DNA of 63,701 nt, filler included, from Candidatus Rokuibacteriota bacterium (GCA_031406795.1; 6 parts of 6 records of this genome joined end to end with filler, not necessarily neighbours in it); one strand, 5' to 3'. Positions 1-63,701 are shown, numbered from the whole stretch's first letter. Notes: generated from the letters alone by a model not told the origin. Numbers and translations: made by a program.

Positions 1-641
1 GCCTCGCGGATCGCCGCCTCCTTCGCGCCCTCCGCCATCAGGATCGCCGCGGACTTCTTCCCCTCGGCCTCCGTGATCGCGGCGCGGCGGGTGCGCTCGG
101 CCGCGGCCTGCTGCTCCATCGCCATCTGCATCGTCGGCGAGGGCTTGATGTCCTGAATCTCGACGGTCTTGACGACGATCCCCCAGGCCGCCACGTCATC
201 GGAGATCGCGCCCTTGAGCTTGGCCTTGATCACATCCCGCGAACTGAGCGCGTCGTCGAGGTCCATCTCGCCGACGATGCTCCTGAGCGAGGTCTGGATC
301 AGGTTCACGATCGCGAAGCGGTAGTCGTCGATGCCGTAGACCGCCTTCTGCGGGTCGATGACATTGATGAACGCGAGGGCGTTGGTCATGATGACCGCGT
401 TGTCCCGGGTGATGACCTCCTGCGTCGGGATGTCCATCGAGATGTCCTTGGTGATCACCTTGTAGGCGATGGCGTCGATGTACGGAATCACGAAGTTGAG
501 GCCCGGGTTCAGCGTGCTGTGGTACTTGCCGAGCCGCTGCACGACGTGCTTGTACCCCTGGGGCACGATGCGCACGCCCACGAAGATCGTGAGCAGCACA
601 ACGAAGGCGAGAATCCCGATGACGATCAGGCTGCCGGGCAT
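1..641 (-). CDS. SPFH/band-7 (stomatin-like, QmcA-type) membrane protein, 3' end outside window
   Basis: Manual translation from ATG 641 (absent from ORF track): MPGSLIVIGILAFVVLLTIFVGVRIVPQGYKHVVQRLGKY...QEVITRDNA...LRSIVGEMDLDDALSSRD; SD AGGAG upstream. Confidence 0.93.
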   Translation of the reverse strand, partial: MPGSLIVIGILAFVVLLTIFVGVRIVPQGYKHVVQRLGKYHSTLNPGLNFVIPYIDAIAYKVITKDISMDIPTQEVITRDNAVIMTNALAFINVIDPQKAVYGIDDYRFAIVNLIQTSLRSIVGEMDLDDALSSRDVIKAKLKGAISDDVAAWGIVVKTVEIQDIKPSPTMQMAMEQQAAAERTRRAAITEAEGKKSAAILMAEGAKEAAIRE

Positions 642-741
642 GGCGCGTCTCCTTCTCCTAGCGCGGGCGCCTCGCCCGCAAGACTATAGAGGCTTGTAGA
701 TGGCTACCCTTTCCACGATGTGCGATCAATGCTCTTTCTTT

Positions 742-1218
742 CTAAGGAGACCGCGAGGGGTTCTTCTCGACGTTCAGCACGTGGCCTTCGATGCCGGTCA
801 CGCGGGCGTAGTCACCGGCGCGCAGCGCGTCGCGCGAGATGCAGTCCCACTCCTCGGCGCCGAGCACGGGCACCGCAAAACGGATGCGGCCGCGATCGAG
901 CTGCGAGGCGACGCCCACCAGCATCATCCCCGTCTGGCCGACGATCGCCTCGCGGGACATGCCCGAGGTCGTGCGATCGTGCATCATCGGCTTGAAAAAG
1001 CGAAACCAGAAGAAGGTGCAGGCGGCCGACGCTGCGGTCCAGATGAAGATCTGCAACCCGAGCGGCAGCGACGGCGCGGCCAGCAGCAGCCCGCCAACGA
1101 GGCAGGCGGCGAGCCCGAACCAGACGATGGAGAACGACGGGACGACCAGCTCGGCGCCGATGAGCACCAGCCCGAAAGCCACCCAGTACCACCAGAGAAC
1201 CGTTGGTTGAGCACCCAT
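742..1218 (-). CDS. NfeD-like (YbbJ-type) membrane protein
   Basis: WWYWVAFGLVLIGAELVVPSF hydrophobic N-terminus plus OB-fold-like C-terminus; classic partner of the adjacent SPFH gene. Confidence 0.88.
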   Translation of the reverse strand: MGAQPTVLWWYWVAFGLVLIGAELVVPSFSIVWFGLAACLVGGLLLAAPSLPLGLQIFIWTAASAACTFFWFRFFKPMMHDRTTSGMSREAIVGQTGMMLVGVASQLDRGRIRFAVPVLGAEEWDCISRDALRAGDYARVTGIEGHVLNVEKNPSRSP

Positions 1219-1224
1219 GCGTCG

Positions 1225-1234
1225 ATTATACACA
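1225..1234 (-). promoter_or_regulatory. Extended -10 promoter (TGTGTATAAT) 6 nt upstream of the nfeD ATG; probable leaderless transcript
   Basis: Minus strand reads TGTGTATAAT-CGACGC-ATG, no SD. Confidence 0.6.
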
Positions 1235-1308
1235 CAAGTCGCGTCTGCCGGCGCGCGCGTCGCGTGCCGAGGCTGCGTACGCGCGGATCGAGGCGCGCGC
1301 AAACGTCC

Positions 1309-1337
1309 TTGTAAAAAGCTCGAGCGCACGCTACTAT
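1309..1337 (+). promoter_or_regulatory. sigma70-type promoter for leuB
   Basis: TTGTAA-N17-TACTAT. Confidence 0.6.
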
Positions 1338-1376
1338 TTCGACCGAATTTGGCGGGTATCTCTCAAGGAGGCGATG

Positions 1377-2441
1377 ATGGCGAAGACTTACAAGATTGCA
1401 GTCCTCGGCGGCGACGGCACGGGCCCCGAGGTGGTGCGTGAAGGCGTCAAAGTCCTGAAGGCCGTGGCGGCCGTCGAGCGCTTCAAGCTCGACCTGGTCG
1501 ATTACGACTGGGGCGGGGACCGTTACCTGAAGACCGGCGAGATCCTGCCGCCGAACGCGATCGCCGAGATGAAGAAGCACGACGCGATCCTCCTCGGTGC
1601 GATCGGCCACCCCGACGTCAAGCCCGGGATCCTCGAGAAGGGGATACTGCTCGAGCTGCGCTTCAAGCTCGACCAGTACATCAACCTGCGGCCGGTCAAG
1701 CTCTTTCCCGGCGTCGAGACGCCGCTCAAGGACAAGGGCCCGGCGGACATCGACTACGTCGTCGTGCGCGAGAACTCCGGCGACGCCTACACCGGCGCCG
1801 GCGGCGTGATGATGAAGGGGACGCCGCACGAGGTCGCGACGCAGACCGCGGTCTACAGCCGCTTCCAGGTGGACCGCTGCCTGAAGTACGCATTCGAGCT
1901 GACGAAGAAGCGCAAGAAGAAGAACACCCTCGCGCTGTGCGGCAAGACGAACGTGCTGACCTTTCTCTACGACCTGTGGGAGCGCGCCTTCCACGAGATG
2001 GGGCAGGCTTCGTTCCCGAAGATCAAGCGCGAGTACTACCACGTCGACGCGACGTGCATGTGGATGGTGAAGAACCCGGAGTGGTTCGACGTGATCGTCA
2101 CCGGCAACATGTTCGGGGACATCATCACCGACCTCGGCGCCATCACGCAGGGGGGCATGGGCATCGCCGCCGGCGGCAACATCAATCCCGAGGGCGTGTC
2201 GATGTTCGAGCCGATCGGCGGTTCGGCGCCGAAGTACACGGGTCAGAACATCATCAACCCGCTCGCGGCGATCTGCGCCGGCCAGATGCTGCTCGAGACC
2301 CTCGGCGAGGAGAAGGCCGCGGCGCGCATCGAGAAAGCGGTCATGAAGGTCGTCGCGAAGGACCTCAAGTCGCTCGGCGCCGGGAAGATGGGCAAGAGCA
2401 CGAGCGAAGTCGGCGACCTCGTCGCGAAATACGCCGTGTAG
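1377..2441 (+). CDS. leuB: 3-isopropylmalate dehydrogenase (isocitrate/isopropylmalate dehydrogenase family)
   Basis: [42 protein letters not shown] motifs; SD AGGAGG. Confidence 0.85.
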
Positions 2442-2582
2442 CCCGGGTCATTCGGGAGGCCCTGATCCGCCCCGGCGGCGTTGAGGGTCGGGCAGCTTGT
2501 GCGGCGTACGGGAGTACGCCTCCGCGCACCCATTCCCGCTGCCTTGCCGGGACGATAAAATCCGCTCCTGACTGACTCGGGC
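2441..2582. mobile_element. 142-bp MITE-like structured element
   Basis: Imperfect 17-bp TIRs (GCCCGGGTCATTCGGGA / TCCTGACTGACTCGGGC); internal core GGCGGCGTTG...GCGGCGTAC-GGGA-GTACGCCTC...GCCTTGCC shared with the element at 18799. Confidence 0.6.
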
Positions 2583-2605
2583 AGCGGGTTCCCAGAGAGA
2601 ACGAT

Positions 2606-4318
2606 TTAAATTAAAGTCGCGAGCAGCGCGGCGACGGTCGCGGCGAGTTCCGCCAGCGGTGCCTCTGACTTCTCCCCCGTGCGGCGGACGCGCAATTCGC
2701 CGACCCCGCGGGCATAGGACTTGCCGCCGAGCGTCACGCGCAGCGGCATGCCGAGCAGGTCGGCGTCCTTGAATTTCACGCCCGGGCGCTCCTCGCGGTC
2801 GTCCCAGAGGACCTCGATCCCGCGCCGCTCCAGGTCGGCGACGAACCGCTCGGCCTCCGCGCGGACGGCGGCGTCCGTTTCGCTCAACGTCACGAGGTGC
2901 ACCGGGAACGGTGCAAGCGGCAGCGGCCAGACGATGCCGTCCGCGTCGTTGTTCTGCTCGATCGAGGCCGCCACCGTGCGGCCGGTGCCGATCCCGTAGC
3001 AGCCCATGACGCTGACCTGCTCCTTGCCTTCCTCGTCGAGATAGGTCGCTTTCATCGCCTGGGTGTACTTCGTCCCCAGCTTGAAGACGTGCCCGACTTC
3101 GATGCCGCGCACAATCTCCAGCGGCTGGCCGCACTTCGCGCACGGGTCGCCGGGCTCGGCGCTCTTGAGGTCCGCCCAGGTCGTCACGGTGAAATCCCGT
3201 CCGTGACAGACGTCGACGAAATGCGCGTCGGCGGCGTTGGCCCCGACAACGAAATTCGCGAGCGACTCGACGTGACGGTCCGCGATCACGCGAACGCCCT
3301 CGAGGCCGACCGGGCCGGCGAAACCCACCGGCGCCCCGGTGGCCTTCTCGATCTGTGCGGGCGTCGCGGGCGCGACCTCGCGGCCGCCGAGCAGATTCTT
3401 GAGCTTGGTCTCGTTCACCTGGTGGTCGCCGCGCACCAGGACCGCCACGACCTCCCCGCCAGCGTCGAAGAGCAGGGTCTTGACGAGCCGATTCGCCGGG
3501 AGGCCGAGAAAGGCCGCGACCTCCTCGATCGTGCGCGCCGCCGGCGTCGCCACGCGCGTGCAGGCCCGTGCTGCCGCCGACGAGGTTTCGCGTGCGGGCG
3601 CCGCAACCTGGGCCTTCTCCAGATTGGCGCCGTAGCCGCAGGACGTGCAGGTCACGACCGCGTCCTCGCCCGTGTCGGCGAGCACCATGAACTCGTGCGA
3701 GAAGGAGCCGCCGATCTGCCCGGAGTCGGCCTCCACGGCCTTGAACCGCAGGCCGCAGCGCTCGAAGATCCGGGTGTAGGCGGCGAACATCGCGCGATAG
3801 CTCTCCTCGGCCCCCGCCTCGTCGCGATCGAAACTGTAGGCGTCCTTCATGCCGAACTCGCGCCCGCGCATCAGCCCGAAGCGCGGCCGGATCTCGTCGC
3901 GGAATTTCGTCTGGATCTGATAGAGGTTCACCGGGAACTGCCGCCAGGAGCGGACGTCGCGCCGCACCAGATCGGTGATGACCTCCTCGTGCGTCGGGCC
4001 GAGGCAGAAATCGCGGTCGTGACGGTCACGGATGCGCATCAGTTCCCTGCCGTAGACTTCCCAGCGGCCGGTCTCGCGCCAGAGTTCCGACGGCGAGAGC
4101 ACGGGGAGGAAGACCTCCTGGGCCCCGGCGCGATCCATTTCGCCACGGACGATCCCTTCGACCTTCCGCAGCGCGCGCAGTCCGATCGGCAGATAGGAGT
4201 AGATGCCGGCGGCGGTGCGACGGATCATGCCGGCCCGCAGCATCAGGCGGTGGCTGACGATCTCCGCCTCCGCGGGGTCTTCGCGCAAAGTCGGGACCAG
4301 ATACTTGCTGAGGCGCAT
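2606..4318 (-). CDS. proS: Proline--tRNA ligase (with editing insertion domain)
   Basis: [42 protein letters not shown]. Confidence 0.98.
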
Positions 4319-4334
4319 CGGGCTTCCTTTCGGT

Positions 4335-4841
4335 CTAGAAGAGTGACTGCTGCTGTTGCAGCTGGCCGATCTCCTCGGTGGAGAGCAGCTGGTCGATGCT
4401 CAGGATGCTGATCAGCGTTTCGCCGACGCGGGCCATCCCGCTGATGAATTTCCCGGCGCGATCGAAGGTCAGCGACGGCGCCGGACCGATCGCCTTCGCC
4501 GGCAGGGACACGACCTCGGTGACGGCGTTGACGACGAAGCCGACGCTCTGGCCGCGCAGGCTGGCGATGATGATGCGGGTCTGCCGGTCGGGGACGATGG
4601 CCGCCAGTCCGAAGCGCCGGGACAGATCGATGATCGGGATGATCGCCCCGCGCAGGTGGATGACCCCTTCGACGAACGAAAGCGCCTGCGGCACCCTGGT
4701 CACCGTCTGGACGCGGTCGATCTCCTGCACGCCGGCGATGTCGAGGCCGTACATGGCGTCGCCGACCCGGAAGGCGACCACCTGGAGCGTCTCGTGTTCC
4801 TGCCGCGCCACCGCGCGCCGCTCGCTCCTGCGCTTGAGCAT
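4335..4841 (-). CDS. cheW: CheW chemotaxis coupling protein
   Basis: VAFRVG..YGLDI..VQEI...TRVP...[15 protein letters not shown] pattern. Confidence 0.9.
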
Positions 4842-4847
4842 GACCCG

Positions 4848-5936
4848 TTACCCCCGCTCCGTTCCCGGTTCCCGGCGCCCGGACTGTTCCCGCACCACCG
4901 CCACCAGTTCGTCGATCATGCGCGATTCGGGAACCGTTTTCAATATCTTCCCGCGACTGAAGATCACGGCTTTCCCCTTGCCGCCGGCCAGCCCGAAATC
5001 CGCGGCCTTCGCTTCGCCGGGTCCGTTGACCGGACAGCCCATGACGGCCACGGTCAGCGGCGTCGCGATGTCCGCGAGACCGCGCCGCACCGCCCGCGCA
5101 GTGCGCTGCAGGTCGATGCCGCAGCGGCCGCAGGTGGGGCAGGAGATGATCTCGACCCCCTCGCGCCGCAGTCCGACGGCGGCGAGGATCTCCCGGGCGA
5201 CGCGCACCTCCTCCACGGGGGTGTCGGTCAAGGAAACGCGCAGCGTGTCGCCGATTCCGTCCGCGAGCAGCGCGCCCATGCCGATCGACGACTTGACGAT
5301 GCCGGCGAGCCCCCAGCCGGCCTCGGTCACCCCGAGGTGCAGCGGGTAACGCAGCGCCCGCGCGGCGAGCCGGTAGGCGGCGATCGTGTGCAGCACGCTC
5401 GAGGCCTTGAGCGAGACGACGATTGCGCGAAACCCGACCGCCTCGAGGTCGCGCACCGCGCGCACGGCGCTCTCGACGAGCGCGGCCGGTGTCGCCCCGC
5501 CGTGCCTGGCCTGCAGTTCCTTCTCCAGCGACCCCGCGTTCACGCCGACACGGATCGCGCAGCCGCGCTCCCCGGCCCGCCGGGCGACTTCCTGGAGGCG
5601 CTGCGTACCGCCGATGTTGCCCGGATTAAGCCGGACCTTGTCGGCGCCGGCGTCGATGCAGGCGATGGCCAGCCGGTAGTCGAAATGGATGTCGGCGACC
5701 AGCGGCAGCGCGACGCGCTCGCGAATCCTGCCGAAGGCCGCCACCGCGTCGTGGCCGGGGACGGCCACCCGGACGATCTCGCACCCCGCGCGCTCGAGCG
5801 CCCGCACCTGGCGCACCGTGGCGCCGACGTTGCCGGTGTCGGTTTTGGTCATCGACTGGATCCGCACCGGCGCGCCCGCGCCGAGGGTCAACGCTCCGAC
5901 CCGAACCGCGCGCGTGCGTCGTCTCACTGGTTCCAC
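4848..5936 (-). CDS. ispG: (E)-4-hydroxy-3-methylbut-2-enyl-diphosphate synthase
   Basis: IQSMT, ADIHF, RLNPGNIG, SCPTCGRC, MGCPVNGPGEA; GTG start inferred. Confidence 0.97.
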   Translation of the reverse strand: MEPVRRRTRAVRVGALTLGAGAPVRIQSMTKTDTGNVGATVRQVRALERAGCEIVRVAVPGHDAVAAFGRIRERVALPLVADIHFDYRLAIACIDAGADKVRLNPGNIGGTQRLQEVARRAGERGCAIRVGVNAGSLEKELQARHGGATPAALVESAVRAVRDLEAVGFRAIVVSLKASSVLHTIAAYRLAARALRYPLHLGVTEAGWGLAGIVKSSIGMGALLADGIGDTLRVSLTDTPVEEVRVAREILAAVGLRREGVEIISCPTCGRCGIDLQRTARAVRRGLADIATPLTVAVMGCPVNGPGEAKAADFGLAGGKGKAVIFSRGKILKTVPESRMIDELVAVVREQSGRREPGTERG

Positions 5937-6031
5937 TGAACCATCACTTTTCGCAAGGACAACGACGCGGTGCTTCGAAAGCAACAAGCGCTGCGCGGGG
6001 GCGACTCATGACGAGACGGTTTGGGCGTACA

Positions 6032-7138
6032 CTAGTTCCCCCAGTTCCCGCTGACCACGCGCATGATGTCGTTGTAGAACGCGAAGAGCATCAGCAGCAG
6101 CAGCAGGCCCAACCCCACCTGTTGGGTGATCTCCTTGACGCGGCGGCTCAATGGCCGGCCGCGCAGGGCCTCGACCACCAGGAACCAGATCTGCCCGCCG
6201 TCGAGAACCGGGATCGGGAAGAGGTTGAACAGCCCGAGGGAAATCGAGAGGAAGGCGCTGAAGAAGATCAGGTTCATCGCGCCCGCCTGCGCCTGCTGTC
6301 CGGCCATCTGCACGATCATGATCGGCCCGCCGATCGTGTTCGCGGGCACGATCCGCTGGAAGATCTTCGCGATCCCGACGAGCGTCATGCGCATGATCTC
6401 CCCGGTGCGACTGAGGCTGAGCCCGGCCGCTTCGAGCGGGCCATACCGCCTGGTGGTGAACCGCTCTGCGGGGGTGATGCCCACGAGTCCGACGGTCGTC
6501 GGCTCGCCGAAGACCGTCCGCGAAGGCGACGCCTTGGGCGTGATGCGTTTGGTCAGAGTCTCGGCGCCGCGGCGGATCGTGAACACCCGTTCGACCCCCC
6601 CGCTGCCGTGGACGACGGCCGTAAGTTCTTCCCAGGTGCCGATCGCCTTGGCGTCGATCGCCGTGACCACGTCTCCCGGGAGCAGCCCGGCGTCCGCCGC
6701 CGGGTAATTCGGCTGGACGGTGCCGATCTCGGAAAGAAGCAGCGGCACCCCGGCCATGAAGACGAGCCAGAACACCAGGACGGCGAACGCGACATTGGCG
6801 AACGGGCCGGCGACGATGATGATCATCCGGGCCCAGACCGGCTTGTTCTCGAACGACAAGGCGGGATCCGGCGGCGGCGCGGGGGGCGCCGTGTCGGCTC
6901 CTTCGGCGGGAACCGCCTCCTCATCATGCTCGCCGACCATCTTGACGAAGCCGCCGAGCGGGAACGCGGAGAAGACGTACTCGGTCCCGCCGCGCGCGAA
7001 GCCCCAGACGCGCGGCCCGAAGCCGATTGAGAACTTGATGACGCCGACGCCGAGTCTTCGCGCGGCGGCGAAGTGTCCGAGTTCGTGTACGAGCACGAGC
7101 AACGAGAGCACGAGAATCGCCGTGAGTATGCTGACCAT
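6032..7138 (-). CDS. rseP: RIP metalloprotease RseP
   Basis: HELGH, PDZ domain, NLFPIPVLDGG. Confidence 0.96.
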   Translation of the reverse strand: MVSILTAILVLSLLVLVHELGHFAAARRLGVGVIKFSIGFGPRVWGFARGGTEYVFSAFPLGGFVKMVGEHDEEAVPAEGADTAPPAPPPDPALSFENKPVWARMIIIVAGPFANVAFAVLVFWLVFMAGVPLLLSEIGTVQPNYPAADAGLLPGDVVTAIDAKAIGTWEELTAVVHGSGGVERVFTIRRGAETLTKRITPKASPSRTVFGEPTTVGLVGITPAERFTTRRYGPLEAAGLSLSRTGEIMRMTLVGIAKIFQRIVPANTIGGPIMIVQMAGQQAQAGAMNLIFFSAFLSISLGLFNLFPIPVLDGGQIWFLVVEALRGRPLSRRVKEITQQVGLGLLLLLMLFAFYNDIMRVVSGNWGN

Positions 7139-8320
7139 CTAGCCCCTCCGTGGTGCCTGTCTGCCGCGGACCAACTCCGCGGCAGCTTCGCGGGCCGCGG
7201 CATCCGCGGCCATGATCATGTCGATGTCGGGCAATCCCGGAACCGCGACGGGGCCTGCGAGCACCTCGGCGACGACTTCCACGATCGCGGTGAAACCGAG
7301 CCGGCGTTCGAGGAACGCCTGCACGGCGACTTCGTTCGCCGCGTTGAGGACGGCGGGAGCCGTGCCGCCGCGGGCGAATGCCGCGTAGGCCAGCCCGAGC
7401 GCCGGGAACCGGGCGTGATCGGGCGCGGAGAACTCCAGGCGTCCGAGGGCCGCCAGGTCGAGCCGCCGCCAGGGAAGTGCGACGCGCTCCGGGTGATACA
7501 ACGCGGCGGCGATCGGGATGCGCATGTCCGGGGGCGAAAGATGCGCGAGCAGCGCGCCGTCGATCATCTCGAGCGCCCCGTGGACGACGCTCTGCGGGTG
7601 AATCACGACCGCGATGCGCTCCAGCGGCAGATTGAAGAGCCAGTGCGCCTCGATGACTTCGAGCCCCTTGTTCATCAGCGTCGCCGAGTCGATGCTGACC
7701 TTGGCGCCCATGCTCCAGCTCGGGTGGCGCAGCGCGTCCTCGGGCGTGACCTCGGCGAGGCTCCCGTTCCGGCGCAGGAACGGCCCCCCCGAAGCGGTCA
7801 GCACGAGCCGGCTCACCTCCGCGGCGTCGCGGCCGGCCAGGAGCTGAAAGAGCGCATTGTGCTCGCTGTCGACCGGCAGCAGGACCCCGCCGGCCTCTCG
7901 CGCCGCGGCCGTGATCACCGACCCTGCGGCGACCAGCGATTCCTTGTTCGCGAGAGCGATCGTCTTGCCGGCGCGCGCGGCGGCGAGCGTCGGCAGGATC
8001 CCGGCGGCGCCGACGATCGCCGAGAGCACGACATCGGCGGCGGTGTGCGTGGCCGCCCGCTCCAGGCCCTCGTCGCCGCCGGCGACGGCGATACCGCTGC
8101 CGGCGAGCGCTCGTCCCAGCTCGTGCGCCGCAGCATCGTCGGCCGCGGTCACGAGCAGCGGGCGAAACTCGCGAGCCTGCGCCTCGAGCTTTCGCCAATT
8201 GGATCCGGCCGCGAGCGCCGCGACGCCGAGCCGGCCACCCGAAGCGCGGACGACGTCGAGCGCGCTCTCCCCGATCGACCCCGTCGCGCCGAGGATGGAT
8301 ACCCGTCGCACCGGCCTCAC
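7139..8320 (-). CDS. dxr: 1-deoxy-D-xylulose-5-phosphate reductoisomerase
   Basis: ILGATGSIG, LANKESLV, PVDSEH, HPSWSMGAKVSIDSATLMNKGLE; GTG start overlaps cdsA stop (GTGA). Confidence 0.97.
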   Translation of the reverse strand: MRPVRRVSILGATGSIGESALDVVRASGGRLGVAALAAGSNWRKLEAQAREFRPLLVTAADDAAAHELGRALAGSGIAVAGGDEGLERAATHTAADVVLSAIVGAAGILPTLAAARAGKTIALANKESLVAAGSVITAAAREAGGVLLPVDSEHNALFQLLAGRDAAEVSRLVLTASGGPFLRRNGSLAEVTPEDALRHPSWSMGAKVSIDSATLMNKGLEVIEAHWLFNLPLERIAVVIHPQSVVHGALEMIDGALLAHLSPPDMRIPIAAALYHPERVALPWRRLDLAALGRLEFSAPDHARFPALGLAYAAFARGGTAPAVLNAANEVAVQAFLERRLGFTAIVEVVAEVLAGPVAVPGLPDIDMIMAADAAAREAAAELVRGRQAPRRG

Positions 8321-9102
8321 GCTCCCCAGGTGCGCACGATGTGGTAGCCGGCCGGGATGCCGAGCAGCAGGCTGTCGATCCGATCGAGGATGCCCCCGTG
8401 GCCGGGGATGAGGTTGCCGGAGTCCTTGACGCCCTTGGCGCGTTTCCAGAGCGACTCGAACAGATCGCCGAGCTGGCCGGTCAGACCGACGGCGAGACTG
8501 GTCGACGCGACAAACCCGGCGGGCACGTCGCCGGCAAAGAGCGGCAGCGACAGCAATCCACCGGCCAGCGAGCCCGCGAGTCCGCCGACGGCGCCGGCCC
8601 AGGTCTTGTTCGGGCTCAGGTTCGGGCAGAGCCGCCGCCGGCCAAAACGCGACCCGACGAAGTAGGCCGCGCTGTCTCCGGCCCAGGTCGCGCCGAGCAC
8701 GAGAAAGAGCCAGGCCGCGCCGTGAGCGGTCTCCATCCGCAGCAGCCAGAGGCACCCCAGGCCGTAGCCGATGTACGCCAGGCCAAGGACCCCCTCCGCG
8801 AGACCGCGAAACCGGCGCGCCGGATCCTCGACCCGCCAGAGCGACAGCAGCGCCAGCGCCAGCAGGGAGGCCGCACCGACACCGGGGGCGCCGCCCGCGG
8901 GAACGGCGATCAACACCGGCACCGCGCAACCCAGCACCGCCGCCGCGAGCAGCGGCTCGACGGCGCACAGCCGCAGGTACTCGTGCAGCGCCAGCAGCGC
9001 CAGCGCCAGTACGATCGCCCCGAACAGCAGCGGGCCGGCGAGAAACACGGCCGCGAGCACGGGAGGGATGCCGACCAGCGCGGCAATGATCCGCGTCTTC
9101 AC
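8317..9102 (-). CDS. cdsA: Phosphatidate cytidylyltransferase
   Basis: SPNKTW, GDLFESLWKRAKGVKDSGNLIPGHGGILDRID. Confidence 0.96.
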   Translation of the reverse strand: MKTRIIAALVGIPPVLAAVFLAGPLLFGAIVLALALLALHEYLRLCAVEPLLAAAVLGCAVPVLIAVPAGGAPGVGAASLLALALLSLWRVEDPARRFRGLAEGVLGLAYIGYGLGCLWLLRMETAHGAAWLFLVLGATWAGDSAAYFVGSRFGRRRLCPNLSPNKTWAGAVGGLAGSLAGGLLSLPLFAGDVPAGFVASTSLAVGLTGQLGDLFESLWKRAKGVKDSGNLIPGHGGILDRIDSLLLGIPAGYHIVRTWGA

Positions 9103-9818
9103 GCGGCGCCGCCCTCCCCGGCGCGTCCGGCCCGCTCCGCGGCCAGAACGGCCGAGAACCGCCGTGCGCTGAAATCGGGCCAGAGGTCGTCGACGAACGC
9201 CAGCCGGGTGTGCGCCGACTCCCAGAGCAGAAAATTCGAAAGACGCTTTTCGCCGCTGGTGCGGATCATCAGGTCCGGCGGCGGGACGTCAGGGGCATAG
9301 AGGTGAGCTGCCAGATCGGCCTCGGTGAACGGCAGCGGCGGCATCACACCCGCGGTCCCCCCGGCGCCAACCGCGTTGATCGCGTCGACGATCTCGGCGC
9401 GGCCGCCGTAGCTCAGGGCGAGGCAGAGATTCAGCCGCTCGTTTGCCGCCGTGGCCGCGGTCATTTCCGCGACTTTTTCGCGGACCTTCACCGGCAGCAT
9501 GTCGAGTCGCCCGAGGGCCCGAAACCGGATGCCGTTCTCGTTCATCCGTTTCGCCTCCCGACTGAGATACCGGTGGAGCAGGCGCATCAGGTCCTCGACT
9601 TCGGCCTGCGGGCGCTGCCAGTTCTCGAGCGAAAACGTGTAGAGCGTCAGGTACGCGATGCCCTGATCGCGGCAGACCTCCATCGCGGCGCGGGCGGACT
9701 TGACGCCGGCGCGATGCCCCTGGATGCGAGGCAGGCCCCGGCGCCGGGCCCAGCGCCCGTTGCCGTCCATGATGACGGCGACGTGGCGCGGCCAGGGTTC
9801 GGCGGGCGAATTCACCAT
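9099..9818 (-). CDS. uppS: Undecaprenyl diphosphate synthase
   Basis: IMDGNGRWA, FSLENWQRP, RTSGEKRLSNFLLW; synteny. Confidence 0.93.
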   Translation of the reverse strand: MVNSPAEPWPRHVAVIMDGNGRWARRRGLPRIQGHRAGVKSARAAMEVCRDQGIAYLTLYTFSLENWQRPQAEVEDLMRLLHRYLSREAKRMNENGIRFRALGRLDMLPVKVREKVAEMTAATAANERLNLCLALSYGGRAEIVDAINAVGAGGTAGVMPPLPFTEADLAAHLYAPDVPPPDLMIRTSGEKRLSNFLLWESAHTRLAFVDDLWPDFSARRFSAVLAAERAGRAGEGGAA

Positions 9819-9863
9819 CAAGGAGCGTCCGGAGCTGTCCGGGGCCCGGGCGGGCTCACCGGC

Positions 9864-10421
9864 TCAGATCTCCATGATCTCCTTTTCCTTCTTCTCGATC
9901 GTCTGGTTGACGGTCGCGGTGAAGTCGTCGGTGAGCTTCTGCACCCGCTCGTGCGAGCTGTGCATCTCGTCTTGCGAGACCTTGCCGTCCTTCTCGAGCT
10001 TCTTGACCTGCTCGTTGACGTCGCGGCGCACGTTGCGCAGCGAAACGCGCCCCTCCTCGGCGTACTTCCGGGCGACCTTGACGAGGTCCTTGCGGCGCTC
10101 TTCGGTGAGCGCCGGGATCGAAATCCGGATGACCTTGCCGTCGTTCGTGGGCGTCAGACCGAGATTGGCGCGCAGGATGGCCTTTTCGATCTCACCCATG
10201 ATTGTCGGATCCCAGGGCTGGATCACGATCGAACGGCTCTCCGGGATCGAGACCGAGGCGACCTGCGTCACCGGCGTCGGCGCCCCGAAATACTCGACGT
10301 TGACCCCGTCGAGCAGTGCCGGGGTTGCGCGGCCGGTGCGGATGGTCCCGAGTTCCTTCTTGAGCACCTCGAGCGAATGCTGCATTTTCTCCTGGGCGGT
10401 GTGTTCCACGTCTTTGAGCAT
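9864..10421 (-). CDS. frr: Ribosome recycling factor
   Basis: IRTGRATP, PALTEERRKDL. Confidence 0.98.
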   Translation of the reverse strand: MLKDVEHTAQEKMQHSLEVLKKELGTIRTGRATPALLDGVNVEYFGAPTPVTQVASVSIPESRSIVIQPWDPTIMGEIEKAILRANLGLTPTNDGKVIRISIPALTEERRKDLVKVARKYAEEGRVSLRNVRRDVNEQVKKLEKDGKVSQDEMHSSHERVQKLTDDFTATVNQTIEKKEKEIMEI

Positions 10422-10431
10422 GATCGGGGCT

Positions 10432-11788
<1,357 letters not shown>

Positions 11789-11792
11789 GCTC

Positions 11793-12662
11793 CTAGACCT
11801 CCTCGCCGGCCGTCACGACGCCGGCGTCCACGGTTTCATCGCCAAAAGCCGCCGCGAGCGGCTCTTCAACGGCCTTTTTCGCCGCGCGGCGGGCCTTCGG
11901 CTTGCCCTCCTCGCCGGCCTGCTCGGCAGCCTCCTCCGCGTCCTCCTGCGCCTTCTGCGTGGCCGCGGACTGCTTCTCCTGCCAGATCGCCCGGCCCTCG
12001 ATCACGGCATCGGCGATCGTTCCGGTGATCAGCTTCACCGAGCGGATGGCGTCGTCGTTGCCCGGAATGACGAAGTCGATGCCGTCGGGGTCGCAGTTGG
12101 TGTCGACCGTCGCGATCACCGGAATGCCGAGGCGGTTGGCTTCGTGCACCGCGAGGCGCTCCTTCTTGGTGTCGATGATGAAGACCGCCCCGGGCAGCTT
12201 GTCCATGTCGCGGATGCCGCTCATGTTCTTCTGCAGTCTGCCGAGTTCGTTCTCGATGACCGCCACTTCGCGCTTGTTGAGCCCGACATAGCCCGCGGCC
12301 TTCTGCTCCTCGAACTTGCGCATGCGCTCGATGCCCTTGTGGACGGTCATGAAGTTCGTGAGCGTCCCGCCGAGCCAGCGCTGGTTCATGTAATAGCCGC
12401 CGCAGCGCACGGCCTCCTCGGCCACCGTGTCCTGGGCCTGCTTCTTCGTGCCGACGAACATCACCGTCTGCCCCTCGGCCGCGATCTTGCGCGTGAAATC
12501 CGCGGCGTCCTTGAAGAGCTTGATCGTCTTCTGCAGATCGATGATGTAGATGCCGTTGCGCGCGTCGAAGATGTACTTCTTCATCTTCGGGTTCCAGCGC
12601 TTGGTCTGGTGGCCGAAGTGGACTCCGGCCTCGAGCAGTTGCTTCATGGTGACTACCGACAT
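11793..12662 (-). CDS. rpsB: 30S ribosomal protein S2
   Basis: [34 protein letters not shown]. Confidence 0.99.
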
Positions 12663-12681
12663 GCTGACGTACCTCCTGCGA

Positions 12682-12770
12682 GCGTTGGGTTTGCCGCCTC
12701 CGCGCCGTCCGTACGCGCCGGGGACCTCCCCTCAGGGGAACCCTGTCCGCCGGCAGACGCCGCGTGTGAA
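12682..12770 (-). ncRNA. rpsB 5' leader (t44/S2 autoregulatory leader-like)
   Basis: Minus strand CACAC...GGG...GGAGGC..AAACCC pattern typical of S2 leaders, lying between the promoter and the rpsB SD. Confidence 0.7.
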
Positions 12771-12784
12771 TTTAAAATCGTCGC

Positions 12785-12813
12785 AGTATACGTCGGATGC
12801 CGCGTCGGTGCAA
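12785..12813 (-). promoter_or_regulatory. sigma70 promoter of the rpsB operon
   Basis: TTGCAC-N17-TATACT. Confidence 0.75.
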
Positions 12814-12968
12814 GCGGCATTCCACCTCCCAAATCCGCGCGTAACGCGCGGATCAGGAGAGTCAGGCTTGTCACCTGGTCCGGTTTATCCCGGTCGTTGC
12901 CCATATCTGATCGCAATGCATGCTTCAAGCGAAACTTGACCTCTGCCACCCCATGCTTCCTGCAAGAA

Positions 12969-13068
12969 NNNNNNNNNNNNNNNNNNNNNNNNNNNNNNNN
13001 NNNNNNNNNNNNTTAATTAATTAANNNNNNNNNNNNNNNNNNNNNNNNNNNNNNNNNNNNNNNNNNNN
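12969..13068. other. Artificial contig linker (N runs + TTAATTAATTAA)
   Basis: 100-nt spacer with stops in all frames. Confidence 0.99.
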
Positions 13069-15147
13069 AACGCCTATGTCACCGGATGGACCGGCAGTAC
13101 CTGGGGCGCCCCGATCCGTCCGTGGTCGGGAAATCACGACGCCTTCGCGGCAAAGCTCGACGGCAACGGGGTGTTGATCTGGAACACCTTTCTTGGCGGG
13201 GGAGGCAACGATTATGGCACCGGGATCGCAGTCGATGCGAGTGGACAGGTCTCCATCACCGGAAGGAGCAACGCGACCTGGGGCGCCCCGATCCGGGCGT
13301 TCACGGAAGGGGTGAGCAGCTTGGGCCAAGCCACCGATGATGTGTTGGTGGCCAAGCTCGACGCCAGCGGCGCTCTGCTCTGGAACACCTTCCTCGGAGA
13401 GGGAGCGACTGACGATCGCGGCTCCGGCATCGCGACCGATGCGAGCGCGAACGTCTATGTCACGGGTGACGCCTTCGCGGCCAAATTCGACCCCAACGGC
13501 GTCTTGGTGTGGGATACCTTGCTCTGGGTTGGGGCCAACATTGGTAGTTGCGAGAGCATCGCAGTCGACGCGAGCGGTAACGTCGTTGTCACTGGCCTGA
13601 GCATCGTCACGTGGGGCGCTCCGGTCCGGGGATTTTCGGAGAGCAGTGGTATCTTCAAGAGAACAGATGCCTTCGTTGCCAGGCTCGATGGCAACGGCAT
13701 CTTGCTTTGGAATACCTTCCTCGGCGGGGGGGCTGGGGACGATTCTGGTTTCGACATCGCGACCGATGCGAGCGGTAATGTCTATGTCACCGGAGAGAGC
13801 CGCAGCACGTGGGGCGCCCCGATCCTCCTGTCGTCGGCTGCGAATCCCGCCGACACGACCTTTGTGGTGAGGCTCGACAGCAACGGCGCCCTGCTGTGGA
13901 ACTCTTTTCTCGGGGGGACGAGAAATAATCTGGGCGTCGGCGGCATCGCCGTCGATGCGAACGGTACCGTCTATCTCACCGGGAATACTCGCGGCAGCGC
14001 GTGGGGCAACCCGATCCGGGCGTTTTCGGGAGGGCTCGACGCCTTTGTGGCCAAGCTCATCAATACCGCACCGGTTGCTGCCGATCGGATGGTGAGCACG
14101 CCGATCGACACCGCAAAGTCGATCACTCTGTCGGCGAAGGACGCCGACGGTGACCCGATGATCTTCGCGGTCGCCACCTTCCCGGCGCATGGGGTGCTCA
14201 GCGGCACGGCTCCCAACCTGACCTATCTTCCGGCGTTGGGTTTCCGCGGCACCGACAGCTTCACCTTCACGGCGAGCGATGGGTTTGGCCATACAGTCGC
14301 GGTAACGATGACGATCGCCGTGCACAACGTGACGGTGACGAACGACTTCGATGGCGATCGCCGCTCGGACATCGGCGCCTACTTTCCGCCGGGAGGCAAC
14401 TGGTACGGGTTCAACAGCGGGAATGGCTTCTGGCAGACGCAGTTCGGCTACGCCGGGACGATCCCGGTCACCGGGGATTTCGACGGCGATGGCAAGAGCG
14501 ACTTCGGCGTCTACTTCCCCGACACCGGCAGCTGGAACATCTTCAGGAGCACCGAAGGTTCCTGGCAGACGCAATTCGGCTACGCCGGCACGATTCCGGT
14601 CGTCGGGGATTTCGACAGCGACGGCCGCGACGACATCGGCTGTTACTATCCGCCGGGCGGCAACTGGTACGTTTTCAGGAGCACGGAAGGGTTCTGGCAG
14701 ACGAACTTCGGGTACGCCGGGACGATCCCGTTCGTCGGGGATTTCGACTGCGACGGCCGGGACGACATCGCCTGCTACTTCCCGCCGGGCGGCAACTGGT
14801 ACGTCTTCAGGAGTTCGGATGGCTTCTGGCAGTCGCAGTTCGGCTACGCAGGGACGATCCCGGTGGTCGGGGACTTTGACGGCGACGGCCTGAGCGACAT
14901 CGGGGTGTACGATCCGCCGGCCGGTGCCTGGTATCTTTTCAAGAGCACGGAGGGGTTCCTGCAGACCAGCTTCGGCTACGCCGGCACCGAGCCGGTGGTC
15001 GGCGATTTCGACGGCGACGGCAGGAGCGATCTTGGCGCCTACTACCCGCCGGGGGGCAACTGGTACGTCTTCAGGAGTACGGAAGGCTTCTGGCAGACGC
15101 AGTTCGGCTATGAGGGGACAATCCCGTTGGGAGGCACGCTGCGCTGA
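13069..15147 (+). CDS. Exported-type repeat protein: SBBP-like beta-propeller repeats + Ig-like domain + six 44-aa FG-GAP/VCBS-like repeats; 5' truncated
   Basis: IAVDASGNVYVTG/DAFVAKLD repeats; NTAPVA...DADGD...GTAPNLTY...DSFTFTASDG; DFDGDGxSD repeats. Confidence 0.85.
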   Translation, partial: NAYVTGWTGSTWGAPIRPWSGNHDAFAAKLDGNGVLIWNTFLGGGGNDYGTGIAVDASGQVSITGRSNATWGAPIRAFTEGVSSLGQATDDVLVAKLDASGALLWNTFLGEGATDDRGSGIATDASANVYVTGDAFAAKFDPNGVLVWDTLLWVGANIGSCESIAVDASGNVVVTGLSIVTWGAPVRGFSESSGIFKRTDAFVARLDGNGILLWNTFLGGGAGDDSGFDIATDASGNVYVTGESRSTWGAPILLSSAANPADTTFVVRLDSNGALLWNSFLGGTRNNLGVGGIAVDANGTVYLTGNTRGSAWGNPIRAFSGGLDAFVAKLINTAPVAADRMVSTPIDTAKSITLSAKDADGDPMIFAVATFPAHGVLSGTAPNLTYLPALGFRGTDSFTFTASDGFGHTVAVTMTIAVHNVTVTNDFDGDRRSDIGAYFPPGGNWYGFNSGNGFWQTQFGYAGTIPVTGDFDGDGKSDFGVYFPDTGSWNIFRSTEGSWQTQFGYAGTIPVVGDFDSDGRDDIGCYYPPGGNWYVFRSTEGFWQTNFGYAGTIPFVGDFDCDGRDDIACYFPPGGNWYVFRSSDGFWQSQFGYAGTIPVVGDFDGDGLSDIGVYDPPAGAWYLFKSTEGFLQTSFGYAGTEPVVGDFDGDGRSDLGAYYPPGGNWYVFRSTEGFWQTQFGYEGTIPLGGTLR

Positions 15148-15270
15148 CGCAAGGCGGGGGGGGCTGTCTTGCCGAGTTCAGGCTGGCGGCGGCTGGGGTT
15201 CGGACCTTTTCCGGCTGCTACGTTCTCAGTGGCCTGGAATAGCACGGTTCCGGTTTCCCACAGCCATCAT

Positions 15271-15300
15271 TTGACACCGGCTGTTCCGCCGGTGTAGGTT
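15271..15300 (+). promoter_or_regulatory. Putative promoter with a dyad operator in the spacer
   Basis: TTGACA-N18-TAGGTT with perfect inverted repeat ACACCGGC-N6-GCCGGTGT (15274-15295). Confidence 0.45.
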
Positions 15301-15384
15301 CGAACGTATCCGAGACCGTGGGTGATTGTGCTCATCCACGGCGGCCGGGCGGCGGACAGGATGATCGGTGCGAGGTTCCGGGAC

Positions 15385-17387
15385 ATGAAGCTTGATCTGG
15401 TCGTGACCGGAACATTCATCAGACGGGTTCTGCTGTTCGTGATCCTCGGCTGTTGGTGCCTGCCCGGAACCGCCCAGGCGCAGACTTGGCCGGGAATCAG
15501 TCTCGCGCCGCGTCTCGCCTCCCTGCAAGCCCCGGTGGTCGTCACGCACGCCGGGGATGGCAGCGGGCGCCTGTTCGTCGTTGAACAGGCCGGAGTCATC
15601 AAGATCGCTCAGCAGGGCGCGATCCTCCCCGCGCCGTTTCTGAACATCTCCCCGAAGGTGCTCTTCGGCGGCGAGCAGGGCCTGCTCGGGCTGGCCTTCC
15701 CGCCGGATTTCGCCGTCAGGAGGCACTTCTACGTCTACTACACCGCGCCGAGCGGCGACAATGTGCTGGCGCGCTATGCCCTGTCCGCGGATCCGAATGT
15801 CGCGGATCCCAACAGCGAGCAGATTCTGCTGACGCTGGCCCATCCCACGTTCGGCAACCACAACGGCGGGCAGCTGGCCTTCAGTCCCCGGGACGGCTAT
15901 CTCTATCTCGGCACGGGTGACGGTGGCGGAGGCGGCGATCCGTTCAACAACGCGCAGAACCCTCAATCCCTGCTGGGCAAGCTCTTGCGCATCGACGTGG
16001 AATCTCCGCCGGCGCCGGGCATTGCGTACGCGATTCCCCCCACGAACCCCTTTGTCGGGCGCGCGGAGTTCCGCCCGGAAATCTGGGCTCTCGGCCTGCG
16101 TAACCCCTTTCGCTTCTCATTCGACCGGCTCACCAGCGATCTCTTTGTCGGCGACGTCGGCCAGAACGTCTTCGAGGAGGTTGATTTTCAGCCGGCCAAC
16201 AGCGCGGGCGGGGAGAACTACGGTTGGGATGTTTTCGAGGGCCCGGCCTGCTTCAACCCCCCGAATTGCGCGCCGCCGGCCGGCTCTGTGCCGCCGGTGA
16301 CGTTTTACGACCACAGCGAGGGAGTCGCCATTATCGGGGGATTTGTCTACCGGGGGACCAAGTCCCCGCCGCTGGCGGGCATCTATTTCTTCGGCGATCT
16401 CACGGGAAAAATCTGGGGCCTGCAGCGGGTGGGGGTGGATTGGCAACGGCAGATCCTGCTGGCACCCGCTTTTTCCATCAGCACCTTCGGCGAAGATGAG
16501 GCGGGGAACCTGTACGTCGCCGACTATTCGTCGGGGGCGATCTACGAGGTTCTGCCCTGGACGAGCGTGGCCGGCGTGGCCAACGATTTCGACGGCGACG
16601 GCCGCTCGGACATCGGCTGCTACTTTCCGCCCGGCGGCGCCTGGAACGGCTTCAACAGCGCGGCCGGGTTCTGGCAGGCGCAGTTCGGGTATGCCGGGAC
16701 GCTGCCGTTCACCGGCGATTTCGACGGTGACGGCAGGGGCGACATCGGCGTCTACGATCCGGAGATCGGCAACTGGTACCGGTTCAACAGTGGGAATGGG
16801 TTCTGGCTGACGCAGTTCGGGCAGGCCGGGACGCTGCCGGTCGTCGGGGATTTCGACGGTGACGGCCGGGATGACTTCGGCTATTACCAGCCGGACGGGG
16901 GGATCTGGAACATCCTGACGAGCCGGGAGGGTTTCCGGCGGGCGCAATTCGGGTTTGCCGGGACGCTTCCGGTCGTCGGGGATTTCGACGGCGACGGCAC
17001 CAGCGACTTGGGCGTCTACTATGCACCGGCAGGCAGCTGGTTCATCTTCAAGAGCACGGAAGGTTTCCTGCAGACCCAATTCGGCTTCGCGGGGACGATC
17101 CCGGTGGTCGGGGACTTCGACGGGGACGGCAGGAGCGACATCGGGGTGTACGATCCGCCGGCCGGCGCCTGGTATCTCTTCAAGAGCACGGAGGGGTTCC
17201 AGCAGACCAGATCGGCTACGCCGGCACCGAGCCTGTGGTGGGCGATTACGACGGGGACGGCAGGAGCGACATCGGCGTCTACTTCGCTCCGGGTGGCAAC
17301 TGGTACGTCTTCAAGAGCACGGAAGGTTTCCGTCAGACGGAATTCGGGTTCGCGGGGACGATCCCCTTCGGAGGCGGCGCGCGCTAG
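15385..17387 (+). CDS. PQQ-dependent glucose/sorbosone dehydrogenase (GSDH) family protein with C-terminal FG-GAP-like module; 1-nt deletion frameshift near 17211
   Basis: Signal peptide ending AQA; GEQGLLGLAF, NHNGGQLAF, GLRNPFRFSFD, STFGEDEAG; the sixth repeat continues in another frame to TAG 17387. Confidence 0.85.
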
Positions 17388-17406
17388 CCGGAATATCGGA
17401 TGTCTC

Positions 17407-17434
17407 TTGACAAAAACTTGCGAATTCATATACT
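17407..17434 (+). promoter_or_regulatory. sigma70 promoter of tRNA-Glu
   Basis: TTGACA-N16-TATACT. Confidence 0.75.
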
Positions 17435-17445
17435 TGCTCTGAAGT

Positions 17446-17520
17446 GGCGCTATCGTCTAGGGGTTAGGACGGATGGTTCTCAGCCATCAAGCCGGGGTTC
17501 GAATCCCCGTAGCGCTACCA
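17446..17520 (+). tRNA. tRNA-Glu (anticodon CTC)
   Basis: Acceptor stem GGCGCTA/TAGCGCT, anticodon arm GATGG-TTCTCAG-CCATC, T loop GGTTCGAATCC, encoded CCA. Confidence 0.97.
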
Positions 17521-17530
17521 AATTAAACCT

Positions 17531-18799
17531 ATGAAGAAGATCTACGTCATCGACACCAATGTCCTGGTTCACGATCCCGAAGCGCTGCTGCATTTCGAGG
17601 ATAACGAGGTCGTATTGCCGATCGCGGTGATCGAGGAGCTCGATGGCCTCAAGCGCGGCACCGGCGAAATCCCCGCCTCCGTGCGGCAGGCGCTGCGGCT
17701 GATCGACTCGTTCCGCGAGCAAGGCAATTTGTCGCGCGGCGTTCCGCTGCCGCAGGGGGGCAGCCTGCGGGTCGAGACCACCGGCGATCCCCCCACCCGG
17801 GAGCGTCTTTCGGCCGACAACAGCATCATCAACACGGCGGTCACGCTCGGCGCTCACAGCCGCCAGCCGGTCGTCCTCGTCTCCAAGGACCTGGCGGTCC
17901 GGATCAAGGCCGAGGCGCTCGGGGTCGCAGCCCAGGACTACCGCAACGACAAGAGCACGATCTTTCAGCGGTGCGGGCGCCTGCTTGACACGGGAGTGGC
18001 GTGCGACGTGCGCTCGGTCCTCTACCGGCGCGAGGGCGAACAACTCGTGCGGCTGCGCGGCGGGCGCGGACCCGAGCCGGTGCGCCGCCGCCGCTCGCTG
18101 CTCGGGATCAGCGCGATGAACGTCGAACAGGAATGCGCCATCGACGCCCTCGTGACCACCGACATCGACGTCGTTGCGCTGACGGGGAAGGCCGGCACCG
18201 GCAAGACGCTGCTGGCGCTCGCTGCCGGGATCGACCAGACGCCGGAATTTCGCGGCCCGCGGGCACCCACCGACAAGTCGGGCTACGAACAGGTGATGGT
18301 CGCGCGCCCGATCGTCCCGCTCGGGCAGGATCTGGGCTTTCTGCCCGGCCAGGTCGAGGAGAAGCTCGGCCCCTGGATGCAGCCGATACACGACAACCTC
18401 GACGTGATCGTCTCCACGCCGCGCGACCAGCGCAAGGACGGACGCGGCCCCGCGGCGCGGTACAAGAGTTCGGACTACCTCATCCAGTCGGGGGTCGTGA
18501 AGATCGAGCCGCTGACCTACATCCGCGGCCGCAGCCTGCCGCGGCGCTTCATGATCATCGACGAGGCCCAGAACCTGCGCCCCCTCGACGTCAAGACGAT
18601 CATCACCCGCTGCGGCGAGGGGACGAAGATCGTGTTCACCGGGGACCTCGAGCAGATCGACCAGCCCTACCTCGACGCGACCTCGAACGGGCTCTCCTAC
18701 CTGATCAGCCGGTTCATCGACCAGGAGAACTTCTGCTACGTGCAGCTGGTCGGCAGCGCCCGCTCCGCCCTCGCCGAACAGGCCGCGATCCTGTTGTAG
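17531..18799 (+). CDS. PIN-PhoH fusion protein (PhoH2/YlaK-type RNase-ATPase)
   Basis: PIN motif VIDTNVLVHDP; Walker A GKAGTGKT; RGRS, DEAQN, TGDLEQID. Confidence 0.92.
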   Translation: MKKIYVIDTNVLVHDPEALLHFEDNEVVLPIAVIEELDGLKRGTGEIPASVRQALRLIDSFREQGNLSRGVPLPQGGSLRVETTGDPPTRERLSADNSIINTAVTLGAHSRQPVVLVSKDLAVRIKAEALGVAAQDYRNDKSTIFQRCGRLLDTGVACDVRSVLYRREGEQLVRLRGGRGPEPVRRRRSLLGISAMNVEQECAIDALVTTDIDVVALTGKAGTGKTLLALAAGIDQTPEFRGPRAPTDKSGYEQVMVARPIVPLGQDLGFLPGQVEEKLGPWMQPIHDNLDVIVSTPRDQRKDGRGPAARYKSSDYLIQSGVVKIEPLTYIRGRSLPRRFMIIDEAQNLRPLDVKTIITRCGEGTKIVFTGDLEQIDQPYLDATSNGLSYLISRFIDQENFCYVQLVGSARSALAEQAAILL

Positions 18800-18923
18800 C
18801 AGGCCGCCGATAAGGGCCCATCTGCGGCGTTGCACTCCTCGCGGCTGCCTGCGGCGGGCACGAGCCCGCCTCAGCATCCACTTCGTCGCGCGCCTTGCAC
18901 CTGGGCCTTTTTGAGCGGTCGGC
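18799..18923. mobile_element. 125-bp MITE-like structured element
   Basis: Ends GCAGGCCGCCGATAAGGGCCCA / TGGGCCTTTTTGAGCGGTCGGC form imperfect inverted repeats; core shared with the 2441 element, ends shared with the 45763 element. Confidence 0.65.
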
Positions 18924-19102
18924 TTGTCTCATTACAGTTACTGGAGAACCTTCCGAATCATCGAGGGCATCACCGTGAAACAGGCTTTCCTTCTTTCTCG
19001 CGATTCCGACTATGTTTGCGGCCACCGGCTATGATCTGATCAAGAATTTGGACGTGCTTTCGGCCTGCTCGGCCTGCTCGCCGCAACGAATCAGGCCTGA
19101 AC

Positions 19103-20131
19103 TCAGAACTCCAGGGCGAGGCGAGCGGTGACGAAAGATTCGTCGTCTCCGTCCCTGTGCGCGGCGCGAAGGTATTCCGCGGAGAGGCTGACCTGCTCCC
19201 GTGGACTCCAGGAGGCCGCAACGCCGTAACGGCGTTCGGCCGCCGCGGAGATGTCGCGGCTTCCTTCGACCCGCGCCGCCAGTTCCACCTTCTCCGTCGG
19301 AGCGAATGCCAGCTCGAGGTTCCAAGCCAGCGGCTTGCCGCCGCCGTCGGCTGCGGCGAAACTTTCGGCGGCACCGAGCACCTCGCCGGAGAGCTCAACC
19401 ATGCCCTGGTTCAAGACTGCGAAGGCGCTCCAGCCGGCCACGCGTTTCTCATAGACGTTGTCGACGTCGGCAAATAGCTCGGCATTGCTGTCGGCGAGAT
19501 CGGACAGATAGCTTGCGCCGATTTCCAGTCCGTGCAGGGGAGCGACGGTTACGCCGGCGCCCCAGTCGCGGATGCGGTCCTTCTCTCCGGCTTGTTTCTC
19601 GTCGCCGTTGAAGACGAAGGCGGAGAGCCCGAATAGGTCGGTCTGGAATCTTCCCAGAACGGCCGTCTTCCGGGTCTCGCCCAGTTCGAGAATCAGCGGG
19701 TCGCTGATGAAATGGGTGTTGAAGTGCCCGAAGGGGAGGTACTGCAGGCCGAGCCGGGCGGACCAGCAGTTTTCCCAAAGATCAATTGTCGCCTCGTCGA
19801 TCGCCGGAACGCCGCCGTCTTCCGAGAGCAGGATCAGATTGCCGCTGTTCCGCCCGCCGGCTGCTATGGCGAGACCCAGCTGGGCCGTGGCAAGCGTGAG
19901 ATCGCTTCCCGGGCCGGAGAATCTTGCCTCCAGTTCGATCAGCCCCGAAATGGTGATTTGTTCCGTGATGTTCCTTCCCAACCCGGCAGTCTTCTTTTCC
20001 GCAGGGGTGTGGTAGATTTCCGCCGTGGAGGCCAGAGCCACCAGGATTTCGTCGCTGCCGTCCGCGGCCAGCGTCGTGCTGGCCGGAGCGAGCAGGCAGC
20101 CGAGGAGCACAGCCGGGGCGCCGAGGCTCAT
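19103..20131 (-). CDS. Outer-membrane porin, LbtU-like (iron-uptake associated)
   Basis: ISGLIELEA, DLTLATAQL, YLPFGHFNTHFISDPLILELGET, C-terminal ...LALEF; signal-peptide-like start at ATG 20131. Confidence 0.75.
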   Translation of the reverse strand: MSLGAPAVLLGCLLAPASTTLAADGSDEILVALASTAEIYHTPAEKKTAGLGRNITEQITISGLIELEARFSGPGSDLTLATAQLGLAIAAGGRNSGNLILLSEDGGVPAIDEATIDLWENCWSARLGLQYLPFGHFNTHFISDPLILELGETRKTAVLGRFQTDLFGLSAFVFNGDEKQAGEKDRIRDWGAGVTVAPLHGLEIGASYLSDLADSNAELFADVDNVYEKRVAGWSAFAVLNQGMVELSGEVLGAAESFAAADGGGKPLAWNLELAFAPTEKVELAARVEGSRDISAAAERRYGVAASWSPREQVSLSAEYLRAAHRDGDDESFVTARLALEF

Positions 20132-20254
20132 CTTGGAGCACCCGGCGTTGTCGCATCCCTGGCAGCACCCTTTTTTCTTCCAGACCGAGCGGTAGAGCAG
20201 ATACCCGGCGCCGCCCAGGATCAGCGCCATCCAGACGACATCCGCGATTCCCAC
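20132..20254 (-). CDS. FeoB-associated Cys-rich small membrane peptide, in frame with the porin (no stop)
   Basis: One TM helix then KKKGCCQGCDNAGC, immediately downstream of feoB. Confidence 0.7.
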
Positions 20255-20255
20255 C

Positions 20256-22499
20256 TCAACCCCCGAATCCCAGGAGTCTTCCCCCCTGGTAGATCACGAG
20301 GGCGACGCTCCAGGCGAGCGCCGACTGGTAGGCCAAGGCCACTCCGAACCACTTCCAGGTGCCGAACTCCTGGCGCATCGCGATGGCGACCACCATGCAC
20401 GGCATGTAGAGCAGCACGAAGACCATGAACGCGTAGGCGGACAGGGGCGTGAAGGCATTGCCGACAGCCGCCTTGAGGGGGGTGGCTCCGGATTCGTCCT
20501 CCGTGCTGAGGCTGCTGACCCCGAAGGTCGAGACGACGTTGGCGGCGGCCGCTTTGAAGGCGCCGCCGAGGGAAACGCCGATCTCCCTGAGGTCCTCGCC
20601 CAGGGTCGGCGGCGGCTCCAGGGCTTTCGCCTCAATGTGTTCCGGGGAGGCGTAGATCTCGCCCATGGTCCCGACGACGATCTCCTTGGCGATGATGCCG
20701 GTGATCAGCGAGGCGGACGCCTCCCAGGTGCCGAAACCGAGGGGTGCGAAGATCGGCGCGATGGCGGCGCCCGTCCTGCCGAGGTAGGAGTCGCGCTTGT
20801 TTTCAACACCCCAGGGGAGGTTGAGCAGGAACCAGACGAGGACCGCGACGGCCAGGATGTACGTTCCGGCCTTGATCAGGAAGTGCTTCCCCTTCTCCCA
20901 GGTGTGAATCAGCAGGCTCTTCAGGGTCGGCATCCGGTAGGGTGGGAGTTCCATGATGAACATCGGCGCTTCGCCGCGGAAGAGCGTCTTTTTGAAGATC
21001 ACTCCCATCAGGATGGCCAGCAGAATTCCCAGCAGATAGAGCGACCAGATGACCGTCCCCGAGCTGTCGGCGAAGAAGATCCCGGCGAAGAGGACGTAGA
21101 CCGGCAGCCGCGCTCCGCACGACATCAGCGGCAGCAGCAGGGCGGTCAGCGCCTTGTCCCGCGGATTTTCCAGCGTGCGGGTGGCATAAATGCCGGGAAC
21201 GTTGCAGCCGAAGCCAAGGAGCATCGGGATGAAGCTCTTGCCGTGCAGCCCGATGGCGTGCATCGCCCGATCCATGACGAAGGCGGCCCGCGCCATGTAG
21301 CCGCTGCCCTCGAGGAAGGTGATGAAGAACATCATCATGAAGATCACCGGGACGAAGACCAGCACGAAGCCGACGCCGGAGATCACGCCGTCGAGGGCCA
21401 GCGACACGGTCCAGTCCGGGGCGCCGATCAGCCCCAGCCCGGCCTCGACCCAGCGCCGGATGGGACCGGAGATCATGCCGTCGAACCAGTCGCCGAAGGG
21501 TGAGGAGAGATCGAACGTCAGTTTGAAGACCAGCCACATTGCGGCCAGGAAGATCGGTATGCCGAGGAAACGATTGAGGACGACGCGGTCGATCTTCTCG
21601 GTGATCTCCCGCTTGCGCAGTTCCGGCTTCCGGAGCACCTCGCGGGTGAGTCCCGAGGCGAGAGCATAGCGGGCTTCGGCCATCAGCGCCTCGAGGTCTG
21701 CGCCATGGGCGCGGCGCAGGTGGCCGAGCGCCTCGCCATCCAGGTCATCAAGTCCGACGTTCGCCTCCCGGGCCACCGCTGCGTCCCCCTCCATCAGCTT
21801 GCAGGCGAGCCAGCGCAGGGGGTACGTGTTTGCCAGGACCGGGTGTCGCTCCTGGATGAACGCGACGATGCCGTCGATTGCGTGCTCGATATCCGCGTCG
21901 TATCTCGACGGCTTCGCCGTCTGGGCGGCGGTGGTCTGGGCGATCCGCAGCGCCGCTTCGAGGAGTTCCTTGGTCCCCCGGTCTTTGGTCGCCGCCGTCG
22001 GGACTACAGCGATTCCGAGCAGCCGCTCGATGCCGGTGACGTCGATGCGGTAGCCCTTGGCCTCGGCCTCGTCGGACATGTTGAGGGCCATCACCACCGG
22101 CAGGCCAAGCTCCAGCAGCTGCATGGTGAGGTAGAGGTTGCGCTCCAGGTTGGTGGCGTCGACCACGTTGATCACCAGGTCGGGCCGCTCGTGCACCAGG
22201 TAGTCGCGGGCGATGATCTCCTCCTGGGTGTAAGGGGAGAGCGAGTAGGTGCCGGGCAGGTCCACCAGGCGGATCGTGCTGCCTTCGAACTCGAACTGCG
22301 CTTCCTTCTTCTCCACCGTCACCCCCGGCCAGTTGCCGACGTGCAGCCGGCTGCCGGCGATGGCGTTGATCAGGGTCGACTTGCCGGCGTTGGGATTTCC
22401 GGCGACCGCCACGGTGATGACACGCTTTCCGGTGCGGCTCTGATTGGTCCGGCCGGCAGTCGATCCGGTGCCGGCGACAGGCTCGGTCGCTACGCTCAT
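20256..22499 (-). CDS. feoB: Ferrous iron transporter FeoB
   Basis: GNPNAGKS, GNWPGVTVEKK, DLPGTYSL, GFGCNVP, MSCGARLPVY. Confidence 0.98.
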   Translation of the reverse strand: MSVATEPVAGTGSTAGRTNQSRTGKRVITVAVAGNPNAGKSTLINAIAGSRLHVGNWPGVTVEKKEAQFEFEGSTIRLVDLPGTYSLSPYTQEEIIARDYLVHERPDLVINVVDATNLERNLYLTMQLLELGLPVVMALNMSDEAEAKGYRIDVTGIERLLGIAVVPTAATKDRGTKELLEAALRIAQTTAAQTAKPSRYDADIEHAIDGIVAFIQERHPVLANTYPLRWLACKLMEGDAAVAREANVGLDDLDGEALGHLRRAHGADLEALMAEARYALASGLTREVLRKPELRKREITEKIDRVVLNRFLGIPIFLAAMWLVFKLTFDLSSPFGDWFDGMISGPIRRWVEAGLGLIGAPDWTVSLALDGVISGVGFVLVFVPVIFMMMFFITFLEGSGYMARAAFVMDRAMHAIGLHGKSFIPMLLGFGCNVPGIYATRTLENPRDKALTALLLPLMSCGARLPVYVLFAGIFFADSSGTVIWSLYLLGILLAILMGVIFKKTLFRGEAPMFIMELPPYRMPTLKSLLIHTWEKGKHFLIKAGTYILAVAVLVWFLLNLPWGVENKRDSYLGRTGAAIAPIFAPLGFGTWEASASLITGIIAKEIVVGTMGEIYASPEHIEAKALEPPPTLGEDLREIGVSLGGAFKAAAANVVSTFGVSSLSTEDESGATPLKAAVGNAFTPLSAYAFMVFVLLYMPCMVVAIAMRQEFGTWKWFGVALAYQSALAWSVALVIYQGGRLLGFGG

Positions 22500-22723
22500 T
22501 TGAGCTCCTCGACGACGATCCCTTCCGCTTCCTTCTTGCGGAGAGAGAGTTGATAACTCTTGATCGTCACCTCGATGGGGTCGCCGAGCGGGGCGACCTT
22601 CACGACCGTGATGCTTTCCCCCACCAGTACCCCCATGTCCATCAAGCGGCGGCGCAGCGGGCCGATCGTCCCGATGGCGGTGATCCTTCCCTGTTCTCCG
22701 GGTCGCATCGTTGCCAGATTCAT
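22496..22723 (-). CDS. feoA: FeoA family protein
   Basis: RRRLMDMGV...KVAPLGDPI...LSLRKKEA. Confidence 0.95.
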   Translation of the reverse strand: MNLATMRPGEQGRITAIGTIGPLRRRLMDMGVLVGESITVVKVAPLGDPIEVTIKSYQLSLRKKEAEGIVVEELK

Positions 22724-22965
22724 TGCTGTCTCCTTACCAGGATCTTCATGGCCACCCTGCGGTCGATGGCGAGCCTCGATTCGTCCACCTTGAGGAGGAG
22801 GGGACCGCCCCCGCCGTTGGTGAGCATCTCCACGGTCTTGCCGACGCGCAGGCCCATGTCCTCCGCCCGGCAGTCGCAGGCACTCTCCGGGTTGGCCCTG
22901 ATGGACGTGATTTCCGCCTGCTCGCCGGCACAGAGAAGTCCGAGCGGGAAGTTCACCGGTGCCAT
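22720..22965 (-). CDS. feoA: FeoA family protein (second copy)
   Basis: RAEDMGLRVG...GPLLLKVDESRLAIDRRVAMKI. Confidence 0.88.
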   Translation of the reverse strand: MAPVNFPLGLLCAGEQAEITSIRANPESACDCRAEDMGLRVGKTVEMLTNGGGGPLLLKVDESRLAIDRRVAMKILVRRQQ

Positions 22966-22979
22966 CCTTTCTGTGGTAG

Positions 22980-22994
22980 TGAGAATCATTATCA
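22980..22994. promoter_or_regulatory. Fur box upstream of feoA
   Basis: 7-1-7 TGATAAT-G-ATTCTCA on the minus strand. Confidence 0.85.
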
Positions 22995-23012
22995 TATACC
23001 TGTGAAAAAAAA

Positions 23013-23477
23013 TCAGCCGCCACCGCCGCGGCACGCGCCGCAAACGCCAAAAAGTTCCAGCCGGTGGTCGGTCACGACGAACCCGTGCCGCTCGGCAACC
23101 CGCTGTTGCAGCTCTTCGATCTGGTCGTTCTCGAACTCGACGATCCGGCCGCAGTGCCGGCAGACGAGGTGATCGTGATGAGACCTCCGGAAGGGCGACT
23201 CGTAGCGCGCGAGTCCGTCCCCGGTGTTCATCCCCGTTGCCAGGCCGGCTTCCCGGAGCAGTTTCAGTGTCCGGTAGACCGTGGCCTGGCCGATCCCCGG
23301 ATGCGCCTCCCGGACCCTGCGCGCGATCTCCTCGGCGCTGTGGTGTCCCTCGAATCGGAAGAAGAGGTCGCCGATGATGCGCCGCTGGCCGGTCAGCCTC
23401 AGCCCACGCTCGGAGAGGAAGTGCGTGAATCGAGCTGTCGCGCTCGACGCTACGTTTTGAACATTCGCCTTCTTCAT
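23013..23477 (-). CDS. fur: Ferric uptake regulator family protein
   Basis: GLRLTGQRR, HHSAEE, ATVYRTL, HHDHLVCRHCG, CGAC. Confidence 0.93.
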   Translation of the reverse strand: MKKANVQNVASSATARFTHFLSERGLRLTGQRRIIGDLFFRFEGHHSAEEIARRVREAHPGIGQATVYRTLKLLREAGLATGMNTGDGLARYESPFRRSHHDHLVCRHCGRIVEFENDQIEELQQRVAERHGFVVTDHRLELFGVCGACRGGGG

Positions 23478-23484
23478 ACGGTGA

Positions 23485-23513
23485 ACAGTAACGATATTGA
23501 TAATAATTGTCAA
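23485..23513 (-). promoter_or_regulatory. fur promoter with a Fur box over the -35 (autoregulation); leaderless
   Basis: TTGACA-N17-TACTGT, 7 nt to ATG; box TGATAAT-A-ATTGTCA at 23498-23512. Confidence 0.8.
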
Positions 23514-23562
23514 TAGCGAAATACAGAGTCCCCGACGCACGTCGGTAAAACGCCGCTGGTCA

Positions 23563-24177
23563 TCACGGCAGGTAACGGGCGATCTGGTCGGTTCCCTGTT
23601 TCTTTGGGCCTTTCGCAGGCGCCGCGCCGTAGCCGACCGGTATCACCGCCATGAACTCGCCCCGGGGCTCCCCGAGAAGCTTCAGCACTTCATCCTTCAT
23701 CAGATAGAGAATCCCGAGCCAGACCGACCCGAGTCCGAGTGCCGTGGCGGCCAGCAGCAGGTTCTGCGCCGCCGCGGCGCTCCCCTGGATCTCCATCGTG
23801 CGGAAGAAGTCCCGGTTCTGCTCGCCGGCGATCGGGAAGAGTTCCGCGCCGTGGCGCATCAGCTCCCCGGTGTTGGCGACCGCGATCACCGCCGGGGCGC
23901 TGGCGATGGTGCGCGCCGCCATGCGCAGCAGCACGTTGGTCGGCCGCGGAAACTCCAGCGAGCGCGCCGAAACCAGCGCCGCGAGTTCGCGCTTCTTCTC
24001 GGGTCCCAGCACGAGAAAGCGCCAGGACTGGCTGTTGTGGGCCGAGGGGGCCTGGTTGGCGGCTTCGATCAGCGCGCCGATGAGCGCCGCCGCCACCGGG
24101 CGGCCGTCGAAGACCCGGACGCTGCGACGCCGGGCGATCGTGGCGAGGGTCTCGTTGCCGATTGCCGGTTCATCCAT
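23563..24177 (-). CDS. Nitroreductase family protein
   Basis: RRRSVRVF, APSAHNSQSWRF, QNLLLAATALGLGSVW. Confidence 0.92.
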   Translation of the reverse strand: MDEPAIGNETLATIARRRSVRVFDGRPVAAALIGALIEAANQAPSAHNSQSWRFLVLGPEKKRELAALVSARSLEFPRPTNVLLRMAARTIASAPAVIAVANTGELMRHGAELFPIAGEQNRDFFRTMEIQGSAAAAQNLLLAATALGLGSVWLGILYLMKDEVLKLLGEPRGEFMAVIPVGYGAAPAKGPKKQGTDQIARYLP

Positions 24178-24179
24178 CG

Positions 24180-24737
24180 TCAGCACTTCTCCGCCGGGGC
24201 TCTGATCTTTCTGACCAGCGCCGTCGTCGAGCGGTTTTTCACGAACGGGATCGCGACCACCGAGCCGCCGCGAGCCTCCACGACTTCGCGTCCGACGATG
24301 GCGTTGACGGCCCAGTCGCCGCCCTTGACGAGGACGTCGGGCCCGAGCGCGCGGATGAGCTGCAGCGGCGTCGCCGCGCCGAAGACGGTCACGTAATCCA
24401 CGCAAGCGAGCGCCGCCAGGATCTCGGCGCGATCCCGCGCGGGAGTCAGCGGGCGCCCCGGCCCTTTGAGGCGCCGCACCGACGCGTCGGAGTTGACGCC
24501 GACGACGAGCGCGTCGCCGAGCTCGCGCGCCTCCTGAAGATAGCGGACATGCCCGACGTGCAGCAGGTCGAAGCAGCCGTTGGTAAAGACGACCTTCTTG
24601 CCGGCGCGCTGCAGGCTGCGGACGGCATCGGCCAGGGCGTCCCGCCCGAGGATCTTCCAGCGCAGGTGCGGCGTCGCCAGCGCGCGGGCGCAGGGCGTCG
24701 CGGCGCCGCACCCCGCCGGCCGCCCCGGAAGGCTCAC
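24180..24737 (-). CDS. rfaE2: D-glycero-beta-D-manno-heptose 1-phosphate adenylyltransferase (stand-alone HldE domain II)
   Basis: [44 protein letters not shown]. Confidence 0.92.
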
Positions 24738-24778
24738 GGTTTGCCCAACCCCTCGCGCACCGCGGTGAAGAGCAGCGG

Positions 24779-24878
24779 NNNNNNNNNNNNNNNNNNNNNN
24801 NNNNNNNNNNNNNNNNNNNNNNTTAATTAATTAANNNNNNNNNNNNNNNNNNNNNNNNNNNNNNNNNNNNNNNNNNNN
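24779..24878. other. Artificial contig linker
   Basis: N runs + TTAATTAATTAA. Confidence 0.99.
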
Positions 24879-27250
24879 CTGACCGCGGCCGCCGCCTTGG
24901 CCTGCTCGGCGGCGCCGGTGCGCACCCGCCGGGCGATGTCGTCCAGGGCCGAGGCCGCCCCCGCGGCCCGCGAAACCGCCGCGCCGTGCCTGCCGACGGC
25001 TTCCCCGATCGTCTGCACCCGCTCCCCGATCCTGGCCACGGCGGCGGTGATCGCGCGACTGCCCGCGGACTGCTCGGCGACGGCCGAGGCGATGACGGCG
25101 ACGTTCTCCCGGGCCCGCGCCGCGCTCTCGCGGATCAGCTCCAAAGCCCGCCCGGCCTCGCTCGCGCGCACCACCTCGGCGTCGACGCGCCGGCGACCGG
25201 CCTCGATGGTCAGCACCGCCTCCCGCGTCGCGCTCTGGACCCCCGCGACGATCCCGACGATCTCCTTGGTCGAGGCCGCAGTGCGCTCGGAGAGGCGCCG
25301 CATCTGCTGAGCCACGACGGCGAAGCCGTGGCCGCGCTCGCCGGCCTGCGCGGCGATGATCGCGGCGTTGAGCGCCAGCAGCTGCGTCTGGTCGAGGATC
25401 TCCTCGATCACGACGACGAGCCGCCCGATCTGCTCCGAGCGGCCGCCGAGGTCGCCAATCACGTCCCGGGTGTGATGCACCACCGCGCCGAGCTCCTTGA
25501 TCCCGGCCAGGGCGGCGGCGACGGCCTGGCCCCCCTGCGCCGCGTCGAGTTCGGCCTGTCGGGCGTGGCGGTCCGTCGTCCTCCCCTTCTCCTCGACGGC
25601 TGCGATGGCCTGTTCGAGTTGGGCGATGGCAGCGCTGCCTTCCTGCGCCGCAGCGGACAGCTGCTGCAGCGCGGCGTCGACCACGCCGACCGAGGTCCCG
25701 GCCCCCTCGATGGCCGCACCGACATCGCGGGCGACCGCGGAGAAGGATTGCATCTGCTCGTCGATCCCGCGGGAGGCGGCGGCAACCTCCTGCGCCGCGA
25801 CGGCGCTCTCCTCGGCGGTGTCGGAGAGTGAGCGGGCGTTCCTGGCGATGGCGGTGCTGCTGTCGGCGATGCCCCGGACTCCGGCCTGGGCGGTGAGAAT
25901 CGCGCGGGATTGGGACTTCGAACCGGCCCGCACCCGGTCGGCCGCCGTGCGGATGTCGCCCGTGACCCCGCCCAGATCCACGGAAACCTGACGGATGCGG
26001 CACACCATCTCGGCAAGCCGGCCGACGAAGCGGTTGAAGCCGGTGGACAGGTCGCCCAGCTCGTCGTTCGAATGGATCGGCAGGCGCCGGGTGAGGTCAC
26101 CCTGCCCCTCCCCGATGCTCCGCAGACTGCCGACGACCTCGCCGAGCGGCAAAGTGACCGTGCGGGCGACGAAGAGCCCGCCGGCCACCGCGAGCAGGAT
26201 CGCCAGAGCGGCCAGGCCGAAGTTCAGCCGCTCGAGCGCCGCAATCCTTCCGCTGACGCCGCGCCCCCCCTCGAGCGCGAGGGAGGCGGCGAGATCGGCG
26301 TCCGTGCGCACTCCCTGGACGCCGGCGACCACCTGCTTCTCGATGGCGCCGAGACTCTCGCCCGTGCGCCGGCTCGCATCCCGCATCCGGCCGTTGAGGA
26401 TCTCGAGCGCCCGCTCCTGGTCGCGCAGAATCTTCTCCTCGCGGACGATCTGCGCGTCGATGTCCACGTTGATCGAGGTGAGCTGGGGCGGGACCAGGTC
26501 GCGGTAGGCGCGCCGGACCTCCTCCCACTTGGAGGCCATCGCCAGTCCGTTCATGCGCCGCGCGCCATCGAGAAGCCGGACGTTCGCCGCCCGCACCCGC
26601 GCCGCGGCGGCCGCGAACTCCGGCAGCGCCGTGCCGTGCCGGGTGAACACCGGCCCGGCCAGGAACTGTTCTACGGGCGTGTCGCGGACGTCGTCGTAGA
26701 TCAGCTCCACCAGCGAGCTCTGGACGAAGATCATGTTGGCGATCTTCAGGCACCAGGTGGTCACGCCGCGCTTGAGCTCGCCGAGCGCCTGTTCGAGGCC
26801 CTCGTGGCGCGCCTGCCAGATCCCGCCGATCTCGCTCTCCGCGGCGCGCAACTCCCGGTGCGCCTCCCGCAGGCCGGCGAGCGCCTCCTTCACGCCGGGG
26901 ACGCTCTCTTCGAGCTCGCGCGCGGTGGCGCCCGCGAGAAACGCCTCGACCGGGTCGGCCGCCCCGGCGCGAAAGAGCGAGACCTGCGGCTGGTTGGCGA
27001 TCATCGACTCCGCATAGCCGCGCAGCGCCTGATCGAGGGCGAACCGGGTCGCCCGTAGTTCGTCGAGCCGGGAGTTGACCTGCAGGAAGCGCTTCTGGGT
27101 TTCCACGGCCCGGGCCAGGACATCCGTCGAGCTGGTGCTCTCGCGCCTGATGACGCGGGTGGTCCACCGCGAAAGCCCCGCCATGGCGGCGACGATCGCC
27201 GCGAAGAAGAATATGCCGAGCCCGAGCCGGGCCCTGATGGTCAAGCGCAT
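24879..27250 (-). CDS. Methyl-accepting chemotaxis protein, 3' truncated
   Basis: Two TM helices, HAMP (GDLTRRLP...DELG), signalling hairpin [27 protein letters not shown]. Confidence 0.93.
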
Positions 27251-27711
27251 CTGCCGCCCCCGATCGTTGTTGGCTGCCCATGGTCGCGTTCGCGTGAAGC
27301 CAGGTCGGCGATGCCGTCATCCAGGAGTCCGCGCACTTCCGCAACGATTCTGGACAGGCTGCACGGCTTCTGCAGGAACTTGGCGCAACCGGCCGCAAGC
27401 GCGGCCGTGGCGTAAATCTCCGCGGGCAGCGCGGACAGCGCGATGACCGGCAGGTGGAGGAACCGGGCCTGGGCCTTGATTCTGCGGCAGAGGGCGATCC
27501 CGCCTTCATCGGGTACCGAGAGATCCAGCAGGACGGCGTCGACGCGGTGCGCAGACAGCATGATTTCCGCCGCGCGCGTGCTGGTCGCGCTGATCAGGCG
27601 CAGGTCCGGCTCCCTGCCGAAAGCCACCTCATACGCCAGCAGGTGATCCTCCTCATCGTCCACGGCCAGAACGAGGCGGCTTCGTCTTGCGCAACTCCGT
27701 GCCTTCTCCAT
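27241..27711 (-). CDS. Single-domain response regulator
   Basis: VDDEE, LLDLSVP, LSA, LQKP receiver motifs. Confidence 0.85.
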
Positions 27712-27860
27712 CGCTGTTCCCCTTTCACCACGCTCCGGGAGCAAGGATCGCCGCACCGGGTGAGCATGGCGTGAGGACGGCACGAAATTCCCGCTTTCGC
27801 ACTCCCCCCGTGGGAATCTCGGGTCGCGAACCCGGGGAACAGCTGGGTGCAGGCGGTTTG

Positions 27861-29699
27861 TCAGGCGACCTGCGCGATGTCGGCCGCGTCGGCAGCCGCG
27901 TGATGGGCCCGGAAGGCCGTCAGCCCGTCCCGGCCGAGGTAGCGCCCCAGCAGCGCGTCCGGCGCGCGCAGCAGATCGACGTCCAGCAGGCAGTCCCAGA
28001 CCCCGGAGAACTGCGGATCGCGGTTGAACGCCGCCACCCGGCCGGCGAGTCTCAGATACTGCTTGAGCATGATCGGCACCCCCTTGCGGTCGGGCTCCAG
28101 ATCGGCGACGAGCGCCCCGAGCTCATCGAGACCGCCGCAGACGGCGTTCGCCAGCCGGTTGTCCCAGTGCCTGCGCCGGGTGAACGTGATCGGCGTGCGG
28201 GGCCGCACCAGCCGTTCGAGCTCGGGGGCCCGGTGAGCCGCCTGCAGGAAGCCCACCATCAGTTCGCGCGAGATCGGCTGGTAGCTGTCGCTGATGCTCA
28301 CCGGGCCGAAAAGGTGGCGATACCGCGGATTGGCGACGATGAAGCGGCCGATGCCCCGCCAGAGCAGCAGCAGCGCCCCGAAGGATTTCTGATAGTCGGG
28401 CGCCACGAACGAGCGACCGAGCTCGAGCGCCGGACCGAGCTGGCGGAAGAACGCGGGATCGTAGGCGAACAGCGTGTTCGTGTAGAGCCCGCCCGGGCCG
28501 GAAGCGGCCAGCAGCCGGTCGACCTCGCCGAGGCGATACGCGCCGGCGACGGCCCCCGCGCCGCGGTCCCAGAGGATCAGGTGGCGATAGGTGGCGTCGA
28601 ACCGGTCGAGATCCAGCGCGCGGCCGGTCCCCTCGCCGGCGAGGCGGAAGGTGATCTCCCGCAGCCGCCCGATCTCGCGGAGCAATTCGGGGATCTGCCG
28701 GGCCTCGGCGCACCAGACTTCATTCGCCCCGCTGCTGACCAGCAGTCGGTCGGCGGGCAGCGCGGCCAGTTCGGCCGCGAGCAGATTCCGTGGGGCCGCC
28801 GGCGCAACGGGGAGCAGCCGCCTCGTGTCCGGGCGGCTGCCGGGGGCTCCCGCCCCGAGCGCCGGCCGGCTGCGGTCGGCGAGCGCGTAGGTGCGCAGCC
28901 GCAGGGAGGCGACGATCCGCTCGTCGTCCCCCAGCTGCTCGAGCGCGGCGGCCTCCACCGGCGGCCCGACGCGCATCTCGATTTCGCGGCCGCGCTTGTT
29001 CAGCAGTTCGCGCGGCAACAACGCGGTGCGCAGTCCCGGGTGCATGAGCCCGGCCCCCTGGAAAAGCGTGCCGTTCGACCCCGGAAAGTAGACCGGAATC
29101 ACCGCTGCCCCGCTGCCGCGCACGAGGCGCGCCACGCCGCGCTGCCAGGGCGGGTCGGTCACCAGCCAGCGCTCGGCCCGCAGGTGAGCGACCTCGCCGG
29201 CGGGGAAGAGCGCGACAACGCCGCCGCCGGCGAGCCAGAGCCGCGCCTGCCGGGAGGAGGCCGCGTTCGTGCGGGCGGCGGCGACGCCGCCGAAGACATC
29301 CACGGGGAGGATCAGCTCCTTCAGTTCCGGGACGCGCCGCAGCAGGTGGTTCGCGAGGATTCTCAGATCGCCGCGACGTTTCCCGATCGCGGCGGCAAGC
29401 ACGATGCCCTCGACGGCGCCGAAGGGATGGTTGCAGACCACGATCGCGGGGCCCGTGGCGGGGACGCGCTCGAGATCCTCGGCCGACGCGCGCCAGCGGA
29501 TGCCGAGGCGATCGAGCGCGCGGGACGCGAAGGCCGCGCCCACGGCGGTTCCCTGAACCTCGCGGTAGCGGGCGCCGAGTTCGGTCAGCGCCATCAGCCG
29601 CTCGAGCGTGCCGGCGACGATCGGGTGGAACGAGCGGCCCGGCGGCGGCTGCGGGCCGCGGCCGAGGCTGAAGATCGGGTCTGCGTCGTTCGGTCGCAT
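27861..29699 (-). CDS. Bifunctional PlsC-type O-acyltransferase + GNAT N-acyltransferase (OlsF-like ornithine/amino-lipid synthase)
   Basis: N-terminal NHPFGAVEG and FPAGEV; C-terminal EIGRLREITFR..GEGTG..LDLDRFD, GAYRLG, ELGRSFV. Confidence 0.8.
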   Translation of the reverse strand: MRPNDADPIFSLGRGPQPPPGRSFHPIVAGTLERLMALTELGARYREVQGTAVGAAFASRALDRLGIRWRASAEDLERVPATGPAIVVCNHPFGAVEGIVLAAAIGKRRGDLRILANHLLRRVPELKELILPVDVFGGVAAARTNAASSRQARLWLAGGGVVALFPAGEVAHLRAERWLVTDPPWQRGVARLVRGSGAAVIPVYFPGSNGTLFQGAGLMHPGLRTALLPRELLNKRGREIEMRVGPPVEAAALEQLGDDERIVASLRLRTYALADRSRPALGAGAPGSRPDTRRLLPVAPAAPRNLLAAELAALPADRLLVSSGANEVWCAEARQIPELLREIGRLREITFRLAGEGTGRALDLDRFDATYRHLILWDRGAGAVAGAYRLGEVDRLLAASGPGGLYTNTLFAYDPAFFRQLGPALELGRSFVAPDYQKSFGALLLLWRGIGRFIVANPRYRHLFGPVSISDSYQPISRELMVGFLQAAHRAPELERLVRPRTPITFTRRRHWDNRLANAVCGGLDELGALVADLEPDRKGVPIMLKQYLRLAGRVAAFNRDPQFSGVWDCLLDVDLLRAPDALLGRYLGRDGLTAFRAHHAAADAADIAQVA

Positions 29700-29708
29700 G
29701 ATCGCCTC

Positions 29709-30908
29709 CTAAGCGGTTCTGGTCCTGAGAAACGCCGGGAGCCGCGGCCTGAGCCACTCGCCGGTGGACCCCGGGGCGACAACGCGGGTGTCCGGGCCGA
29801 CGTGCAGCCGGTGGCCGCGCCAGGCGACGCGCATCGACACGAGAGGTACGAACCAGAGCGCGCCGATGACGAGATCCTTGACCGGCGCCAGCAGGCACAG
29901 CGGCAGCGGCATCCGCGCGTCGAGCAGGCGGCTCTTCCACGCCGCGCACAGAGCGGCGGCGCCGGCGGCGGCGCCCAGCAGCGCCAGCGAGCGCGACCCG
30001 GGTCGCGCGGCCGCCGCGCAGGCGGCGACGAAGACCGGATTGCCGATCAGTTCGGCGAGGTAGCGCGGGCCGCCGAGCCGCCGCCGCAATTTGCCCCAGC
30101 GGCTGTGGCGGCTGAGGAACCGCTTCGTCCCGCCGTAGATGTTCACGTTCGTGACCGGGTGCGGCGCCAGGACCACGCGCTGCCCCGCACGGTGAAACTC
30201 GCGGCCGATGACGTAGTCCTCGGCCAGAACGTCGCGGAACGCCCGCAGCCCGCCGATCTGCTCGAGGCCGCTCTTGCGGAAGAGCATCGACTTGCCGACC
30301 ACGCACGGCAGCCGCAGGATGCCGAACAGAAAGGCCGTCCCCCCGGCCACGAAGGTGTTCAGGTGCAGGTTCTCGAGCACCGAGCCGACGCTCCTGCCGC
30401 CGCAGCCGCGGATCGGGTTCGTGACGAGGCCGACGCCGGGGGCGAGCAGGGGCCGCACCGTCGCCTTGAGGTAAGCCGGGTCCACGACCACGTTGCTGTC
30501 GCTCACGAGCAGGATGTCGTGGCGCGCGGCGCTGTACCCGGCGCGCATGTTCCTGACCTTCGGGTTTTTCCCCTCCGACGAGCGTGAGACCAGGATGGAG
30601 ACCGGTGTCCGCGGGTTGCGGTCGCGGACCTTGCGGGCCACCGCGAGCGCGGGGTCGTTCGGGCTCTCGAGGCAGAAGATAATCTCGTACGCGGGATAGT
30701 CCAGGCGGCAGAAACTCTCCAGATTGCCGAAGAGATTGTCGTCGAGCCCGGAGAGCGGTTTGAGGATGCTCACGGGGGGCCAGGCCTGCTCCTCCACCGG
30801 GTCGTCGCCCCGGCGGCGCAAAGCGGCGCGCAGCGCCACCGCCTGCAAGAGGAGTCCGGCGATCCCGAGACCGACGACTGGGACCACGATCATCACGCTC
30901 AGATCCAC
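29709..30908 (-). CDS. GT21/GT2 ceramide-glucosyltransferase-like (HpnI-like) glycosyltransferase
   Basis: VSILKPLSG, NPKVRN, SDSN, GKSM, LAED, RHSRW. Confidence 0.88.
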   Translation of the reverse strand: MDLSVMIVVPVVGLGIAGLLLQAVALRAALRRRGDDPVEEQAWPPVSILKPLSGLDDNLFGNLESFCRLDYPAYEIIFCLESPNDPALAVARKVRDRNPRTPVSILVSRSSEGKNPKVRNMRAGYSAARHDILLVSDSNVVVDPAYLKATVRPLLAPGVGLVTNPIRGCGGRSVGSVLENLHLNTFVAGGTAFLFGILRLPCVVGKSMLFRKSGLEQIGGLRAFRDVLAEDYVIGREFHRAGQRVVLAPHPVTNVNIYGGTKRFLSRHSRWGKLRRRLGGPRYLAELIGNPVFVAACAAAARPGSRSLALLGAAAGAAALCAAWKSRLLDARMPLPLCLLAPVKDLVIGALWFVPLVSMRVAWRGHRLHVGPDTRVVAPGSTGEWLRPRLPAFLRTRTA

Positions 30909-30927
30909 GGCTCCCCTCCTTTGGTTG

Positions 30928-31650
30928 TCAGTTCCGAAACAGGGTGATGGCCACGCCTCTGTTCTCGCGCAGACAGCGCTTGATCTCGCCGACGTTGCGC
31001 CCGCACGACAGCAGGGTCTTCCACGAGTACAGGTGGCGCGGCCGGTGGAAGTCGCTGCTGGCGACGTAGGGGTACTTCTTCAGGCCGACCGCGCCGAACA
31101 CGTCGTCGCGGTTGGCGATCTCCCAGGCGTCGATGTGGGGCGCGAAGTGCTGGCGGTTGTTCCAGAAGTACAGGGTGTTGCGGTCGGTGCGGGCCGACAT
31201 GTGGTGCGGGTGGCAGGCGATCACCAGGGCGTCCTGGGCGCGGGCGGCCTCGAAGATCCGCTCGTAGCCCCAGGAGGCGCAGACGTACTCCTGGATGTCG
31301 ATCAGCAGCAGGTGCGCGGAGAGATCGGCGTTGAGATAGTCCTTGGTGATCTCCACGCCGGGGATCACGAGCATGCCGTACGTCTCCAGCGCGCGGCGCG
31401 CTTCCTCCCGCACGGCGGCGAGGTAGGTGTCGAACGTCCGCTCGGTGACCGAGAGCCGCAGCCCGCGGGCGACCCAGCCGATCGCCGTCTCGCGGGTCGC
31501 CACGTGGTCGGTGATGCTGATCGCGTCGAAACCGGCCTGGCCGAAGAGATCCACCACCGCGGCGAGTTCGAGCTGCCCGTCCGAGAAGCGCGTGTGGATG
31601 TGGAAGTCGCAGAGCAGCGGCGCCGCGGCGGACGATCGTTCGGTATTCAT
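30928..31650 (-). CDS. PHP-domain phosphoesterase
   Basis: DFHIHTRFSDG, ITDH, PGVE, CHPH, SDFH. Confidence 0.9.
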   Translation of the reverse strand: MNTERSSAAAPLLCDFHIHTRFSDGQLELAAVVDLFGQAGFDAISITDHVATRETAIGWVARGLRLSVTERTFDTYLAAVREEARRALETYGMLVIPGVEITKDYLNADLSAHLLLIDIQEYVCASWGYERIFEAARAQDALVIACHPHHMSARTDRNTLYFWNNRQHFAPHIDAWEIANRDDVFGAVGLKKYPYVASSDFHRPRHLYSWKTLLSCGRNVGEIKRCLRENRGVAITLFRN

Positions 31651-31656
31651 GGCGGG

Positions 31657-31700
31657 AGGATGCCCCCCGCCCGTTGCGGTACGATGCGGTGACGGTTAAA
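31657..31700 (-). promoter_or_regulatory. Pho-box-like 11-bp repeats plus -10 (CATCCT) upstream of the PHP gene
   Basis: tTTAACcgtca|cCGCATcgtac|cGCAACgggcg-N5-CATCCT-N6-ATG. Confidence 0.45.
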
Positions 31701-32994
31701 TACCGGTGAGGGGGAGGCTGCGGTCGGGGATGCGCAGCGGGCTGCAGCCGCGCTCGCGCACCAGCTGCGCGTAGACCCGGGCGGCGGCGGTCGGCGTGCG
31801 CTCGAGCGTCTCCCAGTCGACCCGGTAGAGGCCGAAGCGTTTGGCGAAGCCGTACAGCCACTCGTACGTGTCGGTGAGACTCCAGTAGAAATAGCCGCGG
31901 ACGTCGATGCCCGCGCGACGGCAGGAGTCGAGCTCGACGACGTGGCGGCCGATGAATGCGGCTTTCCGGGCGCCGTCCTCCGTGGCGACGCCGTTCTCGG
32001 TGACCAGCAGCGGCAAACCGAAGACCGCGGCCTCCTTCAGCACGACGGACAGCCCCGACGGATGCTCCTCCCAACCCATGTCGGTCAGGCCGCGGCGGCC
32101 CCGGTCGCGATGGCAGACTTCGAGGCAGAGCAGCCGGTCGCGTCCGAGGCGAAAGCGGGTGTGGAGCCGCTGGTAGTAGTTCACGCCGACGAAGTCCAGC
32201 GTATCCCTGGTCGGTGCCTCGATCGGCACCGAGCGCGAGAAGGGCAGCGCCAGCCGACTGCGGCCCGTCGTCAGCGCCTCGAGCAGGGAGCGGTTGAAAC
32301 CCTGTCGGCCGAGGTGGGTAAGCAGGCGATCGAGCGGATGCCAGGGCCGATCGGGCGCAAAGACCGCCATGTTGTGGGCGACCCCGACGCGGGCGTCGGG
32401 GACGCGCGCGTGAATGATCGCGTAGGCCCGCGCGTGGGCGGCAAGCAGCGTGCGCAGCGCGGCCAGCAGCGCCGCGGGACTGCGCAGTCCCGGGGGGGTG
32501 CAGCCGACCAGGTAGCCGCCGAGCAGCATGACCATCGGCTCGTTGAAGGTCATCCAGTACCGCACCGCGGGGAGCGCGTTCGCGGCGCGCCGCGCGAACT
32601 CCGCGAAATGCTCGACGGCGGCCGGACTCGTCCACGGGGCGGCGGCGTGCAGCCAGGCCGGGCTCGAGAAGTGGTGCAGCGTGACGACCGGCTCGATGCC
32701 GGCCGCGAGCAGCTCGTCCGTGAGCGCGCGGTAGTGCTCCAGCGCCCGCTCGTCCCAGCGATCCTCCCGGGGCTGAATCCGGCTCCACTCCAGCGAGAAA
32801 CGGTAGGCGTTCAAGCCGAGCTCCCCGAGGAGACCGACATCCTCGCGGAACCGCTCGTAGTGGCCGGTCATCTGCGGCCGCTCCCGGGCGAGCGGGTCCC
32901 AGGTGGCCCAGTCGGCGTCGGGGGCGCCCTCGACCTGAAAGGCCGAGGTGGCGGCGCCCCACAGGAACGGCTTGGCGGGCGTGGGGGCGGACAT
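31696..32994 (-). CDS. Glycoside hydrolase family 1 (beta-glucosidase-like)
   Basis: WGAATSAFQVEG, YRFSLEWSRI, TFNEP, VTENG. Confidence 0.95.
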   Translation of the reverse strand: MSAPTPAKPFLWGAATSAFQVEGAPDADWATWDPLARERPQMTGHYERFREDVGLLGELGLNAYRFSLEWSRIQPREDRWDERALEHYRALTDELLAAGIEPVVTLHHFSSPAWLHAAAPWTSPAAVEHFAEFARRAANALPAVRYWMTFNEPMVMLLGGYLVGCTPPGLRSPAALLAALRTLLAAHARAYAIIHARVPDARVGVAHNMAVFAPDRPWHPLDRLLTHLGRQGFNRSLLEALTTGRSRLALPFSRSVPIEAPTRDTLDFVGVNYYQRLHTRFRLGRDRLLCLEVCHRDRGRRGLTDMGWEEHPSGLSVVLKEAAVFGLPLLVTENGVATEDGARKAAFIGRHVVELDSCRRAGIDVRGYFYWSLTDTYEWLYGFAKRFGLYRVDWETLERTPTAAARVYAQLVRERGCSPLRIPDRSLPLTGI

Positions 32995-33002
32995 GGCGGG
33001 TC

Positions 33003-33057
33003 ACGATGCCCGCCGGGCGCGTTGATCGTGTGAGCCCGACGTCAGGATTTTGCGAGC
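33003..33057 (-). promoter_or_regulatory. Pho-box-like 11-bp repeats plus -10 (CATCGT) upstream of GH1
   Basis: gCTCGCaaaat|cCTGACgtcgg|gCTCACacgat|degenerate unit-N5-CATCGT-N8-ATG. Confidence 0.55.
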
Positions 33058-33130
33058 GTGCCGCTGCGAATCTTGACAACCCCACGACGCTGCCTGAGGA
33101 ACCCGACGCAGAGACCGCGAGGCTCGCCCA

Positions 33131-33283
33131 GCGGCGGTCCATTCCCGCATCCGCATGCAGCCGGGCGACCGGGGCGTCGCGGCCGTTCATCTCTTCCGCT
33201 TCGAGAGCGGCAGGATCGTGGAGTTGCGGGACGTCGGGGAGGCGATCCCCGAGGTCTCCGTCAACACCGCGGGTATGTTCTGA
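33131..33283 (+). pseudogene. 3' remnant of a SnoaL/NTF2-like gene
   Basis: AAVHSRIRMQPGDRGVAAVHLFRFESGRIVELRDVGEAIPEVSVNTAGMF*; in-frame TGA at 33095 and no N-terminal half. Confidence 0.7.
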
Positions 33284-33360
33284 CCAGCCGCTGAAAACAG
33301 GTCGACCGAGGCCCGGGACGGCGCGCCGGAACATATTCTGCCGCTCCCCTGTTGCACCCA

Positions 33361-33388
33361 TTGACACCCGCGCCGCGCGGTGGACAAT
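33361..33388 (+). promoter_or_regulatory. Putative promoter of the molybdoenzyme operon
   Basis: TTGACA-N16-GACAAT. Confidence 0.5.
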
Positions 33389-33480
33389 GACTCCCAGCTG
33401 CAGGTCCCGGGTTCCTTCGGCGCCCGCCATTGGCTGCCCGGGAACGTCTCTCGTTGATGCGACAGCGTGAGGAGGCGAAC

Positions 33481-34107
33481 ATGGACCGGGATCACCCAGA
33501 CAATTCCTGCCGTTGCCGCGGCATCAGCCGCCGGCAGTTCCTCCAGGGCGTGGGCGCGGGCGCCGTGGTCGTCTCGGCCGCGGCGCACATCGGCGCCCGG
33601 GAGGCGAAAGCCAGCGAGGTCCTCCCGGCCGGGGAGATGGCGAAGGTCACCCTGTCGATCAACGGGCGCCGCCACGTCCTGCTGGTGGAGCCGCGCACCA
33701 CGCTGCTGACGGTGCTGCGCGAAGGGCTCGGGCTCACGGCCAGCAAGGCCGGCTGCGAGCGCGGGGAATGCGGCGCCTGCACGGTGCTGATGAACGACGC
33801 CCCGCGCTACGCCTGCCTGACGCTGGCGGTCGCGGCCCAGGGCTTCGAGATCACAACGCTGGAGGGGCTGATGCGCGGCGAGGAACTCGGCCCCGTCCAG
33901 CAGGCCTTCGTCGAGAACGACGCGTTCCAGTGCGGCTATTGCACCCCCGGCCAGATCGTCGCCGTCGAGGGGCTGCTGCGGGCCGTGCCGCAGCCGACCC
34001 TCGATCAAATCCGCATGGGGGTCAGCGGGAATCTCTGCCGCTGCGGCGCTTACGTCAACATCTTCGCGGCGGCGAAACAGGCCGCGGCGCTCAAGCAGAA
34101 GGGGTGA
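33481..34107 (+). CDS. Xanthine dehydrogenase-family 2x[2Fe-2S] subunit with Tat signal (PaoA/YagT-like)
   Basis: SRRQFL Tat motif; GCERGECGAC, QCGYC, NLCRC. Confidence 0.92.
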   Translation: MDRDHPDNSCRCRGISRRQFLQGVGAGAVVVSAAAHIGAREAKASEVLPAGEMAKVTLSINGRRHVLLVEPRTTLLTVLREGLGLTASKAGCERGECGACTVLMNDAPRYACLTLAVAAQGFEITTLEGLMRGEELGPVQQAFVENDAFQCGYCTPGQIVAVEGLLRAVPQPTLDQIRMGVSGNLCRCGAYVNIFAAAKQAAALKQKG

Positions 34108-34112
34108 GGGCG

Positions 34113-36425
34113 ATGGCGGAGAAGGATTATTACACCGAAGGCGTGCCCGTTCCCGAGACGCCGCCGCCGGACGCCGAACCCGCCGCCTGGGGGAAGACCC
34201 ACGCTATCGGCTCGCGACAGCCCCGCGTCGACGCCTACGAGCGCGTCAGCGGCACCGCGATCTACCCCTCCGACATCTGCCTCCCCGACATGCTCTACGC
34301 GGCGATCCTGCGCTCTCCGCACCCCAAGGCGCGCGTAAAGAAGGTCGACGCGACGAAGGCCGCCGGGATGCGCGGCGTGCGCGCCGTGCTCACCGCCGAG
34401 GACCCGCTGGCCCGCAACGTGCGGTGGCCATGGTCCAGCAAGCTGAGCGCGGCCCTCTTCGACGCCACGTGCCGGTTCGAGGGCGAGGCGGTCGCCGCGG
34501 TCGCGGCCGAGTCGTCGGCGCTCGCGCGCGACGCGCTGCGGGCCATCGAGGTGGAGTACGAGGTGCTGCCGCCGCTGGTCGAGTTCGAGAAGGCCCTCGA
34601 CGCCGACGCGCCCCACGTCCAGGAGGGAGGCAACACCACGAACACCGTCGCCTATGCGCGCGGCGACGTCGCCAAGGGCTTCGCCGAGGCCGAGGCCGTG
34701 GTCGAGGAGACTTTCCGCACCGCCTGCGAGATCCACACACCGCTCGAGCCGCACGGCTGCGTCGCCCGCTGGGACGGCGACTCGCTGGTGCTCTGGGAGT
34801 CGACCCAGGGGGTCTACACCATCCAGTCGCGCGTCGCGGAGGTTCTCGGGCTGCCGCTCTCGCGGGTGCGGGTCATCGGCCACTACGTCGGCGGCAGCTT
34901 CGGCAGCAAGCTGGCGCTCGGGAAGTACACGATCATCGCGGCGCTGCTGGCGAAAAAGACCGCCCGGCCGGTGAAGCTTTTCCTGACGCGCGAGGAGACG
35001 ATGCTCTCGGTCGGCAACCGCCCCCCCGCGGTAATGACGCTCAAAGCCGGCGCCAAGAAAGACGGCACCCTGACGGCACTGCAGTTCACGGCGCGCGGCA
35101 GCGGCGGCGCCTACCCGGCCGGCGGGGTCAACTCCGTCGACTGGCTGATCAAGGACCTCTACCTCTGCCCGAACGTGAAGTCGGACATGACCGACGTCTT
35201 CATCAACGCCGGCCCGGCGCGGCCGTTTCGGGCTCCCGGCCATCCCCAGGGGAGCTGGGCGCTGGAGCAGACGATGGACCTGCTGGCGGAGAAGCTCGGC
35301 CTGGACCCGGTTCAGCTGCGGCTGATGAACATCCCGACGGTGAGCCAGGGGCGCGAGGGGGCGCCGCCGTACACCTCGACCGGGCTGCGCGAGTGCATCG
35401 TCCGCGGGGCCGAACTGTTCGGGTGGAGCGAGGCGCGGCTGCGGGCCGAGAGGACGCGCTCCGGCCCCGTGCGGCGGGGCGTCGGCATGGCGGCGGCACT
35501 CTGGATCGGCGGGGCCGGCGGCCCGCCGTCGACGGTCGTGCTGAAGCTCTTCGCCGACGGCAGCGTGAATCTCAACATGGGGGCGAGCGACATCGGCACC
35601 GGGACCAAGACCGTGATGGCGATGGTGGTCGCCGAAGAACTGGGCGTGAAGCCCGAGTTCATACAGATCGAGCACGCTGACACCGGCACCACGCAGTTCG
35701 CCACCGGCAGCGGCGGCAGCAAGACCGTCCCCACCGAGTCCCCCGCGGTGCGGGCGGCGGCGGTGGAGGTCAAGCGGCAGGTACTCGCGCTGGCCGCGGA
35801 GGAACTCAAGGCGCAGGTCACCGCGCTCGATCTTGTCGGCGGGGAGATCGTCGACGAGCGCGACCCGGGCCGCAAGATCAAGCTCACGGCGCTCGAGAAG
35901 CTCAAGAAGCGCGGGGTGATCGTCGGCGTGGGCTACCGCGGGCCGAACCCCGAGGGGAAGGCCGTCAACCCGTTTGCCGCGCAGTTCTGCGAGGTGGAGG
36001 CGGACCTGCGCACCGGTGAAGTCCGGATCGTGCGCTTTCTCGGGGCGCACGAAAGCGGCCGGGTCATGAACCGGGCGACCTTCGACAATCAGGTCTACGG
36101 CGGGATTACGATGGGCATCGGCTTCGCGCTCACCGAGGAGCGCACGCTCGACGCAGGGCAGACGGGGAAGATCTGCAACCGCAATTGGCATGACTACCAG
36201 GTGCCTACGGCGCTGGATGTGCCGCCGACGATCACCTCGGTGGCGATCGACGCGCCGGATGCGCAGGCGAACACCACGGGGGCGAAGGGGCTCGGCGAAC
36301 CGGTGACGATCCCCACGGCGGGGGCCGTCGCGAACGCGGTCGCTCACGCCATCGGGGCGCGGGTCAAAGAAACGCCGATGACGCCGGGTGCCGTAAACCG
36401 CGTCCTCGCGAGCCGGAAGGAGTAA
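34113..36425 (+). CDS. Xanthine dehydrogenase-family molybdopterin subunit (PaoC/YagR-like)
   Basis: GGSFGSK, FRAPG, DIGTG, GAKGLGEP. Confidence 0.92.
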   Translation: MAEKDYYTEGVPVPETPPPDAEPAAWGKTHAIGSRQPRVDAYERVSGTAIYPSDICLPDMLYAAILRSPHPKARVKKVDATKAAGMRGVRAVLTAEDPLARNVRWPWSSKLSAALFDATCRFEGEAVAAVAAESSALARDALRAIEVEYEVLPPLVEFEKALDADAPHVQEGGNTTNTVAYARGDVAKGFAEAEAVVEETFRTACEIHTPLEPHGCVARWDGDSLVLWESTQGVYTIQSRVAEVLGLPLSRVRVIGHYVGGSFGSKLALGKYTIIAALLAKKTARPVKLFLTREETMLSVGNRPPAVMTLKAGAKKDGTLTALQFTARGSGGAYPAGGVNSVDWLIKDLYLCPNVKSDMTDVFINAGPARPFRAPGHPQGSWALEQTMDLLAEKLGLDPVQLRLMNIPTVSQGREGAPPYTSTGLRECIVRGAELFGWSEARLRAERTRSGPVRRGVGMAAALWIGGAGGPPSTVVLKLFADGSVNLNMGASDIGTGTKTVMAMVVAEELGVKPEFIQIEHADTGTTQFATGSGGSKTVPTESPAVRAAAVEVKRQVLALAAEELKAQVTALDLVGGEIVDERDPGRKIKLTALEKLKKRGVIVGVGYRGPNPEGKAVNPFAAQFCEVEADLRTGEVRIVRFLGAHESGRVMNRATFDNQVYGGITMGIGFALTEERTLDAGQTGKICNRNWHDYQVPTALDVPPTITSVAIDAPDAQANTTGAKGLGEPVTIPTAGAVANAVAHAIGARVKETPMTPGAVNRVLASRKE

Positions 36426-36431
36426 GCGACC

Positions 36432-37406
36432 ATGCTGCCGAACTTCGACTATGTGCAGGCGCGCGATCTGCGGGAGGCGGTGCGTCTTCTCGGCGCGGAG
36501 GGCGCCCGGGTCCACGCCGGCGGAACGGACCTGCTCGGCTGTCTGCGGGACGGGGTTTTCGGGGTCCGGACGGTGGTGAGCATCGCCGGGCTCGGCGAGC
36601 TCGCGGGCATCAGCGAACTCGCGGGCGGCGCGCTGCGGATCGGGGCGCTCACCAGCGTCGCCGCGGTGGCGTCGAACCCGATGGTGCGCGAGCGCTACCG
36701 GGCCCTCGCGCAGGCCGCGGAATCGGTGGGAAGCCCCCAGCTGCGCAACCAGGGGACGATCGGCGGCAACCTCTGCCAGAAGCCGCGCTGCTGGTATTAC
36801 CGCGGGGAGTTCGACTGCCTGAGAAAGGGCGGGCAGAAGTGTTTCGCGGTGGAGGGGCAGAACGCCGGCCACTGCATCCTCGGCGGGGCCGACTGCTTCA
36901 TCGTCCACCCCTCCGACATCGCGCCGGCGTTGGTCGTCTTCGGGGCGAGCGTGAAGATCGCGGGGCCGCGGGGCGAACGCTCGCTGCCGGTTGAAGGCTT
37001 CCATATGCCGCCGGGGAAGGACGCGCAGCGAGAGACGATGCTCGAGCCGGGAGAGGTCGTGACCGGCTTCGAAATCCCGGCGCCGCCCCCGGGTTGTCGC
37101 AGCAGCTATCGCAAGGTCCGCTCGCGCCAGTCGTGGGACTTCGCGCTGGCGGGCGTGGCCCTCGCCCTGCGCGTTGAGAGCGGGAAGGTCACTTGGGCGC
37201 GGGTGGCGCTCTCGGGCGCCGCGCCGATCCCCTGGCGGTCGAAGGAGGCCGAGGCGGTCCTCACGGGTGCGACCATCGGCCCGGAGATCGCGAAGAAGGC
37301 CGCCGCCGCGGCGATGGCGGGCGCCAGGCCGCTCGCGAAGAACGGCTACAAGGTGCGGCTCTTCGAAGGATTGATCGCGACGGAGATTCTGAAGACCCTG
37401 GCCTGA
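36432..37406 (+). CDS. Xanthine dehydrogenase-family FAD subunit with [4Fe-4S] insert (PaoB/YagS-like)
   Basis: AGGTDL, PQLRNQGTIGGNLCQKPRCWYYR, C..KGG..C, HPSD. Confidence 0.92.
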   Translation: MLPNFDYVQARDLREAVRLLGAEGARVHAGGTDLLGCLRDGVFGVRTVVSIAGLGELAGISELAGGALRIGALTSVAAVASNPMVRERYRALAQAAESVGSPQLRNQGTIGGNLCQKPRCWYYRGEFDCLRKGGQKCFAVEGQNAGHCILGGADCFIVHPSDIAPALVVFGASVKIAGPRGERSLPVEGFHMPPGKDAQRETMLEPGEVVTGFEIPAPPPGCRSSYRKVRSRQSWDFALAGVALALRVESGKVTWARVALSGAAPIPWRSKEAEAVLTGATIGPEIAKKAAAAAMAGARPLAKNGYKVRLFEGLIATEILKTLA

Positions 37407-37425
37407 GAAACCCCGTCGCTGCGGG

Positions 37426-38556
37426 TCAGACGATCTTTCCCGGAGGCGGCTCGCCGGCTGGTCGCCGGTCAGCGGCCGGAGCCTTGGGGATGGCGACCCT
37501 GAATGTGGTGCCGCCGGGTTCGGCGCTGGTGAATCCGACCGCCCCCCCGAGGTAGCGCTCGACGAACAACTTGATGCTGTAGGTGCCGATCCCTCTGCCG
37601 CTCTCCGCTTTGGTGCTGAAGGAGCGCTGAAAGACCTGAAGCCGAACCTCGCGGGGCATGACGCCGGGGTTGTTCACCTCGAGCGCCACCCGCTCGCCCA
37701 GATCGCGGCAGCAGATGCGGACGGCCCCGCCTTCGGCGGTCGCCTCCAGCGCATTCTTCACCAGGTTGCCGAGGACCCGCCGGACGATCACCCCATCGCT
37801 CCGGATGGTGCAGGATGTCTCCTCCCCGATCTCGAGATGCCGTCCCCGGGCGACGCGATGGTCCGCGTACGTCTCGCAAACCTCGCGCAGGACATCCGGG
37901 ACCACGACCGCCTCGATTCGCGGCACGAACAACCCGCGTTCCGCCGCAAGCAAGTCGCGCTGGTGGCTGATCTCCTCGATGAGCCGCTGCGACAGACGGG
38001 CCATCCCCTGACGGCAGTCTCTCTCACGTTCCGGAGGCAGGATCCGGTCGGGGTCGGCGAGAATGCCGGCCAGGCCGTGGATCCCACCCACGGTGTTCAG
38101 GATGTCGTGGAAGAAGAGGTTCTCCAGGATCGCACGACGCTTCTGGTCGCTGATGTCGCGCAGGATGCAGATCGTCAGCGGGTCGCCGTCCACGATGGCC
38201 TGCCTGACGGTCACGAACAGGTCGAGCGCGTCGACCCTCCCCCCGCCGATGAGAATGCGGGCCTCCCGCGAGGGGATCTCGCCCTTGCGCTGGCTCGCCA
38301 GGATCGCCTGGAACACCCCGCACAGGCCGCAGCGATCGCCGGTGCCGCACCCGTTCGGCGCTTCCGCGACGCCGACGCAGCCGAGAATCTCCCCCGGACG
38401 ATGGCCCTTGAGCAGCTCCTCGGGCTTCCCGAGCGTCAGCAGCGCCTGCTGGTTGGCGGCAATCACCTGCCGTTGGTCGTCGAGAATCAACACCATGTCG
38501 GGGATGGCCTCGAGGAATTCCGCCAGGAAGGCGTCGAGATGGATCTTGCGGTGCAT
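37426..38556 (-). CDS. Cytoplasmic PAS-domain sensor histidine kinase
   Basis: FFHDILN H-box, NLVKNALEA, FSTKAESGRGIG. Confidence 0.9.
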   Translation of the reverse strand: MHRKIHLDAFLAEFLEAIPDMVLILDDQRQVIAANQQALLTLGKPEELLKGHRPGEILGCVGVAEAPNGCGTGDRCGLCGVFQAILASQRKGEIPSREARILIGGGRVDALDLFVTVRQAIVDGDPLTICILRDISDQKRRAILENLFFHDILNTVGGIHGLAGILADPDRILPPERERDCRQGMARLSQRLIEEISHQRDLLAAERGLFVPRIEAVVVPDVLREVCETYADHRVARGRHLEIGEETSCTIRSDGVIVRRVLGNLVKNALEATAEGGAVRICCRDLGERVALEVNNPGVMPREVRLQVFQRSFSTKAESGRGIGTYSIKLFVERYLGGAVGFTSAEPGGTTFRVAIPKAPAADRRPAGEPPPGKIV

Positions 38557-38598
38557 TATCGCCCTCGCCTTTCTCGCGACCACGACGGCATCGTCGTG

Positions 38599-38628
38599 GC
38601 AGCGGCAGCAGCAGCAGCAGCAGCAGCG
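38599..38628. repeat. (GCA/CTG)n trinucleotide tract, 7 perfect units at 38605-38625
   Basis: Direct reading. Confidence 0.9.
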
Positions 38629-38629
38629 G

Positions 38630-38659
38630 ATTATCCGCACCTTGCCGAAGCGTTGTCAA
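38630..38659 (-). promoter_or_regulatory. Putative promoter of the PAS kinase
   Basis: TTGACA-N18-GATAAT. Confidence 0.55.
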
Positions 38660-38677
38660 CTGCCGGCGTCTGCGCGG

Positions 38678-38710
38678 CTTCACGGGATTCTCACGATGGA
38701 CTCACACCGG
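38678..38710 (+). promoter_or_regulatory. Pho-box-like triple 11-bp repeat
   Basis: cTTCACgggat|tCTCACgatgg|aCTCACaccgg. Confidence 0.65.
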
Positions 38711-38783
38711 GCTTGCCGTCCGCGGCGAACCTGCTCGCCAGCGGGAACGACGACAACGGCAACTACGAATGACGGAGGAACCC

Positions 38784-39002
38784 ATGTACAACAGCGGCAA
38801 CCCGAGGCCGGGCACGATTGACCAGCGGGCGCAACCGCAGTGTCCATTCTTCAACCACGCGGCCGCAATTTGCCAGGCCGCGCTCACCCCCCGCACGCCG
38901 CCCCGAAAAACCCGGGCGGCGGCGTGCGGTTGCGGCGACTTCGAGGACTGCACCACGTATCTGGTGCGACTCCTCAATCGGCCGCTCGCCCGTCACCGCT
39001 AG
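38784..39002 (+). CDS. Small Cys-rich hypothetical protein (72 aa) upstream of phoB
   Basis: SD GGAGGA; CPFF-x6-C...CGCGDFEDC..YL. Confidence 0.65.
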   Translation: MYNSGNPRPGTIDQRAQPQCPFFNHAAAICQAALTPRTPPRKTRAAACGCGDFEDCTTYLVRLLNRPLARHR

Positions 39003-39029
39003 CGCCCGGCCCGGCGTTCCTTTACAATC

Positions 39030-39095
39030 TCTCGCGGGGCAGCAACGCGATTCTCGCGCGCTGCTAACACGGCGCTCACACGCCTGGCCGAGGAT
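39030..39095 (+). promoter_or_regulatory. Pho-box-like five-unit array plus -10 of phoB
   Basis: tCTCGC|aGCAAC|tCTCGC|gCTAAC|gCTCAC at exact 11-bp period, then N5-GAGGAT-N7-ATG. Confidence 0.65.
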
Positions 39096-39102
39096 TCGGG
39101 GC

Positions 39103-39843
39103 ATGAAAAGAACTGAGAAGACCCTGAAGTCACCGTCGAAGCCCCCATCGCGGGAGCGGATCCTGGTCGTCGAGGACGAAGAGGACATCCTCGAGCTGAT
39201 CCGCTACAACCTCAACCGCGAGGGCTACCGCGTCAGCACCGCGACCTCCGGGGAGGATGGGCTGCGCGCGGCGATGCGCGAGAAGCCCGACCTGGTCGTC
39301 CTCGATATCATGCTCCCCGGCATCGACGGGATCGAGGTCTGCCGCCGCCTCAAGGCCGACCCCCAGACCCGGTACATCCCCGTGGTCATGGTCACGGCCA
39401 AGGGCGACGAGGCAGATGTGGTCACCGGCCTGGAGCTCGGCGCCGACGACTATCTGACCAAACCCTTCAGCCCCAAGGTCCTTATCGCGCGGCTGCGCGC
39501 CGTCATCCGCCGGCGCGAACAGGAGGGCGTCAAGGACGCCAAGGAGCCGATTCAGCGCGGCGAGATCCTCATCCACCCCGGCCGGCGCGAGGTGCTGGTC
39601 GGCGGCAGCCGGGTCGCTCTGGACCTGACCTTCACGGAGTTCAACATCCTTCACCTGCTGGCTTCGCGGCCGGGGTGGGTCTTCACCCGCGCGCAGATCG
39701 TGGACGCCGTGCGCGGCTACGACTACAACGTCACCGAGCGCTCGGTGGACGTGCACGTCGTCGGCCTGCGGCGCAAGCTCGGAGCGCACGGCGAACTGGT
39801 CGAAACCGTGCGCGGCGTCGGCTACCGATTCCGGGAGGCCTGA
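39103..39843 (+). CDS. phoB: OmpR-family response regulator, PhoB/PhoP-like
   Basis: VEDEEDI, LDIMLPG, GADDYLTKPF, winged helix ETVRGVGYRF; pst context. Confidence 0.88.
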   Translation: MKRTEKTLKSPSKPPSRERILVVEDEEDILELIRYNLNREGYRVSTATSGEDGLRAAMREKPDLVVLDIMLPGIDGIEVCRRLKADPQTRYIPVVMVTAKGDEADVVTGLELGADDYLTKPFSPKVLIARLRAVIRRREQEGVKDAKEPIQRGEILIHPGRREVLVGGSRVALDLTFTEFNILHLLASRPGWVFTRAQIVDAVRGYDYNVTERSVDVHVVGLRRKLGAHGELVETVRGVGYRFREA

Positions 39844-39849
39844 CCGGGC

Positions 39850-41646
39850 ATGACCCGCAAGCGGCTGCTCTGGCACCTGCTGCCCTGGTACCTGCTTGCG
39901 GCGGCGGCCTGCCTCGCCGGGCTGATCGCATACTCCAGCCGCGCCTTCACCGCTTTCTACGTCGGCCAGCGCGAGCGCGACCTCTCGGCCCTGGCGCGGG
40001 TGGCGGCCTTCGAAATCGAGGACCGCACCCACGGGGGCGTCGAGACTCCGGAGGGCTTCTCCGCCCTGGAGACCCTCTGCCGCGACCTGGGCCGCGCCGC
40101 CGAGGCCCGCCTGACGGTCGTCGACCCGGCAGGGCGGGTGCTCTGCGACTCGGAAAAGGAACCCGCCGCTCTCGAGAACCACGGCAGCCGACCCGAAATC
40201 CGCGAGGCTCTGGAAGGGCGCGCCGGCACGGCAATGCGGTTCAGCTCCACCCTCGAGGAAAACCTGCTCTACGTCGCCGTGCCCTTCCCCTACGGCGAGC
40301 GGCGGGGCGCGGTGCGCTACGCAGTCTCGGTGGCGTCGCTGCGCACTGCCCTCGGCGGCTTGCGCCGCGACCTGGTGCTCGGTGCTTTCGCGGCCCTGGC
40401 CCTCGTGATCCTCGTGAGCGCGCTGCTCGCCCGGCGCCTCGCGACACCGCTGCGCGAGTTGCGTCTGGGGGCGGCGCGCTTCGCGCATGGCGAGTTCTCC
40501 CGGCCGCTCTCGATACCGGCTTTCGAGGAGTTCGCCGTCGTCGCCGAGGAGATGAATCACATGGCCGCCCAGCTTGACGAGCGCATCCGCGGCGAGATCC
40601 GGCAGCGCCAGGAACTCGAGGCGGTGCTCTCGAGCATGGTCGAGGGCGTGCTGGCGTTCGACCGCGAGGCGAACCTGATCAGCCTCAACGGCGCCGCGGC
40701 GCGGCTGCTCGGCGTGCGGGCCGAGCAGGTCCGGGGCCGCAGCATCCAGGAGGCCGTCCGCAACCCGGAGCTGCAGGAGTTCGTCGCACTCACCCTCTCC
40801 CAGGCCGTGACCCAGGAACGCGAGATCTCCTTCTTCGACGACGCGGGCGAGCGCTTCATCCAGGCGCACGGCACGGGACTCACGGACGCGACGGGCAACC
40901 GCATCGGGGCTTTGATCGTGCTCAATGACGTCACCAGCATCCGGCGGCTGGAGCGGATGCGCCGGGACTTCGTCGCGAACGCCTCGCACGAGATCCGCAC
41001 GCCGGTGACCTCGCTCAAGGGTTTCATCGAGACCCTCCAGGACGGGGCGATCGACGACCCGGAAGCGGCGCGGCGCTTCCTCGCGATCATGAAGAAGAAC
41101 GCCGACCGGCTCCACGCCATCATCGAGGACCTATTGAACCTCTCGCGGATCGAGCGCGAGGCCGAGCGCGGGGAGGTGCCCCTCGAGCAGGCATCGCTGC
41201 GCGGGATCGTGGAGGAGGCGCTCGAAGCTTCCGACGGCGTCCTTCAGGCGAAGGAGATCCGGGTCGAGCTGGACTGCCCGAGCGGCCTGCTGGTGCGCGC
41301 GAACCCCTCGCTGCTGGTGCAGGCGATCGTCAACCTCGTCGACAACGCCGCGAAGTACAGCGGAGCCGGCAGCGCGGTGACCATCGTCTGCCGGGAGACC
41401 GAGCGGGGGGTGGCGCTCGCGGTCCACGACAGCGGGCCCGGGATTCCCCGCGAGCACCTGCCGCGGCTCTTCGAACGCTTCTACCGGGTCGACAAGGGGC
41501 GCAGCCGCAGCCTCGGCGGCACCGGCCTCGGCCTCGCGATCGTCAAACACATCGTGCAGGCGCACCGCGGCGAGATCACGGTCGAGAGCGAGCCCGGCAA
41601 GGGGAGCACCTTCACGATCCTGCTGCCCAAGGCGACGGTGAAATAG
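39850..41646 (+). CDS. phoR: Phosphate regulon sensor kinase (sCache-HAMP-PAS-HK)
   Basis: ENHGSRPEI, RRDFVANASHEIRTP, FERFYRVDKGRSRSLGGTGLGL. Confidence 0.9.
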   Translation: MTRKRLLWHLLPWYLLAAAACLAGLIAYSSRAFTAFYVGQRERDLSALARVAAFEIEDRTHGGVETPEGFSALETLCRDLGRAAEARLTVVDPAGRVLCDSEKEPAALENHGSRPEIREALEGRAGTAMRFSSTLEENLLYVAVPFPYGERRGAVRYAVSVASLRTALGGLRRDLVLGAFAALALVILVSALLARRLATPLRELRLGAARFAHGEFSRPLSIPAFEEFAVVAEEMNHMAAQLDERIRGEIRQRQELEAVLSSMVEGVLAFDREANLISLNGAAARLLGVRAEQVRGRSIQEAVRNPELQEFVALTLSQAVTQEREISFFDDAGERFIQAHGTGLTDATGNRIGALIVLNDVTSIRRLERMRRDFVANASHEIRTPVTSLKGFIETLQDGAIDDPEAARRFLAIMKKNADRLHAIIEDLLNLSRIEREAERGEVPLEQASLRGIVEEALEASDGVLQAKEIRVELDCPSGLLVRANPSLLVQAIVNLVDNAAKYSGAGSAVTIVCRETERGVALAVHDSGPGIPREHLPRLFERFYRVDKGRSRSLGGTGLGLAIVKHIVQAHRGEITVESEPGKGSTFTILLPKATVK

Positions 41647-41718
41647 GGACTGCGGGCTCCGCTCGCTGCCGTCCGTCCTGTTCGATCCGTCGGGACGGCC
41701 GGCCCTCGAGTCGTTAGA

Positions 41719-42384
41719 TCAAACGCAGGATGCGCCGGCGAGAAAGGCGCCTGAGGGGTCGGGCTTCGTCCACCGGACATCGAAGTGCTCCAGCGGCGCG
41801 GCGGGACGAGTCCGCACCTCGAACGCCTGCGCCACCGCAAGCGGGCGGTCGAGACGCAGACACATCCCGGATCGGCTCCGGTTCACCACCTCGGCGAAGA
41901 ACTCGTCCCCGCCCAGTTCGACGGTGACGTGCGGGCCGCGCCAGTCTTCGCGCTGCTCCCTGCGCTGCGCCCCCAGCGGCTGGGAGAGGTCCATGCGGAT
42001 CTCGCACTCCCGAACCCACTCCTCGATCTGCGCGAGGCGGCAGGGTTTCCGGAACCAGGCGCACCCGAGGAGGCGAATGGCCTCGACGGCGGCGGTATCC
42101 AGGCTCCCCGACAGGACGGCCTTGTTCAGGACATTGACGGGACACCCCCGCTGCGCCTGGGTCTTGAGCAGCTGGATGCCGTTCATGCCCGGCATGGCGA
42201 GATCCGTGATCATGATGTCGGCACAGGGGCGCTCCGCGGGGCAGCGAAGGTTGTCGCGGTAGACGACGCAGGGCACGGGCTCTTGCATCGCGAAGACATC
42301 ATAGCCGCGCCCCGTGAAGAACAATGAGAGCGCATCGAGGACGAACGGATCGTCGTCGTAGAGAACCACGCGCGGCTGTCTCAT
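41719..42384 (-). CDS. Response regulator receiver + PilZ-like domain
   Basis: YDDD, TDLAMPGMNG, KP; C-terminal RREQR and NRSRSG PilZ motifs; SD AGGAGG. Confidence 0.8.
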   Translation of the reverse strand: MRQPRVVLYDDDPFVLDALSLFFTGRGYDVFAMQEPVPCVVYRDNLRCPAERPCADIMITDLAMPGMNGIQLLKTQAQRGCPVNVLNKAVLSGSLDTAAVEAIRLLGCAWFRKPCRLAQIEEWVRECEIRMDLSQPLGAQRREQREDWRGPHVTVELGGDEFFAEVVNRSRSGMCLRLDRPLAVAQAFEVRTRPAAPLEHFDVRWTKPDPSGAFLAGASCV

Positions 42385-42514
42385 GTTCGGCACCTCCTGT
42401 TTCCGATTTCCGACGTGTCACCGTCCCGGATGAGCGACTGCAGGGTACGGCAGAAGGCGCCGTCGGGCTATCGGCTTTGCGCTGAACTTCTTGTCGGGCG
42501 GATTCCTACAGCGC

Positions 42515-43144
42515 TCAGACGAGCCGGTTCTCGATCGCGTAGCGCGTGATCTCCGCGTTGCTCTTCAGGCCAGTCTTGGTAAGTATGCGGGCGCGATAGG
42601 TACTGATGGTTTTGACGCTCAGGGAGAGCTCCTCCGCAATCTGCGTCTGCGTCCTGCCGGAGGCCATCATGCACATGATCTGGTACTCCCGGTCCGAGAG
42701 CTGCTCGTGGATCAGCCCGCCGACCGGCGAAGCGATCGTCGTCGCCAGCCGCTCGCCCATCGTTGCGCTGACGTATTTCCCTCCGGCCGCGACTTTCCGG
42801 ATGGCTAAGACCAGCTCCTCGGGCGCACTCTCCTTCGTGAGGTACCCGGCGGCCCCGGAGCGCAGCGCCCGCACGGCGTACTGCTCTTCCGGGTACATGC
42901 TCAGAATCAGCACGGGCGTCTTCGGGTCGCGCTGCCGCAGCTCCTTGAGGATCTCGAGCCCGCCCCGGCCCGGCATCGAGATGTCCAGCAGGATGACGTC
43001 GACGTCCACGCTCCCGGCCTTCCCCAGCGCCTCGGCCCCGCTGCCGGCCTCCGCCACCACCTCGATGTCGGGCATTTCCTGGACCATGTGCCTGATGCCG
43101 CTGCGGACAACGGCATGGTCGTCGACCACGAGCAGCCGGATCAC
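42515..43144 (-). CDS. NarL/LuxR-family response regulator
   Basis: VDDHAVVR, LDISMP, LSDRE, LSVKTISTYR. Confidence 0.95.
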   Translation of the reverse strand: MIRLLVVDDHAVVRSGIRHMVQEMPDIEVVAEAGSGAEALGKAGSVDVDVILLDISMPGRGGLEILKELRQRDPKTPVLILSMYPEEQYAVRALRSGAAGYLTKESAPEELVLAIRKVAAGGKYVSATMGERLATTIASPVGGLIHEQLSDREYQIMCMMASGRTQTQIAEELSLSVKTISTYRARILTKTGLKSNAEITRYAIENRLV

Positions 43145-44466
43145 GTCGGCCGCCCCTTCCCCAGGGGCAGGCGGACGGTCACCGTCGTCCCGACACCCCG
43201 GGCGCCGGAGACCGCGACCGTACCGTCCCATCCGCGAACGCGCTCCTGCATGCCGATGATGCCGAGCGAACCCTGAACGGCGACCTGACCGTCCATCCCC
43301 CGCCCGTCGTCCCGGACGCGGAGCAGCAGACCCGCGCCCTCAGTCCTGAGCAGCACTTCCACGGACCGGGCGTTCGCATGTCGGGCGACGTTCGTCAAGG
43401 CCTCCTGCAGGATCCGGAACAACGCGGTCGATCGACCCTCGTCGTGAGCGATGTCCACGGGGTCGAGGGACACCTCGCAGGGGATGCCCGTCCGCCGCTC
43501 GAATTCTTCCGCCTGCCACTCGATGGCCGCCGACAGGCCGAGGTGATCGAGGATGCCCGGCCGCAGGTCCTGCGCGATCCGCTTCACCGCCTGCGTCGTC
43601 TCCTCCACGAGCGCGCCCAGGGACTCCGCCCGCGCGATGTTCTGGCGCTGGTCGGCCGGCAGCCCCCGGCGCAGCAGCGACAGTTCCATTTTCATGGCGG
43701 TGAGCGATTGTCCGAGCTCGTCGTGGATCTCCCGCGCGACCCGCGTCCGCTCCTCCTCCCGTGCGCTCTGGAGGTGGCCCGAGAGTTCGTGCAGCCTCCG
43801 GTTCGCCGCCTCCAGCGCCCCGGCCGCCCCATCGCGTTCACGCACGGCCCGGACGGCGCGTCGCGAGGCCACCGCCACCGCGGAGGTCAGCCCGGCGGCA
43901 ATGAACAGCACGATGAAATTGGAGCGGGCGAGCAGCTCCCCGGCCTGCTCCATCTGGCCCGTGACATCGAAGTAGATCTCGAAGGCGCCGGCGAACCGTC
44001 CCGACCGCATGATCGGGACGTAGACCTCGACGACATCGACCTTCACGGGGCGTCCATCCAGGGTCTTGCCGTTGCGGGGCACGACGTTGGAATGTGGGCG
44101 CCCCCGGGCCACGATTTCCTGGAAGTAGGGGCGGGTGTTCCGCGCGCCCTCCTCCGCGGGGGCTGTGGAGAACACGACCGTGCCGTTCGGGGAGAACGCT
44201 TTGAGCCTCTCGAGACCGAAGACGGCGAGGTGTTCCTCGACCGCGGCACGGAAGGCGGGCGTGAGCTCGAGCGGCGCGAGCAGGCCGGCGTCCCCGAAGA
44301 ACTGCTGGGAGAGGTGGACGGCCACGCGGTCGGCGTCCTTCTGGGCGTTCTCGATGACCAGCCGGGAGTACGCCGGCCCGAGATACAGCGCATTGTACAG
44401 GGCGAAGGCCGTCACCGCCGCGAGGGAGACGGCGATCAGGCTGAGCAGGACGTTGCGCTGACGCAT
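43141..44466 (-). CDS. HisKA_3 (NarX-type) membrane sensor histidine kinase
   Basis: ERTRVAREIHDELGQ, QEALTNVARHA, DDGRG. Confidence 0.93.
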   Translation of the reverse strand: MRQRNVLLSLIAVSLAAVTAFALYNALYLGPAYSRLVIENAQKDADRVAVHLSQQFFGDAGLLAPLELTPAFRAAVEEHLAVFGLERLKAFSPNGTVVFSTAPAEEGARNTRPYFQEIVARGRPHSNVVPRNGKTLDGRPVKVDVVEVYVPIMRSGRFAGAFEIYFDVTGQMEQAGELLARSNFIVLFIAAGLTSAVAVASRRAVRAVRERDGAAGALEAANRRLHELSGHLQSAREEERTRVAREIHDELGQSLTAMKMELSLLRRGLPADQRQNIARAESLGALVEETTQAVKRIAQDLRPGILDHLGLSAAIEWQAEEFERRTGIPCEVSLDPVDIAHDEGRSTALFRILQEALTNVARHANARSVEVLLRTEGAGLLLRVRDDGRGMDGQVAVQGSLGIIGMQERVRGWDGTVAVSGARGVGTTVTVRLPLGKGRPT

Positions 44467-44568
44467 GTGGCGGGTTTCCTTTCCCGACCGCGGGAGAAAA
44501 CCACTCCCGCTCGGTCGTGCCATTCTCCCCGGAACTGCAGACCGGCGCAACCCGGAAACACGCCGGGG

Positions 44569-44612
44569 TTTAACCGCGGGCTCATGAATTCCTAACACTC
44601 CAGCCCCATTCT
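44569..44612 (+). promoter_or_regulatory. Pho-box-like triple repeat plus -10 of pstS
   Basis: tTTAACcgcgg|gCTCATgaatt|cCTAACactcc-N5-CATTCT. Confidence 0.7.
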
Positions 44613-44660
44613 TGCTGCAATCACAGGACGGCAAAAGGCGACAGCAAGAGGAGAAACGGC

Positions 44661-45650
44661 ATGAAGAGCAGCGGGAAATGGGTTGCAGCGATCGGCGGGG
44701 TGCTCCTCGCCGGGACCATCGGCGCAGGCAGCGCCGGGGCGCAGGTTACGGTGGACAAGAACCTGCCGGAGTACAAGCCGGTCCAGGGGATCTCGGGGAG
44801 CCTCAAGAGCGTCGGGTCGGACACCCTGAACAACCTGATGACCTTCTGGGCCGAGGGCTTCAGAAAACACTACCCGAATGTGACCATCGAGATCGAGGGG
44901 AAGGGCTCCTCGACGGCGCCGCCGGCCCTCATCGCCGGGACGGCGACCTTCGGCCCGATGAGCCGCCCGATGAAGGGCGAGGAGATCGGCAGCTTCGAGA
45001 AGCAGTACGGGTACAAACCGACGGCGCTGTCGGCGGCCATCGACATGCTCGCCGTCTATGTCAACAAGGACAACCCGATCGCCGGCCTGACCTTCCAGCA
45101 GGTCGACGCGATCTTCTCGAAGAGCCGCAAGCAGGGCGGCGCGGCGGACATCACGACCTGGGGACAGGTCGGACTGAAGGGGAAGTTCGAGAATCTCCCG
45201 ATCAGCCTCTACGGCCGGAACAGCGCCTCCGGCACGTACGGCTACTTCAAGGAACACACGCTCGCCAAAGGCGACTTCAAGGACAGCGTCAAGGAGCAGC
45301 CCGGCAGCTCGGCGGTCGTCCAGGGCGTCGCGTCTGATCTCGGCGGCATCGGCTACAGCGGCATCGGCTACAAGACCGCGGACGTCCGCGCCGTCCCGCT
45401 CTCCACGACTACCGGCAAGCCGGTCCCCGCGGAAACGCAGTACGGCTACAGCGGCGAGTACCCGCTCTCCCGCTTCCTCTTCATCTACCTCAACTACAAG
45501 CCCGGCAGCGCGCTCGACCCGCTGCAGCGGGAGTTCGTGAAGTACGTCTACAGCCGCGAGGGCCAGGAAGTGGTCGCCAAGGACGGCTTCCTCCCCGTGA
45601 CGGCGAAGACCTCCGCCGACGCCTTCAAGCTCGTGGGGATCGCACCGTAG
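44661..45650 (+). CDS. pstS: Phosphate ABC transporter substrate-binding protein
   Basis: GSDT, GKGSS, MSR, GRNSASGTY, YPLSR. Confidence 0.96.
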   Translation: MKSSGKWVAAIGGVLLAGTIGAGSAGAQVTVDKNLPEYKPVQGISGSLKSVGSDTLNNLMTFWAEGFRKHYPNVTIEIEGKGSSTAPPALIAGTATFGPMSRPMKGEEIGSFEKQYGYKPTALSAAIDMLAVYVNKDNPIAGLTFQQVDAIFSKSRKQGGAADITTWGQVGLKGKFENLPISLYGRNSASGTYGYFKEHTLAKGDFKDSVKEQPGSSAVVQGVASDLGGIGYSGIGYKTADVRAVPLSTTTGKPVPAETQYGYSGEYPLSRFLFIYLNYKPGSALDPLQREFVKYVYSREGQEVVAKDGFLPVTAKTSADAFKLVGIAP

Positions 45651-45681
45651 CCCCAGCCGGAACCCGCATCGCGAATAACGG

Positions 45682-45708
45682 GGGGCGGGGAGCAATCCCC
45701 GCCCCTTT
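45682..45708 (+). terminator. GC-rich hairpin after pstS (terminator or mRNA-stabilising stem)
   Basis: GGGGCGGGGA-GCAA-TCCCCGCCCC-TTT. Confidence 0.7.
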
Positions 45709-45762
45709 GCTTCGCGGGCGGGCGCTGGCATCATATCGAGGAGCCAGGAACAGATGAAACGG

Positions 45763-45827
45763 GCAGGCAGATCAAGAGGTCCCAGATGCGAGGCCATGCA
45801 GCACGTGGGCCTTCTTCAGCCGCCTGC
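45763..45827. mobile_element. 65-bp internally deleted copy of the 18799 element (inverted)
   Basis: GCAGGCAGATCAAGAGGTCCCAGATGCGAGGC...TGGGCCTTCTTCAGCCGCCTGC matches both ends of the reverse-complemented 18799 element. Confidence 0.6.
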
Positions 45828-45851
45828 CAACCCCTGAGACCGGCGAGGAGC

Positions 45852-48428
45852 ATGGGAAAGCAACGGGCATTTACCGGCCGCGCTCGGCGCAAGGAGACGC
45901 GCTGGGGCGTGCGCGCCCTGGACGTGGTCTCCCGCTGGGTGATCACCGTCGGCGGGATCGGCACGGTCGTCGCCGTCTCGACGGTCTTCCTGCTCCTGCT
46001 CTGGGTGGTCTTCCCGCTGCTGCTGCCGGCCAGGGCCTCGCGGCCCGGGCGGCTGGCGGCCGAAGGCGTCGCGCGCGCGCTGCGCGTCGGGGTCGACGAC
46101 TACCGGAGCATCGTCTGGCTCCTGCGCGCCGACGGCACGCTCGCGGCGCGGTCGTTCGACTCCGGCGCGCTGCTCGAACAGCGCCGCCTCTTCCCCGGGC
46201 GCACCATCTCCGCGGCCGCCTTCAGCGCCGGCGGGACGGCGGTCGCGCTGGGATTCGCCGACGGGTCGGTCGCGCTCGGCAGCATCGGCTTTCGCACCTC
46301 GTTCGTCGACGACGACGCCGCCGCCCCCGCGCTGCGGCGCATTGCCGCCGGCGCGCGCGCGATTGAAGGGGCGGCGGTCGTCCAGCGGATCTCGCCGACC
46401 CAGCTGCGCCTGCAGCAGCTCGATGTCGCCTTCGAGGAGCCCGTCGCGGGCGCGTCAACGGCCCCCGTGCTGCTGCTGGACCGCAGCGGGGCGGGCGACG
46501 CCGGCAGCTACGCCGAGGTCCATGCCGACGGCGCCTTCCAGATCGTGCGCCTCACCCGGCGCGAGAACATGCTGACCGGCGAGATCGCGACCAGCCGCAC
46601 CCCGACCGCCCTGCCGAACCCGCTGACGCCCGGGGAGCCGGCGCCCGGCTGGCTGCTGCTCTCGGACAGCGGCGACAGCGCGCTGCTGGCCTGGAAGGAC
46701 GGCCGCGGCTCGCGGTACCTGCTGCGCGACGCCGCATCGGCGCCGGTCGTCGAAGCGGTCGCCCTGCTCGAGGATCGCGGCCGCGCACTGACCGCCGTCT
46801 CCTGGCTCCTGGGGCGGACCACGGTCCTCGCCGGCGACTCCGCCGGGGGCATCGGGGCCTGGTTCCCCTCCCGGCTCACGCCGGATTCCCCGCCGCTCCT
46901 GGTGCGGGCGCACTTCTTCGAGGGCGCCGGCAGCCCGGTCACCACGATCGACAGCTCTTCGCGTTCGCGGGTGCTCATCGCCGGCTTCGCCGACGGAACG
47001 CTCGACGTGCGGCACGTCACGAGCCACAAGCTTCTGGCACACCTCACGGCCGCCGCGGTGGGGGCCGTGGAGGCGGCCGCGCTCTCCCCGAAGGACGACG
47101 GCGTCGTCGCACTCGCCGGCGGGGGGATCGCGCACTGGGCATTCGACCCCGGGCACCCGGAGACCAGCCCGCGCGCACTGTTTCTGCCCATCTGGTACGA
47201 GGGAGCGCCCGGCCCGGAGCACGTCTGGCAGTCCTCCGCGGCGACCGACGATTTCGAGCCGAAGCTCGGACTCATCCCGCTGATCTTCGGCACGCTCAAG
47301 GCCACCGTCTACTCGCTCGTCTTCGGCGTCCCGATCGCGCTGCTGGCCGCGATCTTCACGAGCGAGTTCCTCAGCCCGCGGCTGCGCGGGAAGATCAAGC
47401 CGGTCGTCGAACTCATGGCCAGCCTCCCGAGCGTCGTCCTCGGCTTCCTCGCCGCCCTGGTCATCGCGCCCTTCGTCGCCGCCCGCCTCGCGGACTTCCT
47501 CGCGCTCATCATCGTCGGACCGGTCGTGTTCCTCGCCGGCGCCTACCTCTGGCAGCTGATCCCGTATCGCCTGACGCTGCGCTTCGAACGCTGGCGCTTC
47601 CCCGCGATGTTCCTCGCGATCCCCGCCGCCCTGCTCGCGGCCCGCACGCTCGGGCCGGTCCTCGAGCGTTTCTGCTTCTCCGGCGACATCATGCACTGGC
47701 TCGCCGGCGGCGGCGGCCCGGCCGGCGGCTGGGCCTACCTGCTCGTCGCCCCGGCCGGCCTCGCCGTAATCCTGCTGCTCGCGCGCTTCGTGAACCCCCG
47801 GCTGAACGAGGCGTCCCGGCGCTGGACCCGGGCGCGGTGCGCCTGGATCGAGCTCGGCAAGTTCGCCGGCAGCCTGGTCGTCGCCGTCGCCGTCGCGGCC
47901 GCCGTCGGCGGGGCGCTCGCCCTGCTGGGCCTCGACCCGCGCGGCCCCCTCCTCGGCACCTACGTCCAGCGCAACTCGCTCGTCGTCGGTTTCGTGATGG
48001 GTTTCGCGATCATCCCGATCATCTACACCATCGCCGAGGACGCCCTCGCCGCCGTCCCGGACCACCTGCGCTCGGCCTCGCTGGCGTCGGGGGCCACGCC
48101 CTGGCAGACCGCCTGGCGGATCGTAATCCCGACGGCGATGAGCGGCCTGTTCTCCGCGGTGATGATCGGCTTTGGCCGGGCAGTGGGCGAGACGATGATC
48201 GTGCTCATGGCCGCCGGGAACACGCCGATCCTCGAATGGAACATCTTCAACGGCTTTCGCACGCTCTCGGCGAACATCGCCGTCGAGCTGCCCGAGGCCG
48301 TCCGCAACAGCACCCACTACCGCACGCTCTTCCTCGCCGCGCTCGTGCTCTTCGTGATGACCTTCGTCCTGAACACCTGCGCCGAGATCGTGCGGATCCG
48401 TTTCCGCAAGAAAGCGATGGAGCTGTGA
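45852..48428 (+). CDS. pstC: Phosphate ABC permease PstC, long form with a large beta-propeller-like soluble domain
   Basis: LIFGTLKA, ELMASLPSVVLG, GRAVGETM. Confidence 0.92.
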   Translation: MGKQRAFTGRARRKETRWGVRALDVVSRWVITVGGIGTVVAVSTVFLLLLWVVFPLLLPARASRPGRLAAEGVARALRVGVDDYRSIVWLLRADGTLAARSFDSGALLEQRRLFPGRTISAAAFSAGGTAVALGFADGSVALGSIGFRTSFVDDDAAAPALRRIAAGARAIEGAAVVQRISPTQLRLQQLDVAFEEPVAGASTAPVLLLDRSGAGDAGSYAEVHADGAFQIVRLTRRENMLTGEIATSRTPTALPNPLTPGEPAPGWLLLSDSGDSALLAWKDGRGSRYLLRDAASAPVVEAVALLEDRGRALTAVSWLLGRTTVLAGDSAGGIGAWFPSRLTPDSPPLLVRAHFFEGAGSPVTTIDSSSRSRVLIAGFADGTLDVRHVTSHKLLAHLTAAAVGAVEAAALSPKDDGVVALAGGGIAHWAFDPGHPETSPRALFLPIWYEGAPGPEHVWQSSAATDDFEPKLGLIPLIFGTLKATVYSLVFGVPIALLAAIFTSEFLSPRLRGKIKPVVELMASLPSVVLGFLAALVIAPFVAARLADFLALIIVGPVVFLAGAYLWQLIPYRLTLRFERWRFPAMFLAIPAALLAARTLGPVLERFCFSGDIMHWLAGGGGPAGGWAYLLVAPAGLAVILLLARFVNPRLNEASRRWTRARCAWIELGKFAGSLVVAVAVAAAVGGALALLGLDPRGPLLGTYVQRNSLVVGFVMGFAIIPIIYTIAEDALAAVPDHLRSASLASGATPWQTAWRIVIPTAMSGLFSAVMIGFGRAVGETMIVLMAAGNTPILEWNIFNGFRTLSANIAVELPEAVRNSTHYRTLFLAALVLFVMTFVLNTCAEIVRIRFRKKAMEL

Positions 48429-50089
48429 CCGCGCCCGCGCCCGCCGGCTTCGGACACCGCCGCCGCGAGCGCACCCGCGCCTCGCTGTTCGTGCAGGGCG
48501 AGCCGCTGATCTGGATCATGGGCGGCGGGCTGGTGATTGCGATCGCGATGATCGCCGGGCTGCTCGGCCTGATCGCCGACGCGGGCTTTTCCACCTTTGT
48601 CCCGCGCCCGGTGGCCCGGATCCGGACCGCCGCGGGCAAGGTCCTGATGGGCGAGATCGAGCGTACCGAGGAGCGGCCCGGGGGCGCCGGCGGCAGGCGG
48701 CTGGTGCGCGTCGGCAATTTCGAGCTCACCGGGGAGCACTTCGTCTGGGTGGACGAAGCGCAGATCGTCGCCGAAGACCGGCCGTCCCGGGCGCTCGTCG
48801 TCGAACGGCAGGAATGGGGCCGCTTCTACGGCGAGCCCGTCGGGTTCCTGATCGCCGGCGCGCCGGCCGCGGCCGGGCCGGACGAAGCCTGGCGGCTCTA
48901 CCTCAAGCACCACGGCGAGGTCCGCGACCGCTGGAACGTCCGCCGCCGGATCGAAACGAAGGACGTCGGCGCCGTCAACCGGCGCGTGGAGCGGGCGCGC
49001 CTCGTGTTGCGCGATGCGGAGCGCACGGGCGGAACCGGCTCCGCGACGCACGAGGCCGCGAAACTGCGCTTCGCCGCGGTCGAGGCGGGGGTGATGCGGG
49101 AATTCGAGCGCCTGCGCTCGGAGATACAGGAGCTGAACAAGGCCAACCGAAAGTACCAGCTCGTGCTGCGGACGGCCGACGGGATCGAGAAGGAGATCGC
49201 CCTCGCCGAGATCGTGCGCGCCTATCCCGCGAACGACCTTTCCTTCGCCTCCCGTTCGCGGATCTACCTCGATCGCTGGCGGGAATTCCTCTTCGACGAG
49301 CCGCGCGAAGCAAACAGCGAGGGCGGGGTCTTCCCGGCGATCTTCGGCACGGTGATCATGACCCTCGTGATGTCGGTCGTCGTCGTGCCCTTCGGCGTGA
49401 TGGCCGCCCTGTACCTGCGGGAGTACGCCCGGTCCGGCGCGGTCGTGAGCGCCGTGCGCATCTCGATCAACAACCTCGCCGGGGTCCCGAGCATCGTCTT
49501 CGGCGTCTTCGGCCTCGGCTTCTTCTGCTACTTCATGGGCACCTCCATCGACCAGCTGTTCTTCGCGGCGAACCTGCCAAACCCGACCTTCGGCAAGGGC
49601 GGCGTGCTCTGGGCCTCGCTGACGCTCTCGCTGCTGACGCTCCCGGTGGTTATCGTCGCGACCGAAGAAGCGCTCTCGGCGGTGCCGAACTCCCTGCGCG
49701 AGGGCTCATATGCCTGCGGGGCGAGCAAGTGGCAGACCATCCGGCGCATCGTGCTGCCGCGCGCGATGCCCGGCATCATGACCGGGATGATCCTCGCGAT
49801 GGCCCGCGGCGCGGGCGAGGTCGCGCCGTTGATGCTGGTCGGCGCCGTCAAGCTCGCCCCCGAGCTGCCCCTCGACACGATCCCGCCCTTCGTCCACGCC
49901 CAGCGCAGCTTCATGCACCTCGGCTTCCACATCTACGACCTCGGCTTCCAGAGCCAGAACTCGGAGGCCGCCAAGCCGATGGTTTTCACGACGACGCTGC
50001 TGCTGATCGCCGTCGTCTTTCTCCTCAACGTCATCGCGGTGCGCCTGAGAACCCGGCTGCGCCGACGGTTCGAATCCGAAAAGTTCTAG
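48425..50089 (+). CDS. pstA: Phosphate ABC permease PstA, long form with a coiled-coil insert
   Basis: PREANSEGGVFPAIFGT, NLAGVPSIVFG, ARGAGEVAP; GTGA overlap with pstC. Confidence 0.93.
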   Translation: MTAPAPAGFGHRRRERTRASLFVQGEPLIWIMGGGLVIAIAMIAGLLGLIADAGFSTFVPRPVARIRTAAGKVLMGEIERTEERPGGAGGRRLVRVGNFELTGEHFVWVDEAQIVAEDRPSRALVVERQEWGRFYGEPVGFLIAGAPAAAGPDEAWRLYLKHHGEVRDRWNVRRRIETKDVGAVNRRVERARLVLRDAERTGGTGSATHEAAKLRFAAVEAGVMREFERLRSEIQELNKANRKYQLVLRTADGIEKEIALAEIVRAYPANDLSFASRSRIYLDRWREFLFDEPREANSEGGVFPAIFGTVIMTLVMSVVVVPFGVMAALYLREYARSGAVVSAVRISINNLAGVPSIVFGVFGLGFFCYFMGTSIDQLFFAANLPNPTFGKGGVLWASLTLSLLTLPVVIVATEEALSAVPNSLREGSYACGASKWQTIRRIVLPRAMPGIMTGMILAMARGAGEVAPLMLVGAVKLAPELPLDTIPPFVHAQRSFMHLGFHIYDLGFQSQNSEAAKPMVFTTTLLLIAVVFLLNVIAVRLRTRLRRRFESEKF

Positions 50090-50107
50090 GGAAGGAGCGC
50101 ACGAGCG

Positions 50108-50974
50108 GTGAACGCCAAACTGGTCGAACCACCCCCGCCGGAGAAGGGGGGCTCGCGCCTCGAACGCGTCGCCTCAGGCGAGCGATTCGCGGCGGAGACC
50201 CACCCCGAGATCGACCGGGAGGAGATCATCGTCGACGTCCGCGACTTCTCGCTCTATTACGGGGCCAAGCAGGCGATCTTCGACATCAACCTCAAGATCC
50301 CGAAGGGCAAGGTCACCGCGATCGTCGGCCCCTCCGGGTGCGGCAAGTCGACGCTGCTGCGTTCGGTGAACCGGATCAACGATCTGCTGCCGACAGTCCG
50401 GATCACCGGCGACATGCTGCTCAACGGCGACACGATCTACGATCCCGGCGTCGACGTGATCGAGCTGCGCAAGCGCATGGGGATGGTCTTCCAGAAGCCA
50501 AACCCCTTCCCGATGAGCATCTTCGAAAACGTCGTCTACCCGCTGCGCATCGACGGGGAGAACCGCCGGGCCGTCCTCGACGAGGTCTGCGAGCGCTCGC
50601 TGCGCGGCGCCGCGCTCTGGGACGAGATGAAGGACCGCCTCCAGGACAGCGCCCTCGGCCTCTCCGGCGGACAACAGCAGCGCCTGTGCATCGCGCGGGC
50701 GATCGCCGCCGAGCCCGAAGTGCTGCTGATGGACGAACCCTGCTCGGCGCTCGACCCGATCGCCACGAACAAGATCGAGAACCTCATCGCCGAGCTGAAG
50801 GGGGAGTACTCGATCCTGATCGTGACGCACAACATGCAGCAGGCGGCGCGGACCAGCGACTTCACCGCCTTCATGTACCTCGGCCATCTCATCGAGTACG
50901 GGCCGACCTCGACGATCTTCGTGAAACCGCACCTGCGCGAGACGATGGACTACGTCACCGGGCGCTTCGGCTGA
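50108..50974 (+). CDS. pstB: Phosphate ABC ATPase
   Basis: [34 protein letters not shown]. Confidence 0.97.
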
Positions 50975-50996
50975 TGCCCCAAAGAGAGAGGATGCG

Positions 50997-51625
50997 ATGA
51001 CACTGCGGCTGCACAAGGAGATCGAACGTCTCAAGAAGGAACTTCTCGCGCTCGGGGCGATCGTCGAAGAGTTGCTGCGCAAGGCGGTGCGGGCCCTCCA
51101 GAATCGCGACACGACGCTCGCGCGCGAGGTGATGGACGCCGACGAGGGCGTGGACAACCGCGAGGTGGAGCTCGAGGAGGACGGCCTCAAGATCATCGCG
51201 CTGCACCAGCCCGTCGCGATCGACCTGCGCTTCATCGTCTCGGTGCTGCGGATCAACTCCGATCTCGAGCGGATCGGCGATCTCGCCGTCAACATCGCGG
51301 AGCGCGCCAGCTACCTCGCGGGGGCCGAGTCCTCCGTCATCCCCATCGACTTCGCCCCGATGGCCGAGAAAGCCCAGGAGATGCTCACGAAGAGCCTCGA
51401 CGCCTTCGTGAACATGGACACGGTGCTCGCCAAGCAGATCCTCGAGATGGACAACGAGGTCGACGAAATGAACCGGCGGATGTACTGCGCCGTCTACGAA
51501 CTCGTCCGGAAGAACCCGGAGGACGTGGAAGTGCTGCTGCACCTGCTCTCGGCCAGCCGCCACCTCGAGCGCATCGCGGACCACGCCACCAACATCGCCG
51601 AGGACGTGATCTACATGGTCGACGG
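50997..51625 (+). CDS. phoU: Phosphate signalling protein PhoU, 3' truncated
   Basis: QPVAIDLR, DLERIGD, LERIADHATNIAEDVIY. Confidence 0.96.
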
Positions 51626-51725
51626 NNNNNNNNNNNNNNNNNNNNNNNNNNNNNNNNNNNNNNNNNNNNTTAATTAATTAANNNNNNNNNNNNNNNNNNN
51701 NNNNNNNNNNNNNNNNNNNNNNNNN
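51626..51725. other. Artificial contig linker
   Basis: N runs + TTAATTAATTAA. Confidence 0.99.
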
Positions 51726-52953
51726 GCATGAAGCCCATCGCGAAGACCACCAGGTCGGCCGGCAGCTCGAATTTGCTGCCGGAGACCTCCTTGAAGGAGC
51801 GTCGTCCGGCGGTGTCGACCGCGCCCCACTCGACCCTGACGCAGCGCACCGCGCGCACGCGGCCCTCCTGGTCGCCGAGAACCTCCTGCGTCGAGATTCC
51901 CCACATCCGCGCGCACCCCTCGTCGTGGGAGGATCCGGTGCGGAGAATCTGCGGCCAGTGCGGCCACGGGTTGTCGATCGAGCGCTCCCGCGGCGGTTCG
52001 GGGAGGATTTCGATTTGGGTGATCGCGGCCGCGCCCTGGCGCCGGGCCGTCCCGACGCAGTCGGCGCCGGTGTCACCGCCGCCGATCACGACCACGGTTC
52101 GCCCGGCGGCGGCGACGTCGGTGCCGGGAGCGAGCGAGTCGCCCGCGACGCGGCGGTTCTGGGCGGTGAGATACTCCATCGCCAGGTGAACGCCCTGCAG
52201 GTCGCGTCCCGGGAGCCGGACATCGCGCGGGACCCGCGAGCCGGCGGCGACGACGACCGCATCGAACGTGCGCCGCAGGTAGTTCACCGACACGTCGCGT
52301 CCGGCGTCGACGCGAGTCTCGAAGACGACGCCCTCCGCCACCAGCTGCGCGATGCGCCGGTCGATGACCCACTTCTCGAGCTTGAAATCCGGGATGCCGT
52401 AGCGCAGGATCCCGCCGGGACGATCGGCCTTCTCGTAGACCACGACCGTGTGACCGGCGCGCGCCAGCTGCTGGGCCGCGGCGAGGCCGGCGGGGCCGGA
52501 ACCGATGACGACGGCCCGTTTGCCCGTGTGACGCGGCGCGGGCTGCGGAAGGATCCACCCCTCGCGCCAGCCGCGTTCGACGATCTGCAGCTCGATCTGG
52601 CGGATGCTGACCGGCGGCGCGTTGATGCCGAGCGTGCACGCCGCCTCGCAGGGCGCCGGGCAGATCCTGCCGGTGATCTCGGGGAGATTGTTGGTCGCCT
52701 GCAGCAGATCGAGCGCGCGGCGCCACTGGCCGCGCCAGACCATGTCGTTCCAGTCCGGGATGCGGTTGTGCACCGGGCAGCCGAAGCTGTGGCAGTACGG
52801 CACGCCGCAGTCCATGCAGCGCGCCGCCTGGCGCTCGAGGCGCTCGGGCGGCAGCAGCAGCTCGATCTCGCGAAAGTCGCGGATCCGCTCGGCGACGGGA
52901 CGCTTGGGCGCGTCCTCGCGCTGGTACTCCATGAACCCCGTGGTCTTGCCCAT
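51726..52953 (-). CDS. gltD: Glutamate synthase small subunit, 3' truncated
   Basis: MGKTTGF, RCMDCGVPYC, GRICPAPC, GSGPAGL, GGGDTGADC. Confidence 0.96.
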
Positions 52954-52978
52954 CCTTATCCTCGATTGCCGTTCTCTC

Positions 52979-53238
52979 GGGCGAGGATCAACCCCGCCCC
53001 TACAACGTACAACACCTGCCCGGGGCGCCGTAAATCCGCCCGGTCCGTAGGGGAGGGGTTGACCCCCTCCCGCTGGCGTTCTCTCAGGCGCGGGGATCAA
53101 CCCCGCCCCTACAACAGCTACCAACCAATCCCGAGAATCGCGATCACCTTCGTCCGGGCCGCCCCTACAACGTGCAACAACCTGCCCGGGGCGCCGTAAA
53201 TCCTCCCGGTCCGTAGGGGAGGGGTTGACCCCCTCCCG
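52979..53238. repeat. REP/REPIN-like cluster of GTAG-type palindromes
   Basis: GTAGGGGAGGGGTTGACCCCCTCCC (53047, 53213) and inverted GGATCAACCCCGCCCCTAC copies; about 75-bp direct duplication. Confidence 0.85.
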
Positions 53239-53241
53239 CCA

Positions 53242-54841
<1,600 letters not shown>

Positions 54842-54941
54842 NNNNNNNNNNNNNNNNNNNNNNNNNNNNNNNNNNNNNNNNNNNNTTAATTAATTAANNN
54901 NNNNNNNNNNNNNNNNNNNNNNNNNNNNNNNNNNNNNNNNN
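54842..54941. other. Artificial contig linker
   Basis: N runs + TTAATTAATTAA. Confidence 0.99.
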
Positions 54942-55712
54942 GATTCCCGAGGAGATGATCTGCCCGATCTGCACCGCGCGCTGCGTGACCACCCCGTCCA
55001 CCGGCGAGACGACGCGGGTTTCGCTGAGGCGCTGGCGCGCCAGGTCGAGGCTCACCTGGTCGCTGTCGACCTGGGCCTCCGCGATGCGGATCTGCTGGCG
55101 GGCCTGCTCCAGCGTGCGCGCCTGGCTCTTCAGCTCCTCGATCGCGGTTTCGGCGTTCTCCGCCTCGGCGGCGGCCTGGGCGGCCGCGGTTTCGGCGGTC
55201 TCGGCCTCTTCGAGGCTCGCGAGCTTTTTTCCCTGCAACTCGCGCGTGCGGTCGGCTTTGGCGCGGGCGTCGCGGGCGCGCGCCCGTGACGCGACCAGCG
55301 AGGCGTCGGCGCGCTGCCGGTCGGTCTTGAGGCTCTCCCCGGCGAGTGCGAGGCTCTCTTTCGCGTTGATCAGGCGCGCCTGCGACGCGCGGACAGTGGC
55401 TTCGGCCTGGCGGACCCGCTGCTGCTCGTCGCGCGGGTCGAGTTCAAGGAGCAGGTCGCCTTTCTTCACGGTCTGGCTGATATCGAAGGGGAGTTTGATG
55501 ATCTCGCCGCTGGCCTTGCACTTGATCTCGACGTCCAGGTTCGACACGACCTTGCCGGTCGAGGAGACCGACTGACGCACCGGCCCGCGCTCGACCTTCG
55601 CCGTGGGGGTCGGGTTCGTGGCGGCCGGCTTCGCGCCGCCGTACTTCCAGTACCACAGGCCGCCGGCAAGCAAACAGACAACGACGATCGCGATGATTTT
55701 CTTCACGCCCAC
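54942..55712 (-). CDS. Efflux periplasmic adaptor (MacA/HlyD-like), 3' truncated
   Basis: N-terminal TM, ASGEI...VKKGDLLLELD, helical hairpin, SPVDGVV. Confidence 0.9.
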
Positions 55713-55845
55713 CCCTCTTCATGAAATATCTGTATCTTCCCGTTGGACGCCGCTCAAGGGGAATGGTTCCTCCGGGCGGGCTCAGGTCCGAGGCGGCGGC
55801 TCCCCGATCCGCGCGCGCTCTTCGGCGATTCCGGAGGGTTGGCGC

Positions 55846-56736
55846 TTAGCGCACCGCTCCCTTGATCGCGCTCTCGATGCCCGCGGGCGCCCCGGAGATC
55901 TTCATGAATGTCCCCATCGTCAAGTCGGGGAAGCTCTGCGCGATGCGGAATTTCCCGTGCAGCATCCGGACTTTGCCGCCGCTGACGAGGAATTCGTACG
56001 GCAGGTGGGCGGTGTGCCGCTGCTGCGCCGTGTCCGTCGCTTTCATGACCGTCGCGTCGGCTCCGGGGCCGTCGAGAATCGCCACCGAAAACAGGGTCTG
56101 CTCTTTGCCGGGGATGTCGATCCGGCTGATGCGGCGCACCACCTTGGACTTCGCCAAGCCGTTCTCGACCTTCTCGAGAGCCTCGGCGTGGGAAGCGTGC
56201 GTTGCGAGGACCTCCTGATCCGTGAAATAGGGCATCATCACCATGTAGTGGTAGGAGCCCAGTTGCTTGGCCGTGAAGCCCTCCTTTGCGCCGAACGGCG
56301 TTCCCGCGCCGAGGACGGCGCCGAGGGTCGCGGCGACGTCGGCGAGGTCGGTTCCCATGCGGTAGACATTGGCCATCCAGGCAGGGTTGGTGTACGCGAC
56401 CTGCACCTTCCCGGCGACAACGGTCACCGACACCCGCACCGCGGCGCCGTACCCGCCGAATTCGGTTGCGGCTGCCGCTTCTTTCAGGGCGTCGCTGGTG
56501 ACGACGAGGGTGGCCACGCCTTCCATGACCCGGTACTCCCCGGCGACCTCGAATCCGGCGGCGGTCAGCCCTTTTCTGACGGTGTCCACCTTCTCCGCCC
56601 AAGGGCCGGCGGACTCCTCGGCCAGAAGGTAGGGCTTGAGCGGAGTGTCGGCCGCGGTAGCCGGTGCCGCGGCCAGGAACGATGCCACCAACAGGCACGC
56701 CAGCGTGCGTACGGCTGCGAATCTTGCTTCCATCAT
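55846..56736 (-). CDS. Exported hypothetical protein
   Basis: Signal peptide ending ATAA, SD AAGGAG, typical codon usage. Confidence 0.75.
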   Translation of the reverse strand: MMEARFAAVRTLACLLVASFLAAAPATAADTPLKPYLLAEESAGPWAEKVDTVRKGLTAAGFEVAGEYRVMEGVATLVVTSDALKEAAAATEFGGYGAAVRVSVTVVAGKVQVAYTNPAWMANVYRMGTDLADVAATLGAVLGAGTPFGAKEGFTAKQLGSYHYMVMMPYFTDQEVLATHASHAEALEKVENGLAKSKVVRRISRIDIPGKEQTLFSVAILDGPGADATVMKATDTAQQRHTAHLPYEFLVSGGKVRMLHGKFRIAQSFPDLTMGTFMKISGAPAGIESAIKGAVR

Positions 56737-56885
56737 TACTTCTCCTTGTGGATGGCTCGCTGCCGCCTGCGGGGCGGATCGCTGCGAGCGCGGGAAATCA
56801 GCCCGGGGTGAACGCGAACCCCGCAACGTGTCTAGCAGGAGTGCGCGGTGCGGTCAATGGGGCGGCTTCCCGGCGCAGCCGTCGT

Positions 56886-57755
56886 TCAGACGCCGGCTCC
56901 GCCCGCCGGCCACGGCAAGGGCGCAAAAACGACGACTTCGTGACTCGACGTGACCTCGAGTCCATCGAGTTCTCTTGCGCGCTCGCGCCGCCCGGCCCGG
57001 CCGCCGCGGTAGGTGGAAACCAGCAGGTCCTCGAGTTGAACCGCGGAAAAGGCCCGTTGCTCCCGGGCTTCGTGCCGCCCGACGAATGCGAAATGTCCGG
57101 CGTGCTCATCGATGAGCTTGGCGACCCGATCCAGCTTTGCGGCGCTGCCGAGAGCCGCTTCGCGCAACTCCGCAAGATCGTCCGGGGCGGGAACCGCGAC
57201 CACGAGACGCCCGGCGGGGGCGAGCGCGCGTGCGCACTCGGCGGGGCTGCGCCGCGCAGTGATCGAGAGGGCGAGGTCGAGCGAGCCGTCGGCAACGGGG
57301 AGGCCGCGGTCGGCGTTGGCGACCAGCCAGAGCACGTCGGGATGGCGTCGTGCCGCCAACCCGACTGCGCGCGCCGACAGATCGACGCCGGCGGCCTCCA
57401 GGCCCAGCCGCGCGGCGAGAGCGCCGAGCAGCGAGCCCTCCCCCGAGCCGATGTCCAGCGTGCGCGCCCCCGGCGGGAGGCGGAAGCCGGCGATCGTCGC
57501 CGTCAGCGTCTCTTGCAGCGCGGCGCCGATGCCGGCGTCGAACAGCCGCCGGCGCGCCGCGACTGTCTCCGTCGCATCGCCCGGCACCCGCGCGCGGCGA
57601 TCCTGCGGCTGCAGCAGGTTGATGTAACCGTCGCGGGCGATGTCGAAGCAGTGGCCGCAGGGGCCGCGTAGCACGGCGCCCGCCTGCCGCCGCGCCGCCG
57701 CGACGGCGGGCAAGGTGGCACCGCAGCCCCGCACCGTACAGCGGATTTCAAGCAT
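56886..57755 (-). CDS. RlmA-like 23S rRNA m1G methyltransferase
   Basis: N-terminal Zn finger C..GC...CGHCFDIARDGYINLL, LDIGSGEG. Confidence 0.8.
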   Translation of the reverse strand: MLEIRCTVRGCGATLPAVAAARRQAGAVLRGPCGHCFDIARDGYINLLQPQDRRARVPGDATETVAARRRLFDAGIGAALQETLTATIAGFRLPPGARTLDIGSGEGSLLGALAARLGLEAAGVDLSARAVGLAARRHPDVLWLVANADRGLPVADGSLDLALSITARRSPAECARALAPAGRLVVAVPAPDDLAELREAALGSAAKLDRVAKLIDEHAGHFAFVGRHEAREQRAFSAVQLEDLLVSTYRGGRAGRRERARELDGLEVTSSHEVVVFAPLPWPAGGAGV

Positions 57756-58752
57756 GGCGCGGCGGGCTGCATGCCGGATGCGCTGCGGCGGGATCGCCCG
57801 GTGCCCGGCACCCGTCCCAGAAGGACTGCAGGTCCGAGGCGAACGGCGCCTCGAGGTGCATCATCTCCCCCGTGCCCGGATGCGGCAACGCGAGCTTCCA
57901 GGCGTGGAGCGCGTGACGCGGCAGCAGCAGCGCCCGGCGGTCGCCGTCGGTCAGCTCTCCCCGGGTGAAGCGGTCGAAGATCATCTCGTCGGACCCGTAG
58001 ATCTTGTCGCCGACCAGGTGCAGCCCGGCATGGTGGAGGTGGGCGCGGATCTGGTGTTGCCGCCCGGTCCGCGGCCGGCAGGCCAGCAGCGTCAGCGGTT
58101 CGCCGCCCGGCGCCAGCCGCCGCTCGAGCACGTCAAAGTCGGTGCGCGCGGGGAGGCCCTCTTCCGAGGCGTGCATCCGGATCTGCACGCCGCTGGCGCG
58201 GGTCAGCCGCAGCGGAACCTCCACACTGAAGCTCCCGTCCGCCGGTGCGCCGGCGGCGAGCGCAAGATAGGTCTTCGCCACCCGGCCACGCGCGAAAGCG
58301 AGCTTCAGGGCCCGGGTGGCGGACAAGGTGCAGCCGCAGGCGAGCAGGCCCGAGGTCTCGCGGTCGAGGCGGTGGGCCGGATCCACCCGGCGGCCGGGGT
58401 ACGCGGCACGCACCAGCGCCGTGAGGGTGTGGTCCAGATAGCGGGCGGTGGGGTGTGCCGGGAGCCCGGCCGGCTTGTCGACCACGAGCAGTTCGGCATC
58501 TTCGAAGACCACGCCGAACGTCATCGGCGTCTCCGGCTCGGGACCGAGGTCGCTCAGCAGCACGAACCGCATTCCCGCTGCAACCCGGCTCGCCGGCTTG
58601 AGCTTCCCCGGGCCGCCGTGCTCGAGCCGGGTCGCGATGAGCCGCTGGATCTGCTCCCGGGAGAGCCGCCGGATCTTCTGGCGGAGGTAGAGGTCGAGAC
58701 GCCATCCCGCGAACGCGGGCTCGACCTGGACGGGAACCCGCCTGAGCGTCAT
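57748..58752 (-). CDS. RluA/RluD-family pseudouridine synthase
   Basis: S4-like RLD, DKPAGLPAHP, HRLDRETSG, TGRQHQIR. Confidence 0.93.
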   Translation of the reverse strand: MTLRRVPVQVEPAFAGWRLDLYLRQKIRRLSREQIQRLIATRLEHGGPGKLKPASRVAAGMRFVLLSDLGPEPETPMTFGVVFEDAELLVVDKPAGLPAHPTARYLDHTLTALVRAAYPGRRVDPAHRLDRETSGLLACGCTLSATRALKLAFARGRVAKTYLALAAGAPADGSFSVEVPLRLTRASGVQIRMHASEEGLPARTDFDVLERRLAPGGEPLTLLACRPRTGRQHQIRAHLHHAGLHLVGDKIYGSDEMIFDRFTRGELTDGDRRALLLPRHALHAWKLALPHPGTGEMMHLEAPFASDLQSFWDGCRAPGDPAAAHPACSPPRHA

Positions 58753-60812
58753 GTCTCCCGGTCGGCCTTCTCGACCTCGCCCTCGAGTTTTGCCCATTCG
58801 TCGTAGCTGTAGGCCAGGTTCGTCGTCAGTTCGCGGTATTCGACCGACAGCGCGCTGACCCGCTCCGGGTTCTGGCAGACCACGGGGTCGCCGAGGCTGG
58901 CCTCGATCTGTTTCTTCCGGCCCTCCTGCTCCGCGATCCTCTTCTCGAGCTTCTCCAGCGCCGATTGCAGCGGGCGCAGGCGCTGCGAGCGCTGCTGGCG
59001 CCGCTCCGCGTCCCGCCGCTTGCGCTCCTTGTCGGGCGGCGCGGCCGGCGCCCCCCCCGGGGCAGCCCCCGCCGCGGACTTGGGACGGGGCTGCCCCGCC
59101 GCCCGCGGTTTGTCGGCGGCAGGCCTGGCCGGCGACACCGGCGTCGCGGCGGGAGCCTTTGCGGGTTTCTTCGCCGCGCTCGCGGCCGCCTCGCGCTCGC
59201 GGCGCTGCTTTTCGAGCCAGTCGGTGACGCCCCCGAGGAACATCGAGACGCGGCCGTCCCGGAACTCGGCGACTTTCGTCGCCAGCGGCTCGAGAAAATC
59301 GCGGTCGTGCGAGACGATGCAGTAGGCACCGGTGAAGCGACGCAGCGCCTCCTGGAGGACCCCCTTGGACTTGACGTCGAGGTGGTTGGTCGGCTCGTCG
59401 AGGACCAGCAGGTTGGCGGGCACCAGCAGCATCTTGGCCAGCGCGAGCCGGCTCTTCTCCCCGCCCGAGAGTACGGCGACGCGCTTGAAGACATCGTCGC
59501 CGGTGAACAGGAAGCAGCCGAGCAGGCGGCGCAGTCCCTGCTGCAGCCCGGCCGGCGCGGCGTCCTCGAGCGTCTCGAGCACGGTCTTCTTCGGATCGAG
59601 ATCGTCGGCCTGGTGCTGCGCGTAATAAGAGACGATGACGTTGTGGCCCGGCGTGCGCGTCCCCGCCTGGATCGGTTCGAGGCCGGCGATGATCCGCGCG
59701 AGCGTCGACTTGCCTGCGCCGTTGGAACCGAGAAAGGCGATGCGGTCGCCGCGCTCGATGGTCAGGTCGAGGTTCTTGAAGACCGGCTCCGGCCCGTAAG
59801 ATTTCGTCACCCCCTCGAGTCTCATCAGGATCCGTCCCGGGGAGGGCGGCGGCGGAAAGTCGAAGGAGATGCTCCCCTGCTCGTCGTCCATCTCGATGCG
59901 CTCGATCTTGTCGAGCTGCTTGAGACGGCTCTGCACCTGGCGGGCCTTGGTCGCCTGGTAGCGGAAGCGGTCGACGAAGGCCATCGTCGCGCGGATCGCC
60001 TCCTGCTGGTTCTCGTAGGAGGAGCGCAGCATTTCGAGGCGGATTTCGCGCTCCTTGAGATAGTACGAGTAGTTGCCCTTGTACTCGCCCGCCTTGCCGT
60101 TGGCGATCTCGATCGTGCGGCGCGTGAGGTTGTCGAGAAACCGCCGGTCGTGCGAGATGACGACCACCGAGCCGTCGTAGCCCTTGAGGTATTCCTCGAG
60201 CCAGGTCAGCGACTCGATGTCCAGATGGTTGGTCGGCTCGTCGAGCATCAAGATCGTCGGCTCGCGCAGCAGCAGTTTGGCCAGCGCGATGCGCATCTGC
60301 CAGCCGCCGGAGAACTCCGAGGTCTCGCGCGGCATGTCCGCCATCTTGAAGCCCAGACCGAGCAGGATCTCCTCGACCTTCGCGCCGATCGACCAGCCCT
60401 CGCGGTGCTCGAGGTGGTGCTGCAGCTTCCCCATCTCGTCGACCAGGTCGAGGACCTCGGAGGAGTTGCCCTTGCCGGCGGCGACGAGCGCGTCGATCTC
60501 GACGGCGATCTCCTCGGCGCGCGCGTGCATCGCGAGCAGGTCATCGAAGGCGGTGGCGGTCTCGTCGGCCAGCGTCTTGCCGGCGTGCGCGATGCCGTCC
60601 TGCGGCAGGTAGCCGGCGGTGTGCGAGCGCGAACGGATGATTTCGCCGGCGTCGGGGTCGACGAGGCCGAGGATGATCTTCAGCAGCGTGGACTTGCCCG
60701 CGCCGTTCGGCCCGACGATGGCGATGCGCTCGTCGTCCCCGATGCGCAGCGAGAGGTCGCGGAAGAGGTACTCCCCGCCGTACTGCTTCTCGAGGTGGCT
60801 GATCGTGATCAT
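58749..60812 (-). CDS. ABC-F family ribosome-associated ATPase
   Basis: Two ABC cassettes (GPNGAGKST, FSGGW, LDEPTNHLD; LSGGE), no TM segments. Confidence 0.95.
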   Translation of the reverse strand: MITISHLEKQYGGEYLFRDLSLRIGDDERIAIVGPNGAGKSTLLKIILGLVDPDAGEIIRSRSHTAGYLPQDGIAHAGKTLADETATAFDDLLAMHARAEEIAVEIDALVAAGKGNSSEVLDLVDEMGKLQHHLEHREGWSIGAKVEEILLGLGFKMADMPRETSEFSGGWQMRIALAKLLLREPTILMLDEPTNHLDIESLTWLEEYLKGYDGSVVVISHDRRFLDNLTRRTIEIANGKAGEYKGNYSYYLKEREIRLEMLRSSYENQQEAIRATMAFVDRFRYQATKARQVQSRLKQLDKIERIEMDDEQGSISFDFPPPPSPGRILMRLEGVTKSYGPEPVFKNLDLTIERGDRIAFLGSNGAGKSTLARIIAGLEPIQAGTRTPGHNVIVSYYAQHQADDLDPKKTVLETLEDAAPAGLQQGLRRLLGCFLFTGDDVFKRVAVLSGGEKSRLALAKMLLVPANLLVLDEPTNHLDVKSKGVLQEALRRFTGAYCIVSHDRDFLEPLATKVAEFRDGRVSMFLGGVTDWLEKQRREREAAASAAKKPAKAPAATPVSPARPAADKPRAAGQPRPKSAAGAAPGGAPAAPPDKERKRRDAERRQQRSQRLRPLQSALEKLEKRIAEQEGRKKQIEASLGDPVVCQNPERVSALSVEYRELTTNLAYSYDEWAKLEGEVEKADRET

Positions 60813-60840
60813 GCGGGCCCGGCCGACGAAACAGCGCGGC

Positions 60841-61278
60841 TCAGCGCTTCCACTCGTACGCGTGCTGCTCGGTCGAGCGGAAGAAGTAGGCGATTTCGGT
60901 GCGGGCGGTCTCCGGGGCGTCCGAGCCGTGAACGCTGTTGCGCTCGATGCCCTGCGCGAAGTCCTTGCGGATGGTGCCGGCGTCGGCCTTGGCCGGGTCG
61001 GTGGCGCCCATGATCGCGCGGTTGGCGCCGATCGCGTTCTCGCCTTCGAGGACCATGACCACCACCGGGCCGCTGGTCATGAAGGCGACCAGATCGCCGA
61101 AGAACGGGCGCTCGCGGTGCACGGCGTAAAATCCTTCGGCGACGGCGGTGGAGAGGCGCTCGAGGCGGATCGCGACGGGCTTGAGACCCCCGGTTTCGAA
61201 GCGGTTGATGATCGCGCCGATCAGGCCGCGCTCGACCGCGTCGGGCTTGATGATGGACAGGGTGCGCTCGATGGCCAT
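60841..61278 (-). CDS. ndk: Nucleoside diphosphate kinase
   Basis: [21 protein letters not shown]. Confidence 0.98.
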
Positions 61279-61512
61279 GATCGGTCTCCTTTTCCGTCGT
61301 TGATGGCTGGAATGCGGGATTGTACCCGCCTGCCGGCCGGCGTCAAGTTGCGGCGGCCGTCCGGGTGGCGGCGCGAACGCAATCGTCCCTCTCCGCGTCG
61401 CTTGAAACGCCGGGCATTCCGAGTATCATGAATGGTAGCCGTCGGCTGGGGAGCGGGTTTCCGGCCAGGCGGATTCGCTGTTGAACCGCAGGTTTGGACG
61501 AAAGGAGCTGCA

Positions 61513-61594
61513 ATGAAGACCAGGTCGAAGTTGCTGTTGTCCGGGCTCGGGGTGCTGCTGCTTCTGACCACCCCCGCATTCGGGGAGAGCTCCG
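61513..61594 (+). CDS. N-terminus (signal peptide) of an exported protein, truncated by contig end
   Basis: SD AAAGGAG; MKTRSKLLLSGLGVLLLLTTPAFG; upstream TTGAAA-N16-TATCAT at 61402-61429. Confidence 0.65.
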
Positions 61595-61694
61595 NNNNNN
61601 NNNNNNNNNNNNNNNNNNNNNNNNNNNNNNNNNNNNNNTTAATTAATTAANNNNNNNNNNNNNNNNNNNNNNNNNNNNNNNNNNNNNNNNNNNN
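61595..61694. other. Artificial contig linker
   Basis: N runs + TTAATTAATTAA. Confidence 0.99.
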
Positions 61695-63701
61695 CATTCG
61701 CGGTGGCACCGGCAGCGTCCGACGGCGCGGCGGCCGCCGTAGGTATTCGGATCGTGAACACGGTGCCGGCGCCGACCGCGCTCGCGACCTCCAGACGCCC
61801 CCGGTGGTCGAGGATGATGTTGCGCGAGATGTAGAGACCGAGCCCCGTCCCCTTGCCCTCCGCCTTGGTCGAAAAGAAGGGCTCGAAGATCTTCTCGATG
61901 ATCGGCGCCGGGATCCCCGAGCCGTGGTCGGCGATCCGGACGGTGACTTCCGGCCCTGCGGGCGCCTCTCCGACCGCCGCGCACGACCACCCTCCCCCGC
62001 CGCCGGGCAGGGTTTGCGCCGCGCTCCCGGGCCCGAGTGTCTGCACCTCGAGCTCTCCCCCCTCGGGCATCGCGTGCGCGGCGTTGACGATCAGGTTGAG
62101 AAAGACCTGCTTGAGCTTTTCGCCGTCGCCCCAGACCGACGGGGCCGCCGGGTCCAGCAGCGGGTGCGCTTTGACCTTGCCCTTCTTGAGTTCGTACTCC
62201 ACCAGCCCGAGGGTGTCCTCGAGCACGCGGTTGACGTCCGTCGCCTTCATTTCCGGCTTTTGCGGCCGCGCGAACGAGAGGATGTTCTGCGAGAGCCGCA
62301 GGATGCGCTGGGCCTCCTTCTGGATGATGTCGGCGTACCTGAGGGTCTTCTCCGGCAGGTCCTTCGTCGCGACGATGATGTCGCTCATCATCATGATCGA
62401 GGTCAGCGGGTTCTTGATCTCGTGGACGATGCCTGATCCCATCCGCCCGATCTCCGCGAGCTTCTCCGACTGGATGAGCACCTCGAGCATGTGCTTCTTC
62501 TCGGTCAGATCCTGCGAAATCGCCGAGGTGCCCACCACGCCCCCCGCCGAGTCGCGGATCGGCGAGAAGGCGATCTCCACGGGAATCGCGCGGCCGTCTT
62601 TCGCAGCGAGGGCGACCTCGAAGCTTCCCGGGGAACCGCCGGCGGCGAGGTTCGCGAGGGCGGTTTCGACGGCCCCGCTGGCCCCGTCGGTGAGCAGAAA
62701 GCGCCAGCTCCGGCCGAGCGCTTCGGACCTGGTCCAGCCGTAGAGGCGCTCGGCGCCGCCGTTCCAGCTGTCGATCGCGCCGGCCGGGTCGAAGCTGAAG
62801 ATCGCCTCCGCGGCGGACTCGACGAGATGCCCGAGATACATCAGGCGTTCGAGGGCCCGCTGCCGTTCGGCGCGGGCCTCGATGTACTGGGCGGTCGTGA
62901 CGAGCACGTAGGCGGCGAGAATCGCGGTCAGCGGCGCCACGAGCGGCACGAGCCAGCCCCCGTGGTTGAAGGCGGCGACGGCTCCGGCGACATACGCGCC
63001 GCCGGCGAGGGAGGTGAGCGCGAGACTCGCCGCGGGGCGGAAGCTGAAGGTGAGCACGCCGAGAGAGGCGCCGAGCAGCAGGCAGACGGCAAGGGCGACC
63101 CACGCCGGCGGCCGCCGCGGAAACTCGCCGCGCAGGATGTTGTCGATCATCGTCGCCTGGATCAGGAACATCGGGTAGGCCGTCGAAAATGGGGTCGGCT
63201 GCAGGTCGGCGTTGCCCGCGAAGGTCACGCCGACGATCACGACACGGTCCTTGAGGAGTGAGAGATCGACGACCCCGGCGCCCGGGTGCGCGTCGGCCTC
63301 GAGGACCTGACGAAAGGAAAACTGCACGGGAAAGGCCTCGAGTCCGCCGGCGAAACCGACCGGCGTCATGCCGTCGGCATCCACCGGGATGAGAATGGGG
63401 GACCTGCCGGGCGGGCGCATTTCCAGGTCGCCGCCCGGGGTCAGCCGGAGCGAGCCCCGCGGGACGCCGAGGACGGCAGCCGCCGCGCTCAGCGAGGCCG
63501 CGGGGTACAGCCCGCCGCCGCGGCGCACCACGAGCGGCAGCCGTCGCGTGCCGCCGTCGGCGTCGCGGATCGCATTGGCGTGCCCGACGCCGCCGGCCGC
63601 CGCGCTCAGCGCCGCCAGCGGTTCGGTGAGGGCGCCCCCGGTGAACAGCTTGTCGTCCGCCGACGCTTCGGGCGGCACGAGCCTGGCGAACGACGAGATG
63701 A
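61695..63701 (-). CDS. CHASE2-PAS sensor histidine kinase, partial at both ends
   Basis: [17 protein letters not shown]...D..PTP CHASE2 motifs, three TM helices, [25 protein letters not shown]. Confidence 0.9.

Follow-up and report, generated by a model that had tools for sequence, protein, structure and literature searches.

A candidate Pho-regulon locus for phosphorus-free lipid synthesis built around a PHP phosphoesterase and a GT21 glycosyltransferase in a Candidatus Rokuibacteriota bacterium

Four closely packed genes of a Candidatus Rokuibacteriota genome, encoding a GH1 glycosidase, a PHP phosphoesterase, a GT21 glycosyltransferase and an OlsF-like acyltransferase, raise the question of whether, and by what division of labor, they replace phospholipids with phosphorus-free lipids under phosphate control. 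The initial annotation had answered with one candidate PhoB-controlled operon, in which PHP liberates phosphorus, GT21 might add sugar to the amide-linked lipid of its acyltransferase neighbor and GH1 might reverse that step. In the window (the whole stretch of DNA that was analyzed, 63,701 nt with filler), the ORF coordinates confirmed four co-oriented genes with gaps of 45, 19 and 9 nt (Table 1), and the four domain calls were borne out by Pfam HMMs. No terminator-like sites were seen in the gaps between the four genes. A literature search found no published description of the four-gene combination.

Table 1. Features of the locus and of its Pho context, in window coordinates
Feature	Position	Strand	Description
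GH1 gene	31696..32994	(-)	ORF, 432 aa
PHP gene	30928..31650	(-)	ORF, 240 aa
GT21 gene	29709..30908	(-)	ORF, 399 aa, GTG start
OlsF-like gene	27861..29699	(-)	ORF, 612 aa
Candidate Pho box 5' of GH1	33024..33056	(-)	three tandem 11-nt units
Candidate internal Pho box pair CTCACCGGTATTTAAC	31695..31710	(-)	45-60 nt 5' of PHP ATG
phoB-like and phoR-like genes	39103..41646	(+)	NCBIfam; presumed regulators
Pho-box-like repeats 5' of phoB/phoR-like genes	38679-38705, 39053-39079		
Pho-box-like pair (44581-44596) and pstS, pstC, pstA, pstB, phoU	44581..51677	(+)	

The first of the four proteins, GH1 (PF00232, 1.2e-75), has neither a signal peptide nor a membrane segment. Among solved structures 1vff is its best relative (9e-84, over the full length), and what we take to be the GH1 catalytic motifs, NEP and TENG, align with it, supplying both catalytic glutamates; against the equivalog model TIGR03356 (BGL) it scored below the cut-off (278.1 vs 478.5 bits). 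The 1vff structure is described as the membrane-bound beta-glycosidase of P. horikoshii, BGPh (PMC1934363), an enzyme reported to favor long-alkyl glucosides (PMC4687101), and by homology the GH1 protein belongs to the subfamily of this membrane-associated enzyme. Furthermore, plant SFR2 is described as a GH1 galactolipid:galactolipid galactosyltransferase, showing that a GH1 enzyme can remodel glycolipids by transglycosylation (PMC4011751). Both hydrolysis and transglycosylation would be compatible with the sequence alone.

The second protein is soluble and matched PF02811 with 28.6 bits (cut-off 26.4). Its residues H17, H19, D24, H49, E100, H113, H147, H149, D200 and H202, which we take to be metal ligands, were invariant in 18 sequences. 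Moreover it matched 2anu, the structural-genomics entry for TM0559 of Thermotoga maritima, over its full length (profile match 2.7e-76; 43-48% identity in the Foldseek alignment); it falls in the same PHP subfamily and is, as judged from these matches, a TM0559-type metallophosphoesterase. The third protein matched PF13506 (3.2e-46; 157.4 bits vs a gathering score of 21.7), carries hydrophobic segments at residues 1-30, 186-210 and 333-357, and is predicted to be an integral-membrane lipid glycosyltransferase. In the fourth, PF19576/PF01553 occupy residues 71-275 and PF13444 residues 346-447, and the NHPFG..E and FPxG motifs were invariant in seven sequences. Its best NCBIfam model was OlsF (NF052615), at 377.1 bits below the cut-off of 620, with an alignment of nearly full length (residues 28-588 of 612; model positions 26-569 of 570). 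The OlsF architecture ascribed to it, an N-terminal O-acyltransferase followed by a C-terminal N-acyltransferase, was thus upheld by the Pfam domains and the full-length OlsF alignment. We propose that it is an amino-lipid synthase, the product probably being ornithine lipid.

Gene order in relatives, a check that the initial annotation had called for, separated a conserved unit from an addition. A PHP profile led to at least 509 relatives that were confirmed, and of these the best 80 loci were compared; all 80 come from MAGs, 76 of them with Nitrospirota-lineage labels, and the window's own lineage lies outside this 80-locus DNA sample. The proteins closest to those of the window were labelled Candidatus Methylomirabilia. 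Among the best 80 loci, GT21 lay directly downstream of PHP on the same strand in 77 (median gap 12 nt), and GH1 was present in 69, directly upstream of PHP in 45. On the other hand, an OlsF-like gene followed GT21 in only eight of the 65 loci (best 80) with at least 2 kb of sequence beyond GT21. The four-gene order recurred in loci L001 and L062, and with a 2.4-kb insert in L053. A single four-gene operon is not the general rule, because PHP-GT21 in the relatives usually has its own promoter region (median gap 5' of PHP, 119 nt). As far as gene order can tell, the conserved unit is GH1 plus PHP-GT21, and OlsF is an accessory.

Is this unit under Pho control? The 11-nt-period repeats that had been noted 5' of GH1 and PHP are present in the window sequence, and at both sites at least two direct repeats of 11-bp period, the arrangement by which Pho-regulon members are recognized, lie upstream. 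The units before GH1 each start with CTNNC or CTNAC, 30-62 nt 5' of the ATG, and units 2 and 3 form CTMAC-N6-CTMAC with one mismatch. The PHP pair overlaps the GH1 stop codon; an ACCGCA repeat in the GH1-PHP gap has a 10-bp spacing, not 11, and a different word. The GH1-repeat word type also occurs 5' of phoB and pstS. With zero mismatches, CTMAC-N6-CTMAC was found three times in the window (0.19 expected; none of 100 shuffles reached three), twice 5' of phoB and once at 27760-27775. The one-mismatch pattern was not enriched overall in the window (9 matches vs 6.45 expected; 25 of 100 shuffles reached 9). Eight of its nine matches were in or abutting intergenic DNA, which makes up 10% of the window. 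Of the four matches outside the pattern definition, three were on the gene strand, in or beside the cluster. The repeats in the window are therefore real, with modest support of their own; stronger support comes from the upstream regions of the relatives.

In those upstream regions we searched for TGTAAC pairs with up to two mismatches and 11-bp spacing. Such a pair was found before 26 of 33 PstS genes, 26 of 51 PHP genes and 49 of 599 other genes (PHP vs other genes, Fisher p = 1.7e-13), while spacings of 9, 10, 12 and 13 bp occurred in only 1-4 of the 51 PHP upstream regions. The upstream regions of GH1 in relatives were no different from those of other genes (6 of 36; p = 0.12). Neighboring genes agreed: among the best 80 loci, 38 contained PhoB-, PhoR-, Pst- or PhoU-like genes, 14 had a PhoR-like kinase ending less than 2 kb upstream on the same strand, 16 had pst or phoU genes downstream, and PsiE, PhoH2 and PhoU families occurred in 8, 7 and 13 loci respectively; for loci of at least 15 kb, pst or phoU genes were found in 16 of 54. 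Within the window, the presumed regulators scored below the NCBIfam cut-offs (PhoB, TIGR02154, 237.9 vs 296.2 bits; PhoR, TIGR02966, 321 vs 334.2), while the PstS-family protein (TIGR02136, 246 bits), PstB (387) and PhoU (209) were all above theirs. On this contig the pst-phoU operon serves as the Pho reference. Of the proposed link to the Pho system, what stands is a probable connection carried by the pho neighbors and the Pho-box-like repeats in relatives.

The near-constant adjacency of PHP and GT21 was matched by a predicted physical association. The model of the GT21-PHP complex reached an ipSAE of 0.71 (best of three controls, 0.00). Among solved complexes 116 of 157 attained that mark, as did 2 of 215 mismatched pairs, counts that are only approximate here because our own alignments were used. 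The model runs had at least 86% of contacts in common, with a partner pLDDT of at least 86. In the model, the face of the PHP barrel opposite the metal site rests on the cytoplasmic domain of GT21, and the interface residues (GT21 54-61 and PHP 37-40) were invariant within their respective families. PHP, previously read as a free phosphorus-liberating enzyme, is according to this model probably a docked subunit of GT21 instead.

A second link to glycosyltransferases came from gene fusions. Of the 120 best longer PHP homologues, 113 carry GT28 or MGDG-synthase domains, and one further protein is a GT2-PHP fusion. The GT28-PHP fusions occur in Verrucomicrobiota; four of the proteins were verified by Pfam, and their PHP domain is 48% identical, without gaps, to PHP of the window. 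Their GT28 partners are of the lipid type (MGDG or diglucosyl-diacylglycerol synthase), which points, indirectly, to diacylglycerol rather than an amino lipid as the acceptor of GT21. We propose that PHP is a phospholipid head-group phosphoesterase docked on GT21. However, a UDP or nucleotide phosphatase would explain the fusions just as well, because GT28 and GT21 share UDP-sugar donors besides diacylglycerol acceptors.

The latter leads to the strongest alternative, that PHP, docked on GT21 and under Pho control, hydrolyzes a soluble phosphoester and not a lipid: i) UDP released by GT21, whose removal would ease product inhibition while recycling phosphate; ii) a nucleotide bisphosphate; or iii) a phosphorylated head group delivered by a separate phospholipase. 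The nearest characterized structural relatives of PHP are RNase AM and nucleotide phosphatases, toward which its weak NCBIfam matches also point, both the fused GT28 and the operon partner GT21 use UDP-sugars, and a separate YfcE-family phosphodiesterase, encoded after GT21 in 10 of the best 80 loci, could cleave the lipid. To our knowledge no PHP-family enzyme acts on lipids. Yet the YfcE-like gene was absent from 70 of the best 80 loci, and kinases ordinarily recycle UDP in the cytoplasm. Furthermore, the sole established precedent, PlcP encoded directly before a diacylglycerol glycosyltransferase, is described as a phospholipase C (PMC9239053). We therefore regard a soluble substrate as possible, if on balance unlikely.

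A less probable alternative concerns the acceptor of GT21, which could be a hopanoid (as for HpnI, the bacteriohopanetetrol glucosamine glycosyltransferase) or a ceramide, so that the locus would decorate lipids instead of replacing phospholipids. Among NCBIfam models GT21 scored best with HpnI (TIGR03472), and among solved structures its best relative is a ceramide glucosyltransferase (1.4e-38); the source annotations name the family ceramide glucosyltransferase, and Pgt enzymes of GT21 are reported to take ceramide as well (PMC3972451). But the HpnI score was under the cut-off (247.9 vs 310 bits), identity to annotated HpnI was 29-32%, and GT21 stands at about the same distance from HpnI as from ceramide glucosyltransferase. 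Moreover the window contained no hopanoid or sphingolipid biosynthesis genes, nor were such families found among the 27 annotated of the 30 commonest neighbor families (best 80 loci), and the fusion of the PHP family to MGDG-synthase-type GT28 speaks for a different acceptor. This option is improbable in our judgment; we propose GT21 to be a beta-glycosyl-diacylglycerol synthase.

Could GT21 instead glycosylate the amide-linked lipid of the OlsF-like enzyme, with GH1 reversing the step, as was originally suggested? The narrow gaps, the want of terminator-like sites between the four genes and the identical order in L001 and L062 are in its favor. Against it, an OlsF-like gene seldom follows GT21 where there is room for one, although PHP and GT21 are almost always adjacent, in at least seven further loci the amino-lipid genes form a split OlsB/OlsA-like pair (on the other strand in L075, the only locus examined for orientation), and the GT28-PHP fusions indicate a diacylglycerol acceptor. 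Remodelling toward phosphorus-free lipids, as a general idea, suits the locus, but this particular step is very doubtful and was dropped; the best reading is that OlsF is an independent, lineage-specific add-on to PHP-GT21. Just as remote is a soluble beta-glucoside (a compatible solute or oligosaccharide) made by a synthase and a phosphatase in two steps and degraded by GH1. Pathways such as those for glucosylglycerate or sucrose typically pair a glycosyltransferase and a phosphatase in this way, and the GH1 family often hydrolyzes soluble glucosides. Against this, GT21 contains three segments of strong hydrophobicity, its relatives are lipid glycosyltransferases, GH1 is nearest to a membrane-bound enzyme favoring hydrophobic aglycones, and the fused GT28 partners are lipid enzymes.

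The reading we prefer, with middling confidence, is a Pho-regulon locus that swaps phospholipids for phosphorus-free lipids by means of a PHP-GT21 core, a GH1 editor and an independent OlsF; all of its substrates and products, its regulation and the direction in which GH1 works are what we infer. At its core, soluble PHP would be seated on the cytoplasmic domain of the integral-membrane GT21. PHP would strip a glycerophospholipid of its phosphorylated head group, or of the phosphate, in the manner of a phospholipase C or a phosphatidate phosphatase, freeing phosphorus for the cell and leaving diacylglycerol, which GT21 would immediately glycosylate from a UDP-sugar to beta-glycosyl-diacylglycerol. 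The cytoplasmic GH1 may then trim, turn over or redistribute the beta-linked sugars, and the OlsF-type acyltransferase, added behind GT21, would separately make an acyloxyacyl amino lipid that is probably ornithine lipid. Transcription would be activated by PhoB~P via the 11-bp-period direct repeats 5' of GH1 and probably of PHP.

Among known systems, the module resembles the PlcP-Agt pair (Sinorhizobium, SAR11, roseobacters, Pseudomonas and Methylosinus), an adjacent phosphoesterase and diacylglycerol glycosyltransferase tied to phosphate limitation, in which PlcP is described as making the diacylglycerol that Agt glycosylates (PMC9239053). In both, the esterase gene directly precedes the glycosyltransferase gene. 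However, PlcP is calcineurin-like and LpxH-related and Agt belongs to GT4, whereas here a PHP fold is combined with GT21, an extra GH1 is conserved and binding of PHP to GT21 is predicted; the module would therefore be an analogue of PlcP-Agt and not a member. The processive Pgt of Mesorhizobium loti and Agrobacterium tumefaciens shares CAZy family GT21, a comparison at family level. It is reported to be induced by phosphate deprivation and then to make beta-linked di- and triglycosyl-diacylglycerols, from a gene with a predicted Pho box, and the cited descriptions mention no PHP or GH1 partner in the parts that concern it (PMC3972451, PMC8231724). TM0559 figures, in the cited part of PMC3666897, only as a stand-alone PHP domain. 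BGPh, to which GH1 is closest among solved structures, is described as acting on hydrophobic-aglycone glucosides, but neither it nor SFR2 is known from a Pho-linked bacterial module. The fourth protein shares with OlsF of Serratia, Flavobacterium and Vibrio cholerae (VC0489) the full-length model match and the domain order, as given in PMC12971839, where VC0489 expression is reported to depend on PhoBR; it differs in a score below the equivalog cut-off and in its position behind a glycolipid module, which the cited parts of the published OlsF descriptions do not include. A PHP-GT21 pair has not previously been described for lipid replacement during phosphate starvation and, if the proposal is true, would work like PlcP-Agt and Pgt, but from different folds.

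The four genes follow one another in the same orientation on the minus strand, separated by 45, 19 and 9 nt, and the gene assignments (GH1, PHP, GT21 and a PlsC+GNAT fusion) and gaps given in the initial annotation were borne out by the ORFs and by the Pfam and NCBIfam searches. In Pfam, GH1 matched PF00232 (1.2e-75), GT21 matched PF13506 (3.2e-46) and PHP matched PF02811 at 28.6 bits, barely over the 26.4 cut-off, and the OlsF-like protein combined an N-terminal acyltransferase domain (PF19576/PF01553) at residues 71-275 with a GNAT domain (PF13444) at 346-447. None of the OlsF-like, GT21 and GH1 proteins attained a curated equivalog threshold in NCBIfam: the OlsF-like protein matched the full-length OlsF model but scored 377 bits (cut-off 620), while the top models of GT21 and GH1 were HpnI (248 bits, cut-off 310) and BGL (278 bits, cut-off 478.5) respectively. 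Identification of GT21 as HpnI was rejected on this score, on identity and on gene context. Hydrophobic segments were found in GT21 (residues 1-30, 186-210 and 333-357), and none in PHP or the OlsF-like protein. A scan of 27000-33600 placed no terminator-like site in the three gaps, its total of 4 against 2.3 expected making it uninformative. The contig of the cluster also carries phoBR-like genes, a pst-phoU set and a PhoH2 gene. The nearest protein homologues came from MAGs labelled Candidatus Methylomirabilia (88% for PHP, 78-83% for GT21); the longest contig was 10392 nt for both the PHP homologue P0005 and the GT21 homologue P0131, which suggests that the two share one contig.

Features of the cluster and its surroundings in the window
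Feature	Position	Strand	Remarks
GH1 ORF	31696-32994	-	432 aa
PHP ORF	30928-31650	-	240 aa
GT21 ORF	29709-30908	-	399 aa, GTG start
OlsF-like ORF	27861-29699	-	612 aa
phoB- and phoR-like genes	39103-41646		same contig as cluster
pstS-pstC-pstA-pstB-phoU	44661-51677		same contig as cluster
Pho-box-like repeat before GH1	33024-33056	-	three consecutive 11-nt units starting CTCGC, CTGAC, CTCAC
Pho-box-like repeats before phoB	38679-38705; 39053-39079		same kind as GH1 repeat
Pho-box-like repeat before pstS	44581-44596		same kind as GH1 repeat
Independent one-mismatch match before GH1	33030-33045	gene strand	
Independent one-mismatch match before PHP	31695-31710	gene strand	overlaps GH1 stop codon
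Exact Pho-box-like pair	27760-27775		just downstream of OlsF-like gene
Receiver-only response regulator	27245-27711	-	155 aa
Methyl-accepting chemotaxis protein	24827-27250	-	807 aa
Molybdopterin oxidoreductase	33430-37406	+	three subunits, xanthine dehydrogenase family
Sigma-70-like promoter match	33361-33388		in GH1/oxidoreductase spacer
Cysteine-rich ORF	38784-39002	+	72 codons, own ATG
pstC and pstA ORFs	45786-50089	+	880 and 750 aa as called, overlapping

Divergent from GH1, across a spacer of 435 nt, lies the molybdopterin oxidoreductase, which showed no association with the lipid genes in relatives. Several runs of N (masked stretches or gaps) occur in the window, every one outside 27861-33057. 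A glutamate synthase large-subunit ORF abuts one of them and matches only residues 966-1481 of its family model, so the apparent truncation of this gene is probably due to the run of N.

A PHP profile built from 18 homologues and searched against one-genome-per-species contigs returned at least 509 confirmed relatives; the four window proteins were mapped by tblastn onto the best 80 of these loci, all from MAGs and 76 with Nitrospirota-lineage labels. Among these best 80 of at least 509, GT21 (42-56% identity) lay directly 3' of PHP on the same strand in 77 loci, and GH1 (45-54% identity) was present in 69 and immediately upstream in 45. The median gap was 12 nt before GT21 and 119 nt before PHP, the latter reaching 80 nt or more in 48 of 73 cases. 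On the other hand, a full-length OlsF-like gene followed GT21 in only eight of the 65 loci whose sequence extends 2 kb or more beyond GT21, and the complete four-gene order recurred in two loci (L001 and L062) and, with a 2.4-kb insert, in a third (L053). From gene order and gaps across the 80 loci, what is conserved is a closely spaced PHP-GT21 pair accompanied by GH1, and the OlsF-like gene is an accessory attached by the lineage of the window. A split OlsB/OlsA-like pair was found near the module in at least seven further loci. Since split pairs and fused OlsF both occur near PHP-GT21, amino-lipid genes were recruited to this neighbourhood more than once.

Such split genes stand in place of the fused OlsF in locus L075 (14910-16489, minus strand) and about six others; they scored 182 and 156 bits against ornithine-lipid models, under the cut-offs. 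Other neighbours included genes for a YfcE-family (Metallophos_2) phosphodiesterase in 10 of the 80 loci (directly after GT21 in locus L059, at 5831-6547), arsenate-reductase-like genes in 11 and GH77 4-alpha-glucanotransferase genes in nine.

Over its full length PHP is related to TM0559 (PDB 2anu; 2.7e-76, 43-48% identity), which carries no assigned function (PMC3666897). PHP modelled with AlphaFold on an alignment of 18 rows gave a poor structure (mean pLDDT 64.4), which was used for the Foldseek search only; this search ranked 2anu first, followed by RNase AM and nucleotide phosphatases. Longer PHP homologues numbered 584 at E <=0.001, and 113 of the best 120 carry MGDG-synthase or GT28 domains in precomputed Pfam assignments. 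Four of these fusions scanned with Pfam had MGDG_synth at residues 15-181, the GT28 C-terminal domain at ~227-334 and PHP from ~405; the PHP part of one was 48% identical to the window PHP over 237 ungapped residues. The top NCBIfam model of these fusions was diglucosyl-diacylglycerol synthase, under cut-off, and their source labels were Verrucomicrobiota; one additional protein was a GT2-PHP fusion. Thus, with GT21 as neighbour and GT28 as fusion partner, one PHP family is paired with two types of lipid glycosyltransferase whose folds are unrelated. The ~660-aa fusions of MGDG-synthase-type GT28 and TM0559-type PHP (P0245-P0364) are common in Verrucomicrobiota-labelled records and appear uncharacterised so far.

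A docking model of GT21 with PHP reached an ipSAE of 0.71, against 0.00 for the best of three controls; among reference cases, 116 of 157 solved complexes attained this mark, as did 2 of 215 mismatched pairs, counts that are rough since our own alignments were used. At least 86% of contacts were common to the runs and partner pLDDT was at least 86. Sequence searches of the PDB returned only stand-alone relatives of either protein, which makes it unlikely that the model passed by reproducing a complex already solved. The model supports binding of PHP to GT21 as a prediction, and fusion and docking together are two independent lines that support the view that PHP and glycosyltransferase belong together. 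The contact patches contain residues invariant in both families (GT21 54-61 and 86-97; PHP 37-40, 91-92 and the C-terminus) and, as the contact residues lie at barrel strand starts, the modelled binding face would be opposite the PHP metal site.

PhoB-, PhoR-, Pst- or PhoU-like genes were present in the examined DNA of 38 of the 80 loci, and pst or phoU genes in 16 of the 54 that span 15 kb or more. In 14 loci a PhoR-like kinase gene on the same strand ended no more than 2 kb upstream, and in 16 pst/phoU genes lay downstream. When all ORFs of the 80 loci were clustered and the commonest families annotated, these included OmpR-type regulators (35 loci), PstS-like binding proteins (two families, 24 and 8 loci), Pst permeases (20), PstB-like ATPases (15), PhoU (13), PsiE (8) and PhoH2 (7). 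Since pho genes fill a small share of a genome, such counts are presumably far above chance.

In a fixed-spacing word search before the PstS genes of relatives, TGTAAC(A) was repeated at exactly 11 bp, with nothing comparable at 8-10 or 12-14 bp. Scored as a TGTAAC pair with up to two mismatches at 11-bp spacing, the Pho-box pair occurred upstream of PstS in 26 of 33 regions, of PHP in 26 of 51, of the porin in 5 of 9, of PsiE in 4 of 8, of GH1 in 6 of 36 and of other genes in 49 of 599. The frequency before PHP exceeded that before other genes (Fisher p = 1.7e-13), which makes PHP-GT21 a predicted Pho-regulon unit in the relatives, while that before GH1 did not differ (p = 0.12); GH1 in relatives often sits behind phoBR instead.

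Within the window, the 11-bp-periodic repeats reported before GH1 and PHP, of the type found before phoB and pstS, were indeed present. CTMAC-N6-CTMAC had three exact matches in the window against 0.19 expected; with one mismatch there were nine against 6.45, no overall excess. Eight of these nine lay within or touched intergenic DNA, although only 10% of the window is intergenic, so the placement of the pattern is non-random. Of the four matches independent of the pattern definition, three (33030-33045, 31695-31710 and 27760-27775) fell in or beside the cluster, on the strand of its genes. When exact pentamers recurring at an 11-bp interval were counted without a preset word in the intergenic DNA of the window, CTCAC turned up no more than twice, the window by itself being too small for discovery. 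An ACCGCA repeat in the GH1-PHP gap was rejected as a Pho box, having a 10-bp period and a different word.

One of the three exact pairs lies 49-64 nt before the receiver-only regulator, which is followed by the chemotaxis protein; together (24827-27775, minus strand) they may represent phosphate-regulated chemotaxis. A receiver-only gene family, which may or may not be that of the window, occurred in 20 of the 80 loci. Only 24 nt separate the end of the phoB-proximal repeat from the phoB ATG, so the phoB transcript may lack a leader or may start at the distal site; the cysteine-rich ORF lies between the distal repeats and phoB. The transporter domains of PstC and PstA are confined to the C-terminal thirds of the called ORFs, which are very long and whose start codons are provisional.

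GH1 was closest to 1vff (9e-84, full length, both catalytic motifs aligned), the membrane-bound beta-glycosidase of Pyrococcus horikoshii (PMC1934363). According to PMC4687101, that enzyme favours long-alkyl-chain glucosides and its relatives hydrolyse steryl glucosides. GT21 enzymes named Pgt, with diacylglycerol or ceramide as acceptor and a predicted Pho box, produce beta-linked glycosyl-diacylglycerols upon phosphate deprivation (PMC3972451, PMC8231724). A GT21 beta-glycolipid synthase beside a GH1 beta-glycosidase for hydrophobic aglycones would form a coherent pair.

From these gene-level facts we infer the following as the most likely mechanism: i) under low phosphate, PhoB would activate GH1 and PHP-GT21-OlsF; ii) PHP, kept at the membrane surface by its attachment to GT21, would strip the phosphorylated head group or phosphate from a phospholipid; iii) GT21 would add a sugar to the diacylglycerol left by PHP; iv) GH1 would trim or redistribute glycolipid sugars; and v) the OlsF-like enzyme would separately make an amino lipid. 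The least certain point is what PHP acts on. The fusions would be explained equally well if PHP were a docked phosphatase of UDP or other nucleotides, as GT21 and GT28 have UDP-sugar donors in common besides diacylglycerol acceptors; we prefer PHP as a lipid esterase, given the precedent of PlcP and the need for such a module to start from diacylglycerol. Glycosylation by GT21 of the amide-linked lipid of the OlsF-like enzyme, as first suggested, was weakened by the rarity of that gene after GT21 (8/65), and the HpnI, ceramide and soluble-glucoside readings were each weakened by specific results.

Replacement of phospholipids by glycolipids or amino lipids is a major means of bacterial survival under phosphorus scarcity. 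In a joint reading, i) TM0559-type PHP proteins would be an unrecognised class of phospholipid head-group phosphoesterases; ii) PHP would be a permanent subunit of two diacylglycerol glycosyltransferases with unrelated folds, namely GT21, encoded beside it in Nitrospirota and Methylomirabilota, and GT28, to which it is fused in Verrucomicrobiota; iii) the two would channel phospholipid to glycolipid without freeing diacylglycerol; iv) GH1 would play in bacteria the part of plant SFR2, shifting sugars among glycolipids; v) the whole would be a second, independently evolved phosphate-sparing lipid-remodelling route; and vi) it would be used by nitrite oxidisers, among other bacteria abundant in soil and freshwater. 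Taken together as one claim, these six parts are tentative and rather unlikely to hold in full. If true, Nitrospirota, Methylomirabilota and Verrucomicrobiota would do the job of PlcP-Agt with a different, unrecognised enzyme pair; TM0559, a structural-genomics orphan solved in 2005, would gain a function and the PHP fold a lipid substrate; and physical coupling of esterase and transferase would be a new answer to the handling of free diacylglycerol. The transcripts of plcP have been put forward as a field marker of phosphorus stress (PMC9239053), and in that case PlcP-based surveys would overlook remodelling in these three phyla.

In the literature outside subscription journals, no PHP or TM0559-type protein tied to lipid remodelling, GT21 or GT28 was found, and no sequence labelled Pgt was among the GT21 matches (tblastn against plasmids; protein search). 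An esterase-glycosyltransferase-OlsF operon in Desulfovibrio alaskensis proved wrong, the tags of OlsF (Dde_3661) and Agt (Dde_3613) being well separated (PMC5193443). OlsF expression is PhoBR-controlled in Vibrio cholerae (PMC12971839). The established analogue of the PHP-GT21 esterase-transferase pair is PlcP-Agt (PMC9239053), in which PlcP is calcineurin-like and Agt is a GT4 enzyme, whereas the window pair has neither defining fold. In its proposed action, the window cluster would work like PlcP-Agt or Pgt plus OlsF.
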